In this document: positions 1-64,000 of the stretch, piece by piece | Position numbering within the stretch: the stretch's first letter is position 1 | How the letters are laid out: each line of letters opens with the position of its first letter | Assembly: GCA_023391185.1 (NCBI GenBank) | Contig: JAEWBI010000020.1 | Location: 5,592 to 69,591 of the forward strand | Source of the DNA: Bacillota bacterium | GTDB lineage: Bacteria; Bacillota_I; Bacilli_A; RF39; UBA660 | Direction of reading: 5' to 3' | DNA: 64,000 nucleotides | Program-made: the position numbers and the translations under genes | Notes under the pieces: model-generated | Seen by the model: only the letters and a program-made list of their open reading frames with translations | The model's database searches: none | Told to the model about the DNA's origin: nothing

Positions 1-485
1 TGCCCCTGACTGTCCTGTAAATACAGTAACTTTATCATTTAATAATTCTTTAATACGATCAAGTTCTGTATTAATAACTACTTCATAACCTATTTTTTGA
101 TAATACTCAATAGTAGGTTTTAACTCTTCAAATTTTTCTTCAGTTAATAAGTCTATTTTTGTTAAACATATAATGGGCTCTATTTGATTAAATTCAGAAA
201 TAACTAAAAGTTTATCAAGTAAATTAGAATCAAATTCTGGCTTTGTTGTAGCAGCTACAATAAATACTCTATCAATATTACATATAGCTGGTCTAACAAG
301 CGAATTCTTTCTTGGAAGTACTTCCATTATACAATTATTATCAGTATCTACTATAACATGGTCTCCTACTAGAGGAATAATTTTCATATTTCGAAATTTT
401 CCTCTAGCTTTGCATGTACGCTCCAGACCATCATTACATAGTACTGTAAAATCATTACTTATTATCTTTATTATTTGTCCCTGCA
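1..485 (-). CDS. rsgA: Ribosome small-subunit-dependent GTPase RsgA, N-terminal part. The C-terminus lies beyond the window start.
   Basis: Hand translation of the reverse strand gives VQGQIIKIISNDFTVLCNDGLERTCKARGKFRNMKIIPLVGDHVIVD...NIDRVFIV...TGQSG. This is typical of the RsgA OB-fold plus the start of the GTPase domain. The start codon (GTG) overlaps the prkC stop. Synteny rlmN-stp-prkC-rsgA is the conserved Firmicutes arrangement. Confidence 0.75.
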
Positions 486-2222
486 CTATTTATCCTCAGT
501 AGTACTACTATCATCAGTAGTTGAAGCTTTAGAAATACCTATCTTTAAAGTAGCATTAGCTACTACTGTATCTCCAGCTGTTCTTGACTGATAAAAAATA
601 GTTCCAGCAGGGTAAGTAGCAATTTCCTCATATTCAACAGTTAAAATAACATTATTTTGATCACACCAAGCTTTTATTTGTTCAAGTGTGTATGTTGTAA
701 AATCAGGATATTTAACAAGAACATTTGGTATATAAAGAATGATTTCAGTATCTTTTTCTACTTTTTCACCTTTTTTAATTGATTGTTCGATAATTATACT
801 AGAATCGTATTCTTTTCCTTCTGTATTTTCTACATCTTTCTTTTCAATTGTAACTTTTAATCCTAATGTTTCAAGAGCACCTTTTACTTCTAAATAGTTT
901 TTATTTACATAATCTCCTATTTCAATTGTTACAGAACCAAGTGAAACAGTAAGTTTTATTTTTTGTCCTTCTTTAACTGTACGATTAGCTCTAGGACTAG
1001 TACCAATAACTAAACCTTCATCTACTTCATCAGATTCTTCTTCTGTTACTTCAACATCTACTTCAAGTCCAGCTTTTATTAAAGCTGCTTCAGCTTTCTC
1101 AATAGTCATACCAGAAACATCTGGAATCTTAACATCTTTAGCTTTTGTAAGTGCTGGTACTATAAATACTACCGCTACTAAAGTAAAAGCTATAAGCGCT
1201 ACTAATGTTCCAGTTACCCACAAAGCAATATTAAGTTTCTTACCTATTTTCTTTTCTTCTAGTTCATCTAGTTCAATATCTCTAGCTGTTCTTTTATTTT
1301 TTTCACTACGAGATATCTCTTTTAAATCATCTAAATTTTTTGTTTCTTCTAAATCATCCTCTGGATATTTATAAACTACTCTATTTTGAATAGGCGCTTC
1401 ATCATCTAAGCATTCTTTTAAATCGCCATACATCTCTCTTACTGAGTCGTATCTATTCTTAGGATTTTTAGCACATGCTTTAAGGATGATATTTTCCATA
1501 CTTTGAGGTACACCATCAACTAATTTACATACATTAGGAAGTGGTTCCTTCATTTGTTTAATTGCTATCTCAACAGCATTATCACCTTTAAATGGTACAT
1601 GACCCGTAATAAGTTCAAACATTAAAATACCTAGTGAGTAAATATCGCTTTTTATAGTTGCTCCCTGGCCATTAGCTTGCTCAGGAGGTAAATAATGTAC
1701 CGATCCCATAACAGAGTTAGTTTGAGTAAGCTCTGTTGCATTACTTGCGATAGCAATACCAAAATCTGTTATTTTAACTCTACCATCATCTAGTATCATA
1801 ACATTTTGAGGCTTAATATCTCTATGAATTATATAACTATCATGAGCACAAGCAATAGCTGAAGTAAGCTGTAACATGATATCAATTACTTCAGGAAGGG
1901 TAAGAGCCCCACGTCTTTTAATAAGACTCTTTAAAGTTTTACCATCAATATATTCCATTACAATAAAGTAATTACCATCATCTTCACCAACATCATACAT
2001 TTCAACAATATTAGGATGACTTAAAGAACTTGCGGATATTGCTTCCCTTTGGAAACGTCTTACGAATTTTTCATCCGTTGCAAGATCACCTCTTAATATT
2101 TTGACAGCCACATTACGATCTAAGATAGTATCATAAGCTAAATAAACATTAGCCATTCCACCTTCACCTATTGATCTTATAATTTGATATCTATTATTAA
2201 TCTTTTGACCTTTTATTATCAT
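486..2222 (-). CDS. prkC: Hanks-type Ser/Thr protein kinase with a transmembrane segment and three C-terminal PASTA repeats (PrkC/PknB-like).
   Basis: Kinase motifs are present: ANVYLAYD, VAVK, HRDIKPQN, DFGIA, GSVHYLPPE. There is one TM segment, followed by three ~65-aa repeats typical of PASTA domains. A 4-nt overlap with the upstream PP2C gene is typical of stp-prkC operons. Confidence 0.9.
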   Translation of the reverse strand: MIIKGQKINNRYQIIRSIGEGGMANVYLAYDTILDRNVAVKILRGDLATDEKFVRRFQREAISASSLSHPNIVEMYDVGEDDGNYFIVMEYIDGKTLKSLIKRRGALTLPEVIDIMLQLTSAIACAHDSYIIHRDIKPQNVMILDDGRVKITDFGIAIASNATELTQTNSVMGSVHYLPPEQANGQGATIKSDIYSLGILMFELITGHVPFKGDNAVEIAIKQMKEPLPNVCKLVDGVPQSMENIILKACAKNPKNRYDSVREMYGDLKECLDDEAPIQNRVVYKYPEDDLEETKNLDDLKEISRSEKNKRTARDIELDELEEKKIGKKLNIALWVTGTLVALIAFTLVAVVFIVPALTKAKDVKIPDVSGMTIEKAEAALIKAGLEVDVEVTEEESDEVDEGLVIGTSPRANRTVKEGQKIKLTVSLGSVTIEIGDYVNKNYLEVKGALETLGLKVTIEKKDVENTEGKEYDSSIIIEQSIKKGEKVEKDTEIILYIPNVLVKYPDFTTYTLEQIKAWCDQNNVILTVEYEEIATYPAGTIFYQSRTAGDTVVANATLKIGISKASTTDDSSTTEDK

Positions 2223-2959
2223 AATACTTTCCCACCTTTATTCAAATACGCGATTGATATATTATCAGTTCCCCCACGATTGTTACTTTTAATAACTAAC
2301 TTTTCAAGTTTTTGTTCACCTGCATGTTCCTCGTTAAGTACTTTTGCTATTTGATCATCAGAAAGCATATTTGTTAAACCATCACTACATAAAAGAATAC
2401 CTTCTACATCATCAGTTATATCAAATACATCCATTTCTACATCTTGAATAGCACCAAGTGCCCTAATAAGAACATTTTTCCTTGGGTGATCTTTTGCTTC
2501 TTGAAGAGTAAGTTCTCCTGATTTAACAAGTAAATTTACTAATGTATGATCAGTTGTGATTTTATGTAATTTCTTATTTTTTATTACATAACCAGAACTA
2601 TCTCCTATATTACCAAATAATAAAAACTCTTTAGTAAGTATAGCAAGTACAACTGTTGTACCCATTCCTTCACTTTCGGGATGCTCTTTAGTATATTTAT
2701 ATATTTCTTTGTTGGCTTCACCAACTATATTTTGTATCCAACAAATAGCTTCTTCTTTTGTTCCAATTGATGTTGTCTCTGAAAACCTTCTAGCTATAAT
2801 ATTAATAGCTATTGATGACGCTATTTCACCACCACGATGTCCTCCCATACCATCAGCAACAGACATAAGTATCTCTTCGTTTATATTCTTTACGATTGTT
2901 ACACTATCTTCATTATGATCTCTTACTTTGCCGGGATCAGTTAAATAACAGTATTCCAT
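2219..2959 (-). CDS. stp: PP2C-family Ser/Thr phosphatase (Stp/PrpC).
   Basis: PP2C metal-binding motifs are present: ADGMGGH, GDSSGY, LLCSDGLTN, GGTDNIS. Size is 246 aa. It sits immediately upstream of prkC. Confidence 0.9.
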   Translation of the reverse strand: MEYCYLTDPGKVRDHNEDSVTIVKNINEEILMSVADGMGGHRGGEIASSIAINIIARRFSETTSIGTKEEAICWIQNIVGEANKEIYKYTKEHPESEGMGTTVVLAILTKEFLLFGNIGDSSGYVIKNKKLHKITTDHTLVNLLVKSGELTLQEAKDHPRKNVLIRALGAIQDVEMDVFDITDDVEGILLCSDGLTNMLSDDQIAKVLNEEHAGEQKLEKLVIKSNNRGGTDNISIAYLNKGGKVL

Positions 2960-3984
2960 TATTTCCCCTCCTCATATTTTGATCTAAGCTGTCCACATGC
3001 TGCATCAACATTAGAACCAAATTCTTTTCTTATCGTTACATTAATTTTATTTTTTTTAAGTACATCATAGAACGATAATATTTGTTCTTTGCTACTTTTT
3101 TTGAATTCTATTTGACTAGTCTCATTATATGGTATTAAATTAACATAACAATTCATACCTCTTAATAATTTAGCAAGTTCACTAGCTAGCTCATCTGTAT
3201 CATTAACATCCTTTATCATTATGTACTCAAATGTTACTCTTCTATTAGTTTTATTTATATACTCTTTAACACTTTTAATAAGTTCTTCAATCGGATATGC
3301 CTTATTTATAGACATTATTTTATTTCTTATCTCATTGTTTGGAGCATGAAGTGAAATAGCTAAATTAACTTGTTTATCTTGATTAGTAAACTCTTTTATT
3401 TTAGGTACTATACCACTTGTTGATATTGTTATATGTCTTGCCCCTAGTTCTATACCTTTTTGATCATTTACTATATCTATAAAATTCATTACATTATTAT
3501 AGTTATCAAATGGCTCACCTATTCCCATTAGAACTAAGTGTGTTATTCTAAAACCTAAGTCTTCTTCTATAGCTAAGATTTGTTCAACCATCTCGCCACT
3601 TTCTAAGTTTCTTACTTTTTTAAGTCTACCACTTTCACAGAAAGCACAAGACATATTACATCCAACTTGCGTTGATATACATAGACTATGACCATAGTCA
3701 TGACGCATGTATACTGCTTCTATTTTTTGACCATCAGCAAGTTTAAATAAGTATTTAGAAACATCTTTATCATGTTGCTTACTTATTATTTCTATATTAC
3801 CAATGATAAAATTATCTTTAAGGTAACTAGTTAATTCTTTTTTTATGTTAGTCATTTCATCAAAACTTTTAACTCTTTTCTTATAAAGCCAATCAAATAA
3901 TTGATTAGCAGCAAACTTTTTATAACCAAGTTCTATAAGAATTGAAGTAAGTTCTTCATGACTATAATTATATATATTTTTCAT
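2959..3984 (-). CDS. rlmN: 23S rRNA/tRNA (adenine-C2) methyltransferase RlmN (radical SAM).
   Basis: The radical-SAM CxxxCxxC motif is present as CNMSCAFCESG. The conserved RlmN C-terminus motif AACGQL is present. Size is 341 aa, and the position upstream of stp-prkC fits. Confidence 0.9.
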   Translation of the reverse strand: MKNIYNYSHEELTSILIELGYKKFAANQLFDWLYKKRVKSFDEMTNIKKELTSYLKDNFIIGNIEIISKQHDKDVSKYLFKLADGQKIEAVYMRHDYGHSLCISTQVGCNMSCAFCESGRLKKVRNLESGEMVEQILAIEEDLGFRITHLVLMGIGEPFDNYNNVMNFIDIVNDQKGIELGARHITISTSGIVPKIKEFTNQDKQVNLAISLHAPNNEIRNKIMSINKAYPIEELIKSVKEYINKTNRRVTFEYIMIKDVNDTDELASELAKLLRGMNCYVNLIPYNETSQIEFKKSSKEQILSFYDVLKKNKINVTIRKEFGSNVDAACGQLRSKYEEGK

Positions 3985-4068
3985 TATTTCACCTATACTT
4001 CACTATATTACATTATATCAAAAAGACAAAAAAAATAATAGACATATCTATTATTTTAATATATTAAA

Positions 4069-4281
4069 TTAAAATCCCATTACTAAACATAAAATGAAGA
4101 ATAATGCACCTAAGACAACAGTAGCACGAGTTATCACTAGCTCGCCACCTCTTTCTTTACGGTTAGCAAATAGATTATCATTACCACCACTTACAATATT
4201 CGCAGCAGATTCAGCTTTACCACTTTGTAAAAGGACTATAGCTATTAATAAAATTGAAACTATAATTAAAGCAATTTCCAC
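4069..4281 (-). CDS. secG: Preprotein translocase subunit SecG.
   Basis: A 70-aa protein with two TM segments and the characteristic LLQSGKAES...GGN... signature of SecG. Confidence 0.7.
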   Translation of the reverse strand: MEIALIIVSILLIAIVLLQSGKAESAANIVSGGNDNLFANRKERGGELVITRATVVLGALFFILCLVMGF

Positions 4282-4407
4282 TATGTTCCCTCCTTTTTTA
4301 TAACTGTTACTAATTTACCATAAACTAAAGATTTAATCAAGTAATATATGATAAAAACAAGTTATAATTGAGAAAAATATTTATTATACTTTTATCTGTG
4401 TAATTTT

Positions 4408-5700
4408 TTAATTGTTTTTTTCCTCCATCGGTCTTATTGTAAAAACGGTATAATTATCTAATGATATTCTAGAAAGAATACTTCTTACTTCTTTAATATT
4501 AGTCTTTTTTATTGTATCAACTGGTTCATAATCAATACTTCCTAATGTTATTAAGTCAGCCATTAACTTATTATTAGTTCTAAATATACTATCACTTGTG
4601 AATACTAGATCACTAATTCCGGTTCTTTTTCTTCGTTCCAGTTCATCTTCACTAATTTTAAAATCTTTTAATTCTTCTTTTATAAGTTCTATAACTTTTT
4701 CTGGATATTTAGTTTCAGCATCTATTATTGCTACTATATGATCATCAACTTTTAATCCTGTTATGTCTATAGAACCTGATAATAAACCATCATTTCTTAG
4801 TCTTTCATTAAATAATGATGTGGTACTTAATTTTAGATCCAAAGCATTCATTATATCAGAATAAACCTGATTATAATCAATATCTTTTATATGTGATACT
4901 CTAATTTTATAAGTAATTGAAGTTTTTGGAATAGTAACATCCATAAATATAGTTTCTTCTTTTTTTGCTACCGTATCTGGTTCATTATACTTTGGTAATT
5001 TAACTTTCTTGCGAGGATTTAAATTTCTTTTTTCCTCGTGATCAGTTATAACTTTTAATACTTCATCAGGGTCAACATTACCTGTTACTATAACAAACAT
5101 ATTTGAAGGATGATAAAAAGTATTGTAACAGTCATATAGATTTTCTTTAGTAATACTATTAACACTTTGAACTGTTCCTATCACAGGATATTTCATTGGA
5201 TGATTAATAAGTGTATTAAATAATATTCCATTATACATTCTTGAAAAAGGTTTATCCTCATACATCATTATTTCTTGAGTTATTATACCTTTTTCTTTTT
5301 CTACATTTTCATCCGTAAAATATGGTTTTTCAACATAATCAAGTAAAAATTCTAGGTTTTCATAGAAACTATTTGGTCCTGAAAATAAATAAGTTGTCTT
5401 TCTAACATTGGTATTAGCATTAGCATCACTACCTCTTTCAGAAAAGAAACCAAAGACATCACTACCATCTTCTTGTTCAAACATTTTATGTTCTAAGAAG
5501 TGCGCAATACCTTTAGGAACACTAATAGATTTACTTTCACCGCTTGGTACAAAATCATTGTGCATACCACCATATCTAGTGCTATAAGTGGCATATGTAT
5601 TATTAACATTTTTAAATGGTACTATATATATTTCTAAGCCATTATCTAATTTTTCAGAGTAGACATTTAAATCCAGTCCTTTAATTATTTTCTTCTTCAT
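4408..5700 (-). CDS. M16-family zinc peptidase (inverted zincin HxxEH).
   Basis: The GIAHFLEHKMFE inverted zinc-binding motif is present. Size is 430 aa. Confidence 0.8.
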   Translation of the reverse strand: MKKKIIKGLDLNVYSEKLDNGLEIYIVPFKNVNNTYATYSTRYGGMHNDFVPSGESKSISVPKGIAHFLEHKMFEQEDGSDVFGFFSERGSDANANTNVRKTTYLFSGPNSFYENLEFLLDYVEKPYFTDENVEKEKGIITQEIMMYEDKPFSRMYNGILFNTLINHPMKYPVIGTVQSVNSITKENLYDCYNTFYHPSNMFVIVTGNVDPDEVLKVITDHEEKRNLNPRKKVKLPKYNEPDTVAKKEETIFMDVTIPKTSITYKIRVSHIKDIDYNQVYSDIMNALDLKLSTTSLFNERLRNDGLLSGSIDITGLKVDDHIVAIIDAETKYPEKVIELIKEELKDFKISEDELERRKRTGISDLVFTSDSIFRTNNKLMADLITLGSIDYEPVDTIKKTNIKEVRSILSRISLDNYTVFTIRPMEEKNN

Positions 5701-6958
5701 GTCGTTCTCCTTTTAGTATATATATAGTATCTAAATGTATTTTTTTACTTACATTAAGGATATCTTCTTTAGTAACTTTCACTATTTCAGTATTTCTATC
5801 TTCAAGTAGTCCATAATTTAAATATTCATGAGCTTCATAAATATTTATTATACCCGTTGTTGAATCTTGTATCTCTTTTAACGAAGCTAAATAAGTTGTT
5901 TTAGCCTGAACAATTTCATCCTCAGTAAATTCCCCAGCAGCCATTTTTTTAACTTCTTTTTTAATTAGTTTAACTGCCTTGTCAAAACTTTTTTCATCTA
6001 TACCAGCACTTATATATTCTAAATTAGCAATACCAGAGTGTGATGAAGAAACAGAATAACACAAACTATTTTTTTCTCTAACCTCTTTAAATAATTTTGA
6101 GTCTGGTCCGCCACCTAAAATTGAATTATATAGAGCTAAAACATACTCTCTTTCAAAAGGAGTAATATCTTTTAACTTATAAGCAAGAATAAGAATACTT
6201 TGATTAATTTCCTTAGAATCAGTTACTACCTGTGGTATTTTCTTTATTTTTTCTTGCTTAATAAAGTGTTCTGATTTAACTTGCTTTAAAGTATTAATTG
6301 AAAAGTTTTCTTTAATTATTTTTTCCATACTATTGAAGTCAATATCACCTATTATAAATATATCGATTAAGTTAGTTCTAAGAAGTTCTTTATAATATGA
6401 GTATAGATTTTCAGGTGTTATTTTTTCTAAATCTTCCATATAACCAGTATTATGATATCTTAATACAGAATCTGGACACATTGCTTCATATAACCTAGAA
6501 AAAGCATATCTTCCAGGATTGTCATTAAAAGATTCAATATCTTCTTTTAATATGTTTTTTGCATTATTAAAAGTTTGGATATCGAATTTCCCATTTTCAA
6601 CATTAGGATTAAATATAAAATCTAAAAAGAACTGAAGAGATTTTTCTATCATTCCTTCTTCAGTATACTTTTCATTTAAGAACATTGTATCAAATCTTAA
6701 TAATTGATAGTTACCCGACTGACTAGTACTCGCACCTACATTTATATTATATAAGTTTTCGCACTCAATATCTAATAATCGTCTTGTTTGATATGTCTTT
6801 GTTGCTTCAAGTAATATTAGGGATAGCATATTTCTATACGCTATTTTTTCTTTTTCAATTATTTCTTTGAAATTTATTCTAATCTTTATTCTCTTGAATT
6901 TATCGGTTTTTACAAAATGAATGTTATAAGCCTGCTCATTTACCTTTCTGTATTCCAT
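5681..6958 (-). CDS. M16-family (pitrilysin/insulinase-like) peptidase, probable non-catalytic partner subunit.
   Basis: A 425-aa protein that lacks an HxxEH motif but has M16-like length and composition. It overlaps by 20 nt with the downstream M16 gene that does carry HFLEH. Paired M16 subunits are a common arrangement. Confidence 0.6.
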   Translation of the reverse strand: MEYRKVNEQAYNIHFVKTDKFKRIKIRINFKEIIEKEKIAYRNMLSLILLEATKTYQTRRLLDIECENLYNINVGASTSQSGNYQLLRFDTMFLNEKYTEEGMIEKSLQFFLDFIFNPNVENGKFDIQTFNNAKNILKEDIESFNDNPGRYAFSRLYEAMCPDSVLRYHNTGYMEDLEKITPENLYSYYKELLRTNLIDIFIIGDIDFNSMEKIIKENFSINTLKQVKSEHFIKQEKIKKIPQVVTDSKEINQSILILAYKLKDITPFEREYVLALYNSILGGGPDSKLFKEVREKNSLCYSVSSSHSGIANLEYISAGIDEKSFDKAVKLIKKEVKKMAAGEFTEDEIVQAKTTYLASLKEIQDSTTGIINIYEAHEYLNYGLLEDRNTEIVKVTKEDILNVSKKIHLDTIYILKGERHEEENN

Positions 6959-6971
6959 TTTTTCACCCCAT

Positions 6972-7940
6972 CTATAATAAGCTATTAAATTTATTTAACA
7001 ATTCCTTCTTTTCATTCTCACTAATAAAAGCATGGTTAATAGCTTGTTTATTAGTTTTTATAAAATCATTAGTACTAAACTGTAAATTAACTTCTAAGTT
7101 TTTATATTCTCTTTTTAAAGTAGTATTTGATACAGTTCTATTATCTGTATTTATAGATAATGGTACTCCTAAGTCATATAGTTTCCTAATAGGATGACTT
7201 TTATAATTATCTACTACTCTTGTTTGAATATTACTTGTAGGACATACTTCAAGAAGGATATCTTTATCTATAACTTCTTTTATTAAATCATCCTCAGTAA
7301 CTACATTAACACCATGTCCAATTCTAGTTGTTCCAAAACTGATTGCTGATTTTATACTCTCTCTACCATCAGCTTCTCCCGCATGTATTGTGAATGGCAC
7401 ATTTTTTTCAGTAGCGTAATCAAATAAATCTTTAAAATCTTCTGTTTTATAAATTGCTTCAGCTCCCGCCAAATCAACTGCGCATACACCTTCATTTAAA
7501 TAATGCCTTGCGACATCAATAACCATCATGTTAGTTTTTATATCATCATTACGCATCATACAAAGAATTACGTTAGATTTCATATCAACTCTACTAAGTC
7601 CCATGATTACACTTTCAGTAACATCATATAAAGATAATCCTTCTAAAGTGTGCTTGATTGGTGCGAATCTTATTTCTGCATATATAACGCCATCATTCTT
7701 TAAATCAACCGCTAGTTCATACGCAATACGCTCTAAATTTCTTTTTGTCTGCATAATCTTTACAGGTAATTCAAACTTAGTTAAATAATCATTTAAATCT
7801 AAACACTTTTCTTTAGCAAGCATATCATATTTAACTTCATTTATACTCAAATCAAGTAGTTCAGCTGCTGTATCTAATCTAACAGAACCATCTAAATGAA
7901 CATGTAGTTCTATTTTAGGTAGTTTACTATAATCCATCAT
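6972..7940 (-). CDS. add: Adenosine deaminase.
   Basis: The N-terminal ELHVHLDGS signature is present, together with HAGE and the NTDN/SLNTD motifs of the amidohydrolase adenosine deaminase family. Size is 322 aa. Confidence 0.85.
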   Translation of the reverse strand: MMDYSKLPKIELHVHLDGSVRLDTAAELLDLSINEVKYDMLAKEKCLDLNDYLTKFELPVKIMQTKRNLERIAYELAVDLKNDGVIYAEIRFAPIKHTLEGLSLYDVTESVIMGLSRVDMKSNVILCMMRNDDIKTNMMVIDVARHYLNEGVCAVDLAGAEAIYKTEDFKDLFDYATEKNVPFTIHAGEADGRESIKSAISFGTTRIGHGVNVVTEDDLIKEVIDKDILLEVCPTSNIQTRVVDNYKSHPIRKLYDLGVPLSINTDNRTVSNTTLKREYKNLEVNLQFSTNDFIKTNKQAINHAFISENEKKELLNKFNSLL

Positions 7941-8644
7941 AATTTTAATGAGCTTTCTAAAGCTACTTCAATCATTTTTGTAAAACTATTTTGTCTTTCT
8001 TGAGAAGTAGTTTTTTCATTTGTTACTATATTATCAGAAACTGTAAGTAAACACGCTGCTTTTTTTCCTAAAACATTAGCATTATGAAATAACGCGAAAG
8101 ATTCCATTTCAACAGCTAAGCAACCATATTCATTATATAATTGTTTATAATTCTCATTTTCTTTATAAAATACATCCGAGCTATGAATATTTGCAATTGT
8201 CAAATGTGCATTTAACTCTTCAGCAGTTTCTTTTAAATAAAAATTTAAATAGTCAGAAGCATACATCATGTTATCTTCACATCCATTTTGTGTCTTTGCA
8301 TATGAAGAATTAGAAAAACAAGCGTTTACTAAAACTAAATCATATAAATTTAAATCAGCTGTATATGCTCCACAACTACCTACCCTAATGATTTTATCAA
8401 CATTATAAAATTTAAATAATTCATATGAATATATGCCAATACTAGGCATACCCATACCTGAGGCCATTACTGTTATTTCCTTACCTTTGTATGTACCTGT
8501 AAAGGCTAACATCCCTCTTACATTGTTAACTAATTTGTAATCTTTTAAATAAGTTTCTGCAATAAATTTAGCACGAAGAGGATCTCCTGGCATAATTACT
8601 ATTTTTGCTATTTCATTTTCTTTTGCTTCAATATGTGGTGTCAT
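7937..8644 (-). CDS. deoD: Purine nucleoside phosphorylase, DeoD-type.
   Basis: A 235-aa protein with N-terminus MTPHIEAKENEIAKIVIMPGDPLRAKFIAE and the internal motif GSCGA. These are typical of the hexameric PNP DeoD. There is a 4-nt overlap with add. Confidence 0.85.
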   Translation of the reverse strand: MTPHIEAKENEIAKIVIMPGDPLRAKFIAETYLKDYKLVNNVRGMLAFTGTYKGKEITVMASGMGMPSIGIYSYELFKFYNVDKIIRVGSCGAYTADLNLYDLVLVNACFSNSSYAKTQNGCEDNMMYASDYLNFYLKETAEELNAHLTIANIHSSDVFYKENENYKQLYNEYGCLAVEMESFALFHNANVLGKKAACLLTVSDNIVTNEKTTSQERQNSFTKMIEVALESSLKL

Positions 8645-8664
8645 AACTATTTCTCCTTTTTATT

Positions 8665-9174
8665 CTATGCATTTTTTGACTTTTTATTTTGTTTTTTAAT
8701 ATTATTTTCAAAAAACTGTACTACTTTATCATAATCTTCTTGATTTTCAAACAATCCTTTATTAAATACTATTATCATTTTTTTTGTTATTACTTCATAA
8801 GTGTTTTTTAACCTAATTGTTTTTACTATATCTTTTAGTTCAATAGATATTTCAGTATCACCTGTTTTTTCGGTAAATTTGTCTTTAGTTAAGGTACAAT
8901 CATAAGTACCATATTTTACTCCTAAACCTTTTTCATTTATTTTTACAAGCAATTTAGAAGTTAAGATCGTTACTAATTCAACGGCACCATAAATTATTAA
9001 ACACGCCAATAAATATAAAATCAGTGTTATTAAAAAATTATCTAATACTAAATTTCTAATAAAAAACAAAAATACTAAAGAACCTGCTATTACATAATAA
9101 AGGTTATTTTTTGAATTTGTCCTTCTGACAATTCTTTCGTAATTTTTTTTACTTAAGTTATATTTGAATTTCAT
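8665..9174 (-). CDS. Hypothetical membrane protein (two TM segments near the N-terminus).
   Basis: The ORF runs continuously between flanking genes. Hydrophobic segments: VIAGSLVFLFFI and LITLILYLLACLIIYGAV. No motifs recognised. Confidence 0.4.
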   Translation of the reverse strand: MKFKYNLSKKNYERIVRRTNSKNNLYYVIAGSLVFLFFIRNLVLDNFLITLILYLLACLIIYGAVELVTILTSKLLVKINEKGLGVKYGTYDCTLTKDKFTEKTGDTEISIELKDIVKTIRLKNTYEVITKKMIIVFNKGLFENQEDYDKVVQFFENNIKKQNKKSKNA

Positions 9175-9323
9175 TTTACCATCTTCCTAACATAATCATT
9201 ATAACAAATTTATTATCAATCATAAACCCTTTATTTAAACTTAGTAAACAAAAACCAATCTACTAATAGATTGGTTTACTAATTAATCAAAGTTGTTTTA
9301 TTTTAAGTACTAACTATTTAATC

Positions 9324-9704
9324 TTATAAATCTGTTATTGTTAATTCGACAGCTGTTGAAGTTTTAGTAGCATTAAATCTGTTATTTGAGATAGAAACAG
9401 TTGAATTACATGAACTATCTAATGTTATTGTTCCACTTAGTGGTAACTCACCTTGTACATTAACAGAAGGTGTAGCAACATGATCACTAAATGTATAAGT
9501 AGTTGTTAAAGTTTCTCCTCTAAGAAGTTGTAAATGACATGCATCTTCTACTGCACTAATTACATTATTAGCACTTGATTCAAAAGCACCTCTTCTACTT
9601 TCTTTAATGATAGTATTTACTACTGGAATAGCTATTAATGCTATAATTCCTAGTATTAATATTACTGCTAGTAACTCAATTAACGTAAAGCCTCTTTTTC
9701 TCAT
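9324..9704 (-). CDS. Prepilin-type N-terminal cleavage/methylation-domain protein (type IV pilin or pseudopilin, ComGC-like).
   Basis: The N-terminus MRKRGFTLIELLAVILILGIIALIAIPVV is a class III (G/FTLIE) prepilin signal. Size is 126 aa. Confidence 0.7.
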   Translation of the reverse strand: MRKRGFTLIELLAVILILGIIALIAIPVVNTIIKESRRGAFESSANNVISAVEDACHLQLLRGETLTTTYTFSDHVATPSVNVQGELPLSGTITLDSSCNSTVSISNNRFNATKTSTAVELTITDL

Positions 9705-9808
9705 CCTTCATACTCCTCCTATAATACTACAAATATTTTAGCATGAAAGATATGTTGTTTCAAGATTTTTTGATGATTTGTATTTGTATTTACATACTCA
9801 TATAAAAA

Positions 9809-10684
9809 TTATTCACCTTCGTTTGCAATAACAGAAATAATACCACAGATTAATCCGCCTACAACGAAAGCAATCCAGCCTGGATGCCAAGCATTCCATA
9901 AAAAACCAACAATTAAGAAAACCATAGTTGCAATTATCATTACAACCGCATGGGCTTTATCAGCCACATTTCTATCTACAGGTTTTTTAATACTATATAT
10001 ATCATATTGCATTCCATAATATATAAACATATAAACAGCAATTGAAATAGGTAGAAAGAACGCTGTAGCTATTATGCTATCTAAAGATGTAAATTCACTT
10101 ATTACTCCTGCTAAAACAATTCCTAAAATACAAAGTGCAACTGCAACTGATATAACTACTGAGAATTTTTTAGAGAATTCTATAGGAACTTCTCTATTCT
10201 TATACTTTTCTCTATATAATTTATCAACATTTTCATATCTTGAATACATAGTACCATAATAAATAAAGATTATCACACCTATTGTAATAAATGTAAAAAA
10301 TAGAATAATCTGCATTATCTCACTATGAAATATATCATAGACAAGTGTTGCAGCAATTAACGATATAATACATGATACTACACCTAGTCCAATCATTATA
10401 GAAAACTTTTTATAGAATTTTATAAATTCATTTTCTAATTCACTATTTAATGTAGTATTTGTCATTTTAGTTTCACTAATTTCATTTTTTAATAATTCAT
10501 CTAATGAAACATGAAATAATTTACTTATTTCTATTAATTTGTCTGTTTCAGGATAACTAGTACCAGATTCCCATTTAGAAACAGCTTGTCTTGATACTCC
10601 TAAAATATCTGCAAGCTGTTCTTGAGAATAGCCTTTTTCCTTTCGTAACGTTTGTAGTTTTTCTCTAAAATCCATTTTCTTCAC
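9809..10684 (-). CDS. XRE-family HTH transcriptional regulator fused to a multi-pass membrane domain.
   Basis: The N-terminus LRKEKGYSQEQLADILGVSRQAVSKWESG is a canonical Cro/C1-type HTH. It is followed by about 6 predicted TM helices. Confidence 0.75.
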   Translation of the reverse strand: MKKMDFREKLQTLRKEKGYSQEQLADILGVSRQAVSKWESGTSYPETDKLIEISKLFHVSLDELLKNEISETKMTNTTLNSELENEFIKFYKKFSIMIGLGVVSCIISLIAATLVYDIFHSEIMQIILFFTFITIGVIIFIYYGTMYSRYENVDKLYREKYKNREVPIEFSKKFSVVISVAVALCILGIVLAGVISEFTSLDSIIATAFFLPISIAVYMFIYYGMQYDIYSIKKPVDRNVADKAHAVVMIIATMVFLIVGFLWNAWHPGWIAFVVGGLICGIISVIANEGE

Positions 10685-10775
10685 CTCTAGATAAATATAC
10701 TAAAAACTATGTAAATTATCTACCAACTACAAGTTGTTTTTATGCTACTTACGGTTGCGCATACATAATTCTCTA

Positions 10776-13586
10776 TTAAATTACTTCTTTTAAGAACTTT
10801 CCAGTATAACTTGCTTCTACTTTAATTATGTCTTCTGGTGTACCAAAAGCAACAATAGTTCCACCACCATCGCCACCTTCTGGACCTAAGTCAATTATAT
10901 AATCAGCTACTTTAATAACATCTAAATTATGTTCAATAACAATAACTGTATCACCGTTATCAACAATTCTCTCTAAAATCACTAATAATTTTTTAATATC
11001 ATCCGTATGAAGTCCAGTTGTTGGTTCATCTAATATAAACAAACTCTTTCCAGTAGGCTTCTTTTGTAATTCTTTAGCAAGCTTAACTCTGGCAGCTTCT
11101 CCACCAGAAAGTGTTGGAGCACTTTGCCCTAATTTTACATAAGAAAGTCCAACATCCATAAGCATTTGTAATTTTGTTTTTACTTTAGGTACATTCTCAA
11201 AGAATTCTAGTGCTTCATCAACACGCATCTCTAAAACGTCATATATGCTTTTTCCTTTATATTTAATTTGTAATGTTTCATTATTATATCTTGTTCCACC
11301 GCAGACATCACAAGGTACATATACATCTGGTAAAAAGTGCATTTCTATTCTTTTTACACCATCACCCCAACATGCTTCACAGCGTCCACCTTTAACATTA
11401 AATGAAAATCTACCTTTATCATAACCACGCATTTTTGCTTCTTTTGTTTGTGTGAAAACATCTCTAATGTCATCAAAAACACCTACATATGTAGCAGGAT
11501 TACTTCGTGGAGTTCTACCTATTGGAGACTGCGATATATCAACAACTTTATCAATATTATCTAGTCCTTTAATTGATTTAAACTTACCTGGCCTTTCTTT
11601 AGTTCTATATAAATTAGCAGATACTGCTTTATATAAAATCTCGTTTATTAAACTACTTTTCCCTGAACCAGAAACTCCAGTTATACAAGTAAATGTTCCA
11701 AGAGGAAACTTAACATCGATATTTTTTAAATTATTTTCGACAGCCCCTTTTATCTCAATATATTTCTTGTTGCCTTTTCTTCTATTTTCAGGTATTTCGA
11801 TTTTTAATTCCCCTGTTAAATATTTTCCAGTCAAACTATTTGGATTATGCATTACTTGTTCTGGTGTTCCCTCAGCAACTACTTGTCCACCGTGAATACC
11901 AGCACCAGGTCCTATATCAACTAAATAGTCTGCAGCTAGCATTGTATCAGTATCATGCTCAACTACAACTAATGTATTTCCTAAATCACGCATTTCAAGT
12001 AGTGAATTTATTAGTCTTTGGTTATCTCTTTGATGAAGACCAATACTAGGCTCATCAAGGACGTATAAAACCCCTGTTAATCTTGAACCAATTTGTGTAG
12101 CAAGTCTAATTCTTTGAGCTTCTCCACCACTTAATGTACCAGCAGTTCTAGCTAGTGTTAAATATTCTAGACCTACATTAATTAAAAAGTTTAACCTAGA
12201 GCCAATTTCTTTTACTATTAATTTAGATATTTCAACTTGTTCTTTTGTTAACTCTAAAGCATTTATAAATTTATATAAGTCTCTGATACTTAATAATGTA
12301 ATCTCATATATGTTCTTATCGTTTATTTTTACTGAAAGAACTGATGAGTCTAGTCTAGAGCCATTACAAGTTGGACATGGAAGTTCAGTCATATACTGCT
12401 CTATCCACTCTCTTATCCAACCACTTTTTGTTTCAATATAACGTCTTTCTAGATTTGTTATTATTCCTTCATAAAAATCTCTTGAAGTTCTAGTGTTACC
12501 ATTTTTAGCAACATAGTTGAACTCTAAAATATCTGGTGTTCCATATAATAAAATTTCTAACTTCTCTTTACTTAATTTTTTTAATGGAGCATCCATATCA
12601 ATGTCATAATATCTACATACAGTATCTATTTGAGTATATATTATGTTTGTTGTATCATTTAGATTAATGGCTACAATGGCACCATCATTAATACTTTTAT
12701 CTCTATCTGGTATTACTAAATCCTCATCTATTTTCATCTTAATTCCTAAACCCTTACAGTCTTGACATGCTCCATATGGCGCATTAAATGAAAACATTCT
12801 TGGTTCTAATTCTGGTAAACTAAAATCACAATCTGGACAAGCATATTTTTCACTCATTATAATTAGTTCTCCACCAATTACATCTATAACTACTTTTCCA
12901 TTTGAAAGTTTAACTGCTAGTTCAATTGCTTCATAAAGTCTACTTCTTACATCATCCTTAATAATTAATCTATCAATAATAGCTTCTACATTATGTTTTT
13001 TATTTTTTTCGAGATTTATTTCTTCACTTAAATCATAATCTTCGCCATCTATTCTTACCCTTGCATAACCTTCTTTTCTAAGATCATCTAGTACCTCTTT
13101 TTGTGTACCTTTTTCCCCATACACAACAGGACTAAGAACTCTTATCTTTGTGCCTTCTTCTAGAGCTAGTATTTGATTTGTCATTTCTTCAATACTTTGA
13201 CTAGATATTGGCTTATTATGAGTAGGACAATAAGGAATACCTACTCTAGCATATAATAATCTTAAATAATCATATATTTCTGTTACTGTTCCAACTGTAC
13301 TTCTTGGATTTTTATTAGTTGTCTTTTGATCGATACTAATTGCTGGAGATAAACCCTCAATTGAATCAACATCTGGTTTTTCTGATCCACCTAAAAACTG
13401 CCTAGCATAGGCACTTAAACTTTCTACATATCTTCTTTGACCTTCTGCGTATATAGTGTCAAAAGCAAGTGAAGACTTACCAGATCCTGAAACACCTGTC
13501 ATTACAATTAATTTATCCTTAGGTAAAGTTATATTAATATTTTTTAAGTTATTTTCGCGTGCACCTTTTATTACAATATTTTCCAT
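10776..13586 (-). CDS. uvrA: Excinuclease ABC subunit A.
   Basis: A 936-aa protein with two ABC ATPase modules (GVSGSGKSSL twice, LSGGE signature twice) and zinc-finger cysteines (CPTC, CEAC). Confidence 0.95.
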   Translation of the reverse strand: MENIVIKGARENNLKNINITLPKDKLIVMTGVSGSGKSSLAFDTIYAEGQRRYVESLSAYARQFLGGSEKPDVDSIEGLSPAISIDQKTTNKNPRSTVGTVTEIYDYLRLLYARVGIPYCPTHNKPISSQSIEEMTNQILALEEGTKIRVLSPVVYGEKGTQKEVLDDLRKEGYARVRIDGEDYDLSEEINLEKNKKHNVEAIIDRLIIKDDVRSRLYEAIELAVKLSNGKVVIDVIGGELIIMSEKYACPDCDFSLPELEPRMFSFNAPYGACQDCKGLGIKMKIDEDLVIPDRDKSINDGAIVAINLNDTTNIIYTQIDTVCRYYDIDMDAPLKKLSKEKLEILLYGTPDILEFNYVAKNGNTRTSRDFYEGIITNLERRYIETKSGWIREWIEQYMTELPCPTCNGSRLDSSVLSVKINDKNIYEITLLSIRDLYKFINALELTKEQVEISKLIVKEIGSRLNFLINVGLEYLTLARTAGTLSGGEAQRIRLATQIGSRLTGVLYVLDEPSIGLHQRDNQRLINSLLEMRDLGNTLVVVEHDTDTMLAADYLVDIGPGAGIHGGQVVAEGTPEQVMHNPNSLTGKYLTGELKIEIPENRRKGNKKYIEIKGAVENNLKNIDVKFPLGTFTCITGVSGSGKSSLINEILYKAVSANLYRTKERPGKFKSIKGLDNIDKVVDISQSPIGRTPRSNPATYVGVFDDIRDVFTQTKEAKMRGYDKGRFSFNVKGGRCEACWGDGVKRIEMHFLPDVYVPCDVCGGTRYNNETLQIKYKGKSIYDVLEMRVDEALEFFENVPKVKTKLQMLMDVGLSYVKLGQSAPTLSGGEAARVKLAKELQKKPTGKSLFILDEPTTGLHTDDIKKLLVILERIVDNGDTVIVIEHNLDVIKVADYIIDLGPEGGDGGGTIVAFGTPEDIIKVEASYTGKFLKEVI

Positions 13587-13751
13587 GAAACACCTCTTGA
13601 TTCATATTTTTGTTATTAAAAACATCAGTAGTTATTATACCACAATTTGCTTTTTTTACTACTAAACATTTTCATTATACCAGGCGAACAAGTGTTTGTA
13701 CAGTAATTTTCAGAAAAATAAACTTTTTTTAATAATAAACAAAAAAACAGG

Positions 13752-15809
13752 TTAATATTGTCCTGTTTGTTTTGATATTATATTCATAATATTAGTATAT
13801 ATTTCTTGCATTTGTTCTTCTGTTAATTCATCGTATTTTACTGAATCTGTAATAGTTTCTTCTATTGAAGCAGATGTTTTTAATTTACTATCCATATTAA
13901 TACTTAAGCTATATTCTTTATTTTTACCATCATATGCTTCATATGAAAAGATTCTATTTAAGTCATACTCAGCACCGGCAGTTACTTCTTTTATATTAGT
14001 ACTAAGTTTTACTTTGTATTCTTGATTATCAATGGTAAAATCGGCTGTTATTTCATACAAAGTTTTTGTTGAGTTTATTTTAATATAACCTAGTTTTTCA
14101 TCTTCACTTTTATATACATTAACTGTTAAAGTTTGATCAACTTTTTCTAGTTCAACAAATCCTTGTAACTCATCATCCTCATTAAAATAAATACGTGGTT
14201 TAGTATCATTTCTATACTCAATACTTATAGTTTTTTCTTCATATGAAGCCTCTGCACAATTTGAATAATCATTTGTTGTTGTATAATCCTCTGCTGTATC
14301 ATCAAATTGTGTGTTATCATCAGTTGTATAATAGTAATCATCATCTGTACTGTTATCTATACTATCATCACTTGAATAGTCATATATTGTGTAATCTTCT
14401 GGTGTTTGATCATCTATTTGTTTAACTTCAAATTGCTCATTTGTTGATGACATATTTTCTAAATCAGTATCATCTGTATTATCATAATTTTCAAAGTTAA
14501 AGCAATTTGAATAATCATATGTAGGTTCATAATATTTGTAATCAAAATCTATACCTTCTACTACATTTGTTAAATTATTAGTATATACAGTATATATATA
14601 TGTACTCATATGTTCTTCATCAATTGAATCAATAACATCATCCATATTATAACTTTCAAAATCCTTATAGAAATTTGTTACAATTTTATTAGCTTTATCA
14701 TCAGATTTTATATCATTTATTACTAAATTTACTATTTTAGAAATTTGCTTATCATTATACTCTAATTTTAATGAATTAACTTTTTTTGTAGTTCCATCAA
14801 TTTTTATTTCAGTTTTATCTCTAACAAAATCATCTTTATTTACATTATTTACAAAGCTTTTAACAATAAAGTTGTATAAATAATCATAATCGTTTAAATC
14901 ATTATAATTAGTTGAAGATAAAGCATCTTTTAACTCTTCTATTTCAATATATTTATCAAAAATTTTATTTAAAAATATATATCCTGTTTTCGAATTTGTT
15001 AATAATTTTACTCCACCTAATTCTTCAGTTTTGTTACTTAAATTTAACTCAAATAAAGTTTTATCTACTGTTTTACTAAAATTATAATTAAATGTCATTT
15101 TATTAACTAAACTTATTAATTGATTTAAATCAGTGTTTTCAGTATTATCCATTTGAATAGTGAAATTTCCTTTTTCAGAATATTGTTCTGATTCATTAAG
15201 TACAATTGGCGATTCAAAATAATTTTTAAAGTTCTCTAATTGTTTAATACTATTATTAATAATAACTTTTTCATTAGTACTATAAACATAATATACTAAA
15301 GCAATTATAAAACCGATAACTAATAATATTAGAGCAAATATTAATATTTTTAATCCTTTTTTGCTACTTTTATTATTTTTTTCCTCATTATTGTTATTAT
15401 CGACTACTGTATTTTCTAGGGAAGGAAAAACAGGTTCATCAATTGGTGGAATATAAGGTATTACTACAGGTTCTACTACTGGGCTTACTACTGGCATTAT
15501 TACTGGTTCAGTAAATTCTGAAGTTGCAGTTGGTTGCTGAACTGGAATATTATTTTGCGTTACTACAGGTACAACTTCTGGATTTGCAACAGAAATTACT
15601 GTTGGTTGCTCCTGGATTTCCGGCATTATAATTGGTTGTTCAAATGAAAAATCATTTGAACTTACTGTTTGTTCTACTTCTTGATTTGTATTTGGTTGTA
15701 CTAATTGATTATCATCGGGTATTACTATCGGTTCGTTTGCAGGTAATACATCTGGTATCTTATTTGGAACAGTATTGTTATTTTCACTGTTCTCCAAGTT
15801 ATTGTTCAT
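13752..15809 (-). CDS. Hypothetical single-pass membrane protein. It has a Pro/Val-rich N-terminal region and a D/Y/T-rich acidic low-complexity segment.
   Basis: A 685-aa protein. TM segment is ILIFALILLVIGFIIALVYYVY at about residue 155. P/V-rich stretches are present (PVVTQNNIPVQQP, VIMPVVSPVVEPVVIPYIPPIDEPV), as are acidic runs (DDDYYYTTDDNTQFDD). A hairpin plus T-run terminator overlaps the stop codon. Confidence 0.5.
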   Translation of the reverse strand: MNNNLENSENNNTVPNKIPDVLPANEPIVIPDDNQLVQPNTNQEVEQTVSSNDFSFEQPIIMPEIQEQPTVISVANPEVVPVVTQNNIPVQQPTATSEFTEPVIMPVVSPVVEPVVIPYIPPIDEPVFPSLENTVVDNNNNEEKNNKSSKKGLKILIFALILLVIGFIIALVYYVYSTNEKVIINNSIKQLENFKNYFESPIVLNESEQYSEKGNFTIQMDNTENTDLNQLISLVNKMTFNYNFSKTVDKTLFELNLSNKTEELGGVKLLTNSKTGYIFLNKIFDKYIEIEELKDALSSTNYNDLNDYDYLYNFIVKSFVNNVNKDDFVRDKTEIKIDGTTKKVNSLKLEYNDKQISKIVNLVINDIKSDDKANKIVTNFYKDFESYNMDDVIDSIDEEHMSTYIYTVYTNNLTNVVEGIDFDYKYYEPTYDYSNCFNFENYDNTDDTDLENMSSTNEQFEVKQIDDQTPEDYTIYDYSSDDSIDNSTDDDYYYTTDDNTQFDDTAEDYTTTNDYSNCAEASYEEKTISIEYRNDTKPRIYFNEDDELQGFVELEKVDQTLTVNVYKSEDEKLGYIKINSTKTLYEITADFTIDNQEYKVKLSTNIKEVTAGAEYDLNRIFSYEAYDGKNKEYSLSINMDSKLKTSASIEETITDSVKYDELTEEQMQEIYTNIMNIISKQTGQY

Positions 15810-15907
15810 TTATTTCACTCCATCCTATTATAAATTATAGCAAAATAATACAAAAAAAGAAACAAAAAATGTTTCTTTATTTTATTGCATATATTAACCT
15901 TCATCTA

Positions 15908-16420
<513 letters not shown>

Positions 16421-16471
16421 CTATCCTATGAATACATTATAGCAAATAAAATGGAAAAATACAAAATTTTT

Positions 16472-16822
16472 TTAATCTTTTGGTTTAAATATCAACGAAA
16501 GATAGAATGAAAAGATAATTGCAGAGCATATTCCAGATGCAGTAAGGTTAAACATTCCCATGATTAAACCCATTATTCCATATGTACCTGCTGATTCTAA
16601 CGCCCCATGAATTAATAAATGTCCAAAACTAGTTATAGGAACAAGTGCTCCTCCACCACAGAAGATGATTATCTTATCATAGAAATTAAATATATCTAAA
16701 AAAGAGCCAAGTACAACAAATATAGTAGTTATATGTCCTGGAGTAAGCTTGGTATTATCAAGTATTAATTCACCTATTAAACAAACAACTCCTGCAAATA
16801 AAAAGGAATATATATATATCAT
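16472..16822 (-). CDS. spoVAE: Stage V sporulation protein AEb (SpoVAC/SpoVAEb family).
   Basis: A 116-aa polytopic membrane protein at the third position of the spoVA tricistron, with a 4-nt overlap into spoVAD. Confidence 0.7.
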   Translation of the reverse strand: MIYIYSFLFAGVVCLIGELILDNTKLTPGHITTIFVVLGSFLDIFNFYDKIIIFCGGGALVPITSFGHLLIHGALESAGTYGIMGLIMGMFNLTASGICSAIIFSFYLSLIFKPKD

Positions 16823-17808
16823 TCTATTACCTCCAAACTTATAGCATGCGCAATTGAAGGAATTGGTAGTTTTTGATTTACAGTAGTTGTATTCATAAGC
16901 GCTCCTGTTGCAACTAATAAAACTTTATTAATCTTTTTTGCTTTCATCATACTAAAAACATATCCATATGAAACAAGTGGTAAACATGCTGGCCCACTTC
17001 CTCCTGCATAAACGTCTTGTTTTTTGATATCAAATATCATACAAGCTGAATCATCACAGTTATCTAAGTTTATTTTATAATTTTTTTTCATATATTCTTT
17101 TAACATAGGTTTTCCATATCTACCTAAATCACCTGTTAATATTAAATCATAATAATCTGGTTTTCTATTTGTTTGCTCTAAATGATCATGAATTGTTTGT
17201 GCAGCAGCAATTGCCATTACACCACCCATATTAAATACCTCTTTAATACCTGAATCTACTGCCTTACCTACTGTTGCACTTTCTACTTTAAAACCTGATT
17301 TTTTATTTGATAGAAATGCTGATGCAGCCCCTGTTACTGTAAAGGTTGTAGTTTTAGGTTTTGGTCCACCATATTCTACTGGATATCTAAACTGTTTTTC
17401 AGCAGTATTATTATGTGAAGATGTGCCTACAATAATATTATTAGACTGATTAGCTTCTATCATATTAGAAGCTATAATCAATCCTTCTACACTTGTTGCA
17501 CATGCACTATATATTCCTAGATAAGGTATATCATACTTACTTGCTGTATAATTTGAAGAAACTAATTGATTTAATAAATCACCAGATATAAATAATCCTA
17601 CATCTTTAATTTGTTTCTTTTCTTTTTTTAATAGTAAATTAATTGATTCATCCAATAATTTCATTTCTGCCTGTTCCCATGTGTCTTGTCCAAAATAGTA
17701 TTCATCATATTTTTTATCATAGTATTTTGATAATGGTCCGTCTTTTTCAAATGGTCCTGCGATTGTTTCTGTATTATTTATATATACATTATTATATTTA
17801 AAAGTCAT
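16819..17808 (-). CDS. spoVAD: Stage V sporulation protein AD (thiolase-fold, dipicolinic acid-binding).
   Basis: A 329-aa protein with N-terminus MTFKYNNVYINNTETIAGPFEKDGPL. It has a beta-ketoacyl-synthase-like fold with the Cys motif YSACATS. It is flanked by spoVAC and spoVAEb. Confidence 0.85.
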   Translation of the reverse strand: MTFKYNNVYINNTETIAGPFEKDGPLSKYYDKKYDEYYFGQDTWEQAEMKLLDESINLLLKKEKKQIKDVGLFISGDLLNQLVSSNYTASKYDIPYLGIYSACATSVEGLIIASNMIEANQSNNIIVGTSSHNNTAEKQFRYPVEYGGPKPKTTTFTVTGAASAFLSNKKSGFKVESATVGKAVDSGIKEVFNMGGVMAIAAAQTIHDHLEQTNRKPDYYDLILTGDLGRYGKPMLKEYMKKNYKINLDNCDDSACMIFDIKKQDVYAGGSGPACLPLVSYGYVFSMMKAKKINKVLLVATGALMNTTTVNQKLPIPSIAHAISLEVIE

Positions 17809-18248
17809 TAGCCACCAAATATAAGATATCTTATAATACCAAAAGTATAAGCACTAACTACACCAAAAACAATTACAGAACCAGCTAATTTAAACATATT
17901 TGCACCAATACCAGTTACCATACCTTCTTTGCGGTACTCTAAAGTTGCACTCATCATAGCATGAGCAAATCCAGTAATTGGAACAATTAAACCACATCTA
18001 GCTTTATGAACCCATTTATCAAAAAAACCAAAGCATGTTAATAAACATCCTAAAAAGACAAGAGTAACAATCATGAATACAGAGGCCTGAGCAGTTGGAA
18101 TATTAAAGAAATATGAATATGCCTCAACTAAAACTTGACCTATTAAACCCATAAATCCACCAACAAAAAATGCCACTACTGCATTCTTAAATCTATCTTC
18201 TGTTGGAGTATGTTTCTCAACAATTTCTTTATACATATTTTTATTCAT
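17808..18248 (-). CDS. spoVAC: Stage V sporulation protein AC.
   Basis: A 146-aa membrane protein at the first position of a spoVAC-spoVAD-spoVAEb tricistron, with a 1-nt overlap into spoVAD. Confidence 0.75.
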   Translation of the reverse strand: MNKNMYKEIVEKHTPTEDRFKNAVVAFFVGGFMGLIGQVLVEAYSYFFNIPTAQASVFMIVTLVFLGCLLTCFGFFDKWVHKARCGLIVPITGFAHAMMSATLEYRKEGMVTGIGANMFKLAGSVIVFGVVSAYTFGIIRYLIFGG

Positions 18249-18318
18249 AATAACCTCCTAAAATTATTATGAATAGTTTCTTTTTTTATATACGAACTAT
18301 TGTATATAAAAAAAGAAA

Positions 18319-18798
18319 TTAATTTAGTAATGAATTAATTTCTTTTTCAATCTTTAAAATAAAATTTTCATTATTATTATAATATTTTGAAAACTTATGT
18401 TTTTCAATAATATTAATGTTATTAATAAGTTCTTCTTTTGTAAGAGCCATTAAAACATAATTATTATCTACTAAATATTTAGTAATCTCTAACTGATGAT
18501 CATTTATATGTTCTTTATATTCTTTAAGTCTTGGTACAACTATTACCTTTTTGCCTTTTTCTAAGGCTTTAAAAATTGTTCCGCCACCACCATGAGTAAT
18601 TATTATTCTAGCTTCATCTATTTTTTGATTCATTTCATCATAATTAAAGAAATCATAATATTCAATATTTGGATTTTTAAAAGAAAATCTTCCTTTTCCG
18701 CCTTGAATAATAATCTGTTCTTTTATATTAAGACTATCTATATAATTAAATAATCTTTTAAAAGACTGTTTTTGTGTTCCAATAGTAAATAATATCAT
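18319..18798 (-). CDS. Alg13-like / glycosyltransferase family 28 C-terminal-domain protein (PssE/Cps14G/EpsF-type catalytic subunit).
   Basis: A 159-aa protein. The motif ITHGGGGTIFKALEKGKKVIVVPR matches the Alg13/MurG C-terminal UDP-sugar-binding half-domain. Its stop/start overlaps the upstream Alg14-like gene. Confidence 0.7.
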   Translation of the reverse strand: MILFTIGTQKQSFKRLFNYIDSLNIKEQIIIQGGKGRFSFKNPNIEYYDFFNYDEMNQKIDEARIIITHGGGGTIFKALEKGKKVIVVPRLKEYKEHINDHQLEITKYLVDNNYVLMALTKEELINNINIIEKHKFSKYYNNNENFILKIEKEINSLLN

Positions 18799-21128
18799 TA
18801 GTATACCCCCTTAATATATTTAGCTTTGGGGTATATTTCTTGATAATTATTGTGCTGAACAATAAAAGTTGTCGCGATAGGATAAACTAGTTTTCCTGAA
18901 AGAGTTGGTGTATGAGTCCTGTCAAAAACCTCTACAAATATAATCTTTCGATCAAAAAAGTAACCTAAGTAACACATTAATACTGATGTGTGGGCCCCTG
19001 TTGTATAAATGATATCAGGGTTATATCTAATGAAATAGTATATACTTTTTAAAACATTAAGAATACTTATAAAAACATATTTTAACATATAGTACCTTGA
19101 ACCATAAAATAAATATTTAATTTTATATTTTTCTTTAAGTTTCAAAGAAATTTTATTCTTTTCAGTTATTAAAATGTAATCATACTTATCATAAATACTA
19201 TCTATAGCTAGTAGTTCTGTAAGATGACCACCAACACTTGAAATAAATATAACTTTATTTTTATTTTTTAAATCTCTATAATTATAATCTAAAACTATTA
19301 AATTTAAAAGTAATAAAAAATGAATAAACTCATAACTCATATTTATATCAAGTAATGAAGAACCAATTAGTAATAAAAATAAAGCAATTATATATAAGGA
19401 TCTATCATCTCTTAATAATCTTATAGAATAAACAATACCATACGCAATTAAAGTAAAATAATAAATTACTCCTATTATGCCTAATTCTACTAACATTCTT
19501 GCTATAAAACTATGTTCATCAGAAGGTTCAAAACGAAAGTGATTATTTACTGAATAATACTTAAATGCTCTAAATCCTTGGCCAACTAACATATTTCCTT
19601 TAGTTATTTCTAAAACATGATTATATATATCCATTCTGCCATCTAAACTACCTTTATCGTACTTTGTTTGTTCTTTAGAATGAATATATATATATGGAGT
19701 TAAAATATTATCAACTTCATATACTTGTGTCTTATTAGTATCAAGATTAATTACATATACACTACTTATTTCAGCAGAATTATATATATCCATATTTTCT
19801 AATTCCAGATAATAATACTCGAACTCTTTAAGCGTATTTAATCTGAAATAGTAAGTATTTTGATCTTCATTTATAAACTTTGAATCAACTGTTTTCTTTA
19901 TTATATGAGAGTTTTTAACATATAAAACTTTCAATTTTAAAATAGGATTATTTAATTCATTTTTATTTTTTATATCTAACTTTATTAAATAACTCTTACT
20001 ACATTCTAAATTCATAAAGTCTGCAAAAATAATATTATCTTTTAAATTATTTTCTGTAATATTACTTATTTTTAAAGATTGAGATCTTGGAAAAGCAAAT
20101 AATATACAAACGATAAATAAAATTATAATAAAGGATATAGTATAGATAACTTTACTTTTTTTACTAATTAATAATAATATTAAATAGCTTATGTAATAAA
20201 TTATAAACATTAAGATAATAATAGATAAGAATATTATTAAATTATTGTTATATATAAATATACGAGTTTTATTAATAGCATATAGTACTGGTAAAATTAT
20301 ACAGAAATATATAGTTATTAAATTAATAATTTCTTTATACTTTTTTCGGATAAAGTAGTTAATTATTAGTAATATATTAATAATTAAAAATATCATGGTG
20401 GTTATTTTAGACATTGTTAATAAAAAAGCTAATAACAATATGAATAAACAAAAATGGAAAATAATATTCTTATTATCTGTAGTTAAATAATAACAAGTTA
20501 TAAAATACCCTGTTAGTATAAATGTAGCATAGGTATTAGGATAAAGAAGCGTACCATATAACCTATCTACACTACTTTTATAGAAATCTCCAAACCAAGA
20601 TTTTATTTGCAATAAATTTCCTATATCAGAATTACTTTGAATAATAAATGAAATAATTACTGATATAGTACTAGATAATATAATGGTTTTTAAGATATAG
20701 TTTAGTCTTTCTTTATTAATTATTCTTCTTAAAACAATTACATGAATAGCAATTAATAAACTAACTAATATATATTCTAAATTCAGTCTTATATTTGATA
20801 TATCTTTGCCACATAACATTGGAATAAAATATAACATAGGAAAAGTTAATATTATTAGATCTAATCTATTAAATTTAACTCTTCTTTCCTTATAAATAAA
20901 TATATATCCTAATGCTATAAATAATGTTGAAACAATCCATCCTATTTTTATATATTTAACAATAGATTGTGTGTCTTCAAATATATTAGAATAATTAAAA
21001 TATAGTGGACTTACCATTATATACACTAGAGTTAATAGTATAGTAATTTCTTCATACTTCTTTTTCATAATACACCTAGTTAAGTTACTTTCTAAGTAAA
21101 TTATACTATATGTATTTTTTTGATGCAA
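18798..21128 (-). CDS. Large polytopic membrane protein (O-antigen polymerase/ligase-like N-terminal domain) fused to a C-terminal Alg14-like (PssD/Cps14F) domain.
   Basis: A 776-aa protein with more than 10 TM helices in the first ~350 residues. The C-terminal ~150 aa (VIFISSVGGHLTELLAI...TTGAHTSVLMCYLGYFFDRKIIFVE) matches the Alg14 membrane-anchor subunit that partners with Alg13. Confidence 0.55.
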   Translation of the reverse strand: MHQKNTYSIIYLESNLTRCIMKKKYEEITILLTLVYIMVSPLYFNYSNIFEDTQSIVKYIKIGWIVSTLFIALGYIFIYKERRVKFNRLDLIILTFPMLYFIPMLCGKDISNIRLNLEYILVSLLIAIHVIVLRRIINKERLNYILKTIILSSTISVIISFIIQSNSDIGNLLQIKSWFGDFYKSSVDRLYGTLLYPNTYATFILTGYFITCYYLTTDNKNIIFHFCLFILLLAFLLTMSKITTMIFLIINILLIINYFIRKKYKEIINLITIYFCIILPVLYAINKTRIFIYNNNLIIFLSIIILMFIIYYISYLILLLISKKSKVIYTISFIIILFIVCILFAFPRSQSLKISNITENNLKDNIIFADFMNLECSKSYLIKLDIKNKNELNNPILKLKVLYVKNSHIIKKTVDSKFINEDQNTYYFRLNTLKEFEYYYLELENMDIYNSAEISSVYVINLDTNKTQVYEVDNILTPYIYIHSKEQTKYDKGSLDGRMDIYNHVLEITKGNMLVGQGFRAFKYYSVNNHFRFEPSDEHSFIARMLVELGIIGVIYYFTLIAYGIVYSIRLLRDDRSLYIIALFLLLIGSSLLDINMSYEFIHFLLLLNLIVLDYNYRDLKNKNKVIFISSVGGHLTELLAIDSIYDKYDYILITEKNKISLKLKEKYKIKYLFYGSRYYMLKYVFISILNVLKSIYYFIRYNPDIIYTTGAHTSVLMCYLGYFFDRKIIFVEVFDRTHTPTLSGKLVYPIATTFIVQHNNYQEIYPKAKYIKGVY

Positions 21129-21134
21129 CAGTAC

Positions 21135-21791
21135 CTAGTTCAAATTATTTCTTAGTTTTGTTAAGACTTTTTGTTCTTTTCTTGATACTTGGACTTGTGT
21201 CATACCCAAATTGCTAGCTGTTTGCATTTGAGTCTTATCATCAAAATATCTATTTCTTATAATTTCAAGTTCAGCTGAATCAAGTTTTGTAAGTTCTTGC
21301 TTTAAAGCAATTAAAGTGTTAATATCTAGACTTTTAGCTGGTATAGTTTCATGAAGAGTTACCTCTTTTGAATCACAAGCAATTGGTTCGTCAATACTTT
21401 TCACTTCCCTTTTGCTATTTAAAGCTTCGTTAACTAGTTCCTCAGGTATACCAAGAAAACTAGATAATTCACTTGTTGTTGGTAATCTATATAATCTTTG
21501 TGCCAACATATTTGACGCTTGCTCTATTTTAGAATTTAATGAACTAATATTTCTACTTATCTTTATAGATTTGTCTTCTCTTATAAACTTTTTCATTTCT
21601 CCTAAAATATATGTATAGGCATATGTCGTAAATTTTATATCAAAACTTTCATTATAATTTTGATATGCTTTTATCATTCCTATTACTCCTACTTGAAACA
21701 AATCTTCCTTATTACCATAATTACTAAAATAATTAGTAATTGAATAAATTAAATTTTGATTATTTAGTATTACTTGTTCAATAGGTTCCAT
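21135..21791 (-). CDS. sigF: Sporulation-type sigma-70-family sigma factor (SigF/SigG-like).
   Basis: Strong motif identity to B. subtilis SigF. Region 2: EDLFQVGVIGMIKAYQNYNESFDIKFTTYAYTYILGEMKKFIREDKSIKISR. Region 4: TQVQVSRKEQKVLTKLR. It lies directly downstream of a SpoIIAA-like STAS gene and upstream (after two glycosyltransferase genes) of spoVA, mirroring the B. subtilis spoIIA-spoVA arrangement. Confidence 0.75.
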   Translation of the reverse strand: MEPIEQVILNNQNLIYSITNYFSNYGNKEDLFQVGVIGMIKAYQNYNESFDIKFTTYAYTYILGEMKKFIREDKSIKISRNISSLNSKIEQASNMLAQRLYRLPTTSELSSFLGIPEELVNEALNSKREVKSIDEPIACDSKEVTLHETIPAKSLDINTLIALKQELTKLDSAELEIIRNRYFDDKTQMQTASNLGMTQVQVSRKEQKVLTKLRNNLN

Positions 21792-21802
21792 TTTTTATCT
21801 CC

Positions 21803-22144
21803 TTAAATATTAAATATATTTAATGCTGTTAATTCATTACTAGTTATGGGAATAAAACCTTTCATACCTTTTGTAAAGGCGCTTTCTACTGTACTATTTA
21901 TATTACATATTATTGAATCACCATGATTTTTTTTGCATAATTCATAATTATATATTAAAGAATTTATGCCATTAACATCTATTTCACTTATGTTTTCTAG
22001 ATTAAAAACAATGTTCCGTATACCATTGTCAAAAATCATTTCAGAGACATCTTCGTATAATTTATTACTTGTCTCACCATTTAATTTACCATCTAATCTA
22101 ATAAATAGAATCCCTTTTATAAACTCCATTTCTATTTCGAGCAT
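21803..22144 (-). CDS. spoIIAA: STAS-domain anti-sigma-factor antagonist (SpoIIAA-like).
   Basis: A 113-aa protein that aligns by eye to SpoIIAA (FIRLDGKLNGETSNKL...IRNIVFNLENISEIDVNGINSLI). The conserved phosphorylatable Ser in the DSSG motif is replaced by DVNG. Confidence 0.7.
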   Translation of the reverse strand: MLEIEMEFIKGILFIRLDGKLNGETSNKLYEDVSEMIFDNGIRNIVFNLENISEIDVNGINSLIYNYELCKKNHGDSIICNINSTVESAFTKGMKGFIPITSNELTALNIFNI

Positions 22145-22210
22145 TTAATCACCTTCCTATATAATTTAGCACAACTTTTCTGGCAATTATTCAATTTCGA
22201 CAAAACTAGA

Positions 22211-23596
22211 CTATTTTTTCAAAAGTCTTTTTTCGACAAATTTATCCATAACAAATATTATCGTTAGGCAAACAAGAATTATAGGAAAATTAATTGATTG
22301 TTTTCTTAATGTTTTCTCTTCATCAAAAGATTTTCTCTCCTCTAATTCTTTTATTTTTAACTTGTAATTATTTATTTCTTCCTTTAATAAATTTATCTCC
22401 TTAGTACTTGAAATTATATTTTCTTTAATTTCTAAATTCTTTTCATCAACACTATATGTTGCTGATTTAGCTGCATCTAATAAGTAATCTATGTACTGTT
22501 CTTGCTGTTTTAAAGCATATAAATAGTTATCCTTTATATCAACTTTTACAGTAGTTGATACAGTCTTAAACGGTAATATAAAATTAATATTATAAGTTCC
22601 GTTAATATTAGGATTTAAATTACTTGTTATATCAATATTATCTACTGTGCTTTCTAATATAAAATCTTTTAAATTAATGTTTTTATCATCAATAATTAAA
22701 TCATCTTTAATAACAACTTTATCACGCACCCGATATCTATAATATGTTTTATAATCTTCATAATCAATTTTGAATTCTTCAGTTTCCTCTGATAAGTATA
22801 AATCCTCATATATTTTTGTAGTAAATTCTTGTCTTTTTAGTAGATAATTATTACGATATGCAAGATAGTTATCAATAATTTTTCCATTTATTTCACTATC
22901 ACAGTAGACAGTATTCGTTGTATTTAAATATAATTCTTCAACATCATAAAAATTATGTACAAAGAATGTTGTGTTTGTTTCAGAAGAATCATCAATCAAA
23001 GAATTAACAAATATTTTTTTACTAAATGGATCACTATCATTATTCATATATAAAGCTAAATTTGCTTTAGCATTCTCTTGTTTTTTTATAGATATGTTTA
23101 TTTCTAAATCACCTAAGTTATAATCTTTATCAATATAAAAAATAAACATATCATTTGTATACATATCAAAATTAGCATTATCTATTAAAACTTCATCTGT
23201 TTTAGTATTAAAAGCAAAGATGTGATTAACATGTAGGTTCCTATCTAAGTTTTTTAAATAAAAATACTTAAGTTTCTTGAATGGTTGATATGTATATGCA
23301 TTACACTGTTCTATTTGATAATTAATATCTAGTAAATCTTTATCTTTTACCCAATTAGAATAAATATTAGGATAATCACCTGTTTCTTTATGTAATTGAT
23401 CTTCTACATATTGGTAATCTATTTTTTCTTTGTACGCATGATATAATTTTTTGGTTTCTACTAAAGTAACATCATTAGATTTTTGTTCAAGTTCGGAATA
23501 ACTTGTAAAATCTCCATAGTCCCCATAGTAAGTTTTAGCAGACACAGGCTTAATAAAACTACATATTAACCCTATAAAAATTAATGTTTTTTTCAT
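22211..23596 (-). CDS. Hypothetical secreted protein with a Sec signal peptide, a C-terminal coiled coil and a C-terminal TM anchor.
   Basis: A 461-aa protein. Signal: MKKTLIFIGLICSFIKPVSA. C-terminal TM: FPIILVCLTIIFVM. No recognisable catalytic motifs. Confidence 0.45.
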   Translation of the reverse strand: MKKTLIFIGLICSFIKPVSAKTYYGDYGDFTSYSELEQKSNDVTLVETKKLYHAYKEKIDYQYVEDQLHKETGDYPNIYSNWVKDKDLLDINYQIEQCNAYTYQPFKKLKYFYLKNLDRNLHVNHIFAFNTKTDEVLIDNANFDMYTNDMFIFYIDKDYNLGDLEINISIKKQENAKANLALYMNNDSDPFSKKIFVNSLIDDSSETNTTFFVHNFYDVEELYLNTTNTVYCDSEINGKIIDNYLAYRNNYLLKRQEFTTKIYEDLYLSEETEEFKIDYEDYKTYYRYRVRDKVVIKDDLIIDDKNINLKDFILESTVDNIDITSNLNPNINGTYNINFILPFKTVSTTVKVDIKDNYLYALKQQEQYIDYLLDAAKSATYSVDEKNLEIKENIISSTKEINLLKEEINNYKLKIKELEERKSFDEEKTLRKQSINFPIILVCLTIIFVMDKFVEKRLLKK

Positions 23597-23703
23597 TTTT
23601 CACCTCCCTATTTATATGTTATAAGAGAAAATTTATATTTCCTTTTTATAATTCAAATAAAAGAATGTGCAAAAGCACATTCTTTTAAGTATATTATTTA
23701 AAA

Positions 23704-26079
23704 CTATACACATGTATAATTTTCTATTGAATTAATATTAATTTTGTTATTACCATTTATTACTTCGCTTATTACAATATTCTCATAAACATCACGAATT
23801 ATTTTATCTATCTTACGGGCACCAAAATCTTTAAAATTAGATTTATCTATTATTTCATCAATAATTTTCTTGTTATATTCAACAACTATTTGTTTTTTTG
23901 CATATTTTAGTTTAATACTTTGTAACTTATCAGTAACTATTTTTATTAAATCACTTCTATTTAAATAGTTAAACGATATTGTGTCATCTATACGATTAAT
24001 GAAGGCTGTAGAGAACGATTCTTTTTGCTTACTTACTAAATTACTATCTTCTTTTACAAAGCCAATTGGATTATTTTCAAATCCTACATTGGTAGTCATA
24101 ATAATAATCACATTATTAAATAATACTTCTCTACCCATTGCGTCTTTTATTTTACTATCCTCTAATATTTGAAAAAATAAATTTAATACATCATTATGAG
24201 CTTTTTCTATTTCATCTAAAATTAGTACAGTATTAGGTTTATTTCTTATATCCTCAAGTATATTATGATTATCACTATATCCAACATATCCTGGAGGAGC
24301 ACCCACTATCTTACTTATTGAATGAGGTTCTCTAAACTCACTCATATCTAATTTTATAGTATTTCTTTTGCCAACCATGAATTCTCCAAATAGTGAAGCT
24401 AGATAGGTCTTTCCAACGCCAGATGGCCCTGAAAATAAGAATGAATAACATCTATTATCTTCTTTTAATCCAAGTTTTATTCTCTTCCCTATTTTTACAA
24501 TTTGGTCAATTGCGTATTTTTGACCAATAATGTTTTCTTTGAGTTTCGTTTCTAACTTGTTTACATTTTTAATATCAGTAGAAGTTACTTCATAAACAGG
24601 GATTTTACTTCTTGTTGAAATAACTTTAGCTACATCTTCCCTAGATACTTTGTTTAAAACTTTCTTTTTATTTAGTTTTAACTCTAATATATTCACTTTA
24701 TCCTGAATTAAATTCTCTTCATTCTTTAATTCTTTAGCTAAAACATAGTTATCATCAAGAATACTTTTCCTTTTGTTTAATTTAATTGTTTCGACCTTTA
24801 ATAATAAATCATTATATTCCTTTATTAATTTATTTTCTTTTATGCTTGCTTTCGCACAAACTTCATCAAGTATATCTATTGCTTTATCAGGTTGTTTTCG
24901 GTCATAAATATATTTTTCAGATAATTCAATAATTAATTCAATAATATCATCATTTAATTTAACCATATGATAGTTTTCATATATAGGTTTTAATTTTAAT
25001 AGTATCTTTTTTGTTTCTTCTCTGTTTGGTGGCTCAATAAAGACTTTTTGAAATCTTCTTTCTAGAGCAGCATCATTTTCAATATACTTTTTATATTCTT
25101 CTGTTGTTGTAGCTCCAATACATTTAAGTTTATTTCGAGCGAGAGATGGTTTAAATATGTTTGAGGCATCAATTGCACCTTCAGCACCACCAGCGCCAAC
25201 TAGAGTATGAATCTCATCTATAAATAGAATTATTTCCTCATTATCTTCAACTTCCTTTAATATCTTTTTAAGACGCTCCTCAAATTCTCCACGATACTTA
25301 GTTCCTGCCACAGTACTTGCCATATCAACACTAATTATTCTTTTATTTTTCAAACTATTTGGTACTTGTTTTTTCGCTATACGACTACTTAATTCTTCAA
25401 CTATAGCAGTCTTTCCAACCCCTGCATCTCCAATTAATAGTGGGTTATTTTTAGTTCTACGCATTAATATTTCAATAATCCTATTTAATTCTTCTTCTCT
25501 ACCTATGACAGGATCTAATTCATTATTTTCAGCTTTTTTATTTAAATCAATTCCTATTTCTTCTAATAATAATTTCTTCGTCTTTTTCTTTTTGTCTGCC
25601 TTATTTATATAGAATTCTTTATATAAACTATCTATATCTACTTCCATAGAAAGAAGTATTCTTATTGCAATACCTTCTCCTTCATCAAGTAAGTTTAGAA
25701 ACAGGTGTTCTATCATTACCTCGCTGTTTGAATCTTTACTATCAACAATAGAATTTTCTATAATTCTTCTAAGCATAGGAGTATATAAAAACCATTCGCT
25801 TTGCTTACTACCCATGCCAATTATGTTTATTATTTCCTTTTTGACATTTTCATAATTTATATTATATTCCATTAATTTTTTGCTTACATTATTTTTTCCC
25901 TTTAATATAGCAAGTAAAAGGTGTTCACTTCCTATATAAGGGTGTTTTAAATTACTCATTTCCTCTTTTGCTGCAACTATAACTACTCTTGCTTCTTCTG
26001 AAAAATTCCCAAACATAATAATCATCTCCTCTAGTATTATTCTATGACTATTATGATAAATATTTTGTCTTTTAAACAC
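23704..26079 (-). CDS. clpC: ClpC-type AAA+ ATPase (two Clp_N repeats, two AAA modules, IGF ClpP-docking loop).
   Basis: Walker A motifs are [14 protein letters not shown] and [13 protein letters not shown]. The IGF tripeptide (NPIGFVKED) is present. The Clp_N region reads [15 protein letters not shown]...[10 protein letters not shown]. The true start is probably the internal Met at about 26016 ([10 protein letters not shown]). Confidence 0.85.
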
Positions 26080-26101
26080 AGGAAATAAAAAAAAGAAGTA
26101 A

Positions 26102-28372
26102 TTATTTTTTACTTCCTTTATTTATTTCTTTATAAGTTACTACTCCAATCAAAGCTAATCCTATAAATAATAAGTATAGCCATGATGGAATAACCTGCCA
26201 TATATTTCTTAATTGATATAAGATATTTATTATTGTAAAACAAATACCAGTTACAAATAGATTACGATAATCATCATCTATTAAACCTATCAATATTAAT
26301 ATTAGTGATACTAGACCAGCATATAATCCTGTCAAAACACTATTACTAAATATTATTATTAGTAATGATATTACTGATATTATTGTAGATAGTAAGCTTG
26401 CTTTATTTTTATCTTTGATAACATTTTTACATGTTAAATATGTCATATAAAATACTACAGTGAAAGTTAAAATAAGTGTAAACTCTTTATCCATAACATA
26501 TTTATCAATTATATTAGTAATTGGAAAAATAAGTGCATATCCTGTTATAACATAAGATATTTTATCTTTTCTAGTAAATATCATTATACTAATAAATGAT
26601 AGTAATGAAATTAGTGAAAGATATGCTTCACTGTATGAGAAGAAACTTCTACTAAATGTTAGATAAATAACTGAAAGCATAAATAATAATAACGGAGTTT
26701 TAACTTGTTTTAAAATTGATGCCTTTGATATTGAAGCATATATATAAGTAGCTACTGACATAAGTACTATAATCATTTCAGAAATAAGTTCTTTATCAGT
26801 ATAGTTTGTAAAAGCGGCTAAGAAAAGAGCAATTAAAGTAATTATTATGTTTACTTCATTTATAGCTGTTTTTTTAGAAAAATATGCCATTAATCCATAT
26901 ATAAAAGTTGCTAGAACAAGTATTTGAACCGAAGTAAAATTTAATATACATAGACCTAAAGCTAAAATAATTGGTCCCACTTTAATAGGAGTTAAATAGT
27001 ATTCATATTTTAATTTATCTTCACTTTTCATAAGCATTAAATATATCATTGATGTCATAAATATCATTATAGCACATCCAATTATGGTATATGTATCTCC
27101 ATATGTTATGTATGAAAATGAAAGACTAGGCATATAAGATATTTCAATATTTGTTAAAAAAGCTATAAGCATTAATATATTCGCTAATATTATATATGTT
27201 TTTGCAAATTCTTTATATTTTAGTAGGAACTTTGTATACATAAGAATGCTATATAATACAGAAATTGCAGCAATTATAGTTATAACTATAAAATAACATG
27301 AATAGTTAAGAGAATAACTTCCTAAGAAGATTATCATGTTTACTGCTAAACCATTTAAGAATGATAGTTTACTATCCTTTTCTTTAGTAGTTATAAATAA
27401 TATTGATGAAATTAATACTACACTATTTAGTATAATAGCAAGATTACTTATTTGTGCAAAACTACCTATCGTAAATAATCCTAACATATATGATGCAAAT
27501 AAAGTGAAATTCTTAATACCAATAATTCTCTTTATTTTATCTTTTGGAACTATATTTAAAATTAGTAAGATTAAATTGATTATTAACAAATTAAATCCTA
27601 ATTCAAGTTTAAAATAATTAAATAAGTAGATTATTGCTACTATTAGTGTTAAATATGTTGGTGTAATTAAATTAACATTATTATATTTCTTATATGATAT
27701 ATATAATAAGAAAGATATTAATAAAGCATTTGAAGAGCAATATAAACTTGATCCTAAGCCTTGAGTAGAAAGATACTGTCCAAATATACCAAAATAGCCT
27801 ATTGAATAATAAGAACACCAAACAAAACAGATACCAAGTAAATAATAAACAATAGAAGATCTTTTTAGATCAAAAGTTTTTTCACATAAATAAGATAGCC
27901 CAAAAAATAATCCAGCTCCAACAACAAGTGAAAGTGTCTTTATTATATCTGGGATACCATTCCAAGAAGTGCTAGCAAAAATAAAACCAGCTAATACTAC
28001 CATAAATACACCAAGTTTTAATAAAATATCTAATTTCCTTTTCTCTGGATCTAGTTTTTCTCTATTTATCGCATTCATAGGTGAACCACGACGATAATCA
28101 TTACCACTTAATAAGTTAATTTTATCAACTGCAAGAAGTAATACTACTGCAGAAATTGGATTAGCAAATAGTAATAGTATACCTATAATTAATATTATAG
28201 ATTTGTCTCTTTTGATTTCAAAATCTGACTTATTAGCTAGATTATATAAATACATCCCTGTAATTAATAATATTATACTTCTAATAATTCCAAAACTTCT
28301 AAAGTTATATAAGACACTTAAAGCTATAAAAATAAAATTTAATACTCCACAAAACCTGAATTTTTCACGCAT
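26102..28372 (-). CDS. Hypothetical large polytopic membrane protein (more than 20 predicted TM helices).
   Basis: A 756-aa protein that is almost entirely hydrophobic helices. No motif recognised. Confidence 0.45.
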   Translation of the reverse strand: MREKFRFCGVLNFIFIALSVLYNFRSFGIIRSIILLITGMYLYNLANKSDFEIKRDKSIILIIGILLLFANPISAVVLLLAVDKINLLSGNDYRRGSPMNAINREKLDPEKRKLDILLKLGVFMVVLAGFIFASTSWNGIPDIIKTLSLVVGAGLFFGLSYLCEKTFDLKRSSIVYYLLGICFVWCSYYSIGYFGIFGQYLSTQGLGSSLYCSSNALLISFLLYISYKKYNNVNLITPTYLTLIVAIIYLFNYFKLELGFNLLIINLILLILNIVPKDKIKRIIGIKNFTLFASYMLGLFTIGSFAQISNLAIILNSVVLISSILFITTKEKDSKLSFLNGLAVNMIIFLGSYSLNYSCYFIVITIIAAISVLYSILMYTKFLLKYKEFAKTYIILANILMLIAFLTNIEISYMPSLSFSYITYGDTYTIIGCAIMIFMTSMIYLMLMKSEDKLKYEYYLTPIKVGPIILALGLCILNFTSVQILVLATFIYGLMAYFSKKTAINEVNIIITLIALFLAAFTNYTDKELISEMIIVLMSVATYIYASISKASILKQVKTPLLLFMLSVIYLTFSRSFFSYSEAYLSLISLLSFISIMIFTRKDKISYVITGYALIFPITNIIDKYVMDKEFTLILTFTVVFYMTYLTCKNVIKDKNKASLLSTIISVISLLIIIFSNSVLTGLYAGLVSLILILIGLIDDDYRNLFVTGICFTIINILYQLRNIWQVIPSWLYLLFIGLALIGVVTYKEINKGSKK

Positions 28373-28435
28373 ACAAAAACCTACCTTCTTTATAATAATT
28401 ATATCACTATATAAAAAAAAATATAAGATATTATC

Positions 28436-30307
28436 TTATATTTCTGTTTCTTCAAATTGAGAGTTATATAAATTTGCGTAAAATCCACCTTTTTCAAGTA
28501 AATCATTATGTGTTCCAGTTTCTACTATATCACCTTTATCCATTACTAATATTAAATCAGCATTTTTTATTGTTGATAAACGATGAGCTATAACGAAACT
28601 AGTTCTACCTTCCATAAGTTTATCCATAGCTTTTTGAATTAGGATTTCAGTTCTAGTATCTACGCTACTTGTTGCTTCATCTAAAATAAGTATTTTAGGA
28701 TCGGCTAGTATAACTCTTGCTATTGTAAGAAGTTGTTTTTGTCCTTGTGATATATTATCACTTTCTTCATTTAAAACCATGTCATATGTATCAGGAAGAG
28801 TTTTAATAAAGTGATGAACACTAGCAGCACGGCAAGCATCTTTTACTTCTTCGATACTAGCATCAAGTTTACCATATCTAATATTATCAGCTATAGTACC
28901 ACTATAAAGCCATGTATCTTGTAATACCATACCAAACTGGCTTCTTAGTTCTCCACGCTTATAGTCTCTTATATCATGTCCATCTACTATAATTTTACCA
29001 CTATTTATATCGTAAAATCTCATAAGTAATTTTACCATAGTCGTTTTTCCTGCCCCAGTAGGACCTACTATTGCAATCTTTTGACCAGATTTTATTTTAG
29101 CACTAAAATTATTAATAATTGGTTGGTTTTCATTATAACCAAAACCAACATGTTCAAATTCTATATTACCTTTAACATTTTCAGTAGATACAGCATCTTT
29201 AATATCTTTTACTTCTTCAGGTTCATTTAAGAACTCAAATACTCTTTCAGCAGCTGCTACAGTAGACTGTATCATACTTGATATTTGAGCAAGTTGTGCA
29301 ATTGGTTGATTAAAGTTTCTAACATACTGTGTAAAAGAAACAATATTACCTACAGTAATCTTATTTTTTACTGCTAAGTAACCACCTAATATAGAAACCA
29401 TTACATAACTAATATTACCTACAAAACTCATAAGCGGCCACATAATACCTGATAAGAATTGACTTTTCCATGCTGAACTAAATAACTTAGTATTACATTC
29501 ATCAAATTTATCTAAAGCTTTTTCTTCACCATTAAAAGCTTTTACAACATCATGTCCTCCGTATACTTCTTCAACAATACCGTTTACTTCACCTAAGAAT
29601 TCTTGTTGTTCTTTAAAGTATTTTTGAGATTTTGATACAATAAATATTACACCACCTAGAGAAATTGGTAAGATAAGTAAAGTAGCTATTGTCATAGAAC
29701 CACTTATCTTTATCATCATTACAAGTACACCTATAATAGTTGCTACACTTGTAATAATTTGACTCAAACTTTGGGATAAATTTTGTGATAATGTATCTAC
29801 ATCGTTAGTTATTCTTGATAAGATTTCACCATGTGTTTTCTTATCAAAATACTTCATTGGTAATTTATTTATTTTTTCACTTAAATCTTTTCTTAATTCA
29901 TATGATACTTTACAAGAAATTGAATTCATTATATATCCTTGAATATAAGAAAAGAATGCACTTAGAACATATAATCCAAATAATAACAATAAAGTTTTAT
30001 TAATTACATTAAAATTCATTTCTCCTGTACCACTTATTTTAGCAACTAAACCAGTGTATATTTCAGTTACTACATCACCTAAAATATCTGGTCCAACTAT
30101 TGAAAAAATAGTACTTAATATAGAGAATACTATTACTATAAATATACTTGCTTTATACTTCTTCATATATTTAACAAGTTTACTAAAGGATTCTTTAAAG
30201 TTTTTTGGTTTTTCAACAACACCATGCATACCACCCATTGGGCCTCCACCCATTGGACCGCCTTTTGATCTATTTTTTTCATTAGACATTAGATAATTCC
30301 TCCTCAC
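28436..30307 (-). CDS. ABC exporter, fused permease/ATPase subunit (heterodimer partner).
   Basis: Walker A GPTGAGKTT, signature ISQGQKQL, Walker B ILILDEATSSVD. The N-terminus carries a GGPMGGGPMGGMHG low-complexity repeat. Confidence 0.85.
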   Translation of the reverse strand: MRRNYLMSNEKNRSKGGPMGGGPMGGMHGVVEKPKNFKESFSKLVKYMKKYKASIFIVIVFSILSTIFSIVGPDILGDVVTEIYTGLVAKISGTGEMNFNVINKTLLLLFGLYVLSAFFSYIQGYIMNSISCKVSYELRKDLSEKINKLPMKYFDKKTHGEILSRITNDVDTLSQNLSQSLSQIITSVATIIGVLVMMIKISGSMTIATLLILPISLGGVIFIVSKSQKYFKEQQEFLGEVNGIVEEVYGGHDVVKAFNGEEKALDKFDECNTKLFSSAWKSQFLSGIMWPLMSFVGNISYVMVSILGGYLAVKNKITVGNIVSFTQYVRNFNQPIAQLAQISSMIQSTVAAAERVFEFLNEPEEVKDIKDAVSTENVKGNIEFEHVGFGYNENQPIINNFSAKIKSGQKIAIVGPTGAGKTTMVKLLMRFYDINSGKIIVDGHDIRDYKRGELRSQFGMVLQDTWLYSGTIADNIRYGKLDASIEEVKDACRAASVHHFIKTLPDTYDMVLNEESDNISQGQKQLLTIARVILADPKILILDEATSSVDTRTEILIQKAMDKLMEGRTSFVIAHRLSTIKNADLILVMDKGDIVETGTHNDLLEKGGFYANLYNSQFEETEI

Positions 30308-32486
30308 TAAGTTGTGATAGAGCTATCTCTCTATATACATCACAAGTTTCCATTAATTTTTTATGATTTCCAATACCAACTACTTTACCTTCATCAAGGA
30401 CAACTATTTGATCAGCATTTAAAATAGTACTAATTCTTTGAGCTACTATAAATACTGTTTTATCCTTAGTAACTTTTGCCAACTCACTACGTACTTTTGC
30501 ATCTGTCTTTAAGTCAAGAGCAGAAAAACTATCATCAAATATATATATATCTGGATTAATTGCAATAGCTCTTGCTATAGATAATCTTTGTCTTTGACCA
30601 CCTGATACATTTGTACCACCTTGTGAAATAGATGCTTCATAGCCACCATCTAGATTTTCAATAAAGCTATTTGCTTGAGCTATTGTAGCTGCTTCTTTCA
30701 TTTTTTTGTCAGTAATTTTAGAATCTCCATATTTTATATTACTTTCAACATCACCACTAAATAGCATACCCTTTTGTGGTACATAGCCTATTTTTGATCT
30801 TAGTGATTTTGTTGAGACATCTTTTATGTTCACACCATCAATTAAAATTGATCCCTCAGTAACATCATAAAATCTAGGTATTAAATTAATTAGTGTTGAT
30901 TTTCCACTACCAGTAGAACCAATAAATGCTGTTGTTGTTCCTGGCTTAGAAATAAAGTCAATATCTGTAATTACATCTTCATTAGCATCTGGATATCTAA
31001 AGCTAACTTTTCTAAATTCAACTAATCCTTTTTTAGAACTATCAAATTTCTTTAAACTTTCATTATCCTTAATTGATGACTCTGAATTAATTATTTCAAC
31101 TATTCTATTAGCTGATACACTTGCTCTTGGAAGCATAATACTCATCATACCAATAAATAAGAATGCCATTATTATTTGCATACTATATTGTATATAAGCC
31201 ATCATATCTCCAACTTGCATTACTCCATCATTTATACCGTATGCGCCTTTCCAAACGATAGCAACACATACTACATTCATAAGAAGTATCATAATTGGCA
31301 TCATAAGTGCCATAGTTCTATTAACAAATAAGTTAACCTTATTTAAAGAAGAATTGGCATCATCAAATCTTTTTTCTTCATGTTTTTCATTATGAAAAGC
31401 ACGTATAACTGGAATACCAGTTAATATTTCTCTAGTTACTAAATTTAACTTATCAATTAGTATTTGTATTTTTTTAAACTTAGGCATTACTATAGTAAAT
31501 AATCCAGTAATTATAATTAATAAAGCAGCTACAGCAGCAGCGATAATCCATCCCATTGAGCCCGAAGTATTAGTAGTTTTAATAATACCACCTACTGCAA
31601 TAATTGGTGCATAGAATACTACTCTCATAAGCATAACTATTATTTGTTGTACTTGCTGTATATCATTAGTAGTTCTAGTTATAAGTGAAGCAGTGCCATA
31701 GTTCTTCATTTCTGTCTTAGAAAAACCTACTACCTTAGAGAATACTTTATTTCTTAAAGTCATAGCAAGTCTTGCTGCTAAGCGTGAACCTAATAAACCA
31801 ATTATTATAGCAATAAGCATAATTAGTAATGCTATGCCTAACATTTTAGCACCACTAATTAATATATAATTAGTTTGTAATTTACCTGTATCAATACCAA
31901 TATGTTTATACTCATCTTTTATAGACATAATGGCTGTACTAGTAATAATTGTCTCTGGCATTTTCTCTAAAGACTTATTTACATTTTCAAGCATTGAATC
32001 AATTTGCTCAGCAGTCATGTATTTCAAAGCTGTATAGAAATCTCCATTTGCTGGAATATCAAATCCATATTCAGCTGCTTTTCCAGAAGAAATCATATAA
32101 TCAATCATCAGTGGTAATGATAAAATATCACTTATCTTTGTTTTGACATCTTCATCTTTAGTATTTAATTTATATAAATTTTCTGTTTCTAATAAAGGAT
32201 ATTTATCCTCATAATCATCATAATCTTCAGTAGTTAATTTATCATAATAACTATTTATATATTCTTTTTCATCATCTGACAAAAACAATGATATATTATC
32301 ATATTTACTTGCAGAAAGTACTGTAGCTGCAGCATTTTCAATACCATTTTGCTGAATACCAACATTAACTATTTTAGAAGTATAATCTGGTAATGCAAGA
32401 TCACAAAATGCTTGTGTTACTAGTAAAAGAATTATAAAAATAATTGAAATTATTGAAGACTTTAAATATTTAAATAATTTTAACAT
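30282..32486 (-). CDS. ABC exporter, fused permease/ATPase subunit, with a ~180-aa extracytoplasmic insertion between TM1 and TM2.
   Basis: Walker A GSTGSGKST, signature LSGGQRQR, Walker B IYIFDDSFSALD. The first TM is at residues 10-30 and the next at about residue 210. There is a 26-nt overlap with the partner ABC gene. Confidence 0.85.
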   Translation of the reverse strand: MLKLFKYLKSSIISIIFIILLLVTQAFCDLALPDYTSKIVNVGIQQNGIENAAATVLSASKYDNISLFLSDDEKEYINSYYDKLTTEDYDDYEDKYPLLETENLYKLNTKDEDVKTKISDILSLPLMIDYMISSGKAAEYGFDIPANGDFYTALKYMTAEQIDSMLENVNKSLEKMPETIITSTAIMSIKDEYKHIGIDTGKLQTNYILISGAKMLGIALLIMLIAIIIGLLGSRLAARLAMTLRNKVFSKVVGFSKTEMKNYGTASLITRTTNDIQQVQQIIVMLMRVVFYAPIIAVGGIIKTTNTSGSMGWIIAAAVAALLIIITGLFTIVMPKFKKIQILIDKLNLVTREILTGIPVIRAFHNEKHEEKRFDDANSSLNKVNLFVNRTMALMMPIMILLMNVVCVAIVWKGAYGINDGVMQVGDMMAYIQYSMQIIMAFLFIGMMSIMLPRASVSANRIVEIINSESSIKDNESLKKFDSSKKGLVEFRKVSFRYPDANEDVITDIDFISKPGTTTAFIGSTGSGKSTLINLIPRFYDVTEGSILIDGVNIKDVSTKSLRSKIGYVPQKGMLFSGDVESNIKYGDSKITDKKMKEAATIAQANSFIENLDGGYEASISQGGTNVSGGQRQRLSIARAIAINPDIYIFDDSFSALDLKTDAKVRSELAKVTKDKTVFIVAQRISTILNADQIVVLDEGKVVGIGNHKKLMETCDVYREIALSQLSEEELSNV

Positions 32487-33091
32487 ATTTTCTCACTTTC
32501 TATACCTTTTCTTATTATATTAATTTGTCTAATATAATGTTCTTTTATTCTATTTTTTTGCTCAGGATGTCTGAATGTATGCGCGACATTATGGAAAAAT
32601 AATGGCATTAGTATACTAATTAGTACATATATATCATCTTCATTTATATTTAGTGTGTCTTTATTAATATTTTCAATAATTAGCTCATCATTTTTTTTCT
32701 TACAATCTTTTCTTGGTAAAGAATGCTCTAACCTTTTAGAATTCATGTTTAAAAAGAAATTATTCATTAAGAGGCTAATTTCAGAATCACTTATATCTGT
32801 AACAATATCATAAATTTTTATATATGAATCAAAAATATTTCCATTACTTTCTTTTAAAATATCAACAAATTTTTTAATTAAATTATCTTTATAAAAGGCA
32901 AATATATAATTATATATATCTTCCTTATTTTCAAAATATAGATAGAAACTACCTCGTGGCATATTTATATCTTTGATGATCTGGTTAATTGAAGCATCTT
33001 CAAAAAGATTCTTTGAAAACTCTTTTTTCGCAGCTTCTATTAATTTTATTTTTTTATCTTCTGATAATTTAAAAAATGCATTTGTTGGCAT
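32480..33091 (-). CDS. TetR/AcrR-family transcriptional regulator.
   Basis: A 203-aa protein with an N-terminal HTH (LFEDASINQIIKDINMPRGSFYLYF). Its stop overlaps the start of the ABC operon. Confidence 0.7.
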   Translation of the reverse strand: MPTNAFFKLSEDKKIKLIEAAKKEFSKNLFEDASINQIIKDINMPRGSFYLYFENKEDIYNYIFAFYKDNLIKKFVDILKESNGNIFDSYIKIYDIVTDISDSEISLLMNNFFLNMNSKRLEHSLPRKDCKKKNDELIIENINKDTLNINEDDIYVLISILMPLFFHNVAHTFRHPEQKNRIKEHYIRQINIIRKGIESEKIC

Positions 33092-33412
33092 AGCACCATC
33101 TCCTCAATAGCAACCATTTCATTATAACATTGACAACATGTCAGGTCAATATAAAAATTTATAAATAATACATTATCAAAATGAATAGCAATTAATTAAG
33201 TAAGCTTTGATTAAATATTTCTTTTTTATAAAACTTTATCAGTGAAACATGTATTTATATTATATCTCAAATAAATATAATATTTCGGGTTAATTTTTAA
33301 GTGTACAGTCAAAACATATTATATTTAAAAAATATGTCTAAAACGTACTAAAACGCACAATTTATGTAAATTTTTTTCCTTATTTTACACAAAATTTTAC
33401 GCTGTATTTACA

Positions 33413-33439
33413 CATTTACAAGAAAAAATAATTGTAAAT
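33413..33439. promoter_or_regulatory. Perfect 8-bp inverted repeat ATTTACAA-N10-TTGTAAAT, about 50 bp upstream of the plus-strand gene at 33490. Candidate operator.
   Basis: Seen directly in the 400-bp divergent intergenic region between the TetR/ABC operon and the first gene of the SipW/TasA-like locus. Confidence 0.3.
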
Positions 33440-33489
33440 ACCAAGAAGAAAAGATATAATTATATTATAAAAGAAAGGGGCCTGCAATT

Positions 33490-34122
33490 ATGAACATAGT
33501 TAAAAAATTAAGATTTGTTATTGTTTTAATTTCATTTTCTATATGTCTTTGTTTCATGAGTACTACTTATTCAAAGTATGTAGCAGGTACAACAAGTGAT
33601 ATAGAAGTACTATTTGCTAAGTGGCAGATACTTGTTAACGATGTAGATATAACTAGTAACACTAGCTCAACTGTTTCTTTTATTCCAACTATTGAGGCAA
33701 ACGAGTATGTAGCTTCAAATAAGCTTGCTCCAACTTCAAAAGGTTACTTTGATATTAATATTGATCCAACAAATGTTGATGTATCATTTAAATATACAAT
33801 AAATTTAAATGTTCTAAATGAAAATATTCCAGATTTAATGATTACAAAATATGCTATACTACCTGAAAATTTTATTGAAGGTGATCCTCTTGATTTAATC
33901 ACCCTTAATGGTTCAACAATAACAAATACTTTTAACTATGATAAAGGAATTGAAAATTTTAGTTTTAAAGCATTTACTATTAGAGTTTTCTTTGAATGGT
34001 ATGAAGGTACTGAAGAAAGTATGAATAATGAACAAGATACTAATATCGGTGAAACTGCTGTTACTGAGGACACAAAGTTCCAAATGAGTGCAAACATTGC
34101 ATTTGAGCAAATATTTAACTAA
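33490..34122 (+). CDS. Small secreted protein with a SipW-cognate-like signal, TasA-family-like.
   Basis: A 210-aa protein. The N-terminal TM is followed by TTYSKYVAGTTSD, to be compared with the TasA/CalY motif GGGT-x-A-x-F-x-D. The downstream segment LAPTSKGYFDINIDPTNVDVSFKYTINL resembles the TasA stretch LKPGD...F.F.N.G. Confidence 0.5.
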   Translation: MNIVKKLRFVIVLISFSICLCFMSTTYSKYVAGTTSDIEVLFAKWQILVNDVDITSNTSSTVSFIPTIEANEYVASNKLAPTSKGYFDINIDPTNVDVSFKYTINLNVLNENIPDLMITKYAILPENFIEGDPLDLITLNGSTITNTFNYDKGIENFSFKAFTIRVFFEWYEGTEESMNNEQDTNIGETAVTEDTKFQMSANIAFEQIFN

Positions 34123-34152
34123 GAATAACATGTACATGATACATTTCCTAAA

Positions 34153-34205
34153 AAGAGAACTTAAGTTCTCTTTTTATGTGCATGAAAAAAGACATTAATT
34201 AATGT
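34153..34205. terminator. Two adjacent hairpins between convergent genes: aaaagagaacTTAAgttctctttt and aagacattaATTAAtgtctt.
   Basis: Perfect inverted repeats with flanking A/T runs, sitting between the stops of gene 33490-34122 (+) and gene 34213-35445 (-). Confidence 0.6.
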
Positions 34206-34212
34206 CTTTAGT

Positions 34213-35445
34213 TTATTCTAAATTAACTTTTGAAGCAATAATAACTGGAACTACATTACATACAGTTTCTTTTGCTTCTCCATAAACTTTAGATATAATA
34301 TCATCAATTTTTTTTGCTGCATAACCTGAAGAAACATTATACTCAGAATTTGTCCAATAACAATTAGCAGTTGATAAGTAACTAAATTTATCATTATGAT
34401 AACCATAGTATCCATTATAAGTTGCTGTCTTAGTAAGTTCTGATGTCATTCGATTAGCATATTTCAAATTACCTGCTACGACATTGGAGATGCCGCTTCT
34501 TACTAAATTGGTATCCATAATATCTGTCGATATAACTCCCATAATATCACCTGCAGTTAATTCCCTTGTTGGTACCGTCCAACCATTAGTAACACTTGCT
34601 AATAACGAAGAATAGTCATTAAATGATCCTGTAGCATATGTATTTTTAGGATTAGGTAATAGAGTTACTGTATCGTCACCTAATGTATTATTTTTATCTA
34701 ATACATAAGTTGCTATACAATTATCACCTATTTCTGAACATTTTTTATTATTAACTACATCATATAAAACTGTATCTCCTAAATTATAACGCGTATCACT
34801 TGAACTGTATCCACCAGCGTATTGTTCTGCCATGATTTTTATTACAATTTGAATTGATGACTTAATTTGATAGTTAGGGTCATTTTGCTTAAGTTCTAAC
34901 TCACTTTTGTCAAACTGATATGCTTTAGTTCCCCATAAACTATCAAAAGCATCATCACCTGAATCAAGTGGCCAAGATATTGAAACTTCAAAATAACTCT
35001 CTCCACCTTTAGATAATATATAGTTCTTACTTAAATTCATATTAATGTGAAATGGATAATTATGCGATAAAACATCACCAATATAATCTGAATCAATAGT
35101 GCCTTCATTTACCACAAAATTATTTTCTGCATCACCAAGTAATCTTGCTGACTCGATTGAGTAATTAAGTTCAGCATCAGAATCGCCCAAATTCTTGATA
35201 TTAATCATTTCGTGAGATGTTTCCATACCTGGATATATATCTGAAAGTGATATAACAACCTCATTTGAAACAGGTTGACCATCTTTATTTAATTCAATAT
35301 ACCATGCTTTAACACCTATTTCTGCAGACACATCAGCTAAACCACTATATGCAAACCAGGCAAGTGTTACAGATATAAATGAAACTACAATAAAAACTAA
35401 AGACATTAAGTTTAGTTTTAAATAAAGTTTGTGCTTTTCTTCCAT
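34213..35445 (-). CDS. TasA/camelysin (CalY, peptidase M73)-like secreted protein with a SipW-cognate-like signal.
   Basis: A 410-aa protein. Signal-anchor, then TLAWFAYSGLADVSAEIGVKAW...VISLSDIYPGMETSHEMINIKNLGDSDAEL. This parallels the TasA stretch AFNDIKS...ASVNLSNLKPGDKLTKDFQFENNGS. Confidence 0.55.
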   Translation of the reverse strand: MEEKHKLYLKLNLMSLVFIVVSFISVTLAWFAYSGLADVSAEIGVKAWYIELNKDGQPVSNEVVISLSDIYPGMETSHEMINIKNLGDSDAELNYSIESARLLGDAENNFVVNEGTIDSDYIGDVLSHNYPFHINMNLSKNYILSKGGESYFEVSISWPLDSGDDAFDSLWGTKAYQFDKSELELKQNDPNYQIKSSIQIVIKIMAEQYAGGYSSSDTRYNLGDTVLYDVVNNKKCSEIGDNCIATYVLDKNNTLGDDTVTLLPNPKNTYATGSFNDYSSLLASVTNGWTVPTRELTAGDIMGVISTDIMDTNLVRSGISNVVAGNLKYANRMTSELTKTATYNGYYGYHNDKFSYLSTANCYWTNSEYNVSSGYAAKKIDDIISKVYGEAKETVCNVVPVIIASKVNLE

Positions 35446-35472
35446 TTATATCACCTCAACTAATTTAATATT

Positions 35473-36054
35473 TTAACTTTTTGAATTTGATCTTCTTTTT
35501 TCTTCTTTTGCTAGTAAAACAGAGATAAATTCATTACCAATAACAAATATTAACGGTAGGATTATAAATAAATAAAATCCTATCTTTGTACCAACAATTT
35601 TATATATTAATGAAAGCGTTACAACTCTGTATTTTACAACTCCATATAACTGGCTTTCATAAACTATAGGATCTTCAACTATATTAGTTAATCCTTTAGA
35701 ATGGAAAATATAATCTCCATTTTCATCCTTATTAATCTCTACAACTTCATGTGTAATAATCTTGTCTTTAAAACTTCCACTCTTGCCTAAATAACTAATA
35801 GTATCCCCAACTTTAATCTCAGATGGTTCAACTTCCTTTGAAACTAGAACGTCTCCTATTTTGTATCTAGGTTCCATACTTCCTGAAATTACTGTAAACA
35901 TTCTATAATTGAAGAATGATAACTTATTATCACTAAAACGTTGTAAAAATACAACAAGTATAAATGCGATTACTAAAAATATTACAATTGCATTTAATAT
36001 TTTACTAATAATATTTATTATCTTATTTTCTTTTAATTGCTTAATTAAATTCAT
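35473..36054 (-). CDS. sipW: SipW-type (ER/archaeal-type) signal peptidase I.
   Basis: A 193-aa protein with an N-terminal TM, catalytic box VISGSMEPRY, HEVV, and a C-terminal TM (IGFYLFIILPLIFVIG). This is the architecture of SipW rather than the P-type SipS/T. Confidence 0.8.
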   Translation of the reverse strand: MNLIKQLKENKIINIISKILNAIVIFLVIAFILVVFLQRFSDNKLSFFNYRMFTVISGSMEPRYKIGDVLVSKEVEPSEIKVGDTISYLGKSGSFKDKIITHEVVEINKDENGDYIFHSKGLTNIVEDPIVYESQLYGVVKYRVVTLSLIYKIVGTKIGFYLFIILPLIFVIGNEFISVLLAKEEKRRSNSKS

Positions 36055-36063
36055 TTTTTTTAC

Positions 36064-37200
36064 CTACAAATAATCTTGTGTCCTTTCTAAATATTCATCT
36101 ATCGCGCTTTTAAATTTATCTTTAATATCTGCGCTACCTACTAAGACCTTATTTTTTTCGTCTTTTATTTCAGCTGTAACCATGCTAAGTATTTGTTCCT
36201 CTGTAATTTTAATTCCACTGTTTAACATAAGCATGACTACTCTTTGCAATTGCTGCTTTATCATAATAGCAGCATATTTTTTCAATTGTTCTTTTTCTTT
36301 TCTTTTAGATGCATAAATAGAATCCAGAACAAAATAATCCATCAAAAATGAATCATCCAAAATACCTTTTAATACATCATTACCTGTACTATCTGAACTA
36401 TCGCTAGAATCAGATAAATTCTCATCATAAGTCTGTAAAAATGTCCATAATTTTGTTGCTACTTGAAAATTAGGATTCTTTAAAATTAGGTTTGTCTTTT
36501 TAATTGGTGGAATTACAAATGGGACATGAAGTTTATTTAAAGCTTTTATCATTTCACTTCGTTGCCACCCAGTAAGATAATCCTTAACTCTTTTAAGTCT
36601 TTCCTTAATTTTTTGTATTTCTTTTTTAAACTCTGATATATTTTGACCTTCAGGTAATTCTTCTAGTGAAACTTTAAATTCAATACTTACTTTTTCTCTA
36701 GAAGTTTTTGTTGAACCTGCATATTCTAAAGTTTTGGTGCTTTTTGCTTCAATGTCATCAAGCATAGCCTGTTTTTTTAAAACAAAGCGGTTCATAGTAT
36801 CTATTAATGTATAAAGAAACCTATTCTCATAAGTATTATAGGTTTCTTCAGGAAATGTTATAAATAGTTTAGATGGTTCAACATCTTCAGTCTGTTCATT
36901 AATTTTATCAATAAAATGTGTATGTCTAGTTAAGTGTTTTACACTATCTACACTAGTTTTTTTTGCTTTTTCTATTTTTACTATAGCAGACTCAGTATAT
37001 AGTGCCACTTTAGCTCTAACAACAATATTTTCAAGATATGGACAAGCATATTCAAGTTCTTCTAGCCAATTTAAAGACATTAGTTCACTTTCAAAATCTG
37101 ATTTGAAATACATTTCTGATTTCAGATTTTTTTTAAATTGTTCACTTTTTTTATTTAACTCTGCATCTACTTTAATTCTTGATTGCCTTGCCATATACAT
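36064..37200 (-). CDS. Hypothetical cytoplasmic protein, encoded directly downstream of the McrB-like AAA+ gene (the McrC-position partner).
   Basis: A 378-aa protein with no TM. It is K/E-rich with an SDSSDSSDS run. Only 10 nt separate it from the upstream gene. No convincing PD-(D/E)xK motif was seen by eye. Confidence 0.4.
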   Translation of the reverse strand: MYMARQSRIKVDAELNKKSEQFKKNLKSEMYFKSDFESELMSLNWLEELEYACPYLENIVVRAKVALYTESAIVKIEKAKKTSVDSVKHLTRHTHFIDKINEQTEDVEPSKLFITFPEETYNTYENRFLYTLIDTMNRFVLKKQAMLDDIEAKSTKTLEYAGSTKTSREKVSIEFKVSLEELPEGQNISEFKKEIQKIKERLKRVKDYLTGWQRSEMIKALNKLHVPFVIPPIKKTNLILKNPNFQVATKLWTFLQTYDENLSDSSDSSDSTGNDVLKGILDDSFLMDYFVLDSIYASKRKEKEQLKKYAAIMIKQQLQRVVMLMLNSGIKITEEQILSMVTAEIKDEKNKVLVGSADIKDKFKSAIDEYLERTQDYL

Positions 37201-37210
37201 TCACCACTCT

Positions 37211-38752
37211 CTAAAATGACTTCTTAAGTCTTTCTAAATATTGAATACATTCAGACATTGATTCATCTCCAAATGTCTTATGCAAATACTTTATAAAAGG
37301 ATCAATTTCATCACGTATTAATGAAATATTTAACTGATCAAATTTACGAAATATCTTCTTTGAAATAAAATAATCAATACCATCAACTTCTTTACCACCA
37401 CATGAAACATAAACTGGTACAAAGGCATTTAATTGTTTCATAATACGATTACCGAACGCTACGCGGAAATGATTGATAACATAAAGTTCCATATCTTGTA
37501 TTTTTTCAATTGATTTTGCGCTAACTGGTTTGTCTTCTTGAGCCTTTTTAAATAGTGATTCAAGATAACTTGAATTGATACTCATAGCTTCTTGTTCTCT
37601 ACTCTTAAATGGATCACAACGAGTATTGATATCAATTGGCATTGCACGGTCATAAACTTTATCTGTAACCATAAAAGTTGAATCATCATTATTGATTGTT
37701 CCAATATACCACAAATTGCCAGGTAATTTAAGTTTACCATCTACAATTCTTTCAGGATCATCTGCCCAACCACTTGATACAACAGGAATAATCCACTCTT
37801 CTCTAGAAGGCATTTCAAGAATTGAAAGCATCTCAGCGAAATAATATTCAACACGCGCGATATTCATTTCATCTAGAATAATTGTATGAATATCATCATC
37901 TAGACTAGCAACATAAAGTTCTACCAAAACTTTTGTTTCATTAAACTTTTTAGTGAACTCATTGAAGTACCCTATTAATTCTGTTTTATCTCTCCAAGAA
38001 GGTTCTACTGAAGCAACGCAAGAATCTTTATTTATAAATTTTCCCCATGCATATGCAAGTGAAGTCTTACCTGTTCCAGAAATACCTTGTAAAATTATTA
38101 ACTTACCAGAAGCTAATCCAGCAATAAATGCTCTTAAAAGTCCTGGTTCATAGTATAAGTGCAATTGTGTTGCCGAAAAGCAACGAAAGTTATCAACTAA
38201 TTCTTCCAGAGTAAGATTGTTATTGTAATTTTTAGGTTTAAATCCTTTGAATCTCCTATCAATACTACATAACATAGGGAATCTAGAATTAATACCTGCT
38301 AATTCATCTGCATCTAAATCTTCTTCCTCTGATAAGTTATCGCTCTCTTCTTTTTCTTTATCATCTGGTTTTAATCCTAGTTGCGAAACTTTCATAGCCA
38401 TAATTTCATCTTTTTCTTTCATAAGTTTCGCAACTTGATCATTTAAATCTGATATTTCATTTAATAAATCTTCTTGATTCATTCTCTTTTTACCTAGTTT
38501 AAAGAAACGCATTAATCGTGTAACTATTAAAAAGATTACTAAACCTACAATTATAACAAGGACTGCAACTAATATCCATAACAATATCCATTCGCCCTCT
38601 TGAAAACTTCCCTTATAACTATTTACTATCTTTAAGTATGATTTAATACTAAACATTTGGGCTAATCCTTCACCTATAGCCTTTATAATGAATAATAAAC
38701 CATCGAAAAATATTGAAATAAATTCATAGAAAAATCTTAAAAACGTATTCAT
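37211..38752 (-). CDS. Membrane-anchored McrB-family AAA+ (GTPase-type) protein.
   Basis: A 513-aa protein with an N-terminal ~80 aa carrying two TM helices, then a coiled coil. Walker A is ILQGISGTGKTS and Walker B is IILDEMNIARVEYYFAEMLSILE. The McrB-signature-like segment is YIGTINNDDSTFMVTDKVYDRA (cf. McrB GTMNTADRS...D.A.RRRF). The ATGA overlaps the upstream SipW-fusion gene. Confidence 0.65.
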   Translation of the reverse strand: MNTFLRFFYEFISIFFDGLLFIIKAIGEGLAQMFSIKSYLKIVNSYKGSFQEGEWILLWILVAVLVIIVGLVIFLIVTRLMRFFKLGKKRMNQEDLLNEISDLNDQVAKLMKEKDEIMAMKVSQLGLKPDDKEKEESDNLSEEEDLDADELAGINSRFPMLCSIDRRFKGFKPKNYNNNLTLEELVDNFRCFSATQLHLYYEPGLLRAFIAGLASGKLIILQGISGTGKTSLAYAWGKFINKDSCVASVEPSWRDKTELIGYFNEFTKKFNETKVLVELYVASLDDDIHTIILDEMNIARVEYYFAEMLSILEMPSREEWIIPVVSSGWADDPERIVDGKLKLPGNLWYIGTINNDDSTFMVTDKVYDRAMPIDINTRCDPFKSREQEAMSINSSYLESLFKKAQEDKPVSAKSIEKIQDMELYVINHFRVAFGNRIMKQLNAFVPVYVSCGGKEVDGIDYFISKKIFRKFDQLNISLIRDEIDPFIKYLHKTFGDESMSECIQYLERLKKSF

Positions 38753-41001
38753 ACTTCCTCACTCCCAAAATCCCCAACTTTATTAGATATATCTTCATAA
38801 ATTACTTTTTCTTTAAGATCATCTGGTATTAGTGAAACAATTTCCGCCAAATTCTCTAATTTTTTATTAACAAAGATATAATCTGCTATATATATATTGC
38901 CACGGTCTTTTTCTTTAATATTGCTGTCTTTACTAAAAACTAAAGCAAACTTATATCCACTTTTTTTGATTTTTTTAATAAAAACCTTATGTTTCAATAG
39001 TTCTTGAAATGTTACTAAGATAGCTGTATTCTCTTTAGAATATTTATCTTCAATCATCTTTAGTAGTTTTTCAAATTTCTTTTCTTTATCATACAAAGTC
39101 TCTGGAATATGGAAAACATACTTTTTACCAAAATCAAATGTTGTCATATCATTAATTAGTTGAATTAATAATAAAGTCACTAATACAGATATTTTATCCT
39201 CAGCCACAATTCCTTGTTCATATGTTTTATCTATAACATATGAACTATATACTTTACTAAAAGAAATATTATGTTCTAATTTCAATCCATATATTTTATT
39301 TTTAGTTGCTATTTTTTCAATATTTAGATTAAATAAATTTGTCTCTAATTTTTCAATAAAACTTTTTAATAATTCAGCATATTTTTTTTGTATAATAATT
39401 ATTTGTTTAATTAATGTATCAATCTTGTATTCATCTAATTCCTTTGAATATCTAGTCAATAGTTTTTTATAAAAATCACGTCTTGGACCTATTTCTTCAA
39501 TTGAATCTTTGGCCTTTTCAATATTAGCTATCAACATAAATACTTGTGCGTATTCATTAACTATTGCTTCATACTTGCGATTAGAACCAGTATATTTCTT
39601 AACCAAACCAGTTGATACATTGTTAATTGTCTTTTCCAGTCTTAACATTAGACTTTTCTTACTTGTTTCACTACTATCTTCTTCATAGTAATTATAATAC
39701 TTAGCATCAATATAATTAATTGTGAAAGTATTCTTAATGTTATTTCTAATTCCTGTTTCACTAACTTTTACTTTATCACTATTTATTAAAACCTTTACTA
39801 AACGATTAATCTCTTCTTTTTTTATTAACATAGCAGTATCAATTATATTTTGATTTCCTTTTCTGTCTTTCAAAAAGTTTAGATTTATTTTAGTTAAGCT
39901 TGAATCTTCTAAAATAATTTCATCGTCTTCTTCTACATCTTTATTAATAACAGGAGTATTAGTTGAATCTGATTGTTTACTATTTTTCATATTATTTGCT
40001 ATTTCTAATAGTGCAGAGCTATCTAATTCAGATATATCTACAGAAATATTTCTATATAATAAAGTTTTATCTAAATTATCCTCATCTTCAACTATATTAG
40101 TTTTTTCAATTAATTCCTCTTTTTCAACTTTATATTTTTCATCAACTTCATCATTTACTGAAATTACTCTAAAGAATGAGGTTTTACCAAGTTCATTTTC
40201 TAAATCAGCTTCAGATATTTCATCATTTTTTTGACTCGAAATTTCTTTAACCTTTTCTTCTTTTATTTCAACCGGTATATCTTCTAACCTATTTGAAACA
40301 TTAGGAACTTCAACAATTTTTCTCTCAACTTTTACTTGTTTAGTTTGTTCTTTTGAAGCTTCTATTTTTTTTCTAGGATAAACAGACTTAATAAATTTTA
40401 AAACAACTGGTATTATTCTCTTTTCAAGTACTTCTGAAATTTCATTAACTAGCATTGTTTTAGGTTTGTTACTATTTTTCTTATCGTCTTCTTTATTTTT
40501 CTTAACAACTATACTAAATAAAACTAATGTAATTATTAGAGTTATTAATACTGCTGGGTTAAATATTGTCTTTCTTAAAATTCCAAAACCAGCTAATTTT
40601 GCAACTTTCTTTCCTACTATTTGACTTTGATCTATTGGATCATCTTTTGTATTATTAGCATCACCTTTTGTTACATAAGTTCCATTATAAACCTCTATAA
40701 TACGGTGTGTTACATACTCTCCATCAATTTCATATGTTACAATATCATTTAATTTAACGTCTTGTGTTATTTTGGTAATAATCCAATCACCAGCACTTAT
40801 TTCTTTTTCCATACTGCCTGTTTGAACTTCAAATATTGAATATCCAAAAAAGTCAGTATAATTTTTATTCATTATTTTAGTTTGTATGCCTGTATATATT
40901 GTTACTAATAAAATAATTCCAAATATACCTATTAATATATTCAATAAAAAATTTATTATTTTTTCAATTATATTTATTTTTTTGGAATCGATATTTACCA
41001 C
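38749..41001 (-). CDS. SipW-type signal peptidase I domain fused to a ~550-aa C-terminal (predicted cytoplasmic) K/E-rich domain.
   Basis: A 750-aa protein. It has an N-terminal TM, catalytic boxes FEVQTGSMEKEI, VTHRIIEV and TKGDANNTKDDP (boxes B, D and E of S26 peptidases), a second TM (VLITLIITLVLFSIVV), and then a long hydrophilic extension. Confidence 0.65.
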   Translation of the reverse strand: MVNIDSKKINIIEKIINFLLNILIGIFGIILLVTIYTGIQTKIMNKNYTDFFGYSIFEVQTGSMEKEISAGDWIITKITQDVKLNDIVTYEIDGEYVTHRIIEVYNGTYVTKGDANNTKDDPIDQSQIVGKKVAKLAGFGILRKTIFNPAVLITLIITLVLFSIVVKKNKEDDKKNSNKPKTMLVNEISEVLEKRIIPVVLKFIKSVYPRKKIEASKEQTKQVKVERKIVEVPNVSNRLEDIPVEIKEEKVKEISSQKNDEISEADLENELGKTSFFRVISVNDEVDEKYKVEKEELIEKTNIVEDEDNLDKTLLYRNISVDISELDSSALLEIANNMKNSKQSDSTNTPVINKDVEEDDEIILEDSSLTKINLNFLKDRKGNQNIIDTAMLIKKEEINRLVKVLINSDKVKVSETGIRNNIKNTFTINYIDAKYYNYYEEDSSETSKKSLMLRLEKTINNVSTGLVKKYTGSNRKYEAIVNEYAQVFMLIANIEKAKDSIEEIGPRRDFYKKLLTRYSKELDEYKIDTLIKQIIIIQKKYAELLKSFIEKLETNLFNLNIEKIATKNKIYGLKLEHNISFSKVYSSYVIDKTYEQGIVAEDKISVLVTLLLIQLINDMTTFDFGKKYVFHIPETLYDKEKKFEKLLKMIEDKYSKENTAILVTFQELLKHKVFIKKIKKSGYKFALVFSKDSNIKEKDRGNIYIADYIFVNKKLENLAEIVSLIPDDLKEKVIYEDISNKVGDFGSEEV

Positions 41002-41135
41002 AACTAAACGCCCACTTTCCTATTTTCATTGTCTATATAATTTTACCATAAATCGACATTCTTTACAACAATATCAAAATTATTTTAACAAAAAAATACA
41101 TGATTAAGTTCATGTATTTTTTATATTATATTTTA

Positions 41136-41714
41136 CTATACTGATTGTTCTTCTTTACCATATTTTAGTTCTATAATTAATGCATAGAATTCATATATAA
41201 ATATTAAGAAACTTGGTACAAGAACAATAAATAAAAATCCCCATTTTGATTCAATTATTGATAAAAAACCACCAATTTTTTCATATACTTTGCTAGATTT
41301 ACCTATAACAAAATCCATTGAATAAGCTGCTCCGTTTTCAAAAGAAATCGCGTCATCATCAGGATGTGTCTGACCGACTTTTCCTAAATCAATACTAACT
41401 GAACCATCAGAAGCAATTTTATATGCAAATATTTCATCACCTACTGCAATTTTGTCTATCTTTTTAGCTTCTACAAAAACTAAATCACCTTTTTTATAAT
41501 TTTCAGAAGATAAGTCTCCTTTTATTAAGATTAAAGATGTGTCCCCAAATTGCGTAACACCATATTTATTAAAATTTAATAATAGTAATGTAACTGCTAT
41601 TACAAATGCAAAAAATATGACTCCAAGTATTCCTACTAATATTTTCTTTATAGCTTGTATTACCTTCATTTTATCACCTACTACAATAATAACATAATTC
41701 GACATAGTTATCAA
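41136..41714 (-). CDS. SipW-like pseudo-peptidase (SipW topology but lacking the catalytic SGSM/H motifs).
   Basis: A 192-aa protein with N- and C-terminal TM segments and the spacing KGDLVFV...VGDEIFAY like SipW. The Ser box is replaced by LILIKGDLSS. Confidence 0.45.
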   Translation of the reverse strand: MITMSNYVIIVVGDKMKVIQAIKKILVGILGVIFFAFVIAVTLLLLNFNKYGVTQFGDTSLILIKGDLSSENYKKGDLVFVEAKKIDKIAVGDEIFAYKIASDGSVSIDLGKVGQTHPDDDAISFENGAAYSMDFVIGKSSKVYEKIGGFLSIIESKWGFLFIVLVPSFLIFIYEFYALIIELKYGKEEQSV

Positions 41715-41737
41715 TATTTATGCCTAATTATTTTTAA

Positions 41738-42640
41738 TTAACACCCACTTGTTTCTTCAACAGAAAATTCTTCAACATTATAATTTTGACTAAAAATTTT
41801 CTTGTAAAACATAAGGCTCTTACTGTCCTTTCCATTTATACTAAATTTAATTTCGTTAATATATCCATTCGAATCACTCATATAAGAACTAAAGCTATTA
41901 ATATCTTCATTTATGGATAATTTATTAGAATCCCAAGTAATTTTAATACATTTTTCACTTTGAAAAGAATTAGATACAACTAATCTGTCATAATTAGTGT
42001 AATTCTTATAATTCAAAGATATTTTCTCAGTTGTTATATCACTTTTATGAAGTATAAAATTACCACTTAATGTTTTACGATATGGTGAATTACTTGTAAG
42101 AGTTATATTGACAACTAAATCAGTTAAGGTATACTCAGGATCAGTTGCAACAATGTCAAAATATAACTTATTCTCTACTGTTTCATTTTTCCACTTATAC
42201 CCTTCTAATTCACATGTTTCCTTATTATAACTACTTACATCAATTCCATCAGTACTATTATTTTCACAATTTTGGATACTAGTAAGTACCCCGTCTTGTA
42301 CATTTGAGTCACTACCATTTAAATTGCATTTTGCTTTAGTAGCAGCTTCACCTTCGATAGTACACGTTGCAGTATAATTAATATCATAGCCTGTTGCGAC
42401 ACTACTATTCAGACTATTTTTAATATTAAAAAATACACTATCACCATTCCAAAGATTATTAACATTTTTTAAAGTAGTATCACCTAAGTTTTCACTGCTC
42501 AGATAAAAACCGTTTGATTCTAAATAATAATTCCATATTGAATTTGATACATATTTTCCATAAGTAAAACTAAGTATACCTATAAAGAAGCTTATTATAA
42601 GTATCATTATTTTAAATTTATGTTTTTTTATTAATTCCAT
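41738..42640 (-). CDS. Secreted Cys-containing hypothetical protein with a SipW-cognate-like signal.
   Basis: A 300-aa protein with an N-terminal TM followed by SFTYGKYVSNS. It is Asn/Ser/Thr-rich and has about 10 Cys. Confidence 0.45.
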   Translation of the reverse strand: MELIKKHKFKIMILIISFFIGILSFTYGKYVSNSIWNYYLESNGFYLSSENLGDTTLKNVNNLWNGDSVFFNIKNSLNSSVATGYDINYTATCTIEGEAATKAKCNLNGSDSNVQDGVLTSIQNCENNSTDGIDVSSYNKETCELEGYKWKNETVENKLYFDIVATDPEYTLTDLVVNITLTSNSPYRKTLSGNFILHKSDITTEKISLNYKNYTNYDRLVVSNSFQSEKCIKITWDSNKLSINEDINSFSSYMSDSNGYINEIKFSINGKDSKSLMFYKKIFSQNYNVEEFSVEETSGC

Positions 42641-42651
42641 ATTTCATCATC

Positions 42652-43203
42652 CTAATCTTTTGTTTTTTGCCAGCTATTAATTTCTATATTAATAAAATCA
42701 ACTAAATCTGCATTTATCTGATCATTATACTCTGATGGAAAACTAACTTTAAGTTTATATTGTTTTGCTTGTGCTGTTTCAAATCCTAGTTCCTGTACTG
42801 GAGAATTACAAACTAATTCGTTTTCTGCATTACGTGAATAATTCTCATCACATGTAAGAACCAATTGCTCTTCTTCAGCATTTAAACTATATAAACTAAT
42901 AATAAGAGGAACTAGATGATATGTCTTAATTATTATTTTATATTCAACTGCTACATTACTTATTTTATCTAAATCATTATTAGTTATGGAAAAATCATAT
43001 TCTTTAGTTTCACCTGGCTTTAAATCAATTATTGATAATTCAAGCTCATCTAAACTTTTTGTATTAAATACAAATTTTGCAATTCCTCTATCTATATTTT
43101 CCATTGTAACATTGGAATTGAAAAATGAATATGTTATTCCACAACCAAATAATATCATTGCAAGCAATAAAACAATTGTTAAAAGTTTATATTTTAGCAC
43201 CAT
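42652..43203 (-). CDS. Small TasA-like secreted protein with a SipW-cognate-like signal.
   Basis: A 183-aa protein with GCGITYSFFNSNVTMENIDRG...LSIIDLKPGETKEYDFSITNN. Compare the TasA segments GGGTWAAFNDIKS and NLSNLKPGDKLTKDFQFENNGS. Confidence 0.55.
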   Translation of the reverse strand: MVLKYKLLTIVLLLAMILFGCGITYSFFNSNVTMENIDRGIAKFVFNTKSLDELELSIIDLKPGETKEYDFSITNNDLDKISNVAVEYKIIIKTYHLVPLIISLYSLNAEEEQLVLTCDENYSRNAENELVCNSPVQELGFETAQAKQYKLKVSFPSEYNDQINADLVDFINIEINSWQKTKD

Positions 43204-43210
43204 ATTTCAC

Positions 43211-46200
43211 CTACTTAACAATAAAATATTTATCTATTGTTCCAATCTTCTTATTTCCATCATATAATTCAAATACGTACTTATACCCAGTATTTTCAAA
43301 ATTACTAGTTATAAGCGTTATGATAAATTGATTATATTGATTTGGATCTGTTGATAAATAATAAACATTATCACTTGCGCTTACTAGCGTATTTGTAACA
43401 TAACTAGCTAAATTTACAATTGAATAGTTTTGATTATACGCTGTTAATAGATCCTTTTTATATAATGAAACTCTTATATTAGGATCAGATAATAGACCGT
43501 TTTGTTCAATATTTAATTCTACATCTACAGTAGTATTTGTTTTACTAATAATTCGGTCTTCACTATTCATGTTTACATCAAAACCATATTCAATATTATT
43601 TAAATTAGTATTTGTTACAGTAACAGGAATAATGATTTCATTAGTATTTATTTCATTTGAATAATAGCCATCAAATGCTACATAGTTAGTAATTTTCAAA
43701 TAATATGTGCCGTAAGCTAAATTACTATTATTATCATAAGTAGTAACCTTTAGTTCTTTAGTGTAATCTTGTAATGCACTACCTAAATTAATTCTAATGA
43801 TATTATCTTTACCTGGATAATAAACGTTTTCTCCAATTTTAAATACCATATTTTTAAGGTACTCGCTACCAAGAGAAGTACCATTTGAATCAACTAATTT
43901 AATAGATAATCCTGTTTCCTTATCTTCATACTTAGTATCAATTATTTTATGAGTATCTAAATATTTATAAACTATATTACTGTTTAATGGAATAGTTGTT
44001 ACAGAATCACTATTAAGAACTATTGGGTTTCCCGTGTATGATGTCGATATATTCAAATAAGCACTTGATGATTGATCATCAATAACTGAATATATATTAA
44101 ACTTACTAATGGTATTATTTAAAGTTGGTCTAACAGTATTACCACTTTGATTATTTAACTGTATCTGCATACTAACATCACTATAATTAACATTTATTTC
44201 AGTATTTGATAGGTCTAAAATAATACTAAAGTTTTCATTAACCTCACTATTATTGGTATAAGTACTCTCACCAAAATATTTAATGGTAGAGCCTGTACCT
44301 ACTTCTTTAAATAAAGTGAATGGATAAGTGGCCTTTTTAATACAATTAGTATCTTCTACTGGACAGCTTTCTTCATACCCATAATTATCTTCACTTGTGT
44401 TGACAACATATTCATAAACATTATTTGTTATGTAATCAATTAAGGTTATCTTTGATCCTAATGGTAAAAGAATATTGGAAACTAAATTATGAGTATGATT
44501 ACTATAATCTAATTCAGTCGTACTTGTATAAGTGAAATTCATCATAATTGATGATTTATCTGTTATATTATTACCATCTTCTATATAACTAGAGCTATTT
44601 CGACCTATTGTAAAACTATTTTGTGAATAACCATCAAATATTAAATAATCAGTACTTAAGTAGCTAGCGTAATTAAAATTATCCATTATTTTAATATAAA
44701 TAATATGAATACCGTTTGTATTAATTAATATATTTTCTTCTGCAGAATAACTTGTCCATTTATCATCAGATAAATTATTTAAATCATTAGTACTTAACAA
44801 TGTATCAGTAATATAATATCCTATACTTGAAATACCTGATATAGTATCACTTTCTGTGACTGTAATTTCTTTTGGCCCATCAATATAAATTTTCTCTGGG
44901 TTACTTTGAAGTTCAGTCCACTGTCTTGTTTCCATATTTATAGTTGCACTTGCTCCAGGTAAATCAAGAATTAATAAATCACTATTTATATAAAATATAT
45001 TGTCATTATAATCTATTACTTTAGCATATATAATATAAAATCCCTCGTCAGATATTTGTACAATGTTTGAATATATATTCCATGTACCAATATTTTTTAT
45101 CTCATTTAAAGTAAGTGGAGTTACAGAATTACTTATATAATAATATATTTCTTTTATAGGTCTTAGTTCATCCGTTTCTTCTATACTAAAAGTAATATTA
45201 GAACTTAACTTAACTTCACTAATTTCAGGACTAAAATTATCCCAAGAATATATATTTGCATGCAAATTTGCGATTGGATTATTAATATCATCAATAAATA
45301 AAATTGGTAATGATTCATCATTATAAACCCATACATCTTCATTATTTATTAGTAAATTATTAAAATCAGTAAATTCATCATAAAATAAATTATTAACCAT
45401 ATTTGTTTTTATTTGTAAATCGGAAACTGTTACAGTATTAAATTGTCCTAATACTATGCCATTATCTTCTTCTATAGCAGAAACTAGGCTAACGTAATAA
45501 GAATTATTTATGTTAACACTAGTATTATTAATAGTTCCTATAGTATAAATATCACTTGTATCAAAAGTTTTATCTATCAATATAGGACTTGTATTATTAG
45601 TTATGGTACCTACTAAACCGCCAATTTTTGTTCCTGTAATTATGCCGTTATTATAGTCTTTTGAGAGAGTAGCACTTGTTGTATTTTTTTCAATTGTTCC
45701 TACTAAGCCACCGCCTATAATATTACTACTTACATTTCCTGTGTTATATGACTGATTAATATGAGCTGTGTTAACCATAGTTCCAATTAAACCACCTGCT
45801 ACACTATAGCCATATATATAGCCTTTATTAACAGTATTTTCAAATGTTGTATTATTTGCTATAGCAGTTATTCCACCAGATACACCGTAATTATAGTTTA
45901 CATTATAACTAATATTTGAAAGAGTTAATGAAGCACCATCTAATGACCTAGTAATTACTGACAAATTATTTAACACAGTAGTTCCAAGATTAATTTCAAA
46001 CGAACCATTTGAAAGAGTTACTCCATTAATACTTATAGATGTTTCATTTTCAGTCGCACCACTAATTGTATAGTTACCAGTAATAGATGTATTTAATATT
46101 TCTCCACCTTCATATGGAATATAATTTGACAAATCTAAATTCGTAATCGTTTCTAATGAACTCATATTAATTTCTACATCCTCTAAATTAGATGTTGATA

Positions 46201-46909
46201 ATTTAGATAAATCACTATTTTTACCTATTACATATCCATTAAATAAGGCGTTTTTTATAGTAGCATTTGTTGAAGTACTTGTGATACCTGCGGTAACCTT
46301 GCCACCATATATTAATGAATTTTCTACATATAAATCCGTAATACTTCCCTGCATATTAGTAAACAAAGCAAGTTCCTCACTTGTTTCACTAGTAATATAA
46401 GAGCCATATATTCTATATGAATTGCCATTAAAATATCCTTTAAAATTATTTAATGAAGGAAATACATTTATACTTCCAGCTTCATTTGTTTTTTCTATGT
46501 CAGAATAATACTTGTTTGTATATTCCTCAACATAATAAGTTGTTCCATTTAAAATATATAAAATACCTTGTTCTTGGTCATATTTAAATACTCCATTATT
46601 TAATACAATGTCATCACTTAAAGAAAAATAAAGACCTTCATAAGTATTATTAGCAAGTTCATTAGAAAAATAAGCAAGCTCTGAACCGTTAGATATTATG
46701 TATGGATCACTAGATGTTCCTATTCCTTTTTTATAACTAGTTGCAACTGTTCCATCCCAAACTAAATTAGTTACTATATTACGATGTTTAAACCTCGCAA
46801 ATGTAGGAATACCAATAGACACAAATAAAATAAGTCCTATAATAAAAGATAAAAAGACTATTTTTTGTGATTTATTTAAGCCACTAACAAATCTTTTTAT
46901 TTGCCTCAT
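43211..46909 (-). CDS. Giant (1232 aa) Asn/Thr/Ser/Gly-rich secreted protein with a SipW-cognate-like N-terminal signal. Probable fibre or adhesin.
   Basis: The signal-anchor is followed by GIPTFARFKHRN. The composition is beta-rich and repetitive (GGLVGTI..., NNTT...), with no LPXTG motif. Confidence 0.5.
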   Translation of the reverse strand: MRQIKRFVSGLNKSQKIVFLSFIIGLILFVSIGIPTFARFKHRNIVTNLVWDGTVATSYKKGIGTSSDPYIISNGSELAYFSNELANNTYEGLYFSLSDDIVLNNGVFKYDQEQGILYILNGTTYYVEEYTNKYYSDIEKTNEAGSINVFPSLNNFKGYFNGNSYRIYGSYITSETSEELALFTNMQGSITDLYVENSLIYGGKVTAGITSTSTNATIKNALFNGYVIGKNSDLSKLSTSNLEDVEINMSSLETITNLDLSNYIPYEGGEILNTSITGNYTISGATENETSISINGVTLSNGSFEINLGTTVLNNLSVITRSLDGASLTLSNISYNVNYNYGVSGGITAIANNTTFENTVNKGYIYGYSVAGGLIGTMVNTAHINQSYNTGNVSSNIIGGGLVGTIEKNTTSATLSKDYNNGIITGTKIGGLVGTITNNTSPILIDKTFDTSDIYTIGTINNTSVNINNSYYVSLVSAIEEDNGIVLGQFNTVTVSDLQIKTNMVNNLFYDEFTDFNNLLINNEDVWVYNDESLPILFIDDINNPIANLHANIYSWDNFSPEISEVKLSSNITFSIEETDELRPIKEIYYYISNSVTPLTLNEIKNIGTWNIYSNIVQISDEGFYIIYAKVIDYNDNIFYINSDLLILDLPGASATINMETRQWTELQSNPEKIYIDGPKEITVTESDTISGISSIGYYITDTLLSTNDLNNLSDDKWTSYSAEENILINTNGIHIIYIKIMDNFNYASYLSTDYLIFDGYSQNSFTIGRNSSSYIEDGNNITDKSSIMMNFTYTSTTELDYSNHTHNLVSNILLPLGSKITLIDYITNNVYEYVVNTSEDNYGYEESCPVEDTNCIKKATYPFTLFKEVGTGSTIKYFGESTYTNNSEVNENFSIILDLSNTEINVNYSDVSMQIQLNNQSGNTVRPTLNNTISKFNIYSVIDDQSSSAYLNISTSYTGNPIVLNSDSVTTIPLNSNIVYKYLDTHKIIDTKYEDKETGLSIKLVDSNGTSLGSEYLKNMVFKIGENVYYPGKDNIIRINLGSALQDYTKELKVTTYDNNSNLAYGTYYLKITNYVAFDGYYSNEINTNEIIIPVTVTNTNLNNIEYGFDVNMNSEDRIISKTNTTVDVELNIEQNGLLSDPNIRVSLYKKDLLTAYNQNYSIVNLASYVTNTLVSASDNVYYLSTDPNQYNQFIITLITSNFENTGYKYVFELYDGNKKIGTIDKYFIVK

Positions 46910-46954
46910 AACATCATTCCTTCTTACACGATTATTTACTTTAGTATACTATAA

Positions 46955-46970
46955 TAGATTATACCATAAT
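46955..46970 (-). promoter_or_regulatory. Extended -10 element (TGgTATAAT) upstream of the giant gene.
   Basis: The reverse complement of 46958-46966 is tggtataat, about 45 nt upstream of the start at 46909. Confidence 0.35.
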
Positions 46971-46999
46971 CTCCCTATTTTTGCTATAATACGCCTTTT

Positions 47000-47032
47000 T
47001 TTTACAAAAAAACTTCTATAAATAGAAGTTTA
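47000..47032 (-). terminator. Rho-independent terminator after gene 47040-48707.
   Basis: Hairpin aacttctaTAAAtagaagtt followed by a T-run on the minus strand. Confidence 0.55.
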
Positions 47033-47039
47033 AATATTT

Positions 47040-48707
47040 TTAACCTTTTTTAATAAGTTTATCTACTTGCGTAATAAACCAAATTTTTTCTATTGTTGTT
47101 TCACTATTTTCAATCTCTTTTATTCTTAAAATAAAATCAATTTTATTAGATAATGTACTTAAGTCATTAGGATTCAAATCATCTTCAGTTATATTTATAT
47201 TGTTAAGTCTATACTTATTAACAATAATTCTTGCGATATTATTATCACTAAAAACACTTAAACTATTAGTAATAACATTAGTTGGATCCTTTGCAAACGA
47301 GTCAAAATCATCACTATGTTTAATTATTTCATCATAATTAGATAGATTAAATACTTTTCTAATAGCTATTTTTTTGAAATAATCAAAACTATAGTATATA
47401 TTTAAAAATTCTGATACTGTAAGTGTTTTACTTAAAATAGAAACAATTTTTTTCTTAAAATATAACTCTTCAGACTCTTTATATAATTGATATAGTTCTT
47501 GTGCTAAATTTATAGAATCAATTTTCATTTGTCTTAATGAAGTTGCAGAAGAAACTGCTTTCCCAGGTATTTTAATACCAAATATTGCTTTGGTATCATT
47601 TCCCATAATAGATTTATTAATTTTTTCCAATTTTGCTTCTTTCTCTGCAATATGCTCTTCAATACTTTTACTATTAGTATTTCCAGAACTACTTCCCTTT
47701 GTAGTTGAAGTAACTTCTGGCACTATAGATTTTTCGAATTCTAATTTAAAATTATTTATTAACGGAGTGCAATCTACATAGTTTTTATACTCATTAATAT
47801 TTCTTCGTAATTTTTCTAAATTATCATAGAATTTCTTTGAAGAGTTTTCATCTTCCATATCGAATTTATCAATCATCATATTGTTATAAATAGAAATTCT
47901 AGTTTTGTTATTAGGAAAAAAAGTATTAATATCAACTGCGCCTGACTTAGCAAGATCAACTATATCATTAATTGTTTCTCTATTATCATTTTTGATTTTA
48001 TTGTATGCAACTTTTAGCTTATCAATACAATCTGAGTAACTAGTAACATGATTTTTTTCTTTGATCTTATTTTGAAGATCTGTTATATATGAATTGAAAG
48101 CTTTTTCATTTTTTTTAATTAATTTTCTGAAATTTAATTCAATATGATTAATTATATCAGGATTAACCCAATATATTTTTTCAAAAATATCAGCAATCTT
48201 GTCGTAATTACTACTTCCTTCATTTCTAATTTCTAAAAATGCCGTCATATATTCATTAACATAGCAAGTATAGGTAAAATCTTTCTTGCTAAGTTTTATA
48301 CCAGCTAACTCAAATTTTTCTAAAAATTGACTTATAAATTCATTTACAGAATTGAAATTCAAATCATTATAATTACCTATTTGATATAACAATTCATCTA
48401 ATTTCATCTTTTCTAAAAAAGTATTTGTTGGATTTAATATAAATCTAACTTCCTCTAATACATCTATTTTGTTTTCTAATTCCTCTTTTGAGTTTTCAAC
48501 TTCTTTAATATTAAAACTTCTACTTTTTGCTTCTATATATTTTTTCACACTAGTTTTATAGTCAATATATTTTTCCGAAATAGAATCTATTTTCTCGTTA
48601 AACTTCTTAATATCTCTCTTTGTTTTAGTTGGCAAAGTGGAAATCAATATTTTTTTAGCTTCAATGTCTTCTTCAATAAAATTTAAAAAATTACTCATCT
48701 TTACCAC
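47040..48707 (-). CDS. Hypothetical cytoplasmic coiled-coil-rich protein, last gene of the paralog operon.
   Basis: A 555-aa protein with no TM or signal. There is a 17-nt overlap with the upstream small ORF. Confidence 0.45.
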   Translation of the reverse strand: MVKMSNFLNFIEEDIEAKKILISTLPTKTKRDIKKFNEKIDSISEKYIDYKTSVKKYIEAKSRSFNIKEVENSKEELENKIDVLEEVRFILNPTNTFLEKMKLDELLYQIGNYNDLNFNSVNEFISQFLEKFELAGIKLSKKDFTYTCYVNEYMTAFLEIRNEGSSNYDKIADIFEKIYWVNPDIINHIELNFRKLIKKNEKAFNSYITDLQNKIKEKNHVTSYSDCIDKLKVAYNKIKNDNRETINDIVDLAKSGAVDINTFFPNNKTRISIYNNMMIDKFDMEDENSSKKFYDNLEKLRRNINEYKNYVDCTPLINNFKLEFEKSIVPEVTSTTKGSSSGNTNSKSIEEHIAEKEAKLEKINKSIMGNDTKAIFGIKIPGKAVSSATSLRQMKIDSINLAQELYQLYKESEELYFKKKIVSILSKTLTVSEFLNIYYSFDYFKKIAIRKVFNLSNYDEIIKHSDDFDSFAKDPTNVITNSLSVFSDNNIARIIVNKYRLNNINITEDDLNPNDLSTLSNKIDFILRIKEIENSETTIEKIWFITQVDKLIKKG

Positions 48708-48873
48708 CCACCTTTTCTTCCTCTATTACAATTTTTGCTTCTTCTAAAAATTGCGTGAAGTCTATAATATCTTCATAAACTTTTACTAATTCTTCTAAAG
48801 TAAGAGTTGATAAATCAAAATTAACTGTTTTTTCTTCTTTCTTCATAATATCACCCTTTTTCTTCTTATTCAT
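48691..48873 (-). CDS. Small acidic hypothetical protein (60 aa), translationally coupled on both sides.
   Basis: It overlaps the upstream paralog by 8 nt and the downstream gene by 17 nt. It may not be a real gene. Confidence 0.3.
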   Translation of the reverse strand: MNKKKKGDIMKKEEKTVNFDLSTLTLEELVKVYEDIIDFTQFLEEAKIVIEEEKVGGKDE

Positions 48874-50029
48874 AGCCAGCTAAATCTTTAATAAAGTTGA
48901 TTGAAATTAATATTTCAGCACCCTTTGAATTGACCTCTAGACTATCTAGATCTTGTCCTTCAATCCATACATATACTCTAAGTTTTGTTATTCCATCGGG
49001 TAATGAAAATATTGATTTTTCAAAATCTTTAATAGTATTTTGCAATGAAAAATGTGCAGTATCAAGAGGGATTCCTGACCCCTCTTGTCCATTAATGAAT
49101 TCAAGTTTTTTTCCTTCCGAAATTATTGCGTAAGTTGGAAAAAATGTACCATCATTTAGTTCTAATTTATAATCTTCTTTTATTCTTTCAAAAGAAGTCT
49201 CGGAATGTTTGTCACTATTTGGTTCATAAATTGACATTTGACAATCATTATTACACTCTATATTTTGAATTGTATTAACATCAGCTTTATTTGAAACAGT
49301 TCCAACTTTTACAAATCCAAAACGCATAGAATTCATTATGCCAGATAATTCTTCTGCTACATCTTCAGGGGTATCTTCGTCTAAGTCTACTTTTGTTTCA
49401 TCTAAATATAAATTATCAGGAATTGGAGAACCACTTACATTCTTTAGAAAAACATCAAATGCAATATAAGAATTCGCACTATTTGGTTTATCTTCTTTTA
49501 GTTTTATCGTACTCAGTGTTTTTCTTCCTGTAAGCTTACTTTTTAAACGGCTAACTTGTCCTTGATAGACACTAAATTTATCATCATTATTGCTGGCTAT
49601 TCCATTACTAGATACCGGCCATAAACCAGAACTAGCCCACTGATTAGTATTATTCGGATATACAGCCTCTAAGTCGTTTATTACAGAATCCAATGATATA
49701 ACTATATCTTCTGTGAATTTAACTCCATCTAATGAAATAAATAAACCACTATCACTAGAAACAACAACATTTAGAGACTTAACTTTAACATTAACGTTAA
49801 CAGATAGCCATGCATATGTTGAAACTGTAAAAACTATGCCACTAAAGAATGTAACTAAAACTAAAATTCTCGAACTTATTTTTTTTGATTTTTCTTTATT
49901 TTGTGTGTTTTCTTTAGTTTTTTTATTGCTAACTACTTTTTTTCTATTGGTGCTTGATTTTTTCTTAACGTTGGTTTTAATCTTTTTTTTATCGTTTTTT
50001 TCTTTCACAAGCCACCTCCTAAAACCCAA
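48866..50029 (-). CDS. Secreted paralog E of the STYAW(F/L) SipW-cognate-signal family (divergent, Lys-rich N-terminal tail).
   Basis: A 387-aa protein with ...FTVSTYAWLSVNVNVKVKSL.VVVSSDSGLFISLDG... and C-terminal motif LRVYVWIEGQDLDSLEV. Confidence 0.5.
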   Translation of the reverse strand: MGFRRWLVKEKNDKKKIKTNVKKKSSTNRKKVVSNKKTKENTQNKEKSKKISSRILVLVTFFSGIVFTVSTYAWLSVNVNVKVKSLNVVVSSDSGLFISLDGVKFTEDIVISLDSVINDLEAVYPNNTNQWASSGLWPVSSNGIASNNDDKFSVYQGQVSRLKSKLTGRKTLSTIKLKEDKPNSANSYIAFDVFLKNVSGSPIPDNLYLDETKVDLDEDTPEDVAEELSGIMNSMRFGFVKVGTVSNKADVNTIQNIECNNDCQMSIYEPNSDKHSETSFERIKEDYKLELNDGTFFPTYAIISEGKKLEFINGQEGSGIPLDTAHFSLQNTIKDFEKSIFSLPDGITKLRVYVWIEGQDLDSLEVNSKGAEILISINFIKDLAGYE

Positions 50030-50045
50030 TTACTATTTGTTATAA

Positions 50046-51299
50046 TTATCTTCCCATAGCTTCATCTAAAGATGGTCCATCATAATCAATATCTTCTGGA
50101 TCAAATCTTTCTTTAGTGAATCCAAATTTAACAGCTATTTTTTTACCTACACTAGCAAAATCATAATTATCTATGTCTTGCCCTTCAATATAAACATATA
50201 TTCTTAATTTAGTAATACTATTTGGAGATAGCGTCATAAATGTTGGTCTATCTACACCATCTAATAGTTTCATAGTATCTGTAAAATAATCAACTTTTTT
50301 TACTTTGCTATTTGTAGCCCAAGTATTAAATTCAGCTCCATCATATATATCAACTCTATCAGAAGATAAAATACCATCATTAATTGCATAAGTTGGATAT
50401 GGAACACCATCAGTTAGTGTTTGACAGCTTCCTTCATAAGAATTAGATTTAGTTAAATCAGCATTAATACGTTTTTTACATGAAGCATTATACCATTTAA
50501 TTGCATTACTTACGTGCTTAGTATCGTTTGGTTCCCATATTTTATCAGTTCTACATATACCTGTTACATCTGTAGTAGTGTTGCAAGTTATACCAGTAAT
50601 TGTTGATACTACTTTGGTACTGGAATTAACACGACCAATTTGAGCAAAAGCTACTCTTACTGAATTTTCTATACCGCTGTCTAAAACGCCTTTTTCATAT
50701 CCTTCCGGAAGATTTTCATCAAGTATAGGCGTACCATCAGCATTATAGCCAGCTACTGTTACTTCTGAATCTTCTGTTAAATAAACAGCTTCTTCATCTA
50801 GGGAGTTTTGATCCTTAATATATTGACTACCTGATGAGTTTTTTACAAATAAATCAAATGCAACATAACCATCTGCTTCAGTTGTATCATTACTAACTAG
50901 ATTAGACATTATTCTATACCCACCAGAAGTTGCAGTTAAACTTGTTTTTTCATACATTTTAAGCCTAGAAGTACTAGTGTTTAACTCTCCAGTAGTGGAC
51001 ATAGGTATAAGACCTGCACCACCCCAACTATTAGTATTTCCGGCATAAGTTGTAGCATAATTAGCTTTTGAAATGTTTACTGTCTCACTCCAGTTTTCAC
51101 CATCCAATGATAGTAATAAACTGTCAGTCGAAGCTATTTCAACATCAAAACTAGATACATATACAGTTCTCATTCCAACAAACCATGCATATGTAGAAAT
51201 AGATAATAATACTGCTGATAAAGCCATTATTATAATAAAACTTTTTGAACGCTTAACTCTATTAATAATTAAGCTTTTTTTTGACTTTTTTTTCTTCAT
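50046..51299 (-). CDS. Secreted paralog D of the STYAWF SipW-cognate-signal family.
   Basis: A 417-aa protein. A basic N-terminus, TM and ISTYAWFVGMRTVYVSSFDVEI are present. It carries the conserved motifs ENSVRVAFAQIGRV, ICRTDKIWEPNDTKH, YPTYAI and LRIYVYIEGQDIDNYDFASVGKKIAVKFGFTKERF. Confidence 0.6.
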   Translation of the reverse strand: MKKKKSKKSLIINRVKRSKSFIIIMALSAVLLSISTYAWFVGMRTVYVSSFDVEIASTDSLLLSLDGENWSETVNISKANYATTYAGNTNSWGGAGLIPMSTTGELNTSTSRLKMYEKTSLTATSGGYRIMSNLVSNDTTEADGYVAFDLFVKNSSGSQYIKDQNSLDEEAVYLTEDSEVTVAGYNADGTPILDENLPEGYEKGVLDSGIENSVRVAFAQIGRVNSSTKVVSTITGITCNTTTDVTGICRTDKIWEPNDTKHVSNAIKWYNASCKKRINADLTKSNSYEGSCQTLTDGVPYPTYAINDGILSSDRVDIYDGAEFNTWATNSKVKKVDYFTDTMKLLDGVDRPTFMTLSPNSITKLRIYVYIEGQDIDNYDFASVGKKIAVKFGFTKERFDPEDIDYDGPSLDEAMGR

Positions 51300-51313
51300 A
51301 AAATGTGTTCTCC

Positions 51314-52009
51314 CTACTTATTAGTTATTTGTGAATTAAATTCCATATGCATTGTGATTTCTCCACCCAAGATGTTATCAGTACATTCCATATCATTTCC
51401 CTCTAACCACACTACAATTGTATATTTATTAATATCTCCTGGTTTAAAATTTTCAACATGCTCTTGCATAATTAGTTCATCGCTTTTAAATGCAACAGTT
51501 CCCTTTTCGGGATTAATACCATCATTTGATACTTTAGCATAAGTAGTATAACTACCATTTCTATATAGACGAATTCTAACTACATTATCAAGTCCTTTAA
51601 TAGCATCATCAATAAACATTTCTGACCAATAATCTGTTATATCTACACCTGTATTTTCAATATAAAATGTATATGCCATATAATTATCGCCATTATGCTC
51701 ACCATCATATGCATCTAAATCTGCTGGAAGCCATTTTTCAGCCATATTATCAAAATAAGGTAATGTTTTCATGAATAATTCTGATCTATAAACTTTATAA
51801 TTAGGATCATCATACACTATTAAACTTCTTTGAGTGTATAAGTTTTTATCTAGTGTAATTGTAAAATTACCATTACTATAAATTAAACTAACGACTACAT
51901 AAGAAATAAGCAACATTAAAAACAAAAATAAAATACTTAATTTTAATAATCTTCTTACTTTCTTCTTTGATTTACGTTTTTCAACATTATTCTTTATTTT
52001 CACTTCCAT
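51314..52009 (-). CDS. Divergent, short paralog F (membrane-anchored; lacks the STYAWF motif but retains the C-terminal ...VVWLEGNDMEC... motif).
   Basis: A 231-aa protein. The N-terminal TM is LLKLSILFLFLMLLISYVVV. The segments VRIRLY and YTIVVWLEGNDMECTDN align with LR(V/I)YVYIEGQD(I/V)DNYD of the other paralogs. Confidence 0.45.
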   Translation of the reverse strand: MEVKIKNNVEKRKSKKKVRRLLKLSILFLFLMLLISYVVVSLIYSNGNFTITLDKNLYTQRSLIVYDDPNYKVYRSELFMKTLPYFDNMAEKWLPADLDAYDGEHNGDNYMAYTFYIENTGVDITDYWSEMFIDDAIKGLDNVVRIRLYRNGSYTTYAKVSNDGINPEKGTVAFKSDELIMQEHVENFKPGDINKYTIVVWLEGNDMECTDNILGGEITMHMEFNSQITNK

Positions 52010-52074
52010 ATTACCATACCTTTTTTTCTAGGTGTCTATAGACTAACCAACAAAATACAATCCCGTATTATACA

Positions 52075-52110
52075 ATTATAATTGTACCATAATACGACAA
52101 AATGTCAATA
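52075..52110 (-). promoter_or_regulatory. SigmaA-type promoter (TTGACA-N16-TGgTACAAT) for the F-D-E-60aa-555aa operon.
   Basis: The reverse complement of 52081-52108 is ttgacattttgtcgtattatggtacaat. The same box architecture recurs upstream of paralogs C and A. Confidence 0.5.
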
Positions 52111-52176
52111 CAAACGCCATACTTTGCGCACACTATAATTACTATAATTTAATAAATTAAAAAGTGACTTTTAACT

Positions 52177-52206
52177 AAAAAAAAGAGTTGTTTTACTCTT
52201 TTTTAG
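52177..52206 (-). terminator. Rho-independent terminator after paralog C.
   Basis: Hairpin aaaagagtTGTTTTactctttt followed by T8 on the minus strand. Confidence 0.6.
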
Positions 52207-52210
52207 TTAC

Positions 52211-53470
52211 TTAATCTGCTGGTGTATAATCTGAACTTTCACCTTCAAGTCCAGCTGGACCATCATAATTAATATCTTCATCAGTAAATCTTTCTTTAGT
52301 GAATCCGAAATTAACTGATATTTTTTTACCAATTGAAGCAAAATCATAATTATCTATGTCTTGACCTTCAATATAAACATAAATTCTTACTTTAGTAATA
52401 CTGTTTGGTGCAAGTGTCATAAATGTTTGTCTATTTGTTCCTGTGTCTTTTTTCATTGTATCAGTAAAATAAGGAAATTTCATTAACTTAGTAGTAGCAG
52501 CGTAAGTATTATACTCAATACCATCATAAATATCTACATTGTCAGAAGAAGATATTGGTTCTTTAACTGCGTATGTTGGATAAGCAACAGTACTTAATAA
52601 TGTATTGCAAGGACCACTATATGAACCAGATAAAGTTACATCTGCCCCTGTTCTTGCTCTACAAGAATTTGTGTACCAACTAAGTGCATTATTTTCGTGT
52701 TTAGTATCATTTGGTTCCCAAATTTGTGCATCTCTACAAATTCCTGTTGTAATTAAGTTTTCATCTTCATCAGTTGTATTATTACATGAAATTCCTCCAA
52801 TAATAGAAGTACTTGTTTCTGTACCAATAACACGACCTACTTGAGCAAAAGCTACTCTTACAGAATTTTCAATGCCTGTATTTTCTACACCAGTAGACGC
52901 TACTGAAACAGCTGAATTTCTTGTTAAATAAATTGCTTCTTCATCTGCTGGATTTAAAGTTGGTATATACTGTGTCCCTGAATAGTTTTTAATGAATAAA
53001 TCAAAAGCTACATATCCTTCAACTTCAGGAGCACCAGGTGTGACATTGTTTGCCATCCTGCTTGCCATAATTCTATATCCCCCACTAGTTGTAGTAAAGC
53101 TGGCTTTTTCATATAAAACCATTCTTGAATTAGCCTCATCCATCTCACCTATTGATGATACTGGTATAAGACCTGCCCCACCCCAACTATTAGTATTGTT
53201 AGCGTATGAAGCTGATTTATAATTACTTTGCGTAATAGTAACACTTTCACTCCAAGCTTGTCCATCTAATGATAATGACAAACTATCTGCTGCTTTTATT
53301 TCAACATCAAAATTTGAAACATTAACAGTTCTCATACCTACAAACCACGCATATGTTGACATTAAAAGTGCTATTCCAGATAATGAAAGCATCATCACAA
53401 TAATTCTAACACGTTTAATATGGCTATTTTGTTTGTTAAACATAAAACATTTCCTTCTTTCCTGAGACAT
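52211..53470 (-). CDS. Secreted paralog C of the STYAWF SipW-cognate-signal family.
   Basis: A 419-aa protein with MSTYAWFVGMRTVNVSNFDVEI, ENSVRVAFAQVGRV, ICRDAQIWEPNDTKH and VRIYVYIEGQDIDNYDFASIGKKISVNFGFTKERF. Confidence 0.6.
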   Translation of the reverse strand: MSQERRKCFMFNKQNSHIKRVRIIVMMLSLSGIALLMSTYAWFVGMRTVNVSNFDVEIKAADSLSLSLDGQAWSESVTITQSNYKSASYANNTNSWGGAGLIPVSSIGEMDEANSRMVLYEKASFTTTSGGYRIMASRMANNVTPGAPEVEGYVAFDLFIKNYSGTQYIPTLNPADEEAIYLTRNSAVSVASTGVENTGIENSVRVAFAQVGRVIGTETSTSIIGGISCNNTTDEDENLITTGICRDAQIWEPNDTKHENNALSWYTNSCRARTGADVTLSGSYSGPCNTLLSTVAYPTYAVKEPISSSDNVDIYDGIEYNTYAATTKLMKFPYFTDTMKKDTGTNRQTFMTLAPNSITKVRIYVYIEGQDIDNYDFASIGKKISVNFGFTKERFTDEDINYDGPAGLEGESSDYTPAD

Positions 53471-53524
53471 TAAAAGAATGCAAGACTATAGTAAATTTAC
53501 TTTTACTATGCTACTTTAATATAC

Positions 53525-53560
53525 AATAATATTGTAACATATTGTAGAAATAAGTCAATA
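53525..53560 (-). promoter_or_regulatory. SigmaA-type promoter (TTGACT-N17-TGtTACAAT) for paralog C.
   Basis: The reverse complement of 53531-53559 is ttgacttatttctacaatatgttacaat. This is paralogous to the promoters at 52075-52110 and 56780-56813. Confidence 0.45.
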
Positions 53561-53590
53561 TAATTACATTTTTTAAACCTAAAATATAAT

Positions 53591-53622
53591 AAAAAAAGTA
53601 ATCACTTAAATGATTACTTTTT
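53591..53622 (-). terminator. Rho-independent terminator after paralog B.
   Basis: Hairpin aagtaatcaCTTAAAtgattactt followed by a T-run on the minus strand. Confidence 0.6.
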
Positions 53623-53647
53623 AGTTTTATTTTGTAATTGACAAAAA

Positions 53648-55267
53648 TTATTCTACTATAATTGTTCTAGTCTTTGTTGCAGTATTTCCAGATGCATCTT
53701 TTACTGTATAAACTTTATAATAAGTTCCTGCTTTATTAGTATTTACTGTTCCTGTTACAATAACACTTCCAGTAACATCGTTAGAAGTTTCAGCATCTAT
53801 TTTGTCACTTGCAGAGAAGCCAGGTTCAACATATGCTTCACCTAATGCTAAATTAACTGTTGAAGATCCTGGTGTTGTACCATCTTCTAAAGTTATAACT
53901 GGTGCAGTTATATCACTACCATTTGGCCCTTCACCTTGATTTAAATTTGGTCCTTCATACTTAATATCATCTTCAGTATATCTTTCTTTAGTGAATCCAA
54001 ATTTAACTGAAATCTTTTTACCAATTGAAGCAAAGTCATAGTTATCTACGTCTTGTCCTTCAATATATACATATACTCTTAATTTAGTAACACTATTTGG
54101 AGCTAATGACATAAATTGTGGACGACTAGTTCCTGTCAATAACTTCTTTGTATCAGTAAAGTAATTATATGAATATAATAAATCTTTACCATCTTGTACA
54201 GGATCTACTAATGTTGCTAAAGAACTAGCAACAGTTCCTGTAAATGTATTATATGCAGCTCCGTCATATACATCTACTGCATCAGCAGAAGTAATAGCTT
54301 TTCTAACTGCATATGTTGGATATGCTATACCATCAATAACTTCATTACATGCAATTGCTTTATCGTATGAAGCAGCTGATGCTGTTGCACCAATTCTCTT
54401 ACGACAAGAAGTACTATACCAACTAATTGCATTAACATTATGGTTTGTATCATTTGGTTCCCAAATTTGAGCAGTTCTACATAATCCAGTAACATCAGTA
54501 TCTGTTGTACAAGTTATTCCTTGAATTAATGAAACTGCTGCAGCTTGACCATCTCCTGCAGTACGTGCTGTTTCAGCTGTTGTACCAATTACACGTCCTA
54601 TTTGAGCAAAACCTACTCTAACAGAGTTTTCAATACCAGTACCATCAACACCACCTGCTGTTGAAACTTTAACAGAAGAATCATTAGTTAAATAAATTGC
54701 TTCTTCATCTGCTTGGTTTTCACCAACTATGTATTGAGTTCCAGAAAAGTTTCTAACAAATAAATCGAATACTACATATCCGTCTTGTTCTGAACTACCT
54801 ACTTCATAGTTTTTAACACGGCTTGCTAAAAGTCTATATCCACCATTTGTAGTAGTCAAACTTGCTTTTTCAAATAACATCATTCTTGATGCATTTGTGT
54901 CCATTTGACCAATTGAAGACATAGGTATTAAACCTTCAGTTGTCCAACTATTAGTATTAGTGGCATATTCTGTTTCTATTTGTTGTAAAGTTGCTTCATC
55001 AAATTTAATAGTTGATCCCCAGTTTTTACCATCAAAAGATAACCATAAACTTTCTGTACCAGCTATCTCAACATCAAAACTTTGAACATTAACAGTTCTC
55101 ATACCAATAAACCATGCGTATGTCGATACTGATAATATAATAGCAGACATCGCAACTACAAATATAAGATTTCTAGTACGTTTTCTACTTCTGATATTTT
55201 GTCTAGGCATATTATTTTCCTCCTTATATATTTGTGTGACTTTTATATATTTATTATTATAAACCAA
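53648..55267 (-). CDS. Secreted paralog B of the STYAWF family, with an extra C-terminal Ig-like (DUF5011-like) domain.
   Basis: A 539-aa protein. The core matches paralogs A, C and D (VSTYAWFIGMRTVNVQSFDVEI...LRVYVYIEGQDVDNYDFASIGKKISVKFGFTKERY). The extra C-terminal ~90 aa (PVITLEDGTT...LALGEAYVEPGFSASD...VTGTVNTNKAGTYYKVYTVKDASGNTATKTRTIIV) has the pattern of bacterial Ig-like DUF5011 domains. Confidence 0.6.
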   Translation of the reverse strand: MVYNNKYIKVTQIYKEENNMPRQNIRSRKRTRNLIFVVAMSAIILSVSTYAWFIGMRTVNVQSFDVEIAGTESLWLSFDGKNWGSTIKFDEATLQQIETEYATNTNSWTTEGLIPMSSIGQMDTNASRMMLFEKASLTTTNGGYRLLASRVKNYEVGSSEQDGYVVFDLFVRNFSGTQYIVGENQADEEAIYLTNDSSVKVSTAGGVDGTGIENSVRVGFAQIGRVIGTTAETARTAGDGQAAAVSLIQGITCTTDTDVTGLCRTAQIWEPNDTNHNVNAISWYSTSCRKRIGATASAASYDKAIACNEVIDGIAYPTYAVRKAITSADAVDVYDGAAYNTFTGTVASSLATLVDPVQDGKDLLYSYNYFTDTKKLLTGTSRPQFMSLAPNSVTKLRVYVYIEGQDVDNYDFASIGKKISVKFGFTKERYTEDDIKYEGPNLNQGEGPNGSDITAPVITLEDGTTPGSSTVNLALGEAYVEPGFSASDKIDAETSNDVTGSVIVTGTVNTNKAGTYYKVYTVKDASGNTATKTRTIIVE

Positions 55268-55313
55268 AAGGTTATACCTCTTGGTTTATAATAAAATTAA
55301 TTTAGTATTTTGA

Positions 55314-56618
55314 TTAATTAGATGGTGTACTTTCACCTTCAAGTTGATCTGGTCCATTATAACCAATATCACCTTTAACAAATCTTTCTTTAGATAATCC
55401 AAATGCAACTGATATTTTTTTACCAATTGAAGCAAAATCATAATTATCTACATCTTGACCTTCAATATATACATACACTCTTATTTTTGTAATACTATTT
55501 GGAGCTAATGTCATAAATGTTGGACGTTCCATTCCTGTTTTAGCTTTCATAGTATCAGTAAAGTATGGATAAGCATATAATGGTTTTCCTGTTAAAGTTG
55601 TAAGATCATTAGCTGTAGTTACAATATCAATATTTGTATTAGCATCATCATTAGAATAACTTTCTACAGTTTGTGTATAACCATTATAACCAACGCCATC
55701 ATAAATATCTACTTTTTCAATAGAATCAATTTTTTTAGTTATGGCATATGTTTTATAAGCATTAGGTTCAGCTACAGATCCACAACTTCCATATGAACCG
55801 TAAGTACCATCTGCATCTGCTCTTGCAGCACATGAAGTGTTATACCAGCTAATTGCAGCTGCTACATGCTTAGTATCATTTGGTTCCCAAATTTGAGCAG
55901 TTCTACAGATTCCTGTTACGCCAGCAGTTACTGTTCCTATTGCACCATTACATGAAATTCCTGTAATTTTAGCAGCATCCATTGATGTACCTTCAACACG
56001 CCCTATTTGTGCGAAAGCAACTCTAACTGAGTTTTCGATACCTGTATCTTTAACTCCACTATCTGCTACTTTTACAACAGAATCTTTAGTTAAGTAGATT
56101 GCTTCTTCATCTTCTTGATTTAATTCTTCAAGATATTGTGTTCCTGAATAATTTCTAACAAATAAATCGAATACTACATAACCATTTACCTCATCAGTAG
56201 GATTAAGATTATAAGCTATTTGACTAGACATAATTCTATAACCACCTGGAGTAGTTGTTAAACTTGCCTTCTCAAACATTTTCATTCTTGAATTTGTAAC
56301 ATCCATTTGTCCAATTGATGAAACTGGAATTAAACCTGTTCCGCCCCAACTATTTGTATTGTTAGTATAGGCATCAGCTTTATAGTTTGATTGATTAATT
56401 TCTAAAGTTTCAACCCATTTTGAGCCGTCTATTGAAAGTAATAAACTATCAGCGGCTTTGATTTGAACATCGAATGTTTCAACATTAACTGTTCGCATAC
56501 CAATAAACCATGCATATGTGGATACTGATAATATGACAGCAGACAATGTGAACATAACAATTAGATTTCTGACACGTTTAGCGTGTGCTTGTTTTTGCCT
56601 TTTTTGCATAAAATACAT
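55314..56618 (-). CDS. Secreted paralog A of the STYAWF SipW-cognate-signal family.
   Basis: A 434-aa protein with VSTYAWFIGMRTVNVETFDVQI, ENSVRVAFAQIGRV, ICRTAQIWEPNDTKH and IRVYVYIEGQDVDNYDFASIGKKISVAFGLSKERF. Confidence 0.6.
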   Translation of the reverse strand: MYFMQKRQKQAHAKRVRNLIVMFTLSAVILSVSTYAWFIGMRTVNVETFDVQIKAADSLLLSIDGSKWVETLEINQSNYKADAYTNNTNSWGGTGLIPVSSIGQMDVTNSRMKMFEKASLTTTPGGYRIMSSQIAYNLNPTDEVNGYVVFDLFVRNYSGTQYLEELNQEDEEAIYLTKDSVVKVADSGVKDTGIENSVRVAFAQIGRVEGTSMDAAKITGISCNGAIGTVTAGVTGICRTAQIWEPNDTKHVAAAISWYNTSCAARADADGTYGSYGSCGSVAEPNAYKTYAITKKIDSIEKVDIYDGVGYNGYTQTVESYSNDDANTNIDIVTTANDLTTLTGKPLYAYPYFTDTMKAKTGMERPTFMTLAPNSITKIRVYVYIEGQDVDNYDFASIGKKISVAFGLSKERFVKGDIGYNGPDQLEGESTPSN

Positions 56619-56779
56619 TTCCCTCTTTCCATTTAAACAATATCACAATAACATATGAAAGCAAGTAGTAATAATAACCCGGGCGTATTTTATTATTAAT
56701 TCTTACTTTTAACTTTCATATACAAACTAAAAGTACTCATATGTTTACATAGATACCTTCTATCTTATCGTAATATACA

Positions 56780-56813
56780 ATAAAATTGTACCATATAATA
56801 AAAAGAAGTCAAT
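56780..56813 (-). promoter_or_regulatory. SigmaA-type promoter (TTGACT-N16-TGgTACAAT) for paralog A (and probably B).
   Basis: The reverse complement of 56785-56812 is ttgacttctttttattatatggtacaat. Confidence 0.45.
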
Positions 56814-57060
56814 AATATTTGAAATTTTTGTGTCTTTTTTTTGAATTTTATCGAACTGTGTCGAAAAAAGACTAGATAGTCTAGTCTTTGTTATTCGTTG
56901 AAATTAAAGGGCAAAAGTTTATTTTTATATTTAAATGACTATATTTTGTGTACAAGTTCCACATAAAAATTATAGAACTTTTTAATATGAATTTTTCGAT
57001 TTATAAATTAGCCATATTTTTATATAATTTATAGCAATACAAAATCATTGAAAATTAATA

Positions 57061-57633
57061 TTAAAGTGCCATATTTCCATTTATAATATCACCAAGATAT
57101 CTAAAATATAATTTGAAAATATTAACTTTATCAACATCTTCAGTAGTTGTAATCGGAACTTCTCTTATGACTTCATCATCTTCATAAACTAGTATTTTTC
57201 CTACTTCATCCCCTATTTTAAGTGGGGCTTTTACATTATACATCTTAACTTTATATGTAGCGTTAGTTTTTTGTTCAAGTTTCTTATTTAAAAATGTAAT
57301 ATCTTCTTTTGGTACAACATCTACATATCTCTTAGTACCTTTATCAACTTCTGTTCTTCCTATAACACTTTCAGTAGAAAGAAGAGTTTCCAGTTCATAC
57401 TGAGAGTAACCATAATCAAGCATTGCAGATACTTCAGCGTTTCTCACAGTAGAATCTGCCTCTCCCATTACAACTGCGATTAAACGCATGTTATTCTTTT
57501 TAGCAGTCGCTGTTAAGCAATAACCAGCTCCTTCAGTAAAACCTGTCTTAAGACCATCAACACCACTATAAAAGCGTACTAGTTTGATTGTATGTGAATA
57601 AAGCATTAATCTTCCTCGTCTTGAATAGTATCA
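57061..57633 (-). pseudogene. dacF: C-terminal fragment (~190 aa) of a PBP5/DacF-like D-alanyl-D-alanine carboxypeptidase (peptidase S11). The N-terminal catalytic half is missing.
   Basis: The fragment SRRGRLMLYSHTIKLVRFYSGVDGLKTGFTEGAGYCLTATAKKNNMRLIAVVMGE aligns with E. coli DacA [46 protein letters not shown] (KTG box present). There is an in-frame stop at 57631-57633. No SxxK or SxN region is found in the ~390 nt upstream in any frame. Confidence 0.75.
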
Positions 57634-58024
57634 ATTAGTAATGATAATAACTCTAATTGATAATCAAGTCATTAGTTCATCTAATATTAACAGGGAGATT
57701 AATCATATTAAGTGAAATGATTGAAACATTCATTACTATTATTATTCATAGACAAAATGTTTGCTTATAATACCCTATTTATAGGCTATTCTAGAAACTA
57801 TTGTTCAAAGCGTATCAAATGTATACTGTAGTGATTAAATAGTCTTATATGGCGATTAAACAAGTTGTTTTATATACTGGGGGGTATCAGAAATATTTAC
57901 TAAGTTATATTATGAAAAAATGGCGATAGCACCTTGCTTAATCGTGTTGCAATAATAATCGAATGATAATCTTAATGTTTCTAATCATAATCACATAAAT
58001 TCAATTAGATAAGGTTGTGATATA

Positions 58025-59461
58025 TTGATAAAAACAGATATTGTTAAAACGGGAATATATATGCGTGTATCTACTGAAGACCAAGCAAAAGATGGTTTCT
58101 CTATTCACGCACAAAGAGAAAAATTAAGTAGTTATGCAAACATTTGTGATTGGGAGATAGCCGACTATTATATTGATGAGGGCATCTCTGCCAAAAATAC
58201 AAAAGATAGACCTGATATAAACAGGTTAATCAATGATGTGAAGAGTGGCAAGGTTAACAATGTACTTGTCTATAAACTAGATAGACTTACACGTTCGGTC
58301 AAAGACCTTATTACTTTGATTGAACTATTTGAACAATATAATTGTACATTTAGTTCTGTAACGGAAAAACTTGAAACAGGTACAGCAACAGGTCGTATGT
58401 TTATAAAAATAATTGGAATCTTTGCCGAATTCGAAAGAGAAAATTTAGCTGAAAGAGTTTCCTTCGGATATGAACAAAAGACTCGTGAAGGAAACTATAC
58501 GAACACTAACGGAGTCAATGGCTTCGACTATATAGTTGGTAAAGGAGATTTAATTGTTAATGAGCAAGAAAAAGAAATAGTTAATAGAATATATGATATG
58601 TACTTAGAAGGCACATCAATGTTAAAGATAGCTAGAACGTTTAACTCTGAACAAATACCTAGTAAACGAGGAGGCTATTGGTCACAGAGTACAATAAAGT
58701 CAATACTTACTAACCCACTCTATATTGGAAAGATAAGATATGGAGTAAATAAGAAAATACAAAATAAAGCTTTTCAAGTAAACGGTGAACAAGAATCATT
58801 AATTGATAAAGATACATTTAAAAGTGTTCAAGAAATGATATTAAAAAGAAAGCATTTTAATTCTAAAAAATATCCTAGTGAAAATGCTTACTTCTCTTCT
58901 GTATTGAGATGCCATAAATGCGGAAGCAGATTTCATCCTAAACAGCAAAAACAAAATGGTAAATACTATATTACCTATTATTGTAATAATAAACAGATAA
59001 ATAAATGCGATTCTAGTGGTATATCTCATACTAAGGTATTAAATGCTTTTGAAGAATATATAAGTAATATTACTCTTGATAAATCAATTGAAATAAAACC
59101 AAATACAGATAATAAGAAACAAGAAGAAAAATTAATCAAGGAATTAGATAATATTGATAAAAAAAGAAAAAGATTACAAATGCTATTTATTGATGAACAA
59201 ATAAACAACTCAGATTATCAAGAGATGATTACTCAATTAGAAAAAGATAGAAATAAGATTAATGAGAGTATTAAAGTTCTTTCTTCAGTACAAGAGAATA
59301 TTGATTATAATGATATTAAAAATATAATTACCAATGTTAAAAAGAATTGGGATTATCTAAACGAAGTAGAAAAAAATATATTTATAAATCAATTTATAAA
59401 GCAAATAAATATAGATATAGTTAATAATCAAGTAATAATAAAAGAAGTACAATTTTGTTAG
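58025..59461 (+). CDS. Large serine recombinase (resolvase/invertase catalytic domain, recombinase domain, zinc ribbon and coiled coil).
   Basis: The N-terminus has the catalytic Ser (GIYMRVSTEDQAKDGFSIHAQREKL). The motif VYKLDRLTRS is present, as is a Cys cluster (LRCHKCGSRF...YYCNNKQINKC). Size is 478 aa. Confidence 0.9.
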   Translation: MIKTDIVKTGIYMRVSTEDQAKDGFSIHAQREKLSSYANICDWEIADYYIDEGISAKNTKDRPDINRLINDVKSGKVNNVLVYKLDRLTRSVKDLITLIELFEQYNCTFSSVTEKLETGTATGRMFIKIIGIFAEFERENLAERVSFGYEQKTREGNYTNTNGVNGFDYIVGKGDLIVNEQEKEIVNRIYDMYLEGTSMLKIARTFNSEQIPSKRGGYWSQSTIKSILTNPLYIGKIRYGVNKKIQNKAFQVNGEQESLIDKDTFKSVQEMILKRKHFNSKKYPSENAYFSSVLRCHKCGSRFHPKQQKQNGKYYITYYCNNKQINKCDSSGISHTKVLNAFEEYISNITLDKSIEIKPNTDNKKQEEKLIKELDNIDKKRKRLQMLFIDEQINNSDYQEMITQLEKDRNKINESIKVLSSVQENIDYNDIKNIITNVKKNWDYLNEVEKNIFINQFIKQINIDIVNNQVIIKEVQFC

Positions 59462-59503
59462 TACTTCTTTTTATTGTTTTAATGATATAATATATATGGT
59501 GAT

Positions 59504-60268
59504 ATGATGACAAATACTTACACAAAAGAAACAAAAAGAGAAATAAAACTTTTTTTAACTCAGCTAAAACAATTAGAAAGAACTTTAATTGATATTATGC
59601 AAGAAGAAAATGTGCATATTATGAACAAGTATGTATCTTACAAAGAATATATAAGAATATATAATGACATAGTAACTATTCTAAAAGAAAAGGAATTAAT
59701 TACAGGTGTTTTTTATACTTATAATGACATTGATTCAATACCATATGCCGCAGATATGCTACCTTTTCAACAAAAAATTTTAATGGAAGGATTATTAATA
59801 AACATTAGATTAACTATATCTTCATTAGAAAGTAATATCGACTTTGTTGATGATGAGATAAACGGTCTAGCAAACTTTATCCAGACTAATCTAAGGGCAA
59901 CTTTTGAAAAAGAACCTGTAGATGAAAAAGAAGTTCAACATCATCTAGAAATCTTATTTCTTGGTAATAATTTAAAGAAAGGAATTGACTTTGAAAGAGA
60001 ATCAGGAAAATTTTCTTTTTCTGGAAAAGAATACATACCAGATTTTATTTTTAAAAAATATAAGATGTGTCTAGAAGTTAAAACTACAAAGAAAAATAGC
60101 AAATCAAAAATTATTGAAGAAATAAATGCAGATATAAATGCCTATAAAAAGAAATATGATACTCTAATGTTCATTATTTATGATTTTTCAAAAATAACAA
60201 ATGAAAATGAATTTAAATCAGATTTAGAATCATCAGGTAATGTAAAAGTTATTATTATTAAACATTAA
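59504..60268 (+). CDS. Hypothetical protein with a C-terminal PD-(D/E)xK nuclease-like motif. Possible defence or abortive-infection protein.
   Basis: A 254-aa protein containing ...YIPDFIFKKYKMCLEVKTTKKN... (D...E-V-K spacing typical of restriction-endonuclease-fold nucleases). Confidence 0.4.
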   Translation: MMTNTYTKETKREIKLFLTQLKQLERTLIDIMQEENVHIMNKYVSYKEYIRIYNDIVTILKEKELITGVFYTYNDIDSIPYAADMLPFQQKILMEGLLINIRLTISSLESNIDFVDDEINGLANFIQTNLRATFEKEPVDEKEVQHHLEILFLGNNLKKGIDFERESGKFSFSGKEYIPDFIFKKYKMCLEVKTTKKNSKSKIIEEINADINAYKKKYDTLMFIIYDFSKITNENEFKSDLESSGNVKVIIIKH

Positions 60269-60295
60269 AAGAGATTATATTTTTAATCTCTTTTA
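60267..60295. terminator. Bidirectional hairpin terminator between convergent genes.
   Basis: aaaagagattaTATTTTtaatctctttt lies between the stop of gene 59504-60268 (+) and the stop of the UvrD-like gene (-). Confidence 0.55.
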
Positions 60296-62239
60296 TAATT
60301 CTATTATCTCCCAAGCATCTGCATTCAAATGTGGAGCATATAAATCATATGTTGTTCTTTTCATAGCTATACATAATAAATATTTTGGTCTACTAATTCC
60401 AACATATACAATTTTTCTGCTTTTTTCGTGAACGTCTCCAATAGGCAGTTTTTCTTCTTTAAATAGAGGCAAAACTCTCTTAATGTCAGTTCCACTTTTA
60501 TAACTAGTCTCTAAATATAATGTAGCAGTATGAGTCTCCCCTTTTACTGCGTGAACAGTCGTGACTTCTAATTCAACCTTTTCTTCGCCATCTACAAATG
60601 TATAAAAATTATTATGTGAATTTAGTATTTCTTCATCCTGTGCTTGATTCTCAAATTCTATAAATGATTTTATCTGCTCATAGTTAATAAAATCTAATTC
60701 AAGGATTTTATTTTTGATTTTTAATTTCAGATTTTCAAGTTGAGATTTTTGTTCAATGTCTTTGAAAACTATGTTGGAAAGTTCTAAAAGAAAATCTTTA
60801 TAATAATAATTATTTAGTCCTTTGAGAAATATACTTAAAGACTTTGGGGTATACTTTCTATTATTGGAATCTTTTTTACCGCATCTATTAAAACATTCAA
60901 GATAGATTGAATCCACTAATTGAATCATTTTGTCCATCCTATTATTATTAATCATTACATATATTTGATTAATGTAATCATCTAAATATAATGTTTTTTT
61001 ATTTTGAATACTATTCTTTTCAAATTCATTCCAATAATCTCCAATTTGTATTCCAGAACCATCTTTTTTTATCATTCCAACTGCTTTAAAGATTGGATTT
61101 TTATTTTGGTTTAATCTTTTTTCTATTATTAAACTGCAAAACCTAGGAAGAACCTCTTTGATTTTATTATCATCATATACAATAATATGTGGCTTTAAAA
61201 CTGGCTCTGTAACAACATCAGAATTTATTACGTTTGGTTCGGATTTTAGTTTGGCTACTTGATTTGCTATTATTTGTGAAAACCTATTTGTATTGGACAG
61301 ATATAATTTGTTTTCAAATAAATTCCATTCGCTTTGTTCGTCATTATAACTATTATATATCGCTTGGTCAGTATCTCCTATTCTTTGAAAAATTGTTTGA
61401 CTATTTTTAAAAATTTTATCTAACAACTGTACTTGAAGTTTGTTACAATCCTGATATTCATCAACTAGTGATATATAGAATCTTTTGCTAATAATTGTTG
61501 TAAAACAAGGATATTCATTCAATGCTCTAATTGCAAAATAATATGCATCATAATAATTAATATTGCCATTTGCCCATAAATAGCTTTTTAATCTTATAAA
61601 TTCATTACAAGATTTGCTAGTACTATTAGAAATTAATCGACCGTTTTGCATTAAATCATTAGTTTCTGAATTTATATATAAATCTAATAAGAACTTTTTT
61701 TCATCTCCATTATATCCCCCTGTCTGAGCCGAGCGATGTACAAAAGGTCTTAAATTATATAATGGAATGCTTTGATTTTGATAAAGTTCATACAAGTCAT
61801 CATTATATTTATTACTATCACAAACAGTTATAGGATGAGAAGTTACGTTAGTTAAATATGGAAATACTATAAATTTGTGAATAAAACTCTGAATTGTACC
61901 AACAAAATTTGGATAACTTAATATTACTGAGGCTTTTGATGATAATTTTGATTTTATTTCATCTATAGCAACATTAGTATGAGATAAAATACACATTCCT
62001 CTATTATTTATAAATGGCATTTTATTAGCTAAAATATCTATTTTAGCTATTAACATAGTTGTTTTGCCAGCACCTGGGCAAGCTAAAATATCACAACTAT
62101 TTAATTCTTTTATAGCACTCTTAGCCTCTTCTGAAAAATGACAATCTTCTGGCAATATGTTTTTTTCTGATGAAGCAATATCATTATCGGTAATATTAAT
62201 CATCATTTTCCACCACATTTGCGGCATATCTAATACCAT
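60293..62239 (-). CDS. gajB: UvrD/PcrA-family helicase, GajB-like.
   Basis: Walker A CPGAGKTTMLIAK and helicase motif II VDEYQDCN are present. Size is 648 aa. It overlaps the upstream OLD-family gene by 44 nt. Confidence 0.65.
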   Translation of the reverse strand: MVLDMPQMWWKMMINITDNDIASSEKNILPEDCHFSEEAKSAIKELNSCDILACPGAGKTTMLIAKIDILANKMPFINNRGMCILSHTNVAIDEIKSKLSSKASVILSYPNFVGTIQSFIHKFIVFPYLTNVTSHPITVCDSNKYNDDLYELYQNQSIPLYNLRPFVHRSAQTGGYNGDEKKFLLDLYINSETNDLMQNGRLISNSTSKSCNEFIRLKSYLWANGNINYYDAYYFAIRALNEYPCFTTIISKRFYISLVDEYQDCNKLQVQLLDKIFKNSQTIFQRIGDTDQAIYNSYNDEQSEWNLFENKLYLSNTNRFSQIIANQVAKLKSEPNVINSDVVTEPVLKPHIIVYDDNKIKEVLPRFCSLIIEKRLNQNKNPIFKAVGMIKKDGSGIQIGDYWNEFEKNSIQNKKTLYLDDYINQIYVMINNNRMDKMIQLVDSIYLECFNRCGKKDSNNRKYTPKSLSIFLKGLNNYYYKDFLLELSNIVFKDIEQKSQLENLKLKIKNKILELDFINYEQIKSFIEFENQAQDEEILNSHNNFYTFVDGEEKVELEVTTVHAVKGETHTATLYLETSYKSGTDIKRVLPLFKEEKLPIGDVHEKSRKIVYVGISRPKYLLCIAMKRTTYDLYAPHLNADAWEIIEL

Positions 62240-64000
62240 TTATTAAATACGCCAAAAATCTATCAGATAGAATTTTGCTTTTTAGTTGTGCTTTCATTTC
62301 GTCATTAACCTTTTTTCTGAATAAATTAACATCGAAAATATCAACCAAACTTTTTGGTTCATCCAATATTTCATACAAAAGCAAATTTGATAAACACTGA
62401 GAAACTATAGCTTTTGATACCTTGTCACTTTCCTTTAACATTATTTCTTTATAAATTAAATATGATATTCTTTCATTAGAATAATTTCGCTCAGCCCATA
62501 ATTTATAGTCAGCATCAACTTGAGTATTTACTTCTACTATTTTATCTTCTGTAATAGGATTTTTTTCACTATTTTGCACTTTTTTTGCCAACAAAATAGC
62601 TTTATAAAAATATTTTTGTAAAGAACTTAATCCTAAACAATATTCAAATGTCCATCTAGGAGATACAAAAGCATTGATGTTTTTTTCACTAAAATAATTG
62701 TATTTTCTTGTAATTTCAGCTTCTAATTCTTCCATATTTTCTTGTATTTGTCCTGTTTCCAGAGATGGTTTGACATCACAATCGGTAATTATTGATATAG
62801 GAATATTTATATTGCCATCTTCTTCTGAAGCCCTTAAAAATATTTTTGAATATCTTAAAAATGCAGTATTTTCGACATTTACAATTGTTATACCATAAGT
62901 ATGTAGAGGAATATCTATTATTTGCGTAATAGTAGGTAATAAAATAAATTCTGAAATCCCCTCCACAAAAATTAGACCTTGTGAAAAGAACATATTAGAT
63001 TTCGTTACATCCAAAAATCTTTGTAAGAACAAATAATCACTTGGAGTCAATTTAGTTTTCTCAGGTTTTAAAGAAAATCCTTTATTATCTTTACATATCA
63101 AAATATTTTTTAGATTAATTTTTGAAGTGACATTTGGACTATGTGTGGTAAGAATAAATTGAACTCCGCCATTATCATATTCTTTTTGAATATATTCAAT
63201 TAATCTGAGTTGAGCCTGTGGATGTAAATGAGATTCAATTTCTTCTATTAAAACTAATTTTAATCCTCCATTGCGGCAATTATCTAGCAGTAATAATTCT
63301 GTAGCAATAAAAAGTAAATTCAGTGAACCTAAACCTGGTTTTATATCAGATAGCGATAATGACATTCCTTCTAATATTTGTTTTAACTTAGTACCAGAAG
63401 TCGAAAAATGAATTTCTTTAGATGAATTAGGATTACAAAATTCATTTAAATGTTTTACAATATTATCACTTACTTTTTTTCCACCATTATCAGAATCATC
63501 TGTTTCAAAATATTCTTCTATTTTAAAATTTGCATCATTTAATATTTGAACTAGTTGATGCTCTTCCCCACTTAAAAATGAAGTATGTCCTAACAAAATT
63601 TGAGATAATCGTGAATTTCTAGTTGCTCTTAAATCATATTCAGCATCTCTTAATGGCTTCAAGTATACTGCTTTCAACAACTCTCTAGCTTTAGAATCCA
63701 TAGTTGTACCATCATCAGTAAAACCAGCTCTAAATTCATTATAGATTTTATTATTCTCTTTAGAACAAATGCAAAAAACTCGCAACTTATATTTTATTGT
63801 TTCTATTCCATCTGAATTGGTATCCTTATATGCTTGTATCCATTCTAAAAAATTCTTTGCCTCTTCATCAGAAAGTTCATCAAATATGCATTCTATTTTA
63901 AAAACATTGCTTTCAAAGTCATCACTATAATAAAAATCATCGTCAGTTATTTTTATATATTCACTGCTTTGTGTTTGTAAAAGTATTTTAATTGCATCAA
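62196..64000 (-). CDS. gajA: OLD-family ABC-type ATPase plus Toprim nuclease, GajA-like. The N-terminus with Walker A lies beyond the window end.
   Basis: The OLD/AAA_15 signature LVLIEEIESHLHPQAQ is present, as is TTHSP. The Toprim motifs are LIFVEGISEFILLP (Glu) and ITDCDVKP (DxD). Hand translation shows the reading frame continues open from 63786 to 64000 (…EWIQAYKDTNSDGIETIKYKLRVF…), so the ORF-table start at 63785 is not the true start. Confidence 0.65.
   Translation of the reverse strand, partial: DAIKILLQTQSSEYIKITDDDFYYSDDFESNVFKIECIFDELSDEEAKNFLEWIQAYKDTNSDGIETIKYKLRVFCICSKENNKIYNEFRAGFTDDGTTMDSKARELLKAVYLKPLRDAEYDLRATRNSRLSQILLGHTSFLSGEEHQLVQILNDANFKIEEYFETDDSDNGGKKVSDNIVKHLNEFCNPNSSKEIHFSTSGTKLKQILEGMSLSLSDIKPGLGSLNLLFIATELLLLDNCRNGGLKLVLIEEIESHLHPQAQLRLIEYIQKEYDNGGVQFILTTHSPNVTSKINLKNILICKDNKGFSLKPEKTKLTPSDYLFLQRFLDVTKSNMFFSQGLIFVEGISEFILLPTITQIIDIPLHTYGITIVNVENTAFLRYSKIFLRASEEDGNINIPISIITDCDVKPSLETGQIQENMEELEAEITRKYNYFSEKNINAFVSPRWTFEYCLGLSSLQKYFYKAILLAKKVQNSEKNPITEDKIVEVNTQVDADYKLWAERNYSNERISYLIYKEIMLKESDKVSKAIVSQCLSNLLLYEILDEPKSLVDIFDVNLFRKKVNDEMKAQLKSKILSDRFLAYLINGIRYAANVVENDD

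Follow-up and report, generated by a model that had tools for sequence, protein, structure and literature searches.

A signal peptidase with a predicted folded cytoplasmic module is linked to a McrB-like GTPase gene in uncultured Bacilli

The stretch of Bacillota DNA analysed here (the window, 64,000 nucleotides) encodes a signal peptidase with a long C-terminal tail module, which probably ties a McrB-like GTPase to the trimming and assembly of secreted fibre-like proteins. On balance, and with modest confidence, we favor the view that this protein is a transmembrane adaptor through which a cytoplasmic GTPase motor would act on signal-peptide cleavage during fibre assembly. The gene and its parts are as follows:

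38749..41001, minus strand: whole open reading frame (750 aa), with ER/SipW-type signal peptidase, TM2, predicted cytoplasmic linker, helical domain, and EAL-like barrel
40492..41001, minus strand: signal peptidase domain and both TM anchors (residues 1-170), from TIGR02228, invariant residues, and hydropathy
39889..40497, minus strand: variable acidic/basic linker, predicted cytoplasmic (residues 169-371), poorly aligned and of variable length among homologues
40156..40197, minus strand: linker motif copy 1, NELGKTSFFRVISV (residues 269-282), from regular expression and alignment
40039..40080, minus strand: linker motif copy 2, DNLDKTLLYRNISV (residues 308-321), from regular expression and alignment
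39337..39888, minus strand: predicted all-helical tail domain (residues 372-555) with a conserved KYYN motif, from AF2 (pLDDT 83 and 87)
38752..39336, minus strand: predicted beta/alpha barrel (residues 556-750), from AF2, Foldseek, and invariant residues

The protein is read from a single frame with a GTG start, which has an AGGAAAG-type ribosome-binding site about 9 nt 5' of it. The initial annotation had described peptidase and tail as one long protein, and this was borne out by 953 homologues, the best of which are full length (650-810 aa) and 40-55% identical. Peptidase domain and tail shared one unbroken stop-to-stop frame (646-836 aa) in 77 of 82 related loci. A contig end truncates four of the remaining five; L051, the fifth, has a tail frame that is closed upstream and a peptidase match that reaches the contig end. 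Every complete locus (77/77, from uncultured Bacilli/"Mollicutes" MAGs) therefore carries the fusion. At least 115 species-representative genomes contain a relative, the carriers being MAGs with these labels obtained from guts and digesters. A search for homologous SipW-attached tails in Clostridia had been proposed; such tails were found, but their hosts are the Bacilli/"Mollicutes" MAGs and not Clostridia. Together, these data confirm that the fusion of peptidase and tail is real and widely conserved in its lineage. The possibility, raised earlier, that the long frame arose through misassembly or a frameshift, which would have merged an ordinary ~190-aa peptidase gene with a separate gene downstream, has virtually no chance of being correct. 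Both parts are indeed truly separate genes in some other lineages; however, the same unbroken fusion recurs in 77 independent assemblies from many studies, and the alignment is continuous across TM2 and the linker. Because the fusion is intact in all complete loci, a frameshift artefact is excluded, and we rejected it on homologue lengths as well as on the alignment and the intact loci.

The N-terminal domain matched TIGR02228 (archaeal/ER-type signal peptidase I) over residues 15-166, with 60.1 bits against a cut-off of 51.85. Boxes B (G62-S63-M64), D (T98-H99-R100), and E (G113-D114-x-N116...D120-P122), which had been described as intact, proved invariant in 33 aligned homologues, and the alignment places the catalytic residues at S63, H99, and D114/D120. 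The fused protein is thus predicted to be an active ER/SipW-type signal peptidase. For SipW, the catalytic triad is Ser47/His87/Asp106, and the C terminus is found on the cis (cytoplasmic) side (PMC8767453, the latter citing Terra 2012). Hydropathy analysis revealed two strongly hydrophobic TM segments, at residues ~9-39 and 146-168, so that a second TM does follow the catalytic domain. Directly after it comes KKNKEDDKKNSNKPK, and the first 20 tail residues past TM2 contained on average 5.4 K+R. The two-TM arrangement and the homology to SipW with its C terminus on the cis side suggest that the tail lies in the cytoplasm, as the initial annotation had it; the basic residues after TM2 and the lack of cysteines are consistent with this placement.

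The tail (residues 171-750, ~580 aa) is rich in lysine (14.5%), glutamate (11.2%), isoleucine (11%), and asparagine (7.6%), contains neither cysteine nor tryptophan, and has no match in Pfam, NCBIfam, or PADLOC. The earlier picture of a K/E/N-rich region without recognisable enzymatic motifs therefore stands as far as family matches go; however, the tail does not appear to be a low-complexity stretch but a folded two-domain module preceded by a motif-bearing linker. Two AF2 models of the tail, with pLDDT of 83.2 and 87.3 and pTM of 0.84 and 0.87, predict a folded helical domain and a beta/alpha barrel. The linker repeats the motif [DE][DE]LxKTxx[YF]RxIxV of ~14 residues, with zero to four copies per homologue as counted by regular expression and alignment. 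For the helical domain, no neighbour was found by structure or sequence. The barrel carries the family signature HNISFSKVYS.Y.IDKTY..GI.AEDK, and its E601 is the sole residue invariant over all architectures. The best Foldseek matches of the barrel in the two models were all EAL domains, with FimX first (best E 9.4e-4). These matches are weak (E 1e-3 to 5e-2, TM-scores of 0.41-0.55, identity 9-15%), and neither Pfam, a PDB profile search, nor hhalign gave sequence support for EAL kinship. Going by the models, the barrel may be a catalytically degenerate EAL-like domain, the resemblance being weak.

The two genes that follow the fusion gene encode a McrBC-type pair:

37211..38752, minus strand: membrane-anchored McrB-like GTPase (513 aa), with hydrophobic/TM N terminus, coiled-coil-like stretch, and AAA+ domain
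36064..37200, minus strand: McrC-like protein (378 aa) with an N-terminal DUF2357 domain (Pfam, 27.4 bits)

In the GTPase, Walker A is invariant, as are the core residues of Walker B, and the signature reads N354-N355-D356-[D/E]357, the last position being D in 74 sequences and E in 2. The protein is homologous to Escherichia coli McrB (alignment with 6hz4, E 5e-5) and matches PADLOC PDC-M26A (3e-35). A likeness of its N terminus to FtsB was not reproduced, with weak FtsL matches at most. DUF2357 was matched by all 25 homologues of the McrC-like protein, in which no nuclease domain was detected (0/25 match any nuclease family).

A profile search with the tail module returned 377 clusters, among which were standalone proteins of ~320-357 aa, TM-anchored forms, and forms fused to a pseudo-peptidase. 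Fused or not, the module was encoded directly upstream of a McrB-like gene in every sampled architecture. In the unfused contexts, this downstream gene encodes ~500-550 aa, and a DUF2357 gene comes next wherever the contig extends, two contexts (L085 and L087) being long enough. Near the unfused module, L083, L084, and L087 also encode the peptidase domain as a separate orthologue. The module, which occurs both fused and unfused, always before the McrB-like gene in the contexts sampled, is an independent unit showing the fusion/fission (Rosetta-stone) pattern. In every locus tested, the McrB-like gene starts -4 to +16 nt from the tail stop; in this one, the tail stop and the ATG start of the GTPase overlap as ATGA. 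The adjacent AAA+ protein had been proposed as the coupling partner of the tail, and the strong gene linkage in all sampled architectures upholds this, with the change that the partner is a McrBC-type pair rather than a generic AAA+ protein. From this comparative genomics, we infer a physical coupling of the tail to the GTPase.

The fusion gene sits in a chromosomal cluster of ~23 kb (15-23 kb across relatives), among housekeeping and sporulation genes, and its tail was absent from the plasmid and phage collections searched. Its further members are:

35473..36054, minus strand: second SipW-type signal peptidase, predicted active, of ordinary length (193 aa; TIGR02228, 78.6 bits)
41136..41714, minus strand: pseudo-peptidase paralogue of the SipW-type enzyme (192 aa), from hhalign and residue counts
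34213..35445, minus strand: secreted protein (410 aa), N-terminal TM then VTLAWF, at a conserved cluster position
33490..34122, plus strand: divergent secreted protein (210 aa), TTYSKY past TM
41738..42640, minus strand: secreted protein (300 aa), FTYGKY past TM, from hhalign
42652..43203, minus strand: small secreted protein (183 aa), candidate major fibre subunit, from motif, Cys pair, and Peptidase_M73 match
43211..46909, minus strand: giant secreted protein (1232 aa), PTFARF past TM
47040..48707, minus strand: cytoplasmic helical protein (555 aa) without TM, conserved cluster member
48691..48873, minus strand: small acidic cytoplasmic protein (60 aa), conserved cluster member
48866..50029, minus strand: secreted protein (387 aa), STYAWL past TM
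50046..56618, minus strand: four more paralogues of the 387-aa protein (50046-51299, 52211-53470, 53648-55267, and 55314-56618; blastp E 1e-33 to 1e-39)
51314-52009: 231-aa ORF amid these paralogues

Essentially all loci keep the core order peptidase-tail, GTPase, DUF2357 protein, peptidase, and 410-aa secreted protein. In the family of the 193-aa peptidase, which is predicted to be active, the catalytic serine is present in 79/79 and the histidine in 78/79 sequences, the odd one being an ambiguous X. The pseudo-peptidase matched this family by hhalign (97.7%), and its catalytic histidine is not conserved. A TasA-like motif, T-[YFL]-[ASG]-x-[FYL], is common to the N termini of about 10 secreted proteins of the cluster. 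In the 183-aa protein, a near-invariant G-I-T-Y-S-x-F-x-S follows the TM, Cys118 and Cys132 are invariant, and 9 of 25 homologues gave a sub-threshold match to camelysin/TasA (Peptidase_M73). The N-terminal ~90 aa of the 300-aa protein are homologous to it (hhalign 95.5%). All four paralogues of the 387-aa protein carry STYAWF past the TM, and the one at 53648-55267 ends in a Bact_surface_Ig-like domain (Pfam). For the secreted proteins, NCBIfam gave no match that would mark them as fibre subunits or pilins; the short shared motif and the sub-threshold Peptidase_M73 matches suggest that the cluster product is a fibre.

Compared with E. coli McrBC, the pair shares the AAA+ GTPase with Walker A/B and Nx(x)D and the DUF2357 partner directly downstream. 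However, a membrane anchor and coiled coil replace the DNA-binding N terminus, the partner has no recognisable PD-(D/E)xK nuclease, and the genes of the pair lie within a secretion/surface-protein cluster. FimX, a degenerate EAL protein, regulates type IV pilus biogenesis. The EAL/PilZ/PilB systems of Xanthomonas and Pseudomonas provide the nearest solved structures to the barrel, and in them FimX is an EAL-type adaptor to a hexameric pilus-assembly NTPase. Here, in contrast, sequence homology is undetectable and c-di-GMP-binding residues cannot be assigned. The proposed partner is an AAA+ McrB-type GTPase, where those systems have a PilB-type ATPase; moreover, the barrel is attached to a signal peptidase, and the organism is monoderm.

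The fused enzyme resembles SipW of the Bacillus subtilis tapA-sipW-tasA and Clostridium perfringens sipW-bsaA-bsaB-bsaC operons in its ER-type Ser/His/Asp peptidase with N- and C-terminal TM anchors and in a gene adjoining those of dedicated fibre-forming substrates, which here are candidates. It would also share with B. subtilis SipW the cytoplasmic C terminus, which there has a second, non-proteolytic function: its 20-residue tail activates matrix genes without need of peptidase activity (PMC8767453). For BsaA, fibre growth is proposed to proceed through donor-strand exchange on precursors anchored in the membrane, with SipW cleaving afterwards (PMC11580942). In contrast to SipW, which has ~190 aa and a tail of ~20 residues, the tail here comprises ~580 residues with a predicted fold, and the SipW equivalog model scored 50 bits against a cut-off of 190. 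The tasA/bsa operons lack an NTPase, whereas this cluster has the GTPase together with two peptidases predicted to be active, one pseudo-peptidase, and ~10 candidate substrates. By its published text description, the cluster matches the CoCoPALM class, which Bell et al. 2024 name in two sentences, deferring details to another paper; going by that text, it is a named system that was never characterised. Shared with it are the McrB-like GTPase with shortened NxD signature, N-terminal TM helix, and coiled coil, the McrC (DUF2357) homologue, the association with signal-peptidase-family proteins, and the occurrence in Bacillota. Those two sentences mention neither a peptidase with a ~580-aa cytoplasmic tail, a pseudo-peptidase, or a secreted-protein family, nor a helical and EAL-like module as third conserved core component.

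In the adaptor model, the cytoplasmic module would be the dedicated partner of the membrane-tethered NxD-type McrB-like GTPase and the nuclease-less McrC (DUF2357) protein. The ~10 cluster proteins with the TasA-like motif would be exported by Sec and remain anchored by their own signal peptides. The peptidase-tail protein, a GTPase ring, and the McrC-like protein would make up an assembly platform. Nucleotide-dependent changes in the motor could then be relayed by the tail and TM2 so as to gate or position the cleavage of signal peptides, and the timing of this cleavage would in turn control the ordered growth of a surface fibre or pilus by polymerisation. We infer here both the contact of the tail with the GTPase/McrC pair and the direction of the coupling. 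To our knowledge, there is no precedent for a McrB-type GTPase doing mechanical or regulatory work on a peptidase, and the 193-aa peptidase, rather than the fused one, could do most of the processing.

Degenerate EAL domains are established c-di-GMP receptors that act on pilus ATPases. The tail could accordingly be a FimX-like second-messenger receptor, its barrel binding c-di-GMP or another nucleotide to switch the peptidase or fibre assembly on and off, with the GTPase regulated in parallel and no mechanical coupling. FimX EAL domains, including complexes with c-di-GMP and PilZ, are the best neighbours in two independent models, the PDB describes 4fou and 7lkq as degenerate EAL c-di-GMP receptors acting on pilus ATPases, and the most conserved tail segment falls at the beta2/helix junction, the part of the barrel in which EAL domains concentrate their ligand sites. 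However, no sequence-level EAL relation was found, TM-scores are mostly below 0.5, and the canonical EAL, DDFG(T/A)G, and EGVE motifs are not recognisable, leaving E601 as the only universal acidic residue. Moreover, neither a GGDEF nor a canonical EAL motif was present in the 1.5 Mb around 87 related loci, a figure that covers neighbourhoods and not whole genomes. We therefore regard a receptor role as unlikely; it is compatible with the adaptor model and could be layered on it.

Somewhat more doubtful still is a McrBC-derived conflict or defence role of the cluster, with the membrane GTPase/McrC as sensor of invasion and with peptidases and secreted proteins serving as effectors or a surface barrier. 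The GTPase and its DUF2357 neighbour do derive from Type IV restriction components, the match to the defence candidate PDC-M26A is strong, and defence is also the predicted role of the sister clade CoCoNuT (PMC11090510). However, no nuclease was detected in the McrC homologue, and the N terminus of the McrB-like protein is a membrane anchor and not a DNA reader. The near-invariant order of 15-23 kb in at least 80 species at 35-55% identity fits vertical inheritance and not a patchy defence island, and the housekeeping genes on the flanks, the plasmid and phage collections without the tail, and the ~10 co-encoded structural-looking secreted proteins also argue against defence. We assign the same low probability to a tail uncoupled from the motor, acting as a scaffold, a dimerisation domain, or a SipW-like signalling extension, with the GTPase adjacent through a shared operon. 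B. subtilis SipW is indeed bifunctional, its second function residing in the cytoplasmic C terminus (PMC8767453); however, Pfam, NCBIfam, and profile searches found no DNA-binding or transcription-factor domain in the tail. Adjacency through a shared operon is also at odds with the unfused module, which stays directly upstream of the McrB-like gene in every sampled architecture, and with the tail stop, which lies 0-16 nt from the GTPase start or overlaps it in at least 75 loci.

The gene at 38749..41001 (-) is a single ORF of 750 codons with a GTG start and a Shine-Dalgarno-like AGGAAAG about 9 nt 5' of it. The archaeal/ER-type signal peptidase I model TIGR02228 (sigpep_I_arch) matched residues 15-166 of its product at 60.1 bits against a curated cut-off of 51.85, and Pfam Peptidase_S24 matched at 24.2 against 23.3. 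We found that box B (G62-S63-M64), box D (T98-H99-R100), and box E (G113-D114-x-N116...D120-P122) were invariant in an alignment of 33 homologues. The catalytic set is therefore of the Ser/His(/Asp) kind (S63, H99, D114, and D120) and not the Ser/Lys dyad of P-type enzymes, the same arrangement as in Bacillus subtilis SipW, where the triad is Ser47/His87/Asp106 (PMC8767453). Against the SipW equivalog NF046067, a model of about 190 aa, the 750-aa protein reached only 50 bits, the cut-off being 190. Thus, by its score and length, the sequence is that of a SipW-type (ER/archaeal, S26B) enzyme that is not a SipW orthologue. Hydropathy analysis revealed two strong membrane segments, at about residues 9-39 and 146-168, in 33/33 homologues, and the first 20 residues past the second segment are a K/R-rich stretch with a mean of 5.4 K+R among the homologues. 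The predicted N- and C-terminal TM anchors flank the catalytic domain, an arrangement that would place the C terminus in the cytoplasm. The HMM match, the invariant residues, and the hydropathy profile bear out the initial annotation, which had described a catalytic domain with intact boxes B, D, and E, a second TM, and a long tail.

A database search returned 953 homologues of the 750-aa protein, and the best 120 of them are mostly full length (650-810 aa) with 40-55% identity. Scanning one genome per species, we found 115 relatives and kept 80 loci; the carriers are all uncultured MAGs from guts and anaerobic digesters, mostly labeled Bacilli, Bacillota, Mollicutes, or Tenericutes, with a minority of other labels such as Muribaculaceae and Ignavibacteriales. 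Homologous tails on SipW-type enzymes, which had been proposed as a search in Clostridia, were thus found, mostly in MAGs with Bacilli or Mollicutes labels instead. The peptidase domain and the tail form one unbroken frame of 646-836 aa, stop to stop, in 77/82 loci. Four of the remaining five end at a contig edge, and L051, the fifth, has a tail ORF closed upstream and a peptidase match that touches the contig end. A frameshift or assembly artefact, which would have made the tail a separate ORF, is ruled out by the full-length homologues, their alignment, and the uninterrupted frame. The tail was not found in plasmid or phage collections, and a mobile-element origin was rejected on this ground.

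The tail comprises about 580 residues, is rich in K, E, I, and N, and contains zero Cys and zero Trp. It had no match in Pfam, NCBIfam, or PADLOC, and a profile search of the PDB gave spurious TPR-like matches only and no EAL chain. The earlier description of a K/E/N-rich tail lacking recognisable enzymatic motifs was correct as to composition and the missing family match; the tail is not featureless, since AlphaFold2 revealed folded domains. Three parts were delimited from the alignment of homologues:

Residues ~169-371: linker, length-variable, with acidic and basic residues (from the alignment)
Window 40039-40197 (-), residues 269-282 and 308-321: linker motif copies
Residues ~372-555: helical domain, all helical
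Residues ~556-750: beta/alpha domain (barrel)

The linker motif, [DE][DE]LxKTxx[YF]RxIxV, occurs in 0-4 copies per homologue and twice in the 750-aa protein (NELGKTSFFRVISV at 269-282 and DNLDKTLLYRNISV at 308-321); a conserved xSExDxTLLEIAxNE comes after the last copy. Variants of the motif also precede the folded part of the tail, hereafter the module, in TM-anchored, peptidase-less relatives (P0201, P0192, and P0187).

The structure of the tail, which the initial annotation had suggested predicting, was modeled by AlphaFold2 for residues 372-750. The prediction is a folded helical domain and a barrel, with a pLDDT of 83.2 and a pTM of 0.84 from a 25-sequence alignment, and of 87.3 and 0.87 from a 95-sequence alignment. 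In Foldseek searches against the PDB, the best 14 and 17 matches of the two models were all EAL domains. For the better model, the first seven were the degenerate EAL domain of FimX, including complexes with c-di-GMP and PilZ, which the PDB entries describe as type IV pilus biogenesis regulators. The best match had an E value of 9.4e-4 and a probability of 1.0; the likeness to EAL structures is weak (TM-score 0.41-0.55, identity 9-15%). At the sequence level, Pfam EAL (PF00563) gave zero matches in 25 tail members at E up to 10, and hhalign, even with a 219-sequence profile, gave a probability of at most 0.1% against a shallow EAL alignment of 3 PDB sequences. None of the EAL catalytic or metal residues (EAL Glu, Asn, ExxE, DD, Lys, EGVE Glu, and Gln) was recognisable in the tail with equivalence judged by eye, no related locus contained DDFG[TA]G, and a regex search of 1.5 Mb of related loci found no GGDEF or canonical EAL motifs. 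The sole residue invariant across all tail architectures is E601, within an AEDK motif. Because the structural likeness is weak and comes with neither sequence support nor EAL motifs, we call the modeled barrel EAL-like, do not claim homology, and conclude that it is certainly not an active phosphodiesterase. A highly conserved barrel segment, HNISFSKVYS.Y.IDKTY..GI.AEDK, had low confidence in the shallow AlphaFold2 model and gained confidence in the deep one. This segment and the linker motifs together make up a candidate interface.

The two genes that follow the tail encode an McrB-like and an McrC-like protein:

37211-38752: McrB-like GTPase, 513 aa, with a hydrophobic N terminus, a very strong TM at 60-78, an acidic linker, and an AAA+ domain
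36064-37200: McrC-like protein, 378 aa, with DUF2357 (McrC N-terminal domain; 27.4 bits against a cut-off of 23.3)

In every locus of the fused lineage, the GTPase gene starts -4 to +16 nt from the tail stop. The two genes overlap by ATGA in the window, where the ribosome-binding site of the GTPase gene, GGGAGTGAGGAAG, lies within the codons of GDFG(S/G)E, a conserved peptide at the C terminus of the tail (38749-38775 (-)), so that conservation of this peptide may be partly a nucleotide-level constraint. In the GTPase, the TM precedes RLMRFFKLGKKR, which is followed by a conserved heptad-like stretch (LNDQVxKLMKEKDEIMAMKV), the acidic linker, and the AAA+ domain. The latter aligns with Escherichia coli McrB (E 5e-5 to 6hz4) and matches NF008457, and the protein matches the PADLOC candidate PDC-M26A at 3e-35. 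Across 76 sequences, there is no variation in Walker A (GISGTGKTS), the Walker B core (LDEMN), or N354-N355-D356; at position 357, 74 carry D and 2 carry E. The signature is thus NxD followed by D/E, as Bell et al. describe (PMC11090510); NNDD alone can also be read as NxxD, and the two E357 sequences favor NxD. As for an FtsB-like label of the N terminus, FtsL matches were weak (E 0.016 and 0.034), no DivIC/FtsB Pfam match was found in 26 homologues, and the N terminus gave only generic TM plus coiled-coil matches, so the label was reproduced to that extent alone. DUF2357 was present in 25/25 McrC-like homologues (best E 2.4e-14), always encoded next after the GTPase gene, and at the HMM level none of the 25 matched a nuclease family. 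In contrast to canonical McrBC, with its PD-(D/E)xK nuclease in McrC and DNA-binding N terminus of McrB, neither was found here, the McrB-like N terminus being hydrophobic/TM plus coiled coil.

Searched with the profile of the tail module, 1.8 billion representative proteins yielded 377 clusters. Besides fused proteins, these contain standalone ones of ~320-357 aa that cover the whole module, which is also found on a plain TM anchor (P0201 and P0192), behind an acidic soluble N terminus (P0198, P0207, and P0239), and hung from a pseudo-peptidase copy (P0215). The last form, in which the degenerate and not the active domain carries the module, occurs in at least one distant system. Each sampled context contains a gene for a ~500-550-aa protein, 47-60% identical to the window GTPase, directly 3' of the module gene, and the DUF2357 gene then follows in L085 and L087, the two contexts that extend far enough. 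Near the module, L083, L084, and L087 encode the fused peptidase domain as a separate orthologue of ~180-200 aa, which lies upstream of the module in the unfused L083 and L084. Unfused, TM-anchored, and fused forms, all ahead of the GTPase gene, thus make up a classic fusion/fission pattern. As a module, the tail is independent and mobile, and it stays tied to the McrB/McrC pair.

These genes belong to a cluster spanning about 33.5-56.6 kb of the window. In essentially every locus, the core order is peptidase-tail, GTPase, DUF2357 protein, 193-aa peptidase, 410-aa protein, and 210-aa protein (opposite strand). An upstream block (387, 60, 555, 1232, 183, 300, and 192 aa) is usually adjacent and sometimes relocated. 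Comparison of the tail, the 555-aa, 60-aa, and McrC-like proteins, and the GTPase by hhalign detected no hidden paralogy. Two further parts of the cluster are as follows:

41136-41714 (-): 192-aa probable pseudo-peptidase, kept in nearly all loci, Ser position S/T, catalytic His not conserved
50046-56618 (-): four paralogues of the 387-aa protein (417, 419, 539, and 434 aa), with LSxSTYAWF(V/I)GMRTV past the signal-anchor helix

The cluster encodes a second active SipW-type enzyme, the 193-aa protein, with the Ser in 79/79 homologues and the His in 78/79, the remaining one having an ambiguous X. The 192-aa protein is a paralogue of this family (hhalign 97.7%) and, lacking a conserved His, is probably a pseudo-peptidase. 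Essentially every locus thus has two active and one degenerate SipW-type peptidase per cluster. The only sizeable intergenic gap in the cluster (41002-41135, - strand) contains, just after the 192-aa gene, an A/T-rich hairpin (TACATGA-n6-TCATGTA) followed by a T run, which suggests a transcriptional boundary; the same gap is the point of upstream-block relocation in some genomes (e.g., L045, L067, L069, and L072).

Ten cluster proteins have a single N-terminal TM helix with a shared motif directly after it: GITYSFFNS (183 aa), FTYGKYV (300 aa), VTLAWFA (410 aa), PTFARFK (1232 aa), TTYSKYV (210 aa), or STYAW[FL] (387 aa), the last also in the four 387-aa paralogues. With these paralogues the cluster reaches about 23 kb; one of them carries a Bact_surface_Ig-like domain at its C terminus, and their main body has no Pfam or NCBIfam family. 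The end of the TasA signal peptide that SipW cleaves is GGTWA↓AFND, and the shared cluster motif resembles it, a likeness that we offer as a lead. Within the 183-aa family, conservation of G-I-T-Y-S-x-F-x-S is at least 90%, there are two invariant Cys, and the N-terminal ~90 residues share homology with the corresponding part of the 300-aa protein (hhalign 95.5%). The 183-aa protein scored 18.9 bits against Peptidase_M73 (camelysin/TasA; cut-off 22.5), and such sub-threshold matches were found in 9/25 of its homologues (best E 6.8e-4). Its profile had no match among PDB sequences, and the secreted proteins had none among NCBIfam families. The invariant pair of the 183-aa protein, C118 and C132 (42652-43203 (-)), fits an extracytoplasmic disulfide in this candidate subunit, just as the Cys-free 580-aa tail fits a cytoplasmic location.

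Bell et al. (2024) gave the name CoCoPALM to a class whose NxD McrB GTPase carries an FtsB-like TM plus coiled coil as an N-terminal fusion, deferring details to a forthcoming paper (PMC11090510). The window locus agrees with the testable defining features of this class: it has a GTPase of the NxD kind, a partner with DUF2357, and signal peptidases. We found no later paper using the name; the examined supplementary files of the CoCoNuT paper mention neither CoCoPALM nor a signal peptidase, and in the paper naming both "SipW" and "McrB", mcrB occurs only in an E. coli strain genotype. The fused peptidase is a new architectural variant of SipW-type peptidase in a class named without characterisation. 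As far as we can tell, four things are undescribed so far: the folded tail of ~580 aa, the place of its module in the conserved core as the third component, the pseudo-peptidase, and the secreted proteins with the shared motif.

Taking together the parts, their conservation, the gene linkage, and the fusion/fission series, we lean toward reading the fused peptidase as a membrane-spanning adaptor, with an active peptidase outside and, inside, a docking module for a membrane-tethered GTPase ring and its McrC-like plug. SipW homology and the charge bias past the second TM point to a cytoplasmic tail, and the tail would contact the GTPase/McrC pair. Nucleotide turnover could then gate or position signal-peptide cleavage of Sec-exported, still-anchored subunits. 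Paced cleavage might in turn pace their polymerisation, in analogy to the SipW/BsaA model, where donor-strand insertion precedes cleavage (PMC11580942). The initial annotation had proposed that a cytoplasmic tail couples processing to the adjacent AAA+ protein; the strict linkage to the GTPase agrees with this, and the coupling itself we infer from comparative genomics. More tentatively, the cluster may represent a new surface-filament route in monoderms, with an McrBC-derived GTPase motor, tethered beneath the membrane, coupled across it to a signal peptidase through the EAL-like pseudo-enzyme module that the peptidase carries. Nucleotide hydrolysis would there set the tempo at which signal peptides are cleaved and TasA-like subunits polymerise by donor strands. 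Such a system, made of parts of a restriction enzyme, would be an NTP-driven counterpart of chaperone-usher or type IV pilus assembly.

The FimX matches raise the alternative that the tail is a FimX-like nucleotide receptor, which would be compatible with an adaptor; we consider this unlikely, as sequence searches did not support it and the related loci showed no cyclase gene in the vicinity. The McrB and McrC likeness suggests instead an McrBC-derived defence system, yet no nuclease family matched the McrC-like homologues, the conservation in at least 80 species looks vertical, the gene context is housekeeping, and the plasmid and phage collections lack the tail; this reading is improbable. 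We give similarly little credence to the tail being a scaffold or a SipW-like signaling extension unrelated to the motor, since the module keeps its place before the GTPase in every architecture.

Signal peptidases usually count as housekeeping enzymes that work alone. Under the adaptor reading, at least 115 species-level genomes of Bacilli from guts and digesters would have one hard-wired to a nucleotide-driven machine in the cytoplasm. Such a coupling, if real, would constitute a new pathway of filament assembly or secretion control in Gram-positive bacteria, and an McrBC restriction motor would have been exapted for a cell-surface function. The strongest novelty would be the implied link between a GTPase of restriction origin and both proteolysis outside the cytoplasm and fibre assembly. 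To CoCoPALM, so far only named, the helical plus EAL-like module can now be added as a third conserved core component; it occurs peptidase-fused, pseudo-peptidase-fused, TM-anchored, or free. Because the fusion/fission series predicts contacts among the parts, the hypothesis is directly testable.

The window is chromosomal (PrkC/PP2C/RlmN, UvrA, SpoVAC/SpoVAD, ClpC, and a sigma factor; GC 27%), and with its sporulation genes this indicates a Bacillota host that has a wall and probably forms spores. The SpoVAD and SpoVAC homologues (16819-18248 (-); E 9e-121 and 1e-31) indicate that it is, or descends from, an endospore former, although many relatives are labeled "Mollicutes" or "Tenericutes". 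Rfam found nothing in the window, and a promoter/terminator consensus scan was uninformative in this AT-rich DNA (130 sites against 140 expected). A 126-aa protein with a type IV pilin N-terminal methylation motif (N_methyl, E 6e-8) is encoded at 9324-9704 (-), so the genome also has conventional type IV pilin-like genes apart from the cluster. The right-hand end (57061-63785) looks like an integrated element, with a GC skew sign change at 58-60 kb, and contains a truncated D-Ala-D-Ala carboxypeptidase fragment of 181 aa. It also encodes a large serine recombinase (58025-59461 (+)), a DpnII/MboI-like nuclease-domain protein (59504-60268), and a Gabija-like pair consisting of a UvrD-like helicase (60293-62239) and an OLD-family AAA_15 plus TOPRIM ATPase (62196-63785).

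Follow-up and report, generated by a model that had tools for sequence, protein, structure and literature searches.

The window, by which is meant the whole stretch of 64,000 nucleotides that was analysed, probably contains the right end of a defence island that interrupts a gene and can be excised, of the skin/SPβ/gin kind and with a new target gene, dacF; a probability of roughly 0.55 was assigned to this reading. The element measures 14,855 bp, of which only the right-hand 6.4 kb lie in the window. As with elements of the skin, SPβ, vfbin, vrin and gin type, a sporulation gene is interrupted, its halves are co-oriented, and deletion of the element restores the ORF.

The split dacF gene and its attachment sites

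The first-pass annotation had placed a C-terminal dac remnant beside a large serine recombinase (LSR) element, and this remnant was confirmed as 175 host codons plus 7 codons of element arm. On the minus strand, a 181-aa ORF was called at 57061-57606, and the in-frame stop that had been reported at 57631-57633 was present. Homology to intact relatives (...WLVNTNKLVRFY.GVDGLKTG...) begins at a K codon at window positions 57583-57585, so that the 175 codons of 57061-57585 (minus strand; K-LVRFYSGVDGLKTG... to the stop, with the KTG motif and PBP5_C) are host-derived. The call extends to 57606 because the element arm provides an ATG and 6 further codons, so that MLYSHTI at the start of the called ORF does not belong to dac. 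The gene is cut within the conserved WLVNTN/K motif, 13 residues ahead of KTG. In Pfam, the C-fragment matched only positions 195-237 of the 239 positions of the Peptidase_S11 profile, and its PBP5_C domain was complete; by these domains, 57061-57585 is the C-terminal part of a PBP5/DacF-type D,D-carboxypeptidase.

The N-terminal half, for which the far side of the element had been proposed as the place to look, was located on the public contig L089 (4491-5135, plus strand), 14,855 bp from the C-fragment (from L089:19955, plus strand) and in the same orientation. This fragment of 214 aa bears the signal peptide, SxxK (SMTK) and SxN (SGND). After in silico removal of the element, an uninterrupted DacF of 384 aa was obtained, which aligned end-to-end with the intact protein P0244 at 74% identity and with no gap at the junction. 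Only after rejoining are all PBP5/DacF (peptidase S11) hallmarks, namely SxxK, SxN, KTG and PBP5_C, found in one secreted polypeptide, and in the genomic state neither fragment alone bears every motif. Since the N-fragment is devoid of KTG and the C-fragment of the catalytic serine and the signal peptide, neither is expected to be active alone.

The attachment site attR was assigned to 57560-57609, comprising the host B' arm (57560-57582), an AAA core (57583-57585) and the element P arm (57586-57609; TTAATGCTTTATTCACATACAATC in dac orientation), by comparison with 75 intact attB sequences and with attL in L089. Short repeats had been anticipated at both junctions, and these took the form of the common AAA core with related arms on its flanks, the core being the sole identity common to all four att sites. 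The deduced attP (TTAATGCTTTATTCACATACAATCAAAGTCGTGTGTTAAGAAAGCATTAA) has dyad symmetry in 18/23 arm positions, centred on A^A, and attB occupies ~50 bp within the WLVNTNK-coding segment of dacF (...TGGTTAGTAAATACAAATAAACTAGTACGCTTTTATAGTGG...). The sites fit the serine-integrase pattern, that is, short, with an imperfect attP dyad around a central dinucleotide and without long direct repeats. Att-like repeats as a sign of a tandem array were sought inside the element and none were found. Between attR and the recombinase gene lies a non-coding spacer (57610-58024, plus strand) with no ORF of ≥40 aa, presumably the promoter region of the recombinase gene, which is 94.5% identical to that of the sister lineage.

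Outside the element, a spoIIAA-like STAS gene (21806-22144), sigF (21135-21791) and spoVAC/AD/AEB (16475-18248), all on the minus strand, were located by tblastn with the sporulation genes of L007 and by Pfam sigma-70 r2/r3/r4 domains. The spoIIAA-sigF-spoVA region as a whole (16475-22144, minus, the dac strand) also holds two glycosyltransferase genes. The dac gene is syntenic with this region and directly adjoins spoIIAA in relatives such as L073. Its promoter is of sporulation type, the -10 element being CATA and TATAAT being absent, and the motif is kept in 72/75 species. Because of this synteny and the conserved promoter type, the interrupted gene is classed as sporulation-specific.

In B. 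subtilis, dacF is expressed in the forespore. Promoter PWMs were derived from promoters mapped in C. difficile (PMC3789822 Tables S6/S7), and as judged with these by motif scoring alone, the dacF promoters were of mother-cell type in 66/76 species, that of the present genome reaching 7.4 bits for σE/K vs 0.8 for the forespore. As controls, spoVAC promoters were assigned to the forespore type in 9/9 cases, and background upstream regions were split 49/51. In C. difficile, dacF is σG-dependent (PMC3789822). The premise of the first-pass annotation that dacF belongs to the forespore may fail to hold in this clade, given the mother-cell type of the promoter scores. Strict consensus regexes for σE, σK, σF and σG yielded nothing useful, and with a PWM made from the dacF promoters no regulon was found within the window.

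Recombinase, backbone and cargo of the element

The recombinase gene, LSR1, is located at 58025-59461 on the plus strand, 391 nt past the in-frame stop, and encodes 478 aa if read from a TTG, in accordance with the earlier description of a 478-aa gene on the opposite strand about 390 bp on. Gene callers start it at ATG 58061, the probable start, which gives 466 aa. The N-terminus of LSR1 reads MRVSTEDQ. Pfam returned Resolvase (PF00239, 2e-40), Recombinase (PF07508, 4e-24) and Zn_ribbon_recom (PF13408, 5e-10), and by these domain criteria LSR1 is a large serine recombinase. The PHROG match was integrase (1e-127), and structure-linked matches were TP901-1 integrase (3bvp, 2.6e-27) and SPβ SprA/YokA (9dxh, 1.4e-11), the latter aligning with residues 43-452. 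LSR1 is related to both integrases at family level only. No sporulation-type promoter scored above chance 5' of LSR1 (57610-58024).

Defence cargo had been announced behind the recombinase gene, and this was borne out by a Gabija system and a REase-like protein, with the correction that the window ends within GajA. The REase-fold protein, DpnII/MboI-like and 254 aa long (59504-60268, plus strand), was recognised by Pfam (PF18742, 6e-13), weakly by PADLOC as Aga_Helical-REase, and by one PHROG of unknown function. GajB, a UvrD-like helicase of 636 aa as called (60293-62203, minus strand; ORF open as far as 62239), was matched over its full length by PADLOC (3e-168) and by Pfam (UvrD-helicase). 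GajA, an OLD-family ATPase with a TOPRIM nuclease, is 646 aa long and occupies 62196-64000 on the minus strand, its 5' end lying beyond the window (start at window-equivalent 64136); the full-length copy in L089 was matched by PADLOC (1.5e-203) and Pfam (AAA_15/AAA_21/OLD-like_TOPRIM). The two genes adjoin and overlap and both match PADLOC in full length, by which the Gabija system of the element is complete. The window was 99.99% identical to L001.

Comparison with the sister-lineage element resolved a backbone, consisting of the ends, LSR1, two small membrane-protein genes and a 33-aa ORF, and exchangeable cargo slots, which are filled here by a KAP NTPase, a second LSR module and Gabija with the REase, and there by a CBASS-like system, another LSR and Thoeris with a helicase. 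In gene content the element is a mosaic of fixed backbone and swappable cargo. Among the element proteins searched with PHROGs and Pfam (GajA and GajB with Pfam and PADLOC only), no phage structural or lysis genes and no conjugation genes (T4SS/relaxase) were found; matches comprised integrases, HTH regulators and a DnaD/O-like winged-helix protein. By this inventory the element is a non-phage, non-conjugative integrative island. A conserved pair of 202-aa and 108-aa proteins was considered as directionality factor (RDF) and rejected, both being multi-pass membrane proteins. The 33-34-aa ORF is conserved and linked to LSR1-type genes. In this element it lies at L089:13195-13296, and under the mother-cell model its upstream region reached 11.8 bits (p about 0.01); in relatives the signal was weak (p 0.06-0.41). 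As an RDF candidate it is speculative, and its size of only 33 aa counts against it.

Alleles, selection and competing explanations

That the element is an ordinary integrative defence island, for which dacF is a safe landing site that is off while occupied, with sporadic excision and rapid gain and loss, is possible but not what we favour. Loss of dacF would then be tolerated, the enzyme being dispensable or redundant, and excision would belong to the element's own life cycle. Little phenotype is known from B. subtilis dacF single mutants, which is in line with this explanation, as are the exchange of cargo between sister elements and the chance-level promoter scores 5' of LSR1. The distribution of alleles also speaks for it. 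Intact dac orthologues of 380-390 aa were common in a GTDB scan and in an exhaustive representative search, and the best GTDB matches were mostly intact alleles; the relatives in GTDB number ~344. Several species hold both split and intact alleles, and in at least 6 other species the N-fragment is 100% identical in amino acids to the N-part of an intact allele; elements thus come and go, and a low dN/dS of the halves could partly be inherited. In the present species only split alleles are known, from few samples, which counts against the landing-site explanation. Samples with this strain include ERZ24910811 and its runs, SRR13358423, SRR13243523 and ERR13731209.

The same junction with its arm (prefix MLYSHTIK; N-fragments ending NTNKVV*) recurs in many lineages, even in dac genes only 34-49% identical, and LSR1 relatives with 51-63% identity occupy it. 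A second, unrelated LSR family was found with ICE-like elements (L174-L177) in the same dac gene at the SxN motif, bearing ICE-type genes including a T4SS coupling protein, and this, too, would suit a mere landing site. Judged from the occupied sites, dacF is a recurrent integration hot spot for two unrelated LSR families at two catalytic-motif-coding segments. A third hot spot at SxxK (MTKMM starts) was discarded, since P0121 and P0122 differ only in whether the N-terminus is included, so that the MTKMM starts are probably gene-call artefacts. The notion that the split state is the norm was likewise abandoned; it had been drawn from the best 120 matches of word-indexed protein searches, almost all of them fragments, and many intact genes were present in the GTDB and representative searches. 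Annotation pipelines now label the split-dac products as truncated 'hypothetical' proteins.

Selection was assessed against the sister lineage, which carries a homologous element in dac, with its cargo swapped, at ~8-10% nucleotide divergence. For the N-half, dN/dS was 0.02 (dS 0.49) and for the C-half 0.03 (dS 0.57), below the comparison host genes greA (0.09) and tig (0.10), which points to very strong purifying selection on both halves in the two lineages. LSR1 gave a dN/dS of 0.15 (dS 0.27). The backbone genes had dS values of 0.21-0.30, within the host range of 0.14-0.57, and this similarity to host genes suggests long co-residence. Neutral decay over a dS of 0.27 predicts about 250 non-synonymous differences, and 12.5 were observed. 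A tolerated loss of dacF is difficult to reconcile with such constraint on both halves at a backbone dS comparable to that of host genes; moreover, if a functional LSR were not kept for excision, its retention would have to be explained by machinery for transfer or replication, and the element has none.

A dead-end insertional inactivation, which the first-pass annotation had offered as one of two outcomes and which would leave an immobile remnant with the dac pieces as pseudogene fragments, is very unlikely. The composite make-up of the element, whose second LSR module might have broken its function, would suit it, as would the lack of any attP or attB trace for this species in the collections searched. 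It is disfavoured by the intact frames and low dN/dS of both halves, by the intact three-domain LSR1 and the conserved, dyad-symmetric att arms, and by the same configuration in the diverged sister lineage. That the C-terminal fragment is an ancient stand-alone gene, as many ~181-aa homologues starting at their own ATG might suggest, or that the split is an assembly artefact, is hardly credible, because the element arm supplies that ATG together with the six codons after it, the matching N-fragment lies on the same contig, the rejoined halves align with the common intact orthologues, and independent assemblies (ENA, Logan and NCBI) show the junction.

Proposed excision and known gene-intervening elements

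In the gene-intervening reading, LSR1 would insert the island into the attB within dacF, and dacF would still be used, for inactive lone halves under strong purifying selection would require that LSR1-catalysed attL x attR excision rejoins the gene. As the germ line retains the element, the most economical mechanism would be its removal during sporulation in the mother cell, which is terminally differentiated, as for skin/SpoIVCA, SPβ/SprA-SprB and gin; this would agree with the conserved σE-like promoter 5' of dacF in the clade, and sporulation-coupled excision is plausible. The 33-aa ORF with its σE/K-like promoter score could speculatively serve as directionality factor. A more far-reaching version, in which a widespread set of LSR-borne defence islands would constitute a developmental switch for the spore-cortex gene dacF, itself rewired from the forespore to the mother cell (σE), and would be excised only there via a σE/K-driven 33-aa RDF, is doubtful. 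If it were true, the germ line would keep a swappable anti-phage arsenal with spore quality unharmed; the hosts concerned are small-genome, 'Tenericutes'-labelled spore-forming gut Bacilli.

No evidence of an excised circle was found in the collections searched. The exact attP 23-mer was absent from IMG/VR and JGI metagenome contigs, which is only weakly negative because circles present in a minority of cells are rarely assembled and only the invariant pattern was matched. For neither this species nor the sister lineage was the exact rejoined DacF present in a collection of 15 billion proteins. Single-protein scans of IMG/VR with the rejoined DacF and LSR1 gave no relatives, so that the element is not represented there as a virus.

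Tn5397/TndX, Tn4451/TnpX, SCCmec/Ccr and the A118-type prophage in comK are LSR elements which are likewise site-specific in conserved genes and excise precisely. They differ in having transfer or phage functions, both of which the dacF island lacks, and in that their excision is tied to horizontal transfer; the SxN-site elements L174-L177 belong to this ICE-like kind. Exchangeable Gabija, Thoeris, CBASS-like and KAP-NTPase slots are shared with other defence islands on integrative elements, whereas here the site is inside a sporulation gene of small-genome, uncultured Bacilli. In skin/SpoIVCA of B. subtilis, an LSR gene also lies beside one att site and excision rebuilds a sporulation gene, sigK, but that gene encodes a mother-cell sigma factor and skin itself is a degenerate prophage, and the present element is not phage-derived. 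SPβ, at 134 kb, is an active phage, and its attB sequence and target gene are not those of the dacF island. Its serine integrase SprA, with the small RDF SprB, acts on spsM, a gene whose role is in the spore envelope, and a sporulation-specific promoter of the RDF triggers mother-cell excision (PMC4191935, PMC5499854); the match of SprA (9dxh) to LSR1 is weak (E=1e-11). In C. difficile, the RDF of skinCd, CD1234, is a small protein under σE control (PMC5025042) and appears in the list of mapped σE promoters (PMC3789822 Table S7). A further relative in kind is gin in gerE of Bacillus cereus ATCC 10987, likewise a non-prophage that splits a small sporulation gene, with several serine recombinase genes, no phage genes and precise excision that rejoins the ORF (PMC5595907). 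It differs in size (28.6 kb), in its target, a mother-cell regulator of the σK regulon, in having three recombinases and in demonstrated excision during sporulation (PMC5595907), whereas the present element targets dacF, carries anti-phage defence cargo and two LSRs, and is known from sequence. The precedents skin, SPβ and gin were tested experimentally (PMC4191935, PMC5595907, PMC5025042). Among the papers listed by searches of the library, none was found on dacF as integration site or on LSR defence islands in sporulation genes.

The locus provides a well-defined serine-integrase/att pair, in which attB takes up ~50 bp in a coding motif that is highly conserved and attP has dyad symmetry, and its natural variants across hosts (targets 34-49% identical) may be of use in studies of LSR specificity and in genome engineering. 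If excision is coupled to sporulation, a cortex-synthesis gene would join the few sporulation genes controlled by DNA rearrangement, the phenomenon would reach uncultured, reduced-genome gut Bacilli, and it would be seen that gene-intervening elements can carry swappable anti-phage systems instead of being decayed prophages.

Two halves of the dac gene and their junctions

The C-terminal remnant of a PBP5/DacF-type D,D-carboxypeptidase gene (dac) described in the first-pass annotation was recovered as a 181-aa ORF (57061-57606, minus strand), which matched the last 43 positions only of the Peptidase_S11 profile and the complete PBP5_C domain, with the in-frame stop at 57631-57633 closing its frame. 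Comparison of WLVNTNKLVRFY.GVDGLKTG in intact relatives with MLYSHTI-KLVRFYSGVDGLKTG in the window placed the start of dac homology at the K codon 57583-57585, 13 residues ahead of KTG. The ATG and six codons (MLYSHTI, 57586-57606) are derived from the element arm, and because of this arm-supplied start codon, gene callers take the C-fragment for a whole protein of 181 aa.

To reach the other end of the element, a 186.9-kb ENA contig, which matches the window at 99.99% identity, was walked via a small element gene. The anticipated N-terminal half was located there in the same orientation, as a 214-aa fragment on the same strand as the C-fragment, with greA, tig, a VanY gene and a pilin-like gene ahead of it. 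It carries a signal peptide and the motifs SMTK and SGND, its last residues before the stop being ...WLVNTNK-VVC. The element is 14,855 bp long and is bounded by attL (...AATACAAATAAA/GTCGTGTGTTAAGAAAGCATTAA) at the N-fragment end and attR (TTAATGCTTTATTCACATACAATCAAA/CTAGTACGCTTTTAT) at the C-fragment end (slash, junction). Short repeats had been predicted at both junctions; an AAA core was indeed present, as the sole identity common to all four att sites. In attP, deduced by joining the element arms, 18/23 arm positions are symmetric around the centre A^A, a dyad symmetry as would be expected of a serine-integrase site. Joining of the host arms yielded a 384-aa protein with 74% end-to-end identity to an intact 385-aa orthologue and no gap at the junction. 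It is secure that a large serine recombinase (LSR) element splits dacF and that precise excision would restore the gene.

Gene content of the element

The LSR gene proposed on the opposite strand starts 0.4 kb from the remnant (LSR1; ORF 58025-59461, probable start 58061) and encodes Resolvase, Recombinase and zinc-ribbon domains. LSR1 belongs to the TP901-1/SprA type of serine integrases; its best-matching phage relatives are at most 36% identical. The defence cargo noted beyond it comprises a REase-fold gene (DpnII/MboI-like) and both genes of a Gabija system, GajA (1.5e-203), which extends past the window end, and GajB (3e-168). All features described in the first-pass annotation were thereby confirmed. 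In dac orientation, the element starts with a KAP-family NTPase gene, a 209-aa gene, an HTH gene and two small membrane-protein genes (202 and 108 aa), continues with a DnaD/O-like winged-helix gene, an 89-aa gene, a second LSR (LSR2, 491 aa) and a 33-aa ORF on the opposite strand, and ends with GajA, GajB, the REase-like gene and LSR1. Neither phage structural genes nor conjugation genes were found among the element genes.

A sister lineage, with flanking DNA ~90-93% identical, carries a homologous element with the same junctions and backbone blocks and an LSR1 of 92% amino-acid identity. Its cargo is wholly different (Sa_NUDIX and CD-NTase-like, DUF4236/FtsK-gamma, DUF2726 helicase, ThsA/ThsB). 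Since the backbone was kept and the cargo swapped, the element is a mosaic, a backbone in which cargo can be exchanged at three slots; defence systems fill two of these. The LSR2 module (winged-helix gene, 89-aa gene and LSR2; positions 10328-13190 of L089, the contig holding the full element, past the window end) is flanked by conserved backbone blocks, between which the sister element has another module whose LSR is 38% identical; the LSR2 module resembles a mini-element nested in the island and targeting a site there.

Among described systems the element most resembles gin, which is not of phage origin, carries three serine recombinases, interrupts gerE and leaves it during sporulation (PMC5595907); skin/SpoIVCA in sigK and SPbeta/SprA-SprB in spsM come next (PMC5025042, PMC4191935, PMC5499854). 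Among the papers listed in literature searches, none reported serine-integrase insertion into dacF or any other D,D-carboxypeptidase gene, and none described a sporulation-gene intervening element that is a defence island.

Distribution among hosts

Profile and sequence searches yielded many N-fragments ending in NTNKVV[C/Y/S/F] and C-fragments starting with MLYSHTIK. In an exhaustive search of 50%-identity representatives, dac was full-length in 54 of the best 150 matches, and ~8 clear plus 6 probable representatives started at the NTNK junction, including dac genes just 34-49% identical to the window's, whose C-fragments bear the same arm-derived MLYSHTI prefix. The best GTDB matches were all uninterrupted (80/80); with intact alleles this common, the fragment-rich lists from word-indexed searching are not readable as frequencies. 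LSR1 relatives at 63%, 53% and 51% identity occupy the same dac junction with other cargo (SMEK/SLFN-helicase/MazG). At two such loci (L094:9110-11425 and L095:8350-10724) the integrase lies at the opposite, attL (N-fragment) end on the dac strand, with the attL arm AAAGTCGTGT unchanged, so that gene order relative to attP is not fixed in the family.

The host MAGs carry the labels Bacilli, Tenericutes or Mycoplasmatota incertae sedis (Ca. Fimihabitans, Ca. Pelethosoma); the three complete/circular assemblies among the matches measure 1.2-1.5 Mb. Despite these labels, sigF, spoIIAA and spoVA lie near dacF in ~10 loci including the window, and SASP/SSPI genes occur in two loci.

Further rearrangements were observed. 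A C-fragment split at the NTNK junction with a more divergent arm (AACATACGAATAAA; L004:9096-10558) is flanked by a Fic-domain gene and a DDE transposase; no LSR was found within 10 kb, and this element may be larger or decayed. In the 319-aa protein P0039, an unrelated N-terminal region is fused to dac from ...YVRENTNRKIWLVNTNKLV onward, which reflects either another kind of rearrangement, located upstream of the NTNK site, or an assembly chimera. The gene has a second insertion hot spot at the SxN motif, hit (...ASGND/AVVA...; L007:1-10831, L174-L177 around 8323-10777) by an unrelated LSR family (559-566 aa, 22-25% identity to LSR1). One such element, of 9.7 kb, has metabolic cargo (dCMP deaminase, GNATs, RelA/SpoT, SAM synthetase); another is ICE-like (T4SS coupling protein, 2129-aa SNF2 helicase), and its C-fragment protein was found in 79 blocks of the protein collection.

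Selection, promoters and excision

Between the window's lineage and the sister lineage, dN/dS was 0.02 in the N-half, at a dS of 0.49, and 0.03 in the C-half, at a dS of 0.57; greA (0.09) and tig (0.10) gave higher values than either half. LSR1 (dN/dS 0.15, dS 0.27) and the backbone membrane-protein genes (dS 0.21-0.30) lie within the host-gene dS range of 0.14-0.57, suggesting that elements and hosts have co-diverged; if they have, neutral decay would have led to ~250 non-synonymous differences in the two halves, vs 12.5 counted. By their motifs, neither half is expected to function alone, the N-half being without KTG and the C-half without nucleophile and signal peptide. Constraint on both halves then implies that the gene must be rejoined when needed, and continued use of the split dacF is well supported. 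In at least six other species an N-fragment shows 100% identity with the matching part of the intact allele in the GTDB representative, which indicates recent gain and loss there, and the constraint signal could be inherited in part from intact alleles. The window's own species has split alleles only on record, from few samples.

In relatives, dac lies directly ahead of spoIIAA-sigF-spoVAC/AD/AEB, an order shared with B. subtilis; the window has these genes ~35 kb downstream on the same strand. The block between dacF and spoIIAA-sigF (22211-56618; dacF and spoIIAA abut in relatives such as L073) holds genes mostly without Pfam matches, including paralogous secreted proteins with similar N-termini, an S24-like peptidase (38749-41001), an Ig-like surface-domain protein and ABC transporters.

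A k[C/T]ATAww-N13-CATAtttT motif was present 24 nt ahead of the dac start codon in 72/75 species; spoVAC promoters of the clade read GTATA-N17-CATAATA. Using two-block PWMs trained on mapped C. difficile sigmaE, sigmaK, sigmaF and sigmaG promoters (PMC3789822, Tables S6 and S7), the mother-cell model exceeded the forespore model for dacF in 66/76 species (median +5.4 bits), with sigmaE scoring above sigmaK in 69. Control spoVAC promoters were of forespore type in 9/9, and 400 background upstream regions split 49/51 (median score 2.2 vs 8.1 for dacF). These motifs suggest that the gene, syntenic with dacF, is transcribed in the mother cell like B. subtilis dacB; C. difficile dacF is sigmaG-dependent (PMC3789822).

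No sporulation-type promoter stood out upstream of LSR1. The 33-aa ORF (MKNKINIKTQELITKFFLKYSIPKILKEKNNKQ; L089:13195-13296, window-equivalent ~64265-64366, minus strand, just past the window end) lies within a 110-nt stretch that is conserved in both sister elements, and has homologues in L094 and L095, where 34-aa ORFs come right before the LSR1-like genes. Its upstream region scored 11.8 bits with the mother-cell model (p ~0.01 vs shuffles), those of its relatives 9.1, 8.2 and 4.6 bits (p 0.06 to 0.41). SprB and CD1234 are small recombination directionality factors under sigmaE/K control (PMC4191935; PMC3789822 Table S7), and by analogy the 33-aa ORF is a tentative candidate for such a factor.

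The search for direct evidence of excision was negative: the attP 23-mer had no match in IMG/VR or JGI contigs, and the exact rejoined DacF proteins were not found in the protein collection. The main rival reading, an ordinary integrative island with sporadic excision, is possible at lower odds than sporulation-coupled excision, which would be the most economical mechanism and to which we assign a probability of about one half. If dacF is indeed transcribed in the mother cell, the chief argument against a skin-type mechanism would fall away.
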